NCBI GenBank assembly: GCA_020137815.1
Contig: CM035350.1
Coordinates: 8,618,001-8,682,000 of the forward strand
Source of the DNA: Hormiphora californensis
Taxonomy: Eukaryota > Animalia > Ctenophora
DNA length: 64,000 nt
Reading direction: 5' to 3'
Position numbers and translations under genes: made by a program
Shown: piece by piece, positions 1 to 64,000 of the stretch
Layout of the letters: each line of letters begins with the position of its first letter
Position numbering within the stretch: the first letter of the stretch is position 1
The notes under the pieces: model-generated
Told to the model about the DNA's origin: nothing
Database searches by the model: none
Seen by the model: the letters and a program-made list of their open reading frames with translations, nothing else

Positions 1-12699: not shown

Positions 12700-12854
12700 C
12701 TCTGTTGGTGATGCTGATGATGATGATGATGATGATTGATTGATGTTGCTGTTGTCCCTCCACATCGGGGTGAGTAGTGAGGTTTTGGGGACTCACAGGG
12801 ACTGTTCGAGGAACCGTGGATGTTGGTATTGTTGTTTGCAGTTACGAAATACAT
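12700..12854 (-). CDS. Candidate alternative Kv first exon E: MYFVTANNNTNIHGSSNSPCESPKPHYSPRCGGTTATSINHHHHHHQHHQQ
   Basis: 155 nt (3n+2), open frame, donor AG|GTAGGC. Confidence 0.5.
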
Positions 12855-13980
12855 ACTCTTCCATATTATATTACTAGGAGGACATCAAGAAACAACTCCA
12901 TATTATATTACTATCCAGAGAAGGACATCAAGAACAATCTTGAATTATTATATACTCAGCCAGGGAAGACCTACACCCGCAAGCAATATAGGAAAATCAT
13001 CGGGGCGATGAGGAGAGAGAGAAAAAGATGAAAGAAAGAAGGGGAGAGGATGGCAAATTAGTAGCTGGGTGGCTGATGTTAGATGTATGCAGAGGGTGTA
13101 TAATACGAGCCACATCCATAGCAAAATGATAGAGGGTCGAATACTCGAATCGTTTAGGTCCTCTCCTTTTTCTCTCTATCTCTCTATCCCTCTCTCTCTC
13201 TCACTCTCTCGATCATTCCCTCCCATCTCTATGAGCAGTGTGATGCGACAAAACATAGTAATAGTGCGAAGTGTATGTCTTTATTAAAAAGTAATAGAGA
13301 GAAGGAGAGAATGTTAGGTCTGGAAAGTCGGAGTGCCGGACACGATAAATTCTATCGAGAGAGAGAGAAAGAGAGCTATACGGTGCTTCTTGCGCCGACA
13401 TAATGTGTAGGTACGCTAGAAATAATAATCCATTTTAATAAAGTGGACGGTGGTGTATTACATATTGTATAACGGAGATAAGGAAAGGGAAATTGTGACT
13501 GGGCGAAGAAAGATGGATCAGATGAATGACATAGGAGATAGAGAATGAAAAGATGGTCATGGGAATGTAAAAATTAATGACCGAGATGGTTAAAGAAGAA
13601 AGTTGGAAAGTTTACCTCTTCGGTTAAGGTTTGGAAATTGAAAGGTGGATTAAGGTGATCTACAATGAGAAATTGAGGGGTTCTCTCCACCTCCAGGGTG
13701 CTGGAATATAGCGTTATACTCCACAGGTATGCAAATATTCAAATCAAAACTCATGGGTTAGTTATTTATATTTTAATATCAAAACGATAAAATACATGAA
13801 CACTAATTTTGCTGTTATTCTGAGCAGGTCTGAAAGCCGGAAAGCCATTTTAGCAACGAAGATATTTCAGTCCGGGATGAACCAATATAATAGTACCCAT
13901 TTCAACTAGAATAAATCAGGAACCTGGCTGATACGATTGGTAATATAAAGGATGACAACCATTCAATGGTATATACTCAC

Positions 13981-14096
13981 GCTCGTCTAGATACGGAGCC
14001 ATATTGCGGTGGAGGAAGAGGGCCGTGGTGGATGGGGTGCTGGTTAAACTCATACGAGTTACTCTTTGACGAGGGCTGTACAAACTCTGCTCGCAT
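13981..14096 (-). CDS. Candidate alternative Kv first exon F: MRAEFVQPSSKSNSYEFNQHPIHHGPLPPPQYGSVSRR
   Basis: 116 nt (3n+2), consensus donor GTGAGT. Confidence 0.5.
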
Positions 14097-14349
14097 ATCG
14101 CAAAAAAGGGGGCACAACACACAATATATACACGCTTTCGATAAAAACACACACATGCACACACACACACCCCCCTCGGTAGCAATTAAGTTACCAAGTC
14201 CACAACATATGTGTGTGTCACGACACATGTCGACAGAGAGAAAAGGGGCGGGTGCAGGTCCGCCGTGCTGGACATGCAAATTAGTCGGACCAAGGACGCC
14301 TTAACGAGAAGCTCCTTTTCCTCTTCCTTCCAAATGTTTTTTTTTGTTA

Positions 14350-15030
14350 AAATATGTCCATTAGGGGTTACTAAGTTGAAAAATATCGCTTTCGAACATT
14401 ATGTTTGGTATTCAGTGGGTAATGTCCATAATGCAAGTCTATTCAGCAGTATATAAAGATGTCTCTACTAGAAGTTCTGTGGATATTGCTCCCGTTATAA
14501 TGAAGGTCTGGCGTCTACAGAATTATCATCCTCATCATCAATTGTAGCGGAGTTCCTTCATCCTAAGCTGCAGCAGCCCTTAGTTCCAAGATCCAAAACA
14601 AGAAGATGACCATCTTTGCTCCATTCGAAACAGGAAAATCATGATGTTTACATGGTTAGTGATGATCTTCATCTGGGTTGTATGACATGGAAAGGTAGAG
14701 GCCGGTCGCCACGATCCCAAGGATGTACACAAGACAGATGAGATAGGCAATTGTATCACCGTGTTTCCGCACAAATGCTCGCAAGCCCGGAGCATACATG
14801 GCTACAAGAAGAAAGTGGAAACTGACTAGTGAAACCAGCAAAGTGTGTGTTTGCAACGTTTTGCATTGATTCAATACCGAGGAAACGTATACCAAGCGTT
14901 TAGCCGTGAGACACTTCTTTCAACTCTACCAACCTCAGTCTATTAGGTTTTTAATTAGTAAGTCATTGAAATACGCTGTGATGATTATGATCGTTTGATC
15001 CAGTGATAGGGCCTAAATGGTTTTATAATC
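14350..15030 (-). pseudogene. Decayed 7TM/GPCR-like remnant
   Basis: Hydrophobic segments occur in GPCR-like order (ALSLDQTIII; KKCLTAKRLVYV; IAYLICLVYILGIVATGLYL; KMVIFLFWILEL; RRQTFIITGAI; QLSNP), broken by stops and frameshifts. Confidence 0.3.
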
Positions 15031-15254
15031 TATAAGTACGAGCTAGTATTACATATTTATCGTTCCCATGGCTTGCTCTTAATGACCCATCATGCTTTTC
15101 TTCCTTTTCTCTTTTGGCTTCCTCAGAAGTTCTGATTTCCTTTACCAATTGCCATCTTAATTCCCCTATCTCTCTATTCCTCTATTTCTCTCTCTTTCAA
15201 TCCCTCAGTCTCTCTCCCTCATCTGCCCCTCTTCCAGCTTCCTCTATAATATTC

Positions 15255-15421
<167 letters not shown>

Positions 15422-15425
15422 TTAC

Positions 15426-15514
15426 GTTCCATCAGGAGTACCAGGAGTAGTGGCTGACAGGCTTATACGCCTGTCGCGGTTCTTGTTCATTACGAGTCGT
15501 GTAGCCGCAATCAT
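15426..15514 (-). CDS. Candidate alternative Kv first exon G: MIAATRLVMNKNRDRRISLSATTPGTPDG
   Basis: 89 nt (3n+2), consensus donor GTAAGT, MIAAT start shared with exons H and I. Confidence 0.75.
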
Positions 15515-15749
15515 GATGAAACCTTTTTCACTCAACAAATGCAACGGGCAATGACACGCTCAAATGACAGCTCAAATAGCACGTGTCTTTCGACGACACT
15601 AGGCAGAGGCAACAACAATACAGACCGGAATTAAGAGCTAAAAACAAGGTTGCATGTGTAATACACCAAGAGACTGGTAGCGTTGTTTGGTCATCGTGTT
15701 CAGGCACGAACCCAATGTGCCTGCTAACAAATCACCACAATACACTTAC

Positions 15750-15916
15750 GTCGAACAGAGGCTGTGTTGTATCCTCGTTTCAAAGTTGGATAACCGAGAA
15801 AATGGCGATTTGAGTTCCACTACGACATTCCCGTCGAGTCTTGTACGGACACCCGCGTGGGTCGCCCTGACACCCTGCCGACGGGCTCGGCGGGATGCGG
15901 CGGTGGCTGCAATCAT
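15750..15916 (-). CDS. Candidate alternative Kv first exon H: MIAATAASRRARRQGVRATHAGVRTRLDGNVVVELKSPFSRLSNFETRIQHSLCS
   Basis: 167 nt (3n+2), consensus donor GTAAGT, acceptor-like CTCTCTAG 22 nt upstream. Confidence 0.75.
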
Positions 15917-16748
15917 AGCCAGCGTGGCAAAATTGTATCTAGAGAGTATAGAGCTAGTAGTAACTCGATAAGATGATGATGATGATGATGATGAAGATGA
16001 TTAGCACATGCAGGCTAACATACGATCTTGAAAGAATCTAAGAGAGAAGCAATTAGCAATTCGGAATAGTATAGTAACGATGTCTTTCCGTTCGATTCTC
16101 TATACTTTTAGTGATCTAGACGAATAGAAAATACGCTATCATTTTTAGGCAAAGTCTTCTATTTTAATAACATCAACAAGCCTAAGATAGAGATCAACAA
16201 TTCAAGTTAATGACTGCTTTGGAAGTCTGGTTTAATGGCCTTTATCTCTATCTATTATTCTCCCTTTCTCTCGACATTTTTTGTTCGCTTCGATTTACTC
16301 CCTTCTCTATCCTCCCCAAACATCATATCAATTTCCTTTCTATTTCTCAATCTCTTTTTTCCTCTCTCTCTCTATATCTATCTCTCTTCTTTATGTATCT
16401 TATTCTCTCACTATTTCTCTGATTCTCTAACTCACTAACTGCTAGACTCGCAAGGGTCGGGGTAGACAGAGTGCACATCCGGTAGATTAAAACCCAGCAG
16501 AGTACCCATCAATCTTAGACCAGAGAGACATTAGCTACAATGAGAGAGGGGGCATAATATCAAGATACGAACAGTGTGTCATGTGGGTTCAAACATAGTA
16601 ACTAAATTTAATCACGGTACACGGTTATCAATAGAATTACACATGATGTGAATCATGATTCAATCATTTGACATTCGCTGATTTACAGTTATTGAAGGCG
16701 TAACTCCTAGCGTCAGTTTGAAAATAAGAGAAAAGAGAGAGAGAGATA

Positions 16749-16795
<47 letters not shown>

Positions 16796-16814
16796 GAGAG
16801 ATATAGGGAGAGAG

Positions 16815-16897
<83 letters not shown>

Positions 16898-18170
16898 TTC
16901 GTAAAAGAGTTACAGCTCAAGAAAGAGAGAAATGAATAAGGGAGACTGGAGCCTGGTGGTATCTCCATATGTAGTATTACGCGCTGTAAGATAACATACA
17001 GATCACTCAGAACTCCCAAATTGTGTGTGAGCTCCTCTCTACTTGCCCGCCCGTATCCCTCTCTATTTGTACCTCGGATCCCTCTCTATTTACCCATCTC
17101 TCGCAATCCCTCTCTTCTATTGAATATGGTTATTGGTCACCGATCGAGCTGAGAGGTGCCAGCATGAGTGTGTATAAGAACAAATACACGCCCCAACTGC
17201 AGCTGTACCTAAATCACTGTATCAAATCATCAGCTATGTTATTCAAGATGCATTTGTAAGATATATGTTTGATTAATCGAATTGACATGCTATATATTGT
17301 ATTCTAAATGATGCAGCAAGAACAAACAGAATATATTACAAATGGAGCAGGGGGAACAGTTCAGCCACTTCAACTCTGGTACACTGTTTCCGCACCAAAA
17401 CAGCAGCTCTAATATAGCGGATACAACTGCTCTCCACCAGCTGCTGCAGTTTCTCAGCGGATAGAACCATTAGATAGGTCGACCCGTTATACCGCAGAAA
17501 AACAACGCAGCTCTCCCCGCAGCCCCCATGATATTGCAGCTCATGCCAGAAATGCAATGATTTTGTACACGCACGTGGACAAGAAGTTCCAGGTGGATAT
17601 ATCGTGTATCTTGAAAGTACAGATCTCTGGACTATAACATCAGTTATGATGACCTGTGTATTTTGTGGCAAAATATACTGACAATGATCGACAGAAAGTG
17701 GGCAAAGAACTTGTGCCTGCTAAGTTAGTAAGCAGTAAACACCAATATTAATAATCATGATTAAAACTCGGGTGGTCTTGCTCTTCTTGTAGACTAAAGA
17801 TCAACAGGTCCTGCATACCCGCGTATTGTCCCTCATTGGCATGAAGTGTCTTCATAACTAATGCATAATGCAAACCAGACTTATTTAGGTCTAACCCGGA
17901 AGAAGTGCCTGGTTTTAATAGAGTTTACCAGGTTGGTAAGCCTAAATGGAGGCTTCAGTTCTATACTCTCTTCTCGCTGCCTATCACGGTCTGCAACCCA
18001 TGGTATCATACATGGTGCTAAACCTGCTACCTGTAATTTTATTGCAATTTTATCCCGTGTTACCTGGATGTCGAGGAATGGGCCTGGATGGAGGCCGCAG
18101 CGTAGAATGCCATCCTCCTCACATGCAGTAGGGGTCCCTTGTTCCTCCGCTAATATCAGCTGGTTCTAGT

Positions 18171-18279
18171 CAGGAACCGACCGAATCAGGAAATACTAGT
18201 CCCTGATTGGCTAATAACCAGTCACGTGACCTAAATAACGAGTTCTGATTGGTTGTTTACTTGTTTCGGTCGGTTCCTG
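18171..18279. mobile_element. ~109-bp hAT-like MITE (abundant Pleurobrachia-type repeat)
   Basis: TIR CAGGAACCGACCGAA / TTCGGTCGGTTCCTG. Flanking 8-mers GTTCTAGT / GCTCTAGT form a TSD with 1 mismatch. It translates like the 'EPTETSKQPIRTRYLGHVTGYQPIRD' junk I recall from P. bachei gene models. Confidence 0.85.
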
Positions 18280-20167
18280 GCTCTAGTCAACAACAAGAGT
18301 TTCAAACAAGCGCTGCAATATATTATATGTTTGGCCCGTATTAGACCTCTAACTAAAGATGAACATAATCCTAATACAACAGCCTACTACTGCAGACTAT
18401 AGTTTTAATAATAATGGTAAAGTAGAAGGAGCAATATATTATGTATTTTTCTACTAAAAATCCAATGAAAATCATAAACCATTTGTCTATCTTTTTTCTA
18501 CATAAAATTGAATATTTCTCTAGCTCTCTCTCTTCCCTCTATCTTTATCTCTGAAACCTTGATTTCTTTCTCTCATCACGACTCTCTCAGGTGGTTTGTG
18601 GTTTGCAAAAGAAGCACAATGTATAAAGAAGTCAAAGCTCCTCCCCTACTGCTGTTTGTTTCTCGTTTATCTCTCTATACAGAAAGATCTAGAACTTTTC
18701 TCCTTTCTCCCTAGACTTTCTGACTCACAAATTAACCGGCATTGCCTAATGTCTTTAAGGATCGGTAGGCAACTAGTTCAGAAATAGGCTATTTAAAATC
18801 TGAGGAGATCGTGATTTCTTGATGTATCAGTTAGAAATGAGATACAAGGTGTTAATCAGTTAAATTAAAGCAAATTCTGCTTAGAGTAGCTATGAGTTGT
18901 ATGTCTTAATGACGTGAAGAGATCAGATCGTATCGTTTACTACTTGATCAATAGATGATAGATCAAACATAGAGAGGAGAGAGATACACTGGAAGGAAAT
19001 ACGATAAAGAAGAGATAAGTGAAGAAGAAGTAAGAGGGAAGTAAGATGATATAAATAAAAGCTGCTTTTCGCCAGGATCCGACCACAGAAACGCTATATC
19101 CGATACTCAAAGAGTTTTCCTACCATACATACAAGCAGGGAAAATCCAGGAAGAATTCTACGAAATCTAAAAAGGATTCCAGTGGCAAGTGATCGAACCC
19201 ACTTGCCCTTTCCAACCAGCATAGAGAGAGGGATAAATAAATTGCTTCATAACCAAGACGCTAAAGAGATGGCGATAATAAGTGGCATGGGTATATTCAG
19301 TAGTACAAGACACAATCGGTAGTAGGGAGTCGGCCCTTGAATTACCACACAAGTGTGTGTACATCTTGAATAGAAGATATAGGGGCAGCTGGGATCATTC
19401 ATCAATAATGGCAGACTGGGACTCTATACTATCTATCTCTCCGTATCTCTCTGTAATAGGGTTTGTGTATACATTATCTTATTGGCATCTGGATACACAA
19501 CGTCGGAGCTACTTTTTACCTTATAATGGTCTCCCAAAGAAAGAAGAAGCCCAACTCTCTTTCTTTCTCTCTCTCCTTCTCTATCTCTATCTATCTTTCT
19601 ATATATCTCTCCCTATCCCTATCCGTCTCTCTCAATCTCTCTCCTTTGTTATCTCTCTACCCTGGGAGTCCCAAGTTCCCTTTCTTCTCCATCTCCAATC
19701 TCGTCAGTGAACTCCAACTACTGTTTCTAATCTCTGCCACGGTACTATGATTATACACGTTTATCACTGTGTGATCCAGTTCGTAATCACAGATCTAGAA
19801 GGAATAGAACTCAGTCCAGTTCATGGGCGCGGTTCTCCGAGGACAAAAGCAGACTGAGAAACATTACATACAACTTCAGAGTAGGGAGGCAAAATGAAGT
19901 ACATTACTGGGCTCCATCATCTCCATACCAGAGCTGCATGACCGCAGAATTTCCCCCAACAACATTGCAAACCTGATCTTTTAGTTTAACAACGTCTGGA
20001 AATTTCTTAAATTTACAGTCCACACAACACATGGTGTTCAGTACAACTTTCAAGAACTCACTTCATGTTTATAATATTTCAAAAGAAGTGGTATCTTGTA
20101 GATATTATAACCGAACCTACGGGTGTGGTACCTCAAATGAAGGAGATTTCTAGAAAATACTACCTAC

Positions 20168-20295
20168 CCTGCGATCACCATTGTTGAAAGGGTGGCCGGG
20201 AACTTGCCCCCCTTGTCCCTCAGACTCGGTCGGTAGTACCCAAAGTATCCCGCTCGGCGGGAGCGGCGGCTGGAAAATGCCGTCGCCGCGATCAT
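20168..20295 (-). CDS. Candidate alternative Kv first exon I: MIAATAFSSRRSRRAGYFGYYRPSLRDKGGKFPATLSTMVIA
   Basis: 128 nt (3n+2), donor GG|GTAGGT, N-terminus clearly similar to exon H. Confidence 0.75.
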
Positions 20296-20420
20296 GACAC
20301 ACAGTACAGATTTATGTCAAAGCAAAATGTTGAAAAGAGTGAGAGATCGGCGCGGGAGAGAGGGAGACCGGATGTACATGCAATGCTATAGGGAGGGTAT
20401 TTGAAAACAATGGACTGTAC

Positions 20421-20572
20421 CTGTTCCAGCTGTTTCTCGTGGATATCCTCCTCTTGACACTGGGGACGCCAATCTCTGACAGTAGAACTTCCATCTCACT
20501 CGGTCGCCTGGCAACGCCATGACGACGGTTTTCCACGCCATGGCGTCGAGTGAGGTAGCTTGCCCCGAACAT
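20421..20572 (-). CDS. Candidate alternative Kv first exon J: MFGASYLTRRHGVENRRHGVARRPSEMEVLLSEIGVPSVKRRISTRNSWN
   Basis: 152 nt (3n+2), donor AG|GTACAG, hydrophobic then Arg-rich. Confidence 0.6.
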
Positions 20573-20783
20573 GGTGCGACGCTACATTTACACACAACGG
20601 TCGGAAAGAAAGAGTGATTTATTATATACTTTACACAGACAACTCAAAAGTTAATCACGAGCTTCAAATGATGTGATACATAGAGACAGGATTATAAAGA
20701 TTAAGAAGGCATTTATCAACGTCTTTTTCTCTATTCCTGTCTATCTCTTTCTCTCTCACTCGATCCCCTCTCTCACAATCTCC

Positions 20784-20840
<57 letters not shown>

Positions 20841-22584
20841 CTCTCTCTCCCTTTCTCTCCCTTTCTCTCTCTCTCTCCCTCTCCAACTATTCCTCTCTCT
20901 CTTTCTCTCTCTCTCCCTTTGTTTCATTTCCCACTATCACTTGTCCCTTCTATGATGCTCGAGTGATATCATGCCCGTTATAGATAGAGATCAGTGAGCT
21001 CCAGACAAAGGCAGCTTCTGTGAGGGATCGGGATAGATATCTACGCGAGAGGGAGGGAAGGTAGAAAACTAGAGGGAGGGGGAGAGAACTAAAGAGAGGG
21101 GAGAACTAGAGGGGGAGAGAGAGGGAAAAGAGAACTAGAGGGAGTGAGTGTGGGAGAGGGGGACAAAGCCAGAACTAATAATCACCGCCCTACTGACTGG
21201 ATATATCATATAGGGCAGCATGATACCCTCCCAGAGGGATATATTCAAGCACAAACACATCATGAATAAATTATACGTATCACAAATCTGCAAACAGTTT
21301 CTCGTAATGGTAATTATAAAATGGTCGGTATAAAGATGTTACTTTTTACTACAGCCGATAGAAAATGATCTATACGACTGCAGTCGACTGGAAAATTACG
21401 GATTTAGTTAATCACAAGATGCAAAAACCTCACACTCTTCATTAATATCTTCATCAACCCCTCTCTGTCTCTCTCTTTACAATCTCTCATCCTTCTTACT
21501 AGCAAATATTAGAGGGGTTAATTTGGAGATGAAAGTGCAGCTCACGTGCCCAACGAACTTCTCTAGAGACGCACAGTGAGGATGAGAAAGATATAGCGAA
21601 GGAGAAAGTCAGAAAGGCCAAGGAGCTGCTGGAAGATAGAGAAAGGTTCTTCTTCTATAGTTCTTCGAAAACTAGCGTACTCTACAACGACCCGTCTATC
21701 ATTTCCTCTCTCTCAAGACCATTTCGGCATCACATGTGCATAGTCATTAGTTATTGGTACTGAAAAACTAGAAGAGTCAGAGTCAGATAGAGTGGAGAGA
21801 AATAGAGGGAGCTATATTGTATTGTTTTGTGCCATTGTAACAGTAACACACGAGTTGTCACACACCCCCTAGAAAGCTGAGGAGCTGCACAATACTCCTC
21901 ATAGTAACATATACTCGGCGCTCCACACAAGGTTATTATTCGTGCTGTCAGGGAAGGTACGGGAGGGGCATGTTCCGAACTTGTTTAGGGAATTGCAGGG
22001 ACACTTGTCAAGCGGGCGGCTACCGACCAAAGCTCTGCAGTACACCACCTGCAGCAGTGTATGCAGATTTCTTATTATGCAAGGTCAACATGACAATGGA
22101 GAATAACTGCTCCAGGCAACTACACAAGGATGCGGGATGCCTAATTAAAATGCAGGTCGGAACCTTACTTTCCTATTCTTTAGTCCTAACCGCACACATA
22201 TGATTTATTCTTATGGATTATCTTTTTCATAAAATCATCTGTATTATCTCTGCAGGATTTTAACCGACTTCTATCATTTTGAGGTCATCAAGTACGTTTC
22301 TTTCTCTCAGTGACCGGAGGACCAATTAGGGAAAGACGTGATGTCCTCATCATACTAAGATCATATATAATAGATTCATGTGAGCTAGTTACCGTCATAC
22401 AAAGGTCAGGCAAGGTTGACGGATATGAAATACTTACTCTAACGCAACACTGTCGGAAAAGTGATCTGCGAATCGAGAAACTGCTCGTATAGGCTATAGT
22501 AGGCATGATTATGTATGATATAAAAGGCAAACCCAAGTATATATGGCGACAGAAAGAACAGAGCTCAGTGAGAGAGAGCGAGAG

Positions 22585-22687
<103 letters not shown>

Positions 22688-24475
22688 TGACCACGAACAA
22701 AACTCCACTGTCAAGTATCCTAAAACAAACTAGACAAGTCTCAGTGGTCATCAATTGCGTCACACACGACACTACCAAGCAGCAGTAGACTATCAGTAGC
22801 TCTCATGAATATATTGCTGGCTGCTGCCGACTATCATGGTGAGGGATATTGGATCCTACTGATCAACACTTGTATCCGTCAACACCGTGTCAAAAGCGTG
22901 GACTCTATGGAGATTGGAGATTAAAAACAACAACTCATTCCGTCAAAAAACAGTGTGGATAACTGCAGATGTGATGGCGATGAAGAGAGAGGCGATTTCG
23001 AAGAAGAACACACAATGTCAACTTCGTTCTTCTAGCTAACTTCTATTGATGGTACAGATCGATTATCTTCATCATCAATCTCCATCACCCTCTTTCGAGA
23101 TCTATCTTATGGACATGGCTTCACAATCAAGCGATATGATGATCATTGATTGTACTTTCATGATATATACATTCTCGAAGAGAGATCAGATCTTGCAACT
23201 TGTGTATACACTGGCCACAATCCTACACACACATGGACTTCATATACCAACTGGGTGTCATTGTGTCTAATATGAAGAACCATGTACAAATCACTCAGGC
23301 AGGGATTTTAGAATGGTGGAAATGTTGAATATTTCCAACAACACCACCAATGTGGTACAACAAGCAATGGTTTGTGCGGTAGTAGAAGGGACTAGCTATG
23401 ACTCTGTTGGAGTACAACAAACAATGGTACAATAGAAAGTATTGCACATGATCTAAAATTGCAGGGAGGAGAGGGTGAATATTGTACTCGTGGGTAATAA
23501 AGAGGGCCAACAATGCAGTGTTACCACTCTCCTCCCCTCCTCGGTCTCTCTGCAGTGTTGCCACTCTCCTCTCACTGCCCCTTCCCTCGGTCTCCTCGCC
23601 GTTTTAATTCGAAATGACATGGTGCAAACAAAGAAAGACGTTTAGAGAATTCAAGGCACCTACTTTCTCATTCACTATTGCTATATATCTACTCTATGGA
23701 GAAAAAACATGTTCATTTCGGAGTTTATCATATATCCCTTCTGTTGACAGCTGTGGGGAAAGCATTCTATGTTGAGATATATAATAGCAGTACAGTAGTA
23801 GTAGTAACTACGTGTCTAAACCGTACCATGATAGATCACGCTTTATTTCTACATGTCTATTCAGACTGAAGGCTCTGAGACTCTTCTTCTTCTTCTTCTT
23901 CTGGGAGCACTAGCCAGTAAGGGGTGGGTGCCATGAGGCTCCCGTTCCCCGTCCTGGGTGATGTGGCTGGTATGTTGTCAAGCTGCTTCGGCCCAAGGAG
24001 AGCTGGTGCTATACCAGATCACAGGGGAAACCTCCCTTTAAGGGGTGGAGACTCTTGTCACTCAGTATAAATGGAGAAGTAGTACATCTACATTTTGTCT
24101 ACTCTCCTAGACCTACACCTACAATTGTCTGGAAGCATACACGCCACACGGATGGCAGTACATCTCATAATGATCTCGTAATAATACTCACTCATCTCAA
24201 CATCCCTCTCTGCAAAGGTACTTACCCTTCATTTCTACCCTCTCACATGTTTATTGAATATATTCAATAGATGGCATTATTTGAATCCTAGCCAAAAATT
24301 AACTGACTATGAACTATGAACTAACTGGAGAGGTTTGATTGAAAGAACAAATTCCTCGAAGTGGCAATAATGACAACATCTTAAGGGTTAAAGACCACGA
24401 AAATACAGCATACATAATACAGCATACAACAGTCGATGTATTATAATATAGCGGAAATCAACCCCCACCACTTAC

Positions 24476-24579
24476 CCAAAGTGTTTATAGCTCCGTTGTG
24501 CTTCCCGAAGATCGTGTGTATCATAGAGGGCGTGACGTCGACCTCGAAGTCGAGCATTAATGGCCTCCGCAGTAAACAT
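24476..24579 (-). CDS. Candidate alternative Kv first exon L: MFTAEAINARLRGRRHALYDTHDLREAQRSYKHF
   Basis: 104 nt (3n+2), consensus donor GG|GTAAGT, acceptor-like CCCCTTATAG 11 nt upstream. Confidence 0.7.
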
Positions 24580-25084
24580 TTCAACAAGAGCTATAAGGGG
24601 GGCAATAAACAGCAATTCAAGGAGAAGGCATGTGTATAACTAATATAAAGGGGGGAGAGTATAGGAACTATAGGAGCTAGTATATCGAGATAAAAGGATG
24701 GAGGAAGGGCTCAAGGGCTGGGGAAATACAGCAGGACTGTAGCTTATTGATATATCGTCCATTAAGGGCTGCTCGAGGTCCGCTGAGTAATGATGGCCTG
24801 CTGAAGACCGCAGATTGGAGATAATTACATAGCCAGAGAAGGAGAAATATCTACAATTACTAGTAAAAGACCGCGTGGTAGTGGGCCGGATATGATTTTG
24901 GACTACACTGCATTAGAGATTGGAGAAGGAGCTCTCTAACGGTTGTGCAAAGTCATTAATTTCTTCTATTCACCAGTATTAGTAATACCAGTAATACTTA
25001 TTGCTCTTCTCCTTGTTCTATACAGCTTATTTCCCATGCAGATCAACTTTTCTTTATCTAATCTCTTGTTTTCTCTCTTATCCT

Positions 25085-25186
<102 letters not shown>

Positions 25187-25936
25187 TTCACAACTGTATT
25201 ATACAATGCATCAACAATCTGTAAAGGAAAAATTAAGCTCCTCCTCAGTACGGAGTTAGCAGGAGAGAAGGATGGTGTATAAAGTACTATATGTATATGA
25301 GTGATTATGTAAAGTCACTCTTTCTATTAAGCGTCAATAATTGCTCGAATTGATATAAACAATCACAGCCTGTTATAATTTCCGTTAACCATCATTCTTC
25401 AGGTTGTTGATGACGTTGGTCCAATGTGATCCAAGGTGGTCCAAGATGCTTCAAGGTGTTTCAAGGTGGCCCAAGTTGGTTTGGCTGATAGTTTCTCAGT
25501 ATAAAACGAGGTGTAGAAACAATCCATGAAATTGGATATTATGTACATCTAAAAATTTTCAACATTGTACAATATCGAAGGAGAACTAAAAACCTATCCA
25601 CACTCTACCAATACAACCTATTGTGGAAATGGCTCCAGATAGGCACCGCAGGATCTTTTGTGAAAGGAATGTTACAAATAATGTCAGGTCATCTAAAAGT
25701 GGATGACGGAAGAAGATCGCTTCTTAATTTTTATAATTTTATAAGCCACTAATGCAGTGTATCAGCAATACTACACTGTATATTATTAATTGCCATAGCT
25801 CTTCCGTGATCCGTACCAACCAATAAAGTACTTTGTGGCCGATGCCCCCACCCTCTTTTACAAATGTAAAGGAGGGATAGAACAGAACAAGTACCATCAG
25901 GGTGGGTCAGCTCCACACGGACAAACAAGTACTTAC

Positions 25937-26288
25937 GTGGAGAGATTGCAGTTGGAGAGTTCAGTTTCACTTCCGCTGTCCCTGAGGAGCAGGCTGCACT
26001 GCTGTGAACTAAAATGAAGGGATGTCAACAACAGATCAACACAAAGGATGAAATGCACAAGCTCTAATTAATAACCTACCCAATGACTGCGCTAGTACTG
26101 TTGAAATCATCTTTGAAGGAGGAGAATAGTTTCTCTGTCACGGTGGGGGAGGGTGCTGAGTTGGTGTTAAAGCTTGTCACAGCCGCTGCTGTGATTGTCA
26201 TGGCTCTGGCCCTCCACCGGGATGCAGCTGTTCTCCTTTCTTTCTGCTGCTGATTAGCCACATTGCTAATCGAGAACATGCTCTGCAT
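25937..26288 (-). CDS. Candidate two-exon alternative Kv N-terminus M: 26288-26080 (MQSMFSISNVANQQQKERRTAASRWRARAM...SAVI) plus symmetric exon 26008-25937 (SQQCSLLLRDSGSETELSNCNLS)
   Basis: The first exon is 209 nt (3n+2) with donor GTAGGT. A 71-nt intron ends TTTTAG. The second exon is 72 nt, phase 2-2, with donor GTAAGT. Confidence 0.65.
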
Positions 26289-26890
26289 GGTACCAAGAAA
26301 CGTTAGATGATTCAAAAAAAGGAAATTAAAACTGTACGTGGTCAATAGACGATTTCAAAGCAAAAAATAGGAAATTATAACAGAGAGATTTAAAGGAAGG
26401 GAGAGAGATATATGGATCAAGTAAGAGAGAGAGAGAGAAACAGAGATATATGGATCAAGTAAGCGAGAGAGAAATAGAGGCCACAAGGCAGCTTGTAGTA
26501 GACATTAGGTCGCAGTTGTGTCGACTAATCAGATAACAGGGCTAACTAGTAGCAGCAGGGATTCCCGTTTATAGAAATAGTTGTGGTTTTTTTCTCGCTG
26601 CATCACTACGTCTAGATGAGAGCATCTCACGAGTTGTAATGCACCGCCACCACCACAAGCAGAGCTACTACAAATCACGTGTAGTACTCGAGGTTTCCCA
26701 GTAGGCTACAACAACTAGGATGATATATAATCTCTAAATTGGTGAGCGCAAATCCGCAATTCATATGGCGGTAAACATATATATTTTATCGTTATCTATA
26801 TCTATTGGCTAAAAATTATATGAGCAGATGATATACAATATCATATATTATGTGCACGGGGGTTCCGTTTGAAGATCACTTGTTGAAGTA

Positions 26891-27300
26891 CAGGGTGTTC
26901 ATTTTGGATCTTTACAAGCGTTGGGCTTCACCCAGAAAAAAGTTGACAAAATAAGCTTATGAAACTTCATCAAAATGTAAATTTTTGAGCCGTTTTAGAG
27001 TCTTTCCAGCCACTTTTTTCGAAATTCTGAGACCGAAAAACACATCCAATCATCATAAAACTTTGTATTGGGTTTGACATAGAAAATACCCAAAAAACAT
27101 TTTAGCAAAGTCTCAGCACCAGCAAAAAATTCCTTCTGGTAGCTTTGATGCCAAAAACACACTTCCCGGGGTGCTAGAGCTCTGAAAACACCAGGAACCT
27201 TAAATGAGGGTATAGAATAGTCCAAGTATCATAAGCTAATTTTGTCAACTTTTTCCTGGGTGAAGCCCAACGCTTGTAAAGATCCAAAATGAACACCCTG
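26891..27300. mobile_element. 410-bp Tc1/mariner-type MITE
   Basis: ~70-bp TIRs starting CAGGGTGTTCATTTTGGATC and ending GATCCAAAATGAACACCCTG, with TA on both sides. Confidence 0.9.
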
Positions 27301-27771
27301 TATGTATCTACAACCCTGTATGTATCTACAACTCGAAGTAATACAACTGTATTTTGGACGTATCTTTATGATCTATATTTTCTAATTTCTGGGAGACCGC
27401 AAATGGACTTAAGAGAGCCAGGGAAAACAGACCTTAGTGAATTAGCGCAAATTGTCAGACGAGATGTTTCCCATTTTAGATCCTCCTTTCTTCAGAGAAG
27501 GAGCGATAAGGAACTTAACTCAAGGAATGAAGACTTAAATGATCAGTCGCCCTTGAATGTCGACTTTCGACCAAGTGATATGGAAGCGTCCAGCTGATAG
27601 CGGTTTTGACTTATGTGTGTTTTATATTTAAATGCGATAGTTTAGTATCGCAGCTTATAGGGAGAGATTCAAAATGGCATGATTTTAGATATAAATATTC
27701 TCTCCCTATAAAATCTCCGTATAATCTCCCTATACATATTATAAAATCTCCCTATAAAATCTCTCCCTATA

Positions 27772-27831
27772 AGTTATGTAACTTCTTTATTTCTGGTATA
27801 TAACTACCAGAAATAAAGAAGTTACATAACT
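27772..27831. repeat. Perfect 27-bp-arm hairpin with a 6-nt loop
   Basis: AGTTATGTAACTTCTTTATTTCTGGTA-TATAAC-TACCAGAAATAAAGAAGTTACATAACT. Confidence 0.9.
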
Positions 27832-28907
27832 AAGTTTCGGCTAAAATAACTATACAGAGGTAAGTAAGATTTACACCAAATACCAAGTACTGCCGATTAA
27901 GCTGTCCCTGATCGTCTACTACTGCCAAATGGGACCCGGTGTGTAGTAACAATACAATAATGAATCATATAATACAGTGGGGCCTCGTATGTGTGTGCAC
28001 ATAGACAGGGACCAAAGAAAAGATGAGGGGGCAATTTGATGAATAGTGTCATACATTATAGAGACCATGCTACATGCAGTACATAACTGAGGGTCAAATC
28101 GCTACAATGCCACTACGTGAAATTGCGAGTCATGGTGTGTGGTGACTGATTATAGATCCGGGCCAGGACCTGTGACTAATTAGACTTCTTTGATCTGATA
28201 GAGCTGGAGGGCAATAAAGTCATATCATTTGTCAGTACAAGGAGTTTGGCAAATTGTGCAAGGAAATGAAGGATACACATGTAACACATGTAGACGCCAC
28301 ATGTGTAATAGAGTGTTCTACAGGCCACAGGTTATATCTGCAGAGTTCTTCTCTTCCCACCCATTCAGATTGGACTGTATAGTTTAGCCAGCTAACTAAT
28401 ATAGGATAATAGAGCGATAGAGAGAGAAGATAAGAGCGATAGATAAAGAGAGAAGATAAGAGCGGCCAGTTTCTCTTCTCATTGAAACCATTCTAACTTC
28501 TAGTACCACAATAATTATATCATTACCGCAAGGACTGGATCAGATCAGAACTGCGGGAAAAAAGATATAAAGACTGTAACAGAGCTGCAGCAGGGGAACA
28601 GGAATGAAACAAAGATCGGACTGTAACTCTTCATATCAATTGTTTTGGGAAACAATTACCCTCCGTGACCAGTCACTAACCACTTACCTTTTTTCTTTTC
28701 AGGAGCGCTCAAGACAGGCATGCTGCATGCGTTCCAAAATGTTCTAGAAATCATTTACAGTTCCGGTATTTTGGCTATTTAATTATGACTCTCTTTCCTG
28801 TCCCACGTAAAATGCATACATCATAATCGAATAAGATTACAAAATACTGATAAGAAATCAGCCCATAGCGACCGGGCCCGCTCACACGTTTCCCTGACAA
28901 CACATAC

Positions 28908-29017
28908 CTGCGAAGATTGTTCCAGTGATTCGGTTCCATGACAACGAACTGTCTTTTCTTGTACTCTCTGTTCATATCCTTGAATATCTGGACTGCTTTA
29001 TATGCTGCAAACGCCAT
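28908..29017 (-). CDS. Candidate alternative Kv first exon N: MAFAAYKAVQIFKDMNREYKKRQFVVMEPNHWNNLR
   Basis: 110 nt (3n+2), donor AG|GTATGT, acceptor-like CTATCATTTTAG 18 nt upstream, ball-like composition. Confidence 0.7.
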
Positions 29018-30666
29018 TATTTTATCTTTTTAGTCCTAAAATGATAGGGTTCAGTTAGGTTTGAGTACATTGCTTATTTGGTGAACGCATTGTGTGTGTG
29101 GGTTTTTGTATTGAAAACAAGAAAGTTAGAAAGCGGAACGAAGATCGAAGACCTACGCAGTGTTAGTAACTCAACAAAACCCAAATGAAAGCTAAGGACA
29201 ATAGAAAAACCTATCACCGGCGGAAATAACAAATCGATTGTAAGATTGTAGAGAAGGTTTGTTTTCTGGGAGACAGCTATTAGAGAAGGCATTTTCCGTC
29301 TAGTATCAATAATGGCGATCGAAATATCGAAATCATTAGTCATATGGAAAATCCTATTTGTTAGGGGAGACATGCATTAGTGATTAAATAATTTACAGTG
29401 GAGTCTGCCGCTGAAACGAATTTTAATATGCATGAAAGACTAACAAACGTTGTAAGGTTTTTTCCAAGAAAAACAAGGTATATATGAGTCTGGGTAGCCT
29501 AGATGAAAGATACCGTAATGGGATAATACCCCACGCAGTAATTACTAAAGTTTAACATAGCTCTGAAGCTAATGATTTAAACAAATGAAGACAGACAGCT
29601 GAATCCCGGTGAGACTTTTGGAAGATAAAATTAGTTTTTTGAGAGACAGCTCTTAGGGAATGCATTGTCAGTCTGCTGCAGTACTAGTGCCACTACGTCA
29701 ATGTGTCGCACTTCGACAAGAAGACGGAAATAGGATGCCAGACAATGACCAACACACTCACACCTTGCATCACGAAGATCTGGCTGTGGTGTTATAGTAC
29801 CAGGATTTTTGTACCGTTACGGAAATGGAATGATGAAACAAATAATTCACATTGGACTTCTGAGGAATCAGGAGCTTGTCAGAGGCATTGGAGTTACAGC
29901 AAAGTTGACAGTATGTTGAGCGAAGAACTAGCAGTGGAGCCATCAAAAATGATACCACAGGCTCAAACAAGCTTGAATGGTTCATTCAATGATTCATTTC
30001 TCGGGTGGCTTTGAAGCTTCATGAAGGATTGAAGGATTGCAAGGACATGAAGCAAGGAATTTAAGTGCATCTCCACGAGGATATTATTTATCTTACCAGG
30101 TCATCAGATAGTTCTATGACCCGAATAATTGGAATACAATGGGTTCACACATGTATAGCAACACTGTATCCCGACTGGCCGACTACTCGATGAGTCATCA
30201 TATAACGTGACTTTGATATCATTGAATGAAATAAGTAACAAAGTCACGTTGTATACCTCACACTCCCATGGTAAGTCGTGTTTTGTCCCATTCAAATGGA
30301 AGAGCATTTCCAAACATGAAAAGCCCTGAGCTATGCAAACTAAGGAAGGGCTACTGCCCTACTAATGATAATCATAATGAAGGGGTATTGGGATGTTTCA
30401 ATGATTTTTCATTGTCCAAGTCAGTAATCAGTATATATGCCGCCCCTACCGACCTATAGAGTACTATAGGGCTGTATTTGCAACCATTTCTAATTACTCA
30501 ATCGCGATTGGTCCCTGTGTGAGATTGAAGTTACGTCATAGCTTCATACAACTGCCTCCCTGCTAGTTGCTGATAGAGTTACCGCGTCACGTCTGATCAA
30601 ATCCAGGTCCACTGTTATACAACTAGTAGGAGTACCAAGGTAATCTGAGATTCCCTGCCGACACAC

Positions 30667-30722
<56 letters not shown>

Positions 30723-31034
30723 TCAGAAGAGTAGCAGCAGAAATAGTAGTCTTTCTGACCTAATTTTCTAGTATCGGCTGAATCGATTTCAGTACTGATC
30801 TAGACTACCTTTATAGTGCAATGACGAAGATTGGTGCTAAGAAATTCTGCTATTTGCAAATCAGGAATTTCATACAGCATCCGATACACATGTTTTGATA
30901 TCTAATACACGCCGTTCATCGTTCATTGGGTTCTATAAAATTCAGTAGATGGTCGTGTGCACGTCTGCGATTCACAAGCAAGCCCTTCTTTTTTTGTTAT
31001 ATTCACACCATGTCTCTCTCTCTCTCTCCCTCTT

Positions 31035-31125
<91 letters not shown>

Positions 31126-31986
31126 CAAACGTGATTGCGCTTCACTTGATGTCCGTCAATGTCACGCAAAGTGCACATAACTCATCCCATGTACATATTT
31201 CCTTCTCGGCTTGTTAGTTCCAGAATCTTGTTATGTGTCCCACTGTCGCTCTCAATTCAGTGCCATAGAAAAATAGAGAGAGGGAGTGAGAGAGAGAGAG
31301 GGGGAGAGAGAAAGATAAATTAATAGAAGAATGTCCCGCCATGTGCATCTAGCATGTCCTCATGTTCGCAACGAGCATTCCGCATACTTGTTTACTCTTT
31401 TGATTTCTACATAATTGAGCTCTGACCTCTTAGCATCTTTTGTGTCCCTCCAGCTCCACCACTAAATCCCCGAGTCTTGTTATGTTGTTCCCTTTCTTCA
31501 ACAATTCTGTTGTGTCCCTCAACTTCATAGGCATAGAATCACTAGAAAATTTGATCTAGAACTCCGTGCTTTAGAACCTTTCGAACCACACACTTTCCGG
31601 TGTGTTTCACAGGCAGCAAGCGGTCACTAGAACTGTGAATCTACGATAGCACGCATAGATCACGTGGGCAGTGTATCACGTGACTGGCACTATGTTTCAG
31701 TGAATAGAGCGGTAGTGTGTTTTGATATGTGTTAGTCTAATAGCTCCGTTTCTTTTTATGCCTATCCTACTACTAGCTTGTTGAATGTAGAGAACTGACA
31801 ATTGTTGTTGATGCAGCGGGTTGATGATGCTTGTTGTAATGGAAATATAGCTTCCTCAACTTTGATATCTTTTGGACTTCCATTATCTCTAAATATCCCC
31901 ATCCTGTGACGCCCACGATCCTTCTCTAAATCCCTCCACATCATCTCTCTCTCTCTCTCTCTCTTTCTCTCTTTCTCTCTTCTCTC

Positions 31987-32017
<31 letters not shown>

Positions 32018-32033
32018 CTCATCTCTCTCTCTC

Positions 32034-32179
<146 letters not shown>

Positions 32180-32225
32180 TCCCTCTCCCTGTATTATCTC
32201 CCTAACAGCTCAAGGATTCATTATC

Positions 32226-35200
32226 ATGCTCCAAGTGATTCCTCCCCTTCCTCGTTGCAACATCACTACTTCTTTTGAACATCGCAAGCTGGACCGGTTT
32301 CCTGGCCTCGATCAAGGATATCCTTCCCATTTTGGGTTGTCCATCGCCCTGACACCGGACCATGTCACTTCGGTCGCTCACCATCTTAACTTTCTCCTCA
32401 TCGCCCTTCCCTCAGAGTTACAGGCTCCCCTTTGGAACTCATTCGGTATGAACCACAATCATCTTAGGAGCACCACCGTGTGTTGTTGTACTGTCCGATG
32501 GTTTGGTTCAATTGTCAACTGTGTTGTTGTCCAAGTTTTGTTCAAATTGTTACGTCACTTCTATGTCGTTCTAGCAAGTGAAGTGCTTAATATAATAAGT
32601 ATGATCTGAGAGCTTTCGTAATCCGTGCCCCTGCCCCATTTAAAGAGACCTCTCCTAACCCGTACCCCTCCCCACAAGAAGTCCTAACCCGTGTCTTCGT
32701 TCCCCAGGTTATCTGGCCCACTTGAAGGAGTCAAAGGAAGAGTCTGACGGGTATTTCAGGGCAGTACTACGGCTAGATCCCAACAACATTGTAGCCACCT
32801 CCAATAGCCAATTGCTGGTCTTGAGGAACTTTAATGACAAAAAACTCCGTAAAAAAGTCTAAACTAAAAATTGAATGCCCCCCCTATCAATAAAACCCCC
32901 CCCTAGCCCTTATCAATAATACCCCCCCCCCCCCTAGAAAGAGAAAGAGAGAGGGTGAGGTGGAAGGAAGGGGGGGTATGGTGCCAAGCAAGTCACCGAG
33001 AAAATATACCCGCTAGCCCAGTTTCTGGCCCTTTTTTACTTTACACAGGTACAGGCTGGACTTGCCAATACAGGTTTATTGCTTGTATGAAAAGGAAAAA
33101 TAAAATTAATCCCGTGGGTTTTTTTCATGTTTGGGAAGTCAGCAACTCTCCTGAAATGGCTCTACTTTTTAAACTCGCAGAAAGTGTGGGGGAGGATATA
33201 TCTCGTTTTGACATCCCGCCAATCTCAGGTCTATGTCAAGCTGCGTTATTTCATCTAAAGACAGCCTTATCGATCGACCCGAACTCGGCCCTGCCGATTC
33301 TTTTCACTTTTTTTCCCCAGTATCCCACCGTAAACACAAAAAATACAATATCGAAATCGTAGTAATTTTTAAATTTTAGAAACCTAATTTTTTTTTGACC
33401 CCGGAAACGCCAAAAAATTACAAATTTACAGTTGAGACCGTAAGAAAATCATTAATGTCGTTACAACAAGAGTTAGGTTACCAGACAGAAGCCTATGACT
33501 GTCGTGACCTAAAGTATCTCCACTAACAACAAATTTTTTAGGATTGACTTACCTCCCCAAAAACAAGTCTCTCCCCTCTTCAAACCCTTTTCCGTCCCCG
33601 AATCCCGGCCATCCCCCCTCCTTGAATACCTAACATGGCTATTGGAAACTAAGGCAGCCTATCTGGGACGGAATGAGCTTTTAAAGCTGATGGGTTATTC
33701 CCGGGAAACCCCCGGGGACGGGAAATTTGCCCAATGCTTATCTAATGAAACCTAAGGGCCGGGGATTTATCCCCGGTTGACTCTTATCAGTCAGCCTTGG
33801 AACTTGCAACCAGGTGAGAGGGGAGAGGGGAACGAAAGTGGGGAAAGAAAATAAATAAGGGGGGGGGTCTTAATGGGCCTTTTTTTACTTTTATTTATTT
33901 TTAATTTTTGAATTTACCAATTAAAAATTCAAAGTGGCCCAAGGATTCCCAAAAAAGCTGATTCAAAAGGGGCGGTTAGTTAGAGTTATTTGTTAGACTC
34001 TTTTTTAGCGGGGAAGCTGATTAAATGTAGACAAGGGGAAAAAGCAAGCTTTTCCCTGGGTTTTTTTTTAACCCCACAACTTATCATCTCAAAACTCCCC
34101 TTTCTCAGGACCCTCCCGGTTTTGTATCGGGGCCGTGTCATTTTCCCCTTGCATTTCCTAAAAGTTAAAACAAAAAGGGGATTTTGACGCACATAAAAAA
34201 CACGATAAAGACCCGGGTTCTTCGGGGCCTTTCAACACTCATGCACTCCAAACAGGAAACGATAACGAACAAAACCCCTCTAACCCCTTTTGGCCCCCTG
34301 GAAAGGGGGGAAATATTTTTTTTCTTTTCCAAAAATTAACAGAAAAGGGAGAGATCCCGGGGGCCGGTACTTTTTTAACGTAGGGGAGATACCATGGCCC
34401 TTATTTTGGTGCCTTTTTCTTTTTTTCTCCTTTTCCTTTCCTACCCTTTTTTTCCCACATTGGCCCCTTTTCCCCCTTTTTTCCCCTTCTCTCTCTCTCC
34501 TCCCCTCTCCTCTCCCTCTCTCCTCTCTCTCTCCCCCCTTCTTTTCTCCTCTCCCCTTCCCTTTCGTCCTCCCTCTCTCCCCCCTCTCTCTCTCTCTCCC
34601 CCTCTCCCCCCCAAATCATAGCGTTCGCCCTTATGTTTAATATGGATATCTCCCTTTTCCCTCACAATATTTTCTCTATAATTTGCAGCCCCAATCTTTC
34701 ATTGCCGCCCCTCCCCAAAAAATTTTCGCACACAAAAATGCGATAATGCTGAAAATTTTTTGGGTAACACAAAAAATTAAAACCCCAAGCCCAGATTTTC
34801 CCACGGCTAAAGGGCCCTACTCATAATGCTATAAAAATTTGGGGTTTAATGACCCCTAAAATATGGGGCCTTTTGGTATTTTACAAAAAAAATTTTACAG
34901 TATTACGGAGAAGATATCTACTCCGGAATCCGGGCTGAACTTTTTAATCTCAGCTACAAGCAATCTCATTCTGTGAATGCAAAAATTCACAAGAACACGC
35001 CACAATCCCATGCAGACGTTTGCAATTCAATCCAAACCGCGAGTACCCCCGTGGCCAAGAAATCTTGGCACCGTCTTGAAGGATTGTGGGAGCGAGGAGG
35101 GTAATAAGATACTACACGACCGCAACCCCAGCCTGTCCCGATTGGATAATCGTTTATTAGATCCATGTCCCATCTTCGCCACCTCTACCACCAACTACCT

Positions 35201-35780
35201 CTCCGCCTTGTCGCCTCTCCTTGTCAACCCCCCCCCATATTTACCCCTGCCACACGCCCTACATCCACACCTCCTAAACTTCCTTTCTAGTTTCTACCTC
35301 AACTCCCATTCCACCACTTCTTCCCCACCTAGGTTGTGATCGAGGAGACACAGCATGAAAGTAAAGCAGAACGAGGCGGTATAGCAGTGTTACCAGTTCA
35401 GAGTATAGAGGCTGCTAGCTGTTACTCAGGTACCTTAGACACTTGACAGGCTATAACACTGTCCCTTGCAGCTGTGCTAACACAGAATACAGATGCTCAA
35501 CTGCGAGGGTAATTTATAAAATCAACACCCTAGACCCTATTTCGCGGGCGGAGCTGGCGAAAAGAGGGTCGAGCTAGGCAATGCGAGGGACAGTGTACCA
35601 TGTCATTTAAGGCGCTGACATTGTCAAGGTAGACACAATGAGTAGAACAGTAGGGGCGGGATAAAGTATTGCTGCTAGCTGTTACTCTATGACCGGTGAT
35701 TAATCACCACAAGCTCTCTCTCATTGTACATAACTTAGCGGTAATTATCCCCTGAGTTCTTATAATATCCTTGGCCTTCT

Positions 35781-35847
<67 letters not shown>

Positions 35848-38800
35848 CGCGACAACAACATCAACTGTCACATATTAACACACATATTGACATCCCCTCT
35901 AGGAAGATCCAAGTTCTCGGCACGGCACAGGAATTCCCCACGAGGATCTGAAGCGATCACAGATTCAGGGGGTCAAAGTGCAGTAGTGGATGAGCAGCAG
36001 CAGGAACTAATGGCAATCGATCCTAACGTTATGGAGATATTCGAGCATGTCAGGTGAGTTGTGTTGGACAGGTTATACAGTAGGAACTCACGAGTTGCAA
36101 ACCAAACAGAGGTCAGACATTGTCAGACAGGGGGAGTCACTTATACCTCTTATTGTTATAAGAGGTCTGATGAATGGTGGTGAAGTGGAAGGATTAACTA
36201 AGTAGCAGCTACTTAGTTCTGGCAGCGAAGTAACCATGTTAACACTTCACCACCTCTATACCGCAACTCTTTCAGCAGAACTATTTTCAGAAAATAATAA
36301 AGCATGGCAATATATTATCATGAATTATAGCATAATAGCAATAATTCCGGGAATATGTTAAACGGATGCAGTATAAGTAGCTGAAGTAATAATTTTGACA
36401 CGTGCAACATGAAAACCGCATGGTGGCGTTATGTCTAAGAAATGCAGTAGGATGTGAGATGACTTGGCCTTTGAGTGAGTGGGAGAGATATGGAAAGAGA
36501 GAGGAGAGAGATAGAGAGCGAGCGCCCGAGAGAGAGAAACTGAGTGTCAGGAATAGCACGGAAATAGATACCCAAGTGATATGCTAGAGTGTGATGGGCG
36601 TGAGATCTTTCTAACAATGCAAGTCATGTCAAGTGTACTTATAGTATGACGTGGGACTTCCTCGTTCCTCAAGGTGTGATCCATTATATAGGTCACAGAC
36701 ATATATTGTCGTCTGTCATCAAATATATCCATTAATTCTGGCGCCACAGCCCCGATCCCAGCAGGGCTCGAGATAAATTGGGTATGAGATTCCCTGACTT
36801 ACTTTCCCATCCCTATATCTTCCTTTCACCACACTCCTTACATTCTTGTTGAGTACCCTAATCCACACTCCTTACATTCTTGTTGAGTACCCTCATCCAC
36901 ACTCCTTACATTCTTGTTGAGTACCCTCATCCACACTCCTTACATTCTTGTTGAGTACCCTCATCCACACTCCTTACATTCTTGTTGAGTACCCTCATCC
37001 ACACTCCTTACATTCTTGTTCAGTACCCTCATCCACACTCCTTACATTCTTGTTGAGTACCCTCATCCACACTCCTTACATTCTTTTTGAGTACCCTCAT
37101 CCACATTCCTTACATTCTTGTTAAGTACCCTCATCCACACCCCTTACATTCTTGTTGACTACCCCCAACCAAACTCCTTACATTCTTGTTGACTACCCTC
37201 ATCCACACTCCTTACATTCTTATTGAGTACCCTCAGCAACACTCCTTACATTCTTGTTGAGTACCCCCATCCACACTCCTTATATTCTTGTTGAGTACCC
37301 TCATCCACACTCCTTACATTCTTGTTGAGTACCCTCATCCACACTCCTTACATTCTTGTTGAGTACCCTCATCCACACTCCTTACATTCTTGTTGACTAC
37401 CCTCATCCACACTCCTTACATTCTTGTTGACTACCCTCATCCACACTCCTTACATTCTTTTTGAGTACCCTCATCCACATTCCTTACATTCTTGTTAAGT
37501 ACCCTCATCCACACCCCTTACATTCTTGTTGACTACCCCCAACCAAACTCCTTACATTCTTGTTGACTACCCTCATCCACACTCCTTACATTCTTATTGA
37601 GTACCCTCAGCAACACTCCTTACATTCTTGTTGAGTACCCCCATCCACACTCCTTATATTCTTGTTGAGTACCCTCATCCACACTCCTTACATTCTTTTT
37701 GAGTACCCTCATCCACATTCCTTACATTCTTGTTAAGTACCCTCATCCACACCCCTTACATTCTTGTTGACTACCCCCAACCAAACTCCTTACATTCTTG
37801 TTGACTACCCTCATCCACACTCCTTACATTCTTATTGAGTACCCTCAGCAACACTCCTTACATTCTTGTTGAGTACCCCCATCCACACTCCTTATATTCT
37901 TGTTGAGTACCCTCATCCACACTCCTTACATTCTTGTTGAGTACCCTCATCCACACTCCTTACATTCTTGTTGAGTACCCTCATCCACACTCCTTACATT
38001 CTTGTTGACTACCCTCATCCACACTCCTTACATTCTTGTTGACTACCCTCATCCACACTCCTTACATTCTTTTTGAGTACCCTCATCCACATTCCTTACA
38101 TTCTTGTTAAGTACCCTCATCCACACCCCTTACATTCTTGTTGACTACCCCCAACCAAACTCCTTACATTCTTGTTGACTACCCTCATCCACACTCCTTA
38201 CATTCTTATTGAGTACCCTCAGCAACACTCCTTACATTCTTGTTGAGTACCCCCATCCACACTCCTTATATTCTTGTTGAGTACCCTCATCCACACTCCT
38301 TACATTCTTGTTGAGTACCCTCATCCACACTCCTTACATTCTTGTTGAGTACCCTCATCCACACTCCTTACATTCTTGTTGAGTACCCTCATCCACACTC
38401 CTTACATTCTTGTTGACTACCCTCATCCACACTCCTTACATTTGCAGGTACGCGTGTTTGTTGGACCCTCACAACGCGTCCCAGTTGTCCCTGCTCACCG
38501 AGATTCTCATCCTAGTGCCATCGGATCGAGCTGGCAATAGCGTACCTGCATGAAACACTACGGACGATCATCAGGTAAAGTTGACCATGTACTGCTAGGC
38601 TGTATTCTAGACTATATTCTAGGCTTTGATCGGTGTTGTACTACTACTAGAACAACTTTTCAGGCGGGGAGAAAGTGCACACATATCTGAAACTAGCGAC
38701 ATGTTACGTAGAGCAGCGTAACGGGGACCAGGCCTCCAAATACCTCAGACTCTTCCGAACTGAGGGTGGTGTGGAGGGGGAGGTGTTTACTAATCTGTGT

Positions 38801-39022
38801 GTCAGGGTGGCAGACATTAGTTTGAAGCAGAAAGAACCTGCCATTGCCCGGGAGTGGATTCACGTTATGGAGGAAAAGGGTCACCCGAGTTGTGAGCACT
38901 TTGTACAGAGACTAAAGAGGATAGTTGGGAGCAAGGATAAACATCTGCTAGATACCCTGGCCCATGATAACAGGGGGAATAGAAACAGAAAGGGACTTGG
39001 AGTGAGACGCTCCCGGGGGTAA
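32226..39022 (+). CDS. TPR-repeat protein, TTC22/IFIT-like; fragmented model. Exons approx. 32226-32445, 32708-~32810, ~33200-33330, ~34901-35150, 35903-36053, 38448-38574, 38664-39022
   Basis: Splicing 32445 to 32708 gives 'YPSHFGLSIAL...PLWNSFGYLAHLKESKEESDGYFRAVLRLDPNNIVATSN', a TPR repeat preceded by an HF motif like the TTC22/IFIT N-terminus. Further TPR-like pieces are 'AALFHLKTALSIDPNS', 'YACLLDPHN' and 'KVHTYLKLATCYVEQRNGDQASKYL'. The middle exons lie in garbled sequence and carry frameshifts. Confidence 0.55.
36829..38441. repeat. Intronic 34-bp minisatellite (~47 units, CACACTCCTTACATTCTTGTTGAGTACCCTCATC) with higher-order structure
   Basis: Directly visible. The variant unit ACCCCCAACCAAACT recurs at 37161, 37535, 37773 and 38147. 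Confidence 0.97.
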
Positions 39023-39160
39023 CCATATGAACACTATACCCAGCTATAATTTATTGAATTGGTAGATATTCAGTGCATGCTCTGTGACTAGCCGTAGCTA
39101 TTGGTAGTTGGGGTGATAGTTGTGAGCGGAACAATACAGCCCCCTTTTATAGTAACTTAA

Positions 39161-39610
39161 AGGTTGACAAGATACCTAAAACTTTTCGTATATCGTCTTA
39201 TTTTGATTTATCATTAATTTTCAGCATTTTTTCAGAATTTTTTGTCGGCTAGAAAAAAATTCGAAATAGGGGGTCTACCGATATTGTCAGCACTGGTTTT
39301 ACTGGGCACACTCACTGCGTCTCGCAAATTGAAATTCACGTTTCCGGTTCCTCAAAAGATAAAGACTTGATCTTGGTTGCGTTGGATTGGTCTCAATAAG
39401 ACCTTTCCAACGCTACCAAAACGGTTTCTGTATCTCATCAGGAACCGGAGATATTACGTTATCAATTTAAAAAAAGGCACACTCATTTGTCAGTAGACCC
39501 CCTATTTTGCACATATTTCTAGCCGACAAAAAATTCTGAAAAAATGCTGAAAATTAATGATAAATCAAAATAAGACGATATACGAAAAGTTTTAGGTATC
39601 TTGTCAACCT
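39161..39610. mobile_element. 450-bp non-autonomous DNA transposon with TTAA TSD (Kolobok-like ends)
   Basis: TTAA|AGGTTGACAAGATACC ... GGTATCTTGTCAACCT|TTAA, with ~95-bp near-perfect TIRs. AGG...CCT termini fit Kolobok better than piggyBac (CCC...GGG). Confidence 0.85.
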
Positions 39611-40146
39611 TTAATACGACTTTTGAAGCTGAGTATTAGATGAAGCGAATTATGTACATTTACATTTTATATTTTCCAACTTGCTAACTAAGCTTGCATA
39701 AGAGTTCACAAGTACAACATAAACACACACCTGTCCTCTCTCTCTCTTTCCGCCAAGGAAACGCAGCGATCCATGTTTTCACAACACATTAGTAGCGACA
39801 CCGTGACAAGATCCAGCGCGGTATAATATGTCTCAAGTTTTCATAAACAATCTCTAAAACAATCTCGGTGTTTCAGGTGGTGTCGACGAAATATTGTTCA
39901 AACTGCAGAGTTTCGGAGTTTTTTCAGCAGGAAGAAATTGATACAACAACATGGTGCAGCAGCAAGTATTCTGAAAATTGAAAAAAGACCTTTGAAGTTT
40001 CCTCTAATGTCCGACTCTGCAGTGGTTAGTCAAGTCACACATATCCATTTTTCCACAAAGACGTAGCAGGTTAAATAAAAAATTCACGAACTAGCTGTCT
40101 AGACATGTCTATGATCTGACTGAATCTCACACAGACTCTTGTGTTC

Positions 40147-41472
40147 TCACACGGCCCTTCTCCTTATGGAGGCTACCAAATTGTTCCAAAACTCCTTGAG
40201 TGCTTCGTTCAGGTTGTTATCGGTAACAAGAAGTGCAAGGGGAGCTGTGGAGGCGGCTGTGATAACGATAGTCCAGGATAGGTCCACAACCATGGCCACA
40301 CCACCCTGGTGACATCCCAAGAACAGGTCAGGATAAAGGGACTGGGGGAGCCAGGGGAGAACCGTGAGCAGGTTGAGAAGTGTGATGAGAAACACAGACC
40401 AGGGAACTGATGCCCGTTCTTTTTCAAACATCTCCTTAGATCTTTTAGCCCTTAACTGCCGAGCTACGAGCCTCTTTTTCTCCTTTCGTTCCTTTTCTTC
40501 TCTTTCTTTCTTCTCTTCCTCACTCTCTATCACTCCATCCTCTAACAAGGTACTCCCCTCTCCCTCCTCTCCCTGCTCCCTCTTCACCTTGTGTTTTGTT
40601 AGCATCATGTTAGCTACCATCAACTTGCAGGCTATCCCGGAGAACGTGACTTTGTTAGCTGTAGCCTGGACCGCCCTGTACTGGTCCACATTATGTAGAA
40701 TGAGGGGGTAGAGGATAATTGATCCTATTGGAGGCACCAGGAACCCCACAGATATTAGGATGATGGAGTGTGGGATGCAGAGGGGCAGGGGTCCTGAGTA
40801 TCGGCAGTATCCAGGGGTCGCGTCAGGGCTACATAATCCAAAGTTGGAGAGGTTGGAGAGAAATAGGGCCAGAATAAGAATTCCAAGGGCACCTGAAATT
40901 GAAGGGTTGTAGTGCTAGAATATATTACAAATGGCTCGAAATCAAGATCTAGTTCAATTGCTGGGAAAGTTTCAAACAGGGTCAGAAGCATAGAGGGGGA
41001 GGGGGGTGCAGGGGCATAAAAAATCGAGAATGAAGGGGCAGTACATACCCAGTGCCTGGTTTCTGATGGTCAGCATGCCCCTCCAGGTATCAGGGTACCT
41101 CAGGAAGATATACCGCACTGTGATTATCCCCAGAGTTGTGTAACCAGGAAGCATCATGGCAGTGGTATGGAGGGGGAGGGAGATGGAGCAACCTCCCCAG
41201 CTCTCCACAGGAACGAGAGAGAGGAGTAGAGAGGATAGGAGGAGGAGGTTAGTTATAGCGAACACCCCCACTGAATTGTACAAGTGGTGGAGGGGCCGAA
41301 CTAGTGTCACCGCGAATAGGAGCACCAGGGACGACACAAGAAGGGTGAAGAGGGCCGGAATAAAGATGATGTTTGACATTATGTTGTCTGTAAAACGGCC
41401 GCTGACCCGCTCCGCAAGAGGATCCTGACAGGACGAATTGCTGGATATATTGTCCATGTCCATATTGCTCAT
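40147..41472 (-). CDS. Orphan class-A-like GPCR, 2 exons (41472-41049, 40892-40147), ~389 aa
   Basis: A phase-1 GT-AG intron joins the two ORF-track fragments into one 7TM frame. It has N-glycosylation sites (NISS, NSS), a Cys at the top of TM3, 'TVRYIFLRYP' (DRY-like), ECL2 cysteines, a charged ICL3, TM6 'VLPWLP' and helix 8 'LNEALKEF'. Confidence 0.85.
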
Positions 41473-41802
41473 ATATCTCGTGATTTCTGGGTGTCTGGTA
41501 TCTGTTGAAGGGAGGTACTGCGGGGAGGAATATCAATAGAAGATACACACTGAGAGCCTTACAGGACATTGTTGGAGGAGGGAGCTAGGAGAATATATTG
41601 TACTCTCTGAGAGGAGAGAATAGGGACAACAATGGAGGGGGGGGATCGTACTGTATGGTTTCCTTAAGCGGGTGGGTGATTTTATTCGCTAGAATTGTAC
41701 AAGGAAATAGGAGTTAGGGAGTGATGGCGGGAAGAGAGCTAGAGTCATGAGAAATGTTTAGCACAACAACATTTAATCAGGTAACCTGTTGTGGTGTGTG
41801 TG

Positions 41803-41965
<163 letters not shown>

Positions 41966-42781
41966 TGAGTGCTAACAGAGCATGAAATCATAATAAACTG
42001 TTATTTAGGTTTGTTGATATAATTATAACATCCAGGAAAGGCTTGTTGATTAACAAGAAGCACTGTTCACTGGTCTAAAGTGGTCTGGGTCTGGGCTCTC
42101 TCTTTCTATCTGGGATTAGAATGCGGCCAAGAGCTGCCATATCTGATGAATATTTATTCTAATGAACAGGTCAATATCAAATATTACTAGCTACTGGAGG
42201 CCATTGCATTACTAGATCAATGCCACTAGAGAGAGATGGGAGTGGGAAGTAAGAACAAGTCAAGGTAATTACTATTAGGCAATTATTCTCTGTCGACATG
42301 GACAAGTCCGACAATTTTCTGTGCAGACTTCCGGTCTCTATACGATTACAAAAAGTGTGCACTGCAGTACGGGGGTTGAGAGAAGACTAAGAGAAGAAGC
42401 CGCTGTTCTGATGACTTGAGAAATGACTGCTAAGTACTATGACCTGCGACTACCACGAGTGAATAGTCCACCTAGTATTATGATGATGTCAACTCCTTAT
42501 CTCCTTCCATAGAAATCATAGAAGGAATCCTTCAAGGATATGACGTATGTATAATTGATGAATTATGTATGCTGCAATGGACTGCCTGGCCAGACTTTGT
42601 TTTGATGATCGGGGAGTGAGTATTCGGCAGGGAGGGCAGGAAATAGGGGTCAAATGTCCTACAAGCCGACGGCGATCTCATACCAATTTCGTCGGCATGT
42701 AGGACATTGTACCCCTGTATTCCGCCCTCCCTGCCGAATGACCTCGCACGCTCTTTTTGAGAGAAACGAGAATGGGTCAGG

Positions 42782-43437
42782 CTTGGTGACATAGACACCG
42801 TGCGCGACCAAGATTGAGCTCACACACAGGTGTCTGCTCCGCCTCAAAAAGGGTCGTTTCTTTCAAGGAATGTTGCACGCGATCCACTGGACCGATTTGC
42901 ATCCGGTTTGTCGCAAAAGACTACGAATGATCCTAATATACTGGAAAATACCCGAGAAGTTTGTCTGTCAACAGGAAGTGAGTCAAAATTGACACTGAAG
43001 TCAAACCTATAATCTGGCTTCTGAGAGTTTCTGCACTACGCCCATGCGATTTAGAAGATATTGGGAGATATGTTGATGCAATTAGCATCAGCTATTAATG
43101 CCGGGTATTTTCCAGTACTCACAAGAGTTCAACCTATCTTCTGATACCCTCAGATTCATTCTACACCGTCTGGGAGTGGTGCAAAAAGGCTCGGAAGCCA
43201 GATTATAGATTTGACTTCAGTGTCAATTTTGACCCACTTCCTGTTGACAGACAAACTTCTCGGGTATTTTCCAGTAAACTAGGACCAATTTGTAGTCTTT
43301 TGCGACAAACCGGATACAAATCGGTCCAGTGGATCACGTGCAATTTGGCTTGAAAGACAAGACCCTTTTTTAGGGGGCGGAGCGGACACCTTTGTGCGAG
43401 CTCGATCTCGCACGCACTAGGTGTCAATGTCACCAAG
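42782..43437. mobile_element. ~656-bp non-autonomous TIR element with ~240-bp diverged TIRs and a 7-bp TSD
   Basis: CTTGGTGACAT... / ...ATGTCACCAAG. The arms are 42782-43020 and 43196-43437, and GGTCAGG flanks both ends. Confidence 0.85.
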
Positions 43438-44029
43438 GGTCAGGCCAATGCTCTGACAGGGGAGGGCGGGTACCCGGTACCATGATCGGGTTAGGCGTCG
43501 GCACTGCCAGATAGACAATGGACTGGTATTGTTATCAATCCGTTCGAACCATTGAAACAAAATAAGTTGGTCCTTGCCATGCTACTCATGGCGATAAGTC
43601 GGGCCTGCGACAGACTGGGGACATGTCAACTACAAGTACATGGCCATTGGCCCGGTGTGACTGTTAGAGCCGACAGACTGGAACGGGAACATGTCAAGTA
43701 TGACCGGACAGAATACAGATGTTCCTAATTAACATTATTATGCTCCCAACTACATGACTAAATTCAACGAAGCGATCCGGATCAATATTGATACAATTAC
43801 ATTTATAAGGAAACATAATTGCCTGATTTGATTGTGATCCCGACAATATATGAACTGAGATCAATAGAGATCCCCAGGCAACAAAATACCAACCAAGGAT
43901 TTTCATTCTGCGGAATTATACTTTGTTGTTGAGTATTTTGTGATATTCTTATCATGTCACAATGTGATAAGGAGAACTTGGCAAATGTCCATTTGTCATC
44001 TAGAAGCTGTTCCACCGCCATCTAGATGT

Positions 44030-44117
44030 CGTCTAGAACTCTAGAAGGCGTTCCACCTTGTTGAGTAAGGGGCACCCCTTACTCAACAAATTCGACTGCC
44101 TTCTAGAGTTCTAGACG
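44030..44117. repeat. 88-nt nested palindrome (20-bp outer stem, 15-bp inner stem)
   Basis: CGTCTAGAACTCTAGAAGGC / GCCTTCTAGAGTTCTAGACG encloses TTGTTGAGTAAGGGG-CA-CCCCTTACTCAACAA. Confidence 0.9.
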
Positions 44118-44621
44118 GTAACCGCATAGACGGATTTTAACCCATACGGGCTCGGGACGTGATTGGTGTCCGTTACGTCTGGATTCAGAGATTCCGTCTA
44201 ATTCCGAACAACACCGTCTACACGGCTAGCGACTGTTACAGACGAATAAGCGGGCTTCTGAGTTCTGACGAACGTTTCATCAATCCCGTTCCAACGACCG
44301 CTGAAACCGTCTGAAACTGGATCGAAGCACGTCTCAAGCCCGTCTTAGTCAAAATCCGTCTAGGCGGCGGTGGAACGGGTTTGCGGCAAGTGAACATTTG
44401 CCGAAGAACTTCGCGGTGGCACAATCAGTGATCACATAGTGATAGAGACAGTGTCAGTGTGAACAACCGAAGCACTCAATTAATCGATGGTAATTGTTAG
44501 TGCTGTTGCCGTACAATCATACCAACACAAGAGGTGATTCAGAGAGACGACACTGCTTATCAGCTTGTGTTCTGATTTCTGAAGAATTTGGTGATTTGTT
44601 GTTTCCGTTCCAATTCCAATC

Positions 44622-45623
44622 TAGTAAGGTGATAAGCCAGGAACACCACAAAAAAATTTGTTACAAAGGAATTCCACTTCAAATGTACTCCTAAGGGTCC
44701 CCTCTATCGACTCCAACCAATGCTCATATTTGCTCAGGGGTGCTAAGGCCTCATTTCCGGGTGGGCGTGGTACCTGTATTTTCAGCCTGAGGCCAAAACC
44801 ACAAGTACCCTTAAAATAGGAGTAGAGATAAAATCGAGGGCACTAAAGTGATCAACGTCCTCGCATTAGTGGGGGTAGGTGCCGGAATTAAGTCTCTATC
44901 TCAACTGGTTAATGAGATAATTGGATAATTAGGTTTGCGCACAACCGTTTTTTGGCTATATGGCTATAGCCACTTAGGAATGGTTTAGAGACTTTTCATT
45001 GGTGCCATTTTGTAGGCAAAACGAAGTTATGGGGGGTCGACGTCGGACTTTTAAGCTCTATCTTCAACCGTTTAGCCGTTATTTGGCTTTTAAGATTCTC
45101 CAAATGAGCTAAATACGGTAAAAACCCCGATTTTGAACACCGTTAAAGCCAAATAACGGCTAAACGGTTGAAAATAGAGCTTAAAAGTTCGACGTCGACC
45201 CCCCATAACTTCGTTTTGCCTACAAAATGGCACCAATGAAAAGTCTCTAAACCATTCCTAAGTGGCTATAGCCATATAGCCAAAAAACGGTTATGCGCAA
45301 ACCTAATTATCCAATTATCTAATTAACCAGATGAGATAGAGACTTAATTCCGGCACCTACCCCCACTAATGCGAGGACGCTGATCACTCTAGTGCCCTCG
45401 ATTTTATCTCTACTCCTATTTTAAGGGTACTTATGGTTTTGGCCTCAGGCTGAAAATACAGGTACCACACCTACCCGGAAATGAGGCCTTAGCACCCCTG
45501 AGCAAATATGAGCATTGGTTGGAATCGATAGAGGGGACCCTTAGGAGTACATTTGAGGTGGAATTCCTTTGTAACAAAATTTTTTGTGGTTGAGGCTAAA
45601 ATTTTAGTTAAATCACCTTACTA
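44622..45623. mobile_element. ~1-kb foldback element with ~450-bp inverted arms and a ~50-bp spacer
   Basis: 44645-45093 is the near-perfect reverse complement of 45143-45590. The outer termini are TAGTAAGGTGAT / ATCACCTTACTA. Confidence 0.9.
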
Positions 45624-46074
45624 ATCCCTCATTTTTCCCACGGTCATGCTATGTCTGATAACGCGCCGCGCGCACTAACATACCGCGCGAAACAACACGT
45701 CCTTTCACCACAAGGAGTGCGGGTGTGTTTCGCGCGGGATGAGCTGATTTGGCTAGCAGCCAAAACGGTCACTTTTCTTTCGGCATGCACGAATTGTGTA
45801 CAGAGAGCAGTCGGGATTACTGTGTATACACACATCTCTTTGTCATAGCATGGCCGCATATCTGAAGCAGAGTAAAAACACAGAGACTTTGTTTTTTGCT
45901 AACAATAAAATCACGTAATAAAAACAATGTGTTTTCCAGACTTAACGAGATGTGTTGTGAGATGTAATTGTGGGTCTCATGAGAGACAACATAAGTGTCG
46001 AGTATTATTGTAAAAATCATAAAATATATATTCTAAAAATCATTCCATACACATTATTACCCTCTTTTCTCTCT

Positions 46075-48464
46075 CTAAGTCTTTTCGCCGCTGATATTTG
46101 AACAGTCGGTAACCAATTTAGGGGAGGTCAGTGTCAGTTTGGGTTTTTTAGAAGGACTAGTACTGCTATTTGAACCACCCTGTCCCATACCTCCACCACC
46201 TCGTGACCTTGGCGGTAGCTGGGTGTTAAAAGTGTTCGGTAGAGCTCCTTTACTCACTATCCCTAGCACGTTTCTGTGTGCCTCTATCAGATGGTGCACA
46301 TAGGCGTCAAATGAGGTGAGTGTGAGGCTACAATGGGTGCACTTGTTGCCTGGTCGATTAGGGGTTGTAGCTGCTGGAGGCGCTGGAGCTGCTGGGATAG
46401 GGGCAATGGGGGCGTGGTGTCGAGTAGGGGTGGGTGAGGGAAGATGTCGTATTGGGACTGGAATTGGAGCTGGTAGGGGATCAGTTTGTAATGGTGCCAG
46501 ATCCAGTTAAAGATGCCCCTCCTCCCCCTCTCCCTTCTTCAGCCCGTATCTGCTGGTCCCATTCTGCTAACATTGTACTAGTTATCCTGATCCTGTGCTG
46601 TTCCGTTACATGCCGCTTCAACTCGGACAACTTGTCTCCAGTCCACACACAGCCGGTAACAAAACAGCAGTGGTTCCTTGAGGCAGACCGGGGTCTAGTT
46701 GTGCTAGAGGTTGAGGTAGTTGTTAGGGTCGGTTCAGTTAACTCTAACTTGGCCTCTGGGTGTTCCCGCTGGGGCGGCTGTTTGGGCGGGGGGATGGGGT
46801 CTTTATAGAGGAGATTCATCAGGTACGCCTGGTAGAGGTAGTACTGGTGTAGGTATTGCAGATCCGCTAGCGAGAAAATGGGAGATTTAGGAGGAGCGAG
46901 AATGGGGCTGGGTATAGTTGGTTTTATTGAAGTTGGAATTGCTAACCCAGCTAACCCAGCACTAGATAACATACTCTCCGCCTTGCCAATTTGCCGCTGT
47001 GATTGCAAGATGTGATTCAAAATGTCCTGTTTCCCACATTCATCCACAACTATTTCCTCCTCTGCTGGTGGACCCGGGGACACTGCACGGGCTGCTGAGG
47101 GGGAGGGACCCTGACCAGCAGGGGACGGTTCTCCCCCTCGTCCTGAGGAGCTGCAGGGTGAGATCCCCGAGGAAGAGGCTGAGGCAGTAGCAAGGGGCCG
47201 GGGTGAGATGACCATGGGGGTGGAGACAATCGGGAGGGTCTTGGGAGGTGGGGAGATGATGAGAGGGCTCTTGGGTGTCAGGCTGGGTGGTGAGAGGAGT
47301 TGCTCCTTCCTCCTGACAGGGGTTCTAATAGTGGGGGAGGGGGAAGGAGGTTCCCCCTTCCTGCATTTCTCTCCATGCTCCCTCAGATCGTGTACACTGT
47401 CAAAGGACACTGAACACTCCTTACACCTGAATTGTCGGCAGGCAAAGGGCACGGTTAAATCACCTATACCATGGGCTCTGTGGTGGTGTTCTCTCAGCTT
47501 ACTGAGACTATCGAACACAACCTTAGTAGTACAGTATCGACACCGCTTTAGGGAAGTCTTCTTGCTGGAAGATCCCTTTCCAGTCTTCATCCGGGCATTC
47601 TTGTGGGCTGACCGGGGTTTAGGTTTCTGCTCCGACCCCCGGTTTACATGTATCTTATCGAATATGTTGGAGGGTGCTGGAGTGGGGGAGGATGGTGGTG
47701 TGTATAGGACATTATCAATATCAACACTTCTCCTCTCCATCCGGACCACTTGTATTACTGGTATCTCACCAGCCTCTCCTTTGCACTCCTCATTATGTCT
47801 CGTCAGGTGCTCCTCTCGAACCGTTATAAAGAGACAGTGGCTGCATTTATATACATGTTTCTTGGCCCGGTGAGCTTTCATATGGCTGACTATGTCACTG
47901 TTTGCGTTGCAGACGAACCCGCACCGGTGACAGGTGTACTCCTTAAATGTTCGTTCGTCCGTGTGTGGTCCAGTCGCCAGATGTTCCTTCAGAAGCAATC
48001 CTGGGGAGGGAGGGGGTGTTAGGGAGATAGAGGATATTATAGAGAGTGAGATGAGTGAAGCAGGTGTGTGGGAGGGTAATAAGGAGAGAAGATGAGAGGG
48101 TGAGAAAGGGAAAATAGCACATTACAGAAAACATGCTACAACCATCCTAGGGATTTAGCAGCTAGAAAACATTGTGTATTGGTCCTTGTGAAAGTGTTAA
48201 TGTTACAATGCTAGGGGGAATGCATTAACAGAAGGGGTACCCCCCATTTTAGGGCTAATCACTCTCCTCCTCTCTCACACACTACTGTCGCAACACTACA
48301 CAGCTATCATCGCATACCCCCCTCCCTCAAACTACTACATTATTACATAGTGTGCATTTTATGCTGTAGTATATATAAAACCATTTCTTCGCACGAATTG
48401 ATGTGATACATTCTAAGGTGCAAGGATGATTGGCTTGCAAAAAACACAGAGAGAGAGTGTGTGA

Positions 48465-48521
<57 letters not shown>

Positions 48522-49354
48522 TGCAATCCCCCCGGTACACACAGACACCGTCCCGTGATTAGCTCCCAATCCTACACACTCGTATTGCTGTTGTATTGCA
48601 TACACACAGGCATGCATCACAATACAACATCTCTCTCAGCTCGCTCTCTCCCTCTATTTCTTTCTCTCTTCAACTCTCCCTCTCCTTCAAGTGCACGTGT
48701 ACTCAGTACTGTATGTGTGGTGCCGCCCCAGGCCCCCTTATTATACTGCAGCAATACCCACAGACATGTACAGACCATATTATTGCACAAGATCTCTCTA
48801 CAGCTGTATAATAAAGAGGACAGATCTGTGATGTGTAAATTCATATCCAGCTGCTCCTTATTAAATATTCATATGTTTATGCACCTATTATATCACTGTC
48901 TACTACCAGACTACATGAAAATATGATTGTAATCTATGGAAAATAGGGGAGGGGGGGGGCTAGAAAATTATCCTAAAAACCTAAAATAATAATTAAACAA
49001 TTGATTTCACTCACCCTGAGAGAATATCTCGTTGCAATAAGGACACTCGTATTCCTCCTCTTGGTCCCCCGTACAGTGGTCCACGTGGGCCGTCACATGC
49101 CTCGCGTTAACAGAGCTATAACTGCACATGGGGCACTGGTATCTGGTGGGAGCATGGCCAGTCTTCTTGTGGGCTGACATTGTCACCTTACTGCGGGTTA
49201 GGAACCCACAACGACTACAAGCTAGTACTCCCTCCTCGGTGTGTAGGGTTCGGTGTAGGGCGGCTGAGGGGAGATCAGGGGCCGTGTAGGCACATTTCCC
49301 ACAGTCCAGTGTGGGAGGAGGGGATGATGGAGTGGTGGATCCCTCACATACCAT
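46075..49354 (-). CDS. Multi-C2H2 zinc-finger protein. Exons ~49362/49354-49015 and 48000-46075, with an apparent 1-nt frameshift at ~46505
   Basis: About ten CxxC...H/C fingers. The phase-1 splice completes the finger 'CPYCNEIFSQGLLLKEHLATGPH'. A further finger 'CTHCSLTLTSFDAYVHHLIEAH' and an NLS-like PSKKPK lie in the shifted frame beyond the ORF-track stop. Further 5' exons may exist. Confidence 0.85.
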
Positions 49355-49610
49355 GTCACTTCCTGAAATTGGGGGAATTGGTGGTGAACAAAATTAGATG
49401 TAACAAAAAGGCGATTTAAATATTCGTAAAATTGGTGAAGAAACAATTGCAAAAAAAGGTCAAAGCGTGTCTCTTTCTCTCTCTGTCGCTCTTGTGTTTC
49501 ACAAATTTCAACAAATGATGATCGAGCACAGCAATATTTCTCTCGTTCGGTAAAAAATGACAAAAATAACTGCAGGCATACATGATCGAGAGGTGGGGAG
49601 AAATAAAGAA

Positions 49611-49699
<89 letters not shown>

Positions 49700-50177
49700 A
49701 GTCGCAATACCACGCCGTGGGAACTGGGAGAGCGTGTGTGCAAAAACAGCTGTTCAGAGTTTGCAAGAGAAGGAAAGAAAAGTTAAAGTAAGGCACACAG
49801 AGATAATGATAGAGCAATAGAGAGAGAACAAGTGAGAGAGAGATAGAGCAGGTAGTATAATACTAGAGAGAGATGAATGTACTACAAAGCGGTAAAGGGA
49901 AGATATATTACAAGGAAAGGAGAGCTTTTACAACAACAATTGCTCGCGGTACACATACCATAAATTACACTTTCTCTCTCCCTCTCCCTTTACTTTCTAT
50001 CTCTCTATCTTTCTCTATCTAACTCTCTCTCTCCCTATCTCTCTCTTCTCTATCTTCAGTCTCTTGTATGTGTGTGGAAGCTAAAAGCATTCGTTGCCTG
50101 GCAACTTGGTATTATATACACGCAACCTTTCCACAGCTTACAGGATGTAAGTCACGTGCTCTCTCTCTCCCTCTCAT

Positions 50178-50251
<74 letters not shown>

Positions 50252-51863
50252 TCCCTCGCTGCGAGTGTAGCCACCAACATACACGAGAAGAGAGAAAGGA
50301 GGAGAGGCTCACTTGAGAGAAAGAGAGACAGGGCAACAACATTCCTACCAGCTGCAGGGAGTAAGGGAGAAAGGGAGTCATAATTTATCCAGCGAGTCTA
50401 ATTGGTACTAGTAAACAACTGCTGTGTATTGCTCCCCACGCTGTTTGTATGTGCAGAATAGAGAGATATATTATATAGAGAAATAAAGAGAGAGAAAGAT
50501 AGAGAAAGATGGAGAGGGTGATAGAGAGAAATATGTAGAAAAGGATAGGGAAATAGAGAGAGAAAGAAAGATAGAGAGAGAAAGAAAGGCAGAAAGAAAT
50601 GACACATGTTTCTACTGTAACAGATGCACTAAGAACACACATAATGTGTGTGTACACTCCAACAGGAAACGATAGAGATGCGAGCGCAACAATTCTATGT
50701 GTACAACAGCGATATAATACAACGGGAGGAGGTGGTGATATAGTGATACAGCTCAGATAAACTTCTGGAGTATTTATTTCACTGCCAAAGAAACGCAACC
50801 ACTTTCACTCTCCCCTCTCTCTTCCTATTTTCCCTCTATATCTCTCTCCCTCTCTCTCTATCTCACTCTTTTTTTCTCTCAGCTACCTCTCTCTCTCTCG
50901 CTCTCTCTCTTCTCTTCTCTTCCTATCCTCTCTCTCTCTCTCTTTTAAATTCACACGCACACCACGACAAAACATACATTCATATTTGCTGGAGTGTAAC
51001 ACGTGTATACAGCCCTCATTCATGACACACACTAGCGGTGCCCAAGTGGCTAGAAGTGGAGGGGGAGAGAGGAGAGAGAGGAGAGAGAAGAGATGACGAG
51101 AGAGAGAGATGAGAGAGAAGAGAGAGAAGGAGGAGAGGAGGATGAGAGAGGGAGGGAGAGGGAGATGAGCTCTTCCGAGGTGACAGACGAGAGGGAGGGA
51201 GAGAGAGAGAGAGAGAGCGATAGAGAGATGAGAGAGAGAGAGAGAGAAGAGAGGAGCTAGAGGAGAGAGAGAGAGAGAGAAGAGGAGAGAGAAGAGAGAG
51301 AGGAGGCCAAGGGGAGGGGAGAGAGAGAGAGGGAAGAGAGAAAGAGAGAGACGAGCGAAGAGAGGGAGAGACGAGGAGAGCGAGAAGATGAGATGGAGAG
51401 AGAGAGAGAGAAATAATGTGTGTTACTAAAGTTAACTTAAGTTTTGTTAAAGTCTAGAGTGGAGCTACTAAAGAGGACAATAACACCAGTCTCTGTGTAA
51501 AGCACTTTAGGAGTAAGTGCAACAGTCGCGCACATGTAGTACATTTGTCTCAATGGGAGATCATTACATGGAGCCCCAAAGTGGGGGGGGGGGAGACGGG
51601 AGAGAGAGAGAGAGATGAGATGAGAAGACGGGAAATGAGAGAGAGAGAGAGAGACAGGAGAGAGAGAGAGAGGAGAGAGAGAGGAGAGTATAGAGAGACG
51701 AGATTGAGATCAGTTCGAGAGAGAGCAGAGCGAGAGAGTGAGATTGAGCACGAGACGAGAGAGAGAGAGAGATGAGAGGAGAGGATAGAGAGAGAGAGAT
51801 GAGAGAGACGAGAGAGACGAGGAGAGAGAGGAGAGAGAGATGAAGAGACGAGGAGAGAGAGAC

Positions 51864-51903
<40 letters not shown>

Positions 51904-52615
51904 GAGAGAGGAGAGAGAGAGAGAGATCGAGTGGAGATGAGAGAGGAGAGAGAGCGACAGAGAGATGAGAGAGAGAGGAGATGATGAGAGAGCGAGAAGA
52001 GAGAGGACGAGAGAGAGGAGAGAGCTGAGAGAGAGCAGAGGAGGCCTGAGAGATGGAGAGACGAGAGAGGAGGGAGAAGCGAGGAGAGAGAGAGAGACGA
52101 GAGACGATGAGAGAGACGAACGAGGAGAGAGAGAGACAGGGAGACTGAAGGAGAGAGAGAGGACGAGAGAGAGATCGGACTCGATGAGAGACGAGAAGAG
52201 AGAGAGAAGAAAGGAGATGGTGACATTGAGACTATTGTACTATTGCCACTCCAGTTTTATACACAAACATCAAGCAGAGAGTGAGATGGTGGGACACAGT
52301 AATAAAGGAGTGTGAGCTGTGACGTATTGATATCGATACCAGATGAGATTGAGCAACATAATGCAATAAATAGTGCAATAATACAGAACTATGGTGAAAT
52401 ATAGAAGACTATTTACTGAAAATAGAGAGATCAAGATCGCAACAGAGTGAATATTATATTCAATTATGAAATGTAGACTATTGCTCCTTTCTCTAAGAGC
52501 GGGTGTACAAAGCGATCACATGCATGATGCAGCGAGAATATGATAAATTGGATCATGGGCTTTCTATTTTTCTACATCTCTCTCTCTCTCTCTTCCTGAC
52601 TATCACTCTAGAAAG

Positions 52616-52685
<70 letters not shown>

Positions 52686-52868
52686 CAGAGAGAGGGGATA
52701 GAGTGAGAGAGGGGGTAATACAGCTGAGAGGATTGCTGCTAAGTAAACACCCCCACAAAGAAACGAACCTGATGGTCCACCTTGCCGCCTTGCTTTTCTC
52801 TTTCCTCTCCTGTCACCTGAAGGGGAAGTACCTGTCAGAGTGGGAGAAGAATGAGAGAGATGTAAGTC

Positions 52869-52907
<39 letters not shown>

Positions 52908-55900
52908 TAAGTGACAGAGCTCAGAGAAATAGTAATATAAAAAGAGGGATTGACCCCAGATCTATTTGGGAGCTTTGAATGTACCTAAGCATAGATGTAG
53001 TAGGTAGAGTTAGGGTCTTATTATAGTGTCACCTTACCATTTCTCTCTCTTTCTCTCTGGGTCTCTTTCTCTCTGTCTCTCTTTCTCTCTTTCTCTTTCT
53101 CTCTCTGCGTCACGAACTTGCACAGGTGGCATATGTTTACTGGTTAGTCTACAACAGCCATCTCTAGTTACACACACACCCAGCTTATAATATACACATC
53201 TCTCTCTCTGGGTCTTTTTCTCTGTCTCTCCCCCTCTCTCTCTGTCTCTGTCGCTCTCTCTGGCCACGTTGCAGACACACATTAACTGTGTACATCGCAC
53301 TCATTTACACATAACAGAAAGATGTTCAATATATTCATACCCTCGTCCCTCTATCTCTCTTCATACTCCCTCTCTCTTCATACCCTCTCTCAATATATTC
53401 ATACCCCCTCTCTCATTCAGTGATAATTACAGCAGAGTGTGTAAGACTTACTTGTATCCATAGTAACACAGAACGATAACCATTATCAAGGCATACTACG
53501 AGGAAAGATGGGAATTACACACAGAGAAATGGAGAACATTCTGTCAGTATTTTTTGTTGATGCTGCGCCAAAATTGTGGTGCCAACCGCTTTTCATGTAC
53601 AAAATAATACAACATCAACCTTACTTACGTAGCAGGCAACTGCAAATGCAGATTTGCAATAAGTTGCAATAGCTCGGCAAAACACAATTTTCGAGTATTT
53701 TACAGATGTTGAAGTTTAGAGTCTTTATATTTCAAAGGGAAGAAGCTGAACAATCTGTGAATTTTTTAAAAAAATTTAAAAAAGATTTTGTGAAACAATT
53801 GGAAAAAACCCCAAAAAAAAGTTGGGGGATCAGCCCAGTGAAAAATTTTTTTTTTATTTAAAAAAAACAACATTATTGGCATTTTTTATATCAGGAACCA
53901 TTTCCCAAAAAAGGGGCGAGTGGAAAAAAAAAAACAAGAACATAACGAGGGGAAAAAACCCCAAAAATTGGAAATTTTTTTCCGGGCGTTTGCCCTGGGG
54001 TTTTTCCTTCTTTTTCGAGTATTTTACCCAAACCCTCAAGGCCCCAAAAAAGGGGGGCCGGGGGATCGGGGTTTAATCAAGGAAAGGAAAATTTGAAAAA
54101 AAAATTTTTTAATTTTCCTACCAATCCAAAACCATCAAAATTTTCCCCGGGGGTGTAAAATTGGGGAATAAAGGGGTTTTGAAAAACCTTACAAATTTTA
54201 AAAATTTTGTTTGATTTTTGGATTTGGTTTTTTTCATGGGCAAAGGTCCATGAAATTTAAATTTTAAAGGGGGTTTTTCCGGGAAAACCTCCAGAATAGA
54301 ACCCAACCATTCTCTGTTGACTGAGACTCTCAGACCTCAGTGGGAGATAGATAGAAACAGACAGAGTCGATGCAGTCACGCAGTCTCACTCACACCATGT
54401 GAGTGTCTTCCTCAGAGAAATCTCTCTAGAGATAAGAACAACAGATGGCGTCATGTGACAACAAAGCCCATTGAATTTGATTCTCGTTCTATGAAGCAAG
54501 CTTGTACACGTTTTGAGACATTGAGGAGACAGGAATTTAAGTTGTCTAGAAATATATATTGAAATAGTACAAATCTCACTGCGCTGGGTAGCTAATATAT
54601 TGGCAGTAAACACATGTAAGTCGGATAAGTCGGATCTCCTTCACAATATACTTCACACCATAACACCCTGACAGAACACTTGAGGGGGCAGGGCCCTTAC
54701 AAGTATAGAATCAGGAGGTGAAAGAATATTGTGCATATCTATACGGATTATTATTCATATGAATTACTGATATATCTATATCATATACTCATACCAAACA
54801 CTATATTATATCCTCTACTTCATCCTAAGTCACGGGTCTATCTCTCAGAATACTACTACAACTGATATCTAGTAAAAGCTGTGTGTTTTTCAGTTATAAT
54901 AATTAATAACATGTTAGTGGAACACTCGGGAAATTAAACCAAGACCGCTCCTTATCAATTGTGTGTTATATATCGTATGAACTAAGTTCTCTTCTTCTTC
55001 TTCTTCTTCTTGGTGTGTGGATAGGGTATGTAAAATTAATAAATAAAGCGTATAATTGTTAACAAATCTGTACATGCTAGAGAGAAGTGATTCATTATAC
55101 TTGAGAAACCACACCTGCTACTAACAACTGCATTGCTCCATACCCTTTTAGAAGGTTTAGAACAACACCAGTTAGGAGCATTTCAGCCATTAACATCTTG
55201 AGAACACACATGGGGTTGTAATGATATCTCTCTCATATCAATTGCTGAGTGGTGTGGTTCCTTTTGACAAGCTGGCACTCTGAAAATTATACGAACACAC
55301 AGACACTTGATTATAACTGTCAATATTATATGGTATAAAAACACAAATAAAAATTAATTAATCGCTAAAGTATTACAAAACTTCGAGAGAGAGAGAGATA
55401 TAGAAGAACAACGGTAGAAGAGATCTCTGGGATAGAAAAATGGGATTCTATTGTTAGGGGTCTTGTGATAATAGTCCGACTGGATTGACAAGAGAGAGAG
55501 AGTTCTACTCTTATCCAAATACAGCCAAATGTAACCAATCTACCACAAAATGTATCTCTCCAAAATATCCTATGTGACAGAAAAATGCTAAAAATTCCAG
55601 TATCTGAAGGGGTCACCATTTCTTTTTTTAGGCAACTGATAGAGGAAAACTTTTCCGATTTTCTAGAGGGATCAAAATACTTTGATATGCCCCACATACG
55701 CACAGACACAAGTTTCAAGACACACACACACATACGTACACACACACAAACTAATAATGTTGGTATAATATATCACGATTTTTATCATATTTGTATAAGT
55801 TTGGGTATATATTATATTCTAAGTCACAATAAGTTAATTATGAGTGAAAACATACAAAATTATATAGCTTATGTTACTGTATGTCGGCACACTGAATACG

Positions 55901-56490
55901 GTGCATTAGAACACGTGGTATAATTGTATGAAAAACACGCACACACTCAATCAAACACACATTAACAGAGCTCTTAATAAAAATGTTGTCATGGTAACTA
56001 AACACTGGTAACACTACCATATTTGGTGGTGCCTCCAGCGCAAAGTTACCAAAACAAACACACACATATATAAACTGGTAATTTCTCGTTTCGGGAGAGA
56101 GCTGTGTATATTTTCATATATATCTTGACACACCCACGCTGAATAAGTTAGATTTAAATTATTCTTAAAAGAGACACACACACAGAACGAATATAGATTT
56201 GTAATTTTAATCATGGTATAATAAGTTGCCCCAACACTGATCTCTCATTATCTAAAAATATGTGGACAAAAGATCCTGGAGAGAGAGGCAAACTGATAGA
56301 GGTGGAAATAACTATGCAAAAAATAGGGGGAATTAAGTGCGAAACATGTAAAGAATATCTGCACTTCAATTGTAGTAATTAATTGTGTCGTAGCATTGTA
56401 GTTAATTGGCTGCACCTATAATATAACTGGACTACATGTGTATAAACGGTACTAATTTAACTGGTATATTAGGAGACTGTCTATTATTGT

Positions 56491-58466
56491 CTATCGTGAG
56501 AAATCCTCCAGCGAAGATCGGCCGAGAAGTTGGGAGAGAGAATTCTCAATCTCATGATAACTGCTGCTCTGCTCAGTTTCTCCTCCGCGGCTGCCCATGG
56601 TGTAGCTGGGAGTGGATGGGTTACTTCCAGTGTAACCAGAGGAGTTGGAACTAGGGTAACCAGTGGTGTTGGTCTGGTAACCATAGTGATTCTGTTGTTG
56701 GTAACCATTGTAACCAGTGTTGTAACCATTCTGGGAAGCTGTAGTGTTGCTGTTGCCTTGGTAACCGCCCTGGTAACTGTTGGTATGCTGTTGCTGGTTG
56801 TTGCCATAGCAAGATCCGTTGCTGTTGTAACCGTTGAATCCTCCAGTATTGTTGCTCTGTTGCTGTTGCTGCTGGCTAGCCACCCACTCAGCGAATGGGT
56901 TGCTCTGCTGCTGTTGCTGTTGCTGCTGTTGCTGCTGGTAGAGCATGGCAGCCATATTCAGCTGCATCAGAGTGGCAGGAGGGATGTTGTTGGCTCCCAT
57001 CTGTAGCATAGCCTGCATGAGACCCAGATAGTTCTGGTTTTGGTTGCCACCTCGAACGGGGAAGTTGTTGGGGGTGGCTGGGGTGGCGGGAGCAGCAGGT
57101 ACCTGGTACCCACCCTGGTATCCATTGTTTCCAGCTCCCGCATTGGCAGTCTGGCTTTGGAGGTGGCTCTGGCCGTTCGGGTTTCTTGGGCAGTATTTCA
57201 GGGTGTGGGCATTCTCTCCTGTTGCTCTGCAGATAGGGCACTCGTAGGCGAACAGGATTGGGCAGGTGACTTTTCCCTCGCAGTTCTTGAGGGCGTGGGT
57301 TGAGTAGACACTCTCGTCCTCTCCATTGTTCCGACAAAACACGCACACCTGATGAGAGGGGAGGGGGTCAGTGCTGCATGTTTTAGGGGAGGGGGTCAGT
57401 GCTGCATGTTTTAGGGGATAGAGGAAGGGAAAGAGATGGGAAGGGAGACAGGAATAGAGAGGTCAGTGATGCATGTTGTACATATTGTTGTAGGGGGACA
57501 TGTTGGACACGATGGGGCGTGATTTTCTGTGAAACAGACTAGACGGAGGGGGGACACATGTGTGGTCGGAATTATATCTGCCGCATCATGTGAATGGAGA
57601 CATGATGGTGGGGAAACATACAGTAAACAACATGATGGGGGGCGAGGTAAACGTGCAGTAAGCATCACATGTAGGAAGGGGGGGGGGGTAAACAACATGT
57701 CACATGTAGGGAGGGGGGGTAACAACAACAAGGTGGGCGTGGTGAACGTGAGGAGGTTCCTTACCTGGGACTTGTTCCTCTTGACAGTTGTCTTCTTGTT
57801 CACAACGGATACAGCAGGAGGGGTGATGGGTAGACTGGATGGCGGGGATGTGGAAGGGGTGTAGCTGGACAGATCTTCCTCACTGACAGCACTGTCCTTA
57901 GCAGGGCTACCACCCAACTTCCAGTCTCTCCAAAGAGCACTCTCAAGGGGGGAGGTGGTAGAGGAGGAGGAGGTGGAGGGTTGTTCCTGTTGGTATCGGA
58001 TAGGCAGGGGTTTAACTAGATCGTTGAATCCAAAGTAGTCGTTGAAGCAGTTGAATGACGTGTTAGCTGCTCCTGCTGCTTGCTGCTGCTGGGAGAGGTG
58101 GGAGTTAGTTCAATGTGAAACTTGACAAAGGGACGTGATGTCTAATTTCATTTCATCTGCCAACTTCTGGGACAGAATAAAATAGTAATTCTACAAACAC
58201 GACTCAATAATTCTCTCTTCCTCTATAATATGTTTCTCTCCACCCATTTATGTCCCTCTCTCTGTTCTCACCTGTTCGATTGGTTGTTGCTGTTGTGGTT
58301 GTTTGGGTGGGCTGGGTGTCTGGTTGGGTCCGGCTCCAGTCTTATCTGTACTACCACTGGAACACTCGCTGTCACTATAGTAACCTGGGTCCACTCCAAT
58401 CTGGGCTAGGGAGCTCGCCACGCTGTGGGAATATCCACCATGACCACTGTACATTGCACGAAACAT
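56491..58466 (-). CDS. nanos: Nanos RNA-binding protein, exons 58466-58272, 58088-57765, 57348-56491 (458 aa)
   Basis: Tandem CCHC finger '[53 protein letters not shown]' and a NOT1-interacting-motif-like '[14 protein letters not shown]' in exon 2. Both introns are phase 0 GT-AG. Confidence 0.96.
57359..57418. repeat. Tandem duplication (~29 bp x2) next to the nanos intron-2 acceptor
   Basis: GGGAGGGGGTCAGTGCTGCATGTTTTAG occurs twice. Confidence 0.85.
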
Positions 58467-60877
58467 TGCTATCGGATATATACCGGTTAGTGGGGGGGGG
58501 GGAATATTATATCACAATTTGGGTAGAAGGGGGAAATTAGAGGGGTCACAATTTGTCTGGGCCAGGGAGGAGGGGGATCATGTGAAATCTAGATGTGATA
58601 TGTATCATGGGATCCGTGAAACGGGGGCTACAGGATCTTAGGCGCTGGCTGGGATGTCATGAGTGGCCGGGAGAGCTAGAGGGGGGACAGCAGCAAGCAG
58701 CAGGAGTCACCTGATTCAGACATACCAGAGCAAAAAAAAAGCTAAAATTACAAGCGGGATAAGATAAAGGAACACAAAATATATTGGACAAGTTCTATAT
58801 TTGAGGGAATGGAATTTCAGCCAGGGTTACTAGCCGAGGAAGCAGTCAGCAAATGAAACTGGAGGAGAATAGAGCCCCATGTGGAGCATTGATAAGCAGG
58901 TCAGATAGCACCCCCCTGGAAACGTAACACAATTACTCTCCTGTGCGATAAGAAAACATCTACCTCCCCCCTCTCTCTCTCCCTCTCTCCCGTGCCAGCT
59001 GCAGTACTAAATGAAGGACGAGTGCATGCGAGAGGGTTCCCCCTGTTTTTATACAACAACGGCACCAAACTATATAAAGGAGAGGTGGGGCGGGGTTGGG
59101 CAACTGATAAGACCGAATGAGAGGAATGGAGAGAAATGAAGAGAGAGAAACTGTAAAATGAACATGAAGAGAGCGAGCGAAATGAAAATTGCAAAAAGAT
59201 AGGAGGAGTGGAATTTCCCCAATTAGGACTGATCATGATACGCGAAATTGCCATCTGCACAACCCAGGGGGAAACATGGAGGTGCAAGAAGACAGCGGTA
59301 CCAACCAAAGTGAGAACTCTCTGTGTGACAGTTGTTGCCTTGGAAACAAAGAGATCACGTTGTCGGGTCACTGTGCCTCTCTCAATCCAGCTCAATTGAA
59401 TTAAGGGTGTATGATGTCATACAGAGAGAGAGAGAGAGGGAGCAGCTAGAAAGTGAGAAATTGAGAAGATTTTTATGCAGGATAAGGGAGAGAGAGAGAG
59501 AGTGAGAGAGAGACTAGAGAGAGAGAGAGACAGGAGAAAGAGATAATAATGGACGAGTATCCCGTACAGGGACCTGGACCGTGAACTGCAAGGAGAAATA
59601 AACGAACGGGGCATAATCGTGGAAACAGGTGAGGGATGCAGAATGAAAACGGAAGAATAACCAAAGAAGGGGGATCAATTTAATTAAGGGGAAAAATTTT
59701 AGCGCGGGAGAGGATTAAAAGATCAAAATGGGCACAAGGGGATACGGGAAAGATGCGGGAGGAGTAAGAGAGAAGAGAGAGAGAAAAAAGAAGAGAGAGA
59801 GGAGAGGTGAGCGGGGGGAAGAGGAGAGAAAGACGAGAGCAGCCAGAGAGAGAAGAGAGAGAGAGAGAGAAGAGAGAGGAGAGATAGCGTGAGAGAGAGA
59901 GTGAGAAGGTGACTAAAGAGGAACTCTGTGAATCTAATTGTGGTCAGGGCCGGTCAGGGAGATTGTTTTAACGACAAGCCCGATCGAACGCGAGAGAGGA
60001 AAAGACACGATGGAAAAATGATAGGGAGGTAGACAAATAGTAACACGCACAAAGGGTGACAAAGAGAGAGGGAGGGAGAGAGAGAGAGAGATGAGAAAAG
60101 GCGAGATAGAGAAAGAAGAGAGGGAGTGATAAGGTACCTATACAACACAGTCCAGGGCGGCGGTTAAAAGACCATCATGTGGATTCAGAGACTTGTGCTT
60201 GAGCTGCAGAAACCCAGTCTACCGGAGCAGCAGCATCGCAATGCAACTACTATTCAATCAACAGCCCAAAAATAACATTACTTTACCCAATGATCAGATC
60301 ATGCTCCTCTCCTTCTCTCTCTCTCTCTTCAAACGTCTCATCTCGTCATCGTCTCTCTCTCGTCTCTCTCTCTCTCTCTCTCCCCCCCCCCCCCCCTCTC
60401 TCTCTCTCTCTGTCTCTCCCTCCGGATCTCTCTCTCCATCTCCATCTCCCTCCGAATAACTACCCAAATGCAGTCCAAAAGTCTTCCACCCACCTACCCA
60501 GTACCCACCTCTCATATTCCTCAAATCATCTCTCTATCACAACCCCACTCCATTTCTCCAGTTCGCCACTTCTCCCCCCAACCCCGTCCCACCTTAATCT
60601 CTCCTACTACTCTCCCCCCCTTCTCCCACTACACACTCCCGATCCCTCCGAAAACTCCTCTCAATCCTCTCTATCTCTCTCATCTCTCTCACTCACTCCG
60701 CCAGCAAAGAGAGCGCCAGGATGATCACGCCCCCTGAGGGTCCATTAGTAGCCCCTCTCTCCCACTCTCCCCACACCTTCAAACACTGGAGGCGGGATTC
60801 ATGATGGACTGTAAAGAGAGAGGGAGGGAGGGCACACAGAGGAGAGACAGGACGGGGGAGCACGAGGAGAGAAGAGG

Positions 60878-60908
<31 letters not shown>

Positions 60909-63900
60909 AGAGAGGGAAGGAGAGAGAGAGAGAGGAGGAAGACGAGAGGAAAGAGAGAGAGGAGAATGGAGAGTAGGCTGCGATCAACACTCCAAAGTGC
61001 AATAACAACAAATAAAAAAAGAAAATCCCTGGAGTTCTAATCTCCCCTAATTTAGGATATGGTATTTGAGTGTGGTGTGGGTGTGTAGAATGTGGTGGTG
61101 TAGTGTGTGTGTAGTTTTACCTCACATTAATTGGGTAATATTACATCGTTACACACCGGGTACACACAGCCCCTCCTCCGTCCCCCCACATACTGTCCCC
61201 TGAGGCTGGAGATTGAAATACAAACACCGGAAACACAATCTAACCGCTAGATCTCTAGTTGCTGCAGATGTGACCAAATAGACATTGATCGGACCCTCCA
61301 ATATTATAAGTATGTGACCGTTATTTCCAAACAGCGGCGAAATGTGCCGATAAAAGGTGCAAAAAGGAGAGGGATCGAAAGAGGGGTTTGCAACACATAA
61401 TATCTGGTGTGATAATATTGTTATCCACATCACGGCGGTGGGCATTAAAGGTGTAAAAAGCGGGAAAATAGAGAATGGTAAAACCCACAAAAGATGAGGG
61501 GTGCACCAACATTATGTCTGCGACATAAACATAAAGAGGGGGAAATTCCACTTACATAATCAATCCAACAACATAGAATTCTGTGCAGTGAGGGGGCGTG
61601 AGGGGCAATTGATAGACATAGGATTTTGTTACGAGAGAGACACGAAGTTCAACTGTCTTTTAAGCTACTAGCGCAATATTACACAATAAACATTTTTTTT
61701 TTTTTTTATTTTTATCAGACCATGGAGATCAAAAAGAACTGAGACATAGTCTCACTATAAAACAGAGACTCACTACTAAATTACAGAGATGATGGTTGTT
61801 GCGACCAGGGAGGGGATCAATGTTGAGTTGAACATAAAACAGAGACTCACTACTAAATTACAGAGTCTCACAGCTCACTACTAAAAACAGGGCACGTTGT
61901 GACTCTGTGGTGGTACACATGTGTATTATATGTGGGGTGTCAGTTGAGTCATGTCATGCAAGCGAACCTTTAGCGAGCCACGCGTTGGTCCACCTTGATT
62001 CTCTCTTCTCATATATCACACACATATAGGGGTAGTCACGTGATGCGACAAGCATGCTCACCTCGACCGAGACGCAGAGCAGATAGAAGAGAGAGAGTAG
62101 AGAGAGAGAGACGGCGAGAGAGAGAGGAGTGAGACAGAGTGACTAACGGTCATTGAAAAAAAAAGGAGACAACACAAGTGTATGTTATGTGTGCAATAAG
62201 TGCTCTTGAATAGAGCTCAATCTCTTCTCACGTGACCTCAGACTGCAGTCAGGGTAACGGTAAAACCCATCACGCTCTCACTCTCTCACTCTCTCTCTCT
62301 ATCTCTCTGATCTCTCTCTCTGATCTCTCTCGCTTTCTACTCAGTCCCAAAGATTTTAAAGCGAGAGAGAAGATGAGGGCCAGAATGGGGTCCAAGAGTT
62401 GGGCAGGGCGCCAGAAAAGAGTTCCTGGCTACCGATACACTGTAGTGCAGTACAACATGCTACTATCGTGAGCTTCTCTCAGACATGGAGTGGGAGAGTG
62501 AGAAAGAGAGAGAGAGAGAGTGTGTGAGAAGAGAAGAGAGAGACGCATGAGAAAGAGAGAGAGATCGAGAGAGAGATGAGAGAGAGAGAGAGAGAGAGAG
62601 AATGAATGTCGAAGAATTAAAAGGGACCGGATTGTGCTATTGTCGTCATGGAAGGACAAACACAAACAACACCACGGCCTGCAGATCCGTGAGCACGCAG
62701 CCGCCCGGGTATGTGATACTGAGGGGGGTGTGGAGGATACGGTATGTTTATGGAGGAAGGCAGTCAGAAGAATCCAGGACCATTGAGGAACATTCATACG
62801 AGAGATGAGTTAAAAGCAGGAGAATGGGAGGAGAATGGAATTGGAAGCAGGAGCCCGGGCACGTGCTGGTGCGGGGGACAGCCACCTTTGGTACAACTAC
62901 AGAGATACGGAATATCAGAGCGCCAATACATAAAGAAAAAAAAAAAAATTTCCAGTATGGGAGGAAGACCTCTCTTACAGCAGCATCTTCCAACGCGTGA
63001 AAAGCCCCAGTTGTCTGAAGCCCCCCCCCCGTGAAGGGACTGAAAAAAGAGGTCGTACAACCTATCATCAATCCTTCGTTCTTGGTTTCTAAAGAAAAAG
63101 AGACAGGGGGAAGGATAAAGAGAACTGCTTGGAGAGAGGGAGATAGAGACTCAAAGGAGTGGTTCAAACAATTACACAAATCCATCATGTTGTGTCCGGC
63201 TCCCCTATATTTTTACCATAGTATAGTACCTATTCCCCCTACTAGCCGATCTAAATAGAGGATGGATACACAGTGAAATTCATGGGTATACGTGAGAGCC
63301 CTCATAGAAACAGAGAGGAACGAGAAATAGGGGGTTAATTGACATCTTCTGCAGCTCAGTAACCAAGAGGGGAAGATGTGAGGTGAGATAGACACTGACA
63401 TAGATTAAAGAGGGCTAATCAATGGAGAGCTGAATCTAAAGATGCTAGTAGAGGGAAGGAGAGGGATTTGGCTTGTAATTGTTAACAGCACGTGGATGAG
63501 ATCCTAAACTAAAAAACACGTGGCGCGCAAAAGGGGGAACAAATTTTCTAAGCTATCTTCAAACACGGTATCAACAGAGACATGACATCAGCTACTCAAC
63601 CAAGGACGCCAAAACCCTTAGTCCCTGGTAGAATCATAAAAATGCGTTAAACTGGACCGTTCCAGAACCCCCATGAAACCCACCCTTAATTCATGAACCA
63701 GGAGTTTAGAAATGACAAATCTTCTGTCAAGATCTGAGGTGGGGCATCTTGAGGGCAAGAATAGAAGAAAGAGGTAAAAGAAAGTATGCCAGGGAACCAG
63801 AGGAGAGAGAGAGAGAATAGAGAAGAGAGAGAGAAGTATTATGTAAGAGAGACCCAGAGAGAAGAGCAAGAGATTGCCACCGCCCCCAGTTATAAACCGT

Positions 63901-64000
63901 GAAGCAGAGACAGAGAGAAAAGGAGAGGGACCGTCTGGGTATGGGAAAAGTAATAACCACCCTTCACCACAAGCCCCATAAATACAGTGGAGCCCGGTGT

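Follow-up and report, generated by a model that had tools for sequence, protein, structure and literature searches.

Drosophila Shaker (Kv1) has five alternative N-termini (PMC2229190; PMC3519636), and the known inactivation balls have a common chemistry and not a common sequence (PMC2229190). The Shaker channels of ctenophores form a clade of their own (bioRxiv 10.1101/2024.12.09.627618), in which MlShak4, MlShak5 and MlShak13 (ML10392a, ML141713a and ML01366a) were shown by deletion to have an N-terminal ball mechanism (bioRxiv 10.1101/2024.12.09.627618; PMC13749725). Four Mnemiopsis channels are named as inactivating, ML07807a not being one of them, and the words "splice", "splicing" and "isoform" do not occur in the main text of the preprint. 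In UGT1 and the clustered protocadherins, too, first exons stand in tandem and are spliced to a shared set of constant exons (PMC3325998; PMC1885805).

Here, we describe the orthologue of ML07807a in the window (the whole stretch of DNA analysed, 64 kb) together with the short phase-2 exons that lie upstream of it and number at least nine. Three of these, exons G, H and I, are in our view rather probably part of a set of likely mutually exclusive first coding exons whose peptides are predicted to be N-type plugs. The array is a variant of the Drosophila Shaker design, and is present already in automatic annotation. The likeness lies in a single gene with alternative N-terminal exons on a common core, in variants that share little sequence and in an uncharged tip followed by a basic stretch, whereas the differences lie in number (five in the fly, at least nine exons here and at least 12 N-termini in Bolinopsis) and in one lobate isoform with a spliced-leader-like 5' end. 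Since the ctenophore Shakers fall in a separate clade the array is likely independent of that of Drosophila, and shared descent of its variable exons with the ShB, ShC and ShD exons is unlikely. The window gene belongs to the same channel clade as MlShak4, MlShak5 and MlShak13 and its inner pore in S6 is nearly identical to that of MlShak4, but those are other genes and one N-terminus has been studied for each.

The channel gene and its constant exons

The gene downstream of the variable exons encodes a Shaker-family K+ channel on the minus strand. Its Mnemiopsis orthologue is ML07807a, and the protein P0002 is identical to Mlei_07807a in the published alignment. Identity with the Bolinopsis and Mnemiopsis orthologues is 73–75% over S1–S3, and in a tree the window gene groups with this lobate pair, apart from a paralogue clade, with a support of only 81/80 at the fork. 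A search of 1.84 billion proteins added only the fragments P0167 and P0189 for this gene. The constant region carries a T1 (BTB) domain at its N-terminus (PF02214 in the orthologues) and a six-transmembrane core with S4 and a GYG pore, distributed over seven exons:

9177..9298, minus strand: constant exon 1, 122 nt, phase-2 acceptor CAG/TTCGATG; SMAAAPG...KVVKINVSG, the linker and start of T1, with a Met of its own
8938..9052, minus strand: constant exon 2, T1; BTB_2 E 4e-4, as a fragment just short of the cut-off
8112..8193, minus strand: constant exon 3, T1
7318..7825, minus strand: constant exon 4, 508 nt, end of T1 and S1–S3, one base surplus at about 7780
6998..7086, minus strand: constant exon 5, S4 and S4–S5 linker
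6628..6739, minus strand: constant exon 6, S5
4771..5061, minus strand: constant exon 7, pore, S6 and stop

Compared with the lobate transcript L001, S1–S3 shows a pN of 0.12 and a pS of 0.82. In a comparison of 13 residues S6 equals that of MlShak4 except for Leu instead of Met at the I470 position, and the Shaker V478 position is kept; judged by this comparison of residues, the hydrophobic S6 receptor for a ball is present in the channel. An extra internal exon of the lobates (PPELQ...) was not found in the 64-kb window.

The variable exons and their lobate counterparts

The main short phase-2 exons upstream of constant exon 1 comprise 16–70 codons each, and are given here together with weaker candidates:

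10022..10098, minus strand: weak candidate exon, phase 2, not ball-like
10705..10796, minus strand: exon C, phase 2, MAASIAATLRNRSK...; resembles Bolinopsis X15 weakly (z 2.2, not significant)
12700..12864, minus strand: weaker candidate exon or exons, ATG 12854 with donor 12700 or ATG 12864 with donor 12797, both phase 2, without a significant lobate match
13981..14096, minus strand: weak candidate exon, phase 2, not ball-like
15426..15514, minus strand: exon G, 89 nt, ATG ATT GCG GCT ACA, MIAATRLVMNKNRDRRISLSATTPGTPDG(T), phase-2 donor AAC/GTAAGT
15750..15916, minus strand: exon H, 167 nt, 55 codons, ATG ATT GCA GCC ACC, MIAATAASRRARRQG..., phase-2 donor GAC/GTAAGT
18064..18113, minus strand: short variable exon of phase 2, MAFYAAASIQAHSSTS; shares its first four residues with Mnemiopsis P0023 (z 2.0, not significant)
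20168..20295, minus strand: exon I, 128 nt, ATG ATC GCG GCG ACG, MIAATAFSSRRSRRAGYFGY..., phase-2 donor AGG/GTAGGT
20421..20572, minus strand: exon J, MFGASYLTRR..., with its counterpart in Bolinopsis X6/X10 (E 5e-12, z 17.9)
24476..24579, minus strand: variable exon, MFTAEAINARLRGRR..., with its counterpart in Mnemiopsis P0002 (z 7.7)
26080..26288, minus strand: variable exon with two possible ATGs (26288 or 26279), MFSISNVANQ...AASRWRARAM; its counterpart is in Bolinopsis X3 (z 4.8)
28908..29017, minus strand: MAFAAYKAVQ..., the farthest upstream of the variable exons found; its counterparts are in Bolinopsis X2/X5 and Mnemiopsis P0027 (z 13)

The phase-2 donors of G, H and I all fit the acceptor at 9298. 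An acceptor-like AG lies 22 nt upstream of the ATG of H, but acceptors upstream of the ATGs were not significantly enriched (4 of 9 exons against a background of 24%, p 0.15). A TATA-like word within 300 nt of three of the nine exons is uninformative on promoters, and trans-splicing would mask the start site.

Annotated lobate isoforms and exon-by-exon matches provide the best evidence that these exons form an array of alternative N-terminal exons. In Bolinopsis at least 12 distinct N-termini occur in 16 annotated isoforms, and in Mnemiopsis four occur in five proteins, all joined to the same constant exon (SMAAAPG). These records (Bolinopsis microptera XP_063693905–XP_063694026, isoforms X2–X22; Mnemiopsis ACHWQZ_G007462) represent the orthologous gene in the same layout of variable N-terminus and constant core, by automatic annotation only and under the name "subfamily A member 2-like" or as hypothetical. 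One-to-one matches to lobate N-termini (z 4.8–17.9) exist for five of the nine main exons in the window, among them I, which aligns residue 1 to residue 1 with Bolinopsis isoform X9 (P0016; z 7.0, pairwise E 1e-4), where the annotation puts its counterpart at the N-terminus of the protein. The residue preceding the first constant Ser can be encoded by an NNC codon in 17 of 17 lobate-type N-termini; the locus has the layout of tandem variable exons of a single phase joined to common constant exons. The assignment of G, H and I to an alternative N-terminal array of a Shaker-family gene, made in the original prediction, is borne out by the isoforms and the exon-by-exon matches (I with X9, z 7.0), which also displace the common MIAAT start as the strongest evidence for the exons. 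Conservation in relatives holds for I; G and H have no counterpart among the lobate isoforms listed (15 of 27 cluster members; X1, X8, X11, X13, X14 and X20 lie outside these and could hold one). A search with H by itself found no homologue among 70 candidates. None of the Bolinopsis and Mnemiopsis isoforms listed starts with MIAAT, and the Bolinopsis counterpart of I begins MIAAV, so the motif is not fixed. MIAAT may be the pore-blocking tip, as originally proposed, though known balls resemble each other in chemistry and not in sequence (PMC2229190). RRxS sites were observed in G, J and Bolinopsis X4, X9 and X16, and the best-conserved block was LLSEIGVPSV in J, far from the tip, and YFGY in I.

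The exon at 29017 also resembles the N-terminus of the sister paralogue clade (z 10) and is therefore likely the ancestral first exon. Its comparison with L001, a spliced lobate transcript with the counterpart of this exon, gave a purifying pattern over 26 codons (pN 0.25, pS 0.91). A metagenome scan reduced 323 candidate stretches to one locus, a transcript. One lobate transcript has a spliced-leader-like start 12 nt before the first exon, and no copy of a spliced leader was found in the 64-kb window. Contigs of four sequencing runs over 8580–15250 and 16900–20770 (five runs listed, best share 0.27) left C, I, J and the 18113 exon uncovered, which says nothing about absence because the run data are contigs. 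A contig from run X5, 81% alike in exon 2, spans the junction of exons 2 and 1 and, judged by its length, ends 2 nt past the 9298 acceptor; this hints only weakly at a branch point and is given no weight as evidence.

The MIAAT start of G, H and I in different codons is confirmed. In a scan of both strands the pattern ATGATHGCNGCNAC has three matches in the 64-kb window against 0.02 expected, a number reached in none of 100 shuffles, although this surprise is somewhat overstated since the pattern was drawn from the original observation. In codons 2–5, 10 of 12 pairwise third positions differ while the amino acids are unchanged, so the synonymous divergence described earlier stands, but the codons were chosen for peptide identity and provide no independent dN/dS. 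Given the composition of the tips in 25 other N-termini, three exons would share positions 2–5 with a probability of about 2e-4, and H and I remain similar beyond residue 5 (p 0.014). On these grounds common ancestry of the three is favoured over convergence; they would likely go back to old duplications of a single exon, with H and I as the closest pair. The proposal that duplication built the whole array is not supported, with 3 of 91 window exon pairs reaching z 2.5 (H–I, 9609–26279 and 14096–H), only the G, H and I tip in common and no DNA repeat found to link the exons to each other or the 150 nt upstream of one to those of another. Most other variable exons look mutually unrelated. Exon C is present as first described, but its supposedly related IAAT is not significant, its similarity to G, H or I being below z 2.5. 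No Pfam match was found for G, H and I. The variable exons of UGT1 and the protocadherins encode whole domains, are paralogous to each other and have a promoter each; those described here are short and mostly unrelated.

Predicted plugs and competing explanations

N-termini were scored for a ball profile with the first charge at residue 6 or later, a hydropathy of residues 2–8 of at least 0.5 and a net charge of residues 1–22 of at least +2, thresholds that were chosen after the sequences were known. G, H and I passed, as did 6 of 12 window candidates overall and 7 of 16 lobate N-termini, compared with 40 of the 744 ATG frames drawn at random and 9 of the 139 Kv proteins from elsewhere; the observed counts were reached in none of 2000 order shuffles. 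The first charge is at residue 6 in G, 9 in H and 10 in I, the tip hydropathy is 1.5–1.6 and the net charge of residues 1–22 is +4, +5 and +5, respectively. The published balls of jShak1 and Kv3.4 have the same uncharged-then-basic layout (PMC11287247 Fig. S1), but fast inactivation is not given by every ball-like sequence (PMC11287247).

A transcript would begin at, or receive a spliced leader just before, one variable exon, the donor of which would be spliced to the acceptor at 9298, placing the N-terminus of the subunit on a tether of 67–93 residues to T1. When the channel opens, the uncharged tip of 5–9 residues would enter the inner pore and rest on S6, and the Arg/Lys cluster would quicken capture of the ball. 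Exons without the basic cluster would inactivate slowly or not at all, so that the kinetics of the current through one pore could differ between cell types. More tentatively, the array may be ancient, with 9–12 or more swappable N-termini that are mostly balls, are chosen by the spliced-leader trans-splice site and are still growing by exon duplication, as in the MIAAT trio.

Arg-rich, acid-poor starts also suit trafficking and regulatory signals, and the exons could be real first exons whose hydrophobic and basic N-termini serve Arg-based ER retention, kinase sites, binding of lipids or partners, or organelle targeting, leaving the pore unplugged. This we regard as unlikely, though the strongest of the alternatives: the RRxS sites, the conserved blocks in J (far from the tip) and I, and the merely slow inactivation of MlShak3 would agree with it, whereas the uncharged-then-basic order, which surpasses all 2000 shuffles and fits published balls, and the N-type block in three other ctenophore Shakers speak for plugs, and both roles may coexist. 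Still less probable is an array that serves cell-type expression by supplying numerous promoters or trans-splice sites, with peptides that are mostly passengers and with G and H as young, rarely used copies. The lack of counterparts of G and H among the isoforms listed, the failure of 9 of 16 lobate N-termini to fit the ball profile (several being very short or not ball-like) and the Met in constant exon 1 are in its favour, but the peptides of five exons are kept across lineages with saturated synonymous sites (pS 0.82–0.91), and four residues are identical among G, H and I despite third-position divergence.

The surplus base in constant exon 4 calls for a further alternative, that the gene is dead in this genome or yields fragments of N-terminus and T1 without membrane segments. 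The exon is 508 nt long between two phase-0 junctions, its frame shifts by +1 at about 7780, between ITARNN and QDTD, and reading through meets a stop after 91 codons. With an X placed there, however, the constant region of 439 residues is free of stops, S1–S3 has a pN of 0.12 and a pS of 0.82 against L001, and the lobate orthologues have an intact frame, so that a single assembly or allele error would be the simpler reading and a dead gene seems quite improbable. That G, H and I are open frames arisen by chance within a long intron is hardly credible, for although no transcript of this species was seen for them and the phase-2 donor excess in an unbiased scan is by itself weak (4 against 1.4 expected, reached by 8 of 100 shuffles), all three lie on the strand of the gene in phase 2 with consensus donors, I aligns with an annotated isoform from residue 1, and the three pattern matches far exceed the 0.02 expected.

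Possible diversity from one pore

In the papers searched no description of the array was found, and a search for ML07807a gave no paper; ML07807a may be one of MlShak1–3, 6–12, 14 or 16, whose papers could mention its variants. Gene expansion has so far been the explanation for the diversity of ctenophore K+ currents (bioRxiv 10.1101/2024.12.09.627618). Splicing at the N-terminus of Shaker has been described as a protostome strategy missing in cnidarians and mammals (PMC3519636). A dozen N-termini conserved as an array on a single ctenophore Shaker would be a second route to diversity in the earliest-branching animals with neurons, and studies that express one gene model for each MlShak gene may overlook phenotypes. 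The array would also constitute a natural library of evolved putative balls on an identical pore, three of which share the tip and differ behind it, so that the rules of inactivation rate would be directly testable. If the more tentative reading of an ancient, still growing array of balls is true, comb jellies would have independently invented, and taken further than flies, a way to draw many rates of inactivation from a single pore.

Exons G, H and I and the gene they precede

Downstream of the variable exons, seven constant exons (9298-4771) encode the T1, S1-S6 and pore regions of a Shaker-family channel, the first of them entered through a phase-2 acceptor at 9298 and encoding SMAAAPG...KINVSG. 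The nearest proteins are those of the lobates Bolinopsis microptera and Mnemiopsis leidyi (73-75% over S1-S3), and the Mnemiopsis counterpart is labelled Mlei_07807a in an alignment in the supplement of PMC11287247. In a 21-row tree the window channel groups with these proteins, separate from a sister paralogue clade and with modest support at that fork. Constant exon 4 contains one surplus base at about 7780 (minus strand), between ITARNN and QDTD; with X placed there, the 439 constant residues contain no stop, and we take the base as an assembly or allele error, the alternative being a real lesion. The intron separating constant exons 4 and 5 harbours a tRNA-Pro(AGG) gene (7130-7201, minus strand). 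Three of the variable exons were noted to share an N-terminus:

Exon G, 15514-15426, minus strand: MIAAT start, then an Arg/Lys-rich stretch; donor GTAAGT, phase 2
Exon H, 15916-15750, minus strand: MIAAT start, then an Arg/Lys-rich stretch; donor GTAAGT, phase 2
Exon I, 20295-20168, minus strand: MIAAT start, then an Arg/Lys-rich stretch; donor GTAGGT, phase 2

The noted codons, MIAAT and basic stretch were borne out on the minus strand, and all three reading frames are open up to a consensus donor in phase 2. The window contains three instances of the trio's coding pattern where 0.02 would be expected, a count reached in none of 100 shuffles. Synonymous codon differences had been read as selection on the protein. 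Third positions do differ (10 of 12), but that reasoning is partly circular because the codons had been picked for peptide identity, and the divergence speaks against recent copying but shows nothing further.

Elsewhere the window holds a nanos-like gene (56494-58109, minus strand; zf-nanos, E 2.5e-24), C2H2 zinc-finger frames (46484-49393, minus strand), two hydrophobic frames with a likely intron between them (40147-41532, minus strand; GPCR-like by eye, no Pfam match) and a tandem array of a 34-nt unit (36829-38442; 47.5 copies, 92% matches).

Alternative N-termini in the window and in lobates

Among the Bolinopsis members listed (15 of the 27 in their cluster) and X2 from a second cluster, 16 named isoforms carry at least 12 different N-termini, and five Mnemiopsis proteins carry four, all joined to SMAAAPG. 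Isoforms of the lobate orthologue are already present in automatic annotation, and the models presumably rest on RNA data, as is usual for annotation of this type. Logan also contains X5, and JGI contains X2. When 14 window candidates were scored against 21 N-termini from lobates and paralogues, six beat every one of 1000 shuffles.

Matches of window candidates (numbers give exon starts) to N-termini of Bolinopsis isoforms (X) and a Mnemiopsis protein (P0002)
Exon I: X9, z 7.0
Exon J: X6, z 17.9
Exon 24579: P0002, z 7.7
Exon 26279: X3, z 4.8
Exon 29017: X5, z 13.3
Frame 9609 (doubtful): X3, z 5.8

The alignment of exon I with X9 starts residue 1 on residue 1 and takes in YFGY (E 1e-4). No significant match among the 21 N-termini was obtained for G, H, C or the 18113 exon, nor did H as a database query find a homologue; the use of G and H as exons is predicted from the window sequence, since no H. 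californensis runs with useful coverage were found. Exon 29017, the most distal, is likely the ancestral one, as its likeness extends to the paralogue clade's N-terminus (z 10). Against the spliced lobate transcript L001 it gave pN 0.25 and pS 0.91, the control S1-S3 region 0.12 and 0.82. That an array of alternative N-terminal exons exists is highly probable.

The doubtful open frame, MHAVLAANKWRGKTIKRQQ... (9431-9609, minus strand), has an AAxxWR motif in common with the 26279 exon and X3 (z 5.8); inspection by eye showed a single phase-2 exit, a GC donor off the consensus, and an 18-nt stretch bounded by AG...GT follows near 9396-9379. Directly after the 26279 exon lies a possible 70-nt phase-2 internal exon (25937-26009, minus strand; acceptor TTTTAG, donor GTAAGT); an internal exon occurs at a comparable step in the lobate gene, and no sequence match was found between the two. 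The S5-pore linker of lobate isoforms P0009-P0027 is also variable, EVSEEDGE being present or absent, which makes this linker the gene's second site of variable splicing.

Origin and predicted role of the MIAAT peptides

The sharing of positions 2-5 by three of 12 exons is improbable (p about 2e-4; 66 of 400,000 simulations drawing on the residue composition at the tips of 25 further N-termini), and H and I are alike beyond residue 5 (p 0.014); on these grounds an old duplication of one exon is favoured as the probable source of the trio. Beyond residue 5, G has no significant likeness to H or I (p 0.18 and 0.54). Selection for the exact MIAAT tip, instead of shared descent, is a possible origin. 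The Bolinopsis counterpart of I begins MIAAV, and Thr5 is therefore not fixed. Duplication had originally been invoked for the whole array, and there it is not supported: only three of 91 window exon pairs reach z 2.5, and no DNA similarity remains between variable exons. Exon C, proposed as an IAAT relative, is in none of these pairs. The IAATL of C (10705-10796) resembles IAAASL near the N-terminus of protein P0163 (z 2.5, not significant), whose T1 and S6 resemble those of the Mnemiopsis N-type channel MlShak4.

N-type balls require an uncharged hydrophobic tip, by which the off-rate is set, followed by positive charge, which governs the on-rate, and the five Shaker N-terminal variants have no common sequence (PMC2229190); inside the pore the tip takes an extended form next to I470, V474, P475 and V478 (PMC12460158). 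The first charge falls at residue 6 in G, 9 in H and 10 in I, with a net charge of +4 to +5. With a ball profile whose thresholds were chosen after the sequences had been seen, the pass counts were 6 of 12 for the window candidates and 7 of 16 for N-termini of lobates, compared with 40 of 744 for random frames and 9 of 139 for other Kv proteins. The layout of G is like that of the jShak1 ball, and H and I are like Kv3.4 (PMC11287247 Fig. S1); the S6 of MlShak4 is one Leu/Met change away from that of the window channel. Against a plug role, not every ball-like N-terminus brings fast inactivation (PMC11287247), and the four inactivating Mnemiopsis channels named in PMC13749725 do not include the orthologue ML07807a. 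Peptides of the G/H/I type would, with moderate probability, act as channel plugs, as first proposed for the MIAAT tip.

Exon choice and comparison with Drosophila Shaker

The 5' end of L001 (1-32), 20 bases ending ACAAATAATTTGAG and lying 12 nt ahead of the ATG, is similar to the 3' end, ACAAATTAATTTGAG, of the Hormiphora spliced leader, which at least 56% of the Hormiphora long reads carry (PMC8527503). Direct trans-splicing of a leader to the first coding exon is therefore likely for one isoform or more. Four window exons (H, 24579, 26279 and 29017) have an acceptor-like site 3-22 nt ahead of the ATG, an excess that is not significant (4 of 9 versus 24%), and for exon I there is no AG in the 40 nt ahead of the ATG. 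Exons might be chosen by separate promoters or by alternative leader attachment, both being possible. About 55 nt upstream of the ATG of the 18113 exon sits a MITE-like element of about 110 nt (18168-18282) with 26-nt inverted ends (85% complementary), which recurs across many unrelated contigs from four sequencing runs.

No description of the array was found in the literature searched, two journal papers on MlShak channels and their supplements lying outside that search. The main text of a 2024 preprint on ctenophore Kv diversity (bioRxiv 10.1101/2024.12.09.627618) never mentions splicing or isoforms, and a cnidarian study has splicing diversify Shaker only in protostomes among the groups it covered (PMC3519636). 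A variable-first-exon cluster has the same layout as the window array, whose exons are not one paralogous family, and Drosophila Shaker would be the closest in working mode. The array is judged real, a new version of the known Drosophila-type design.
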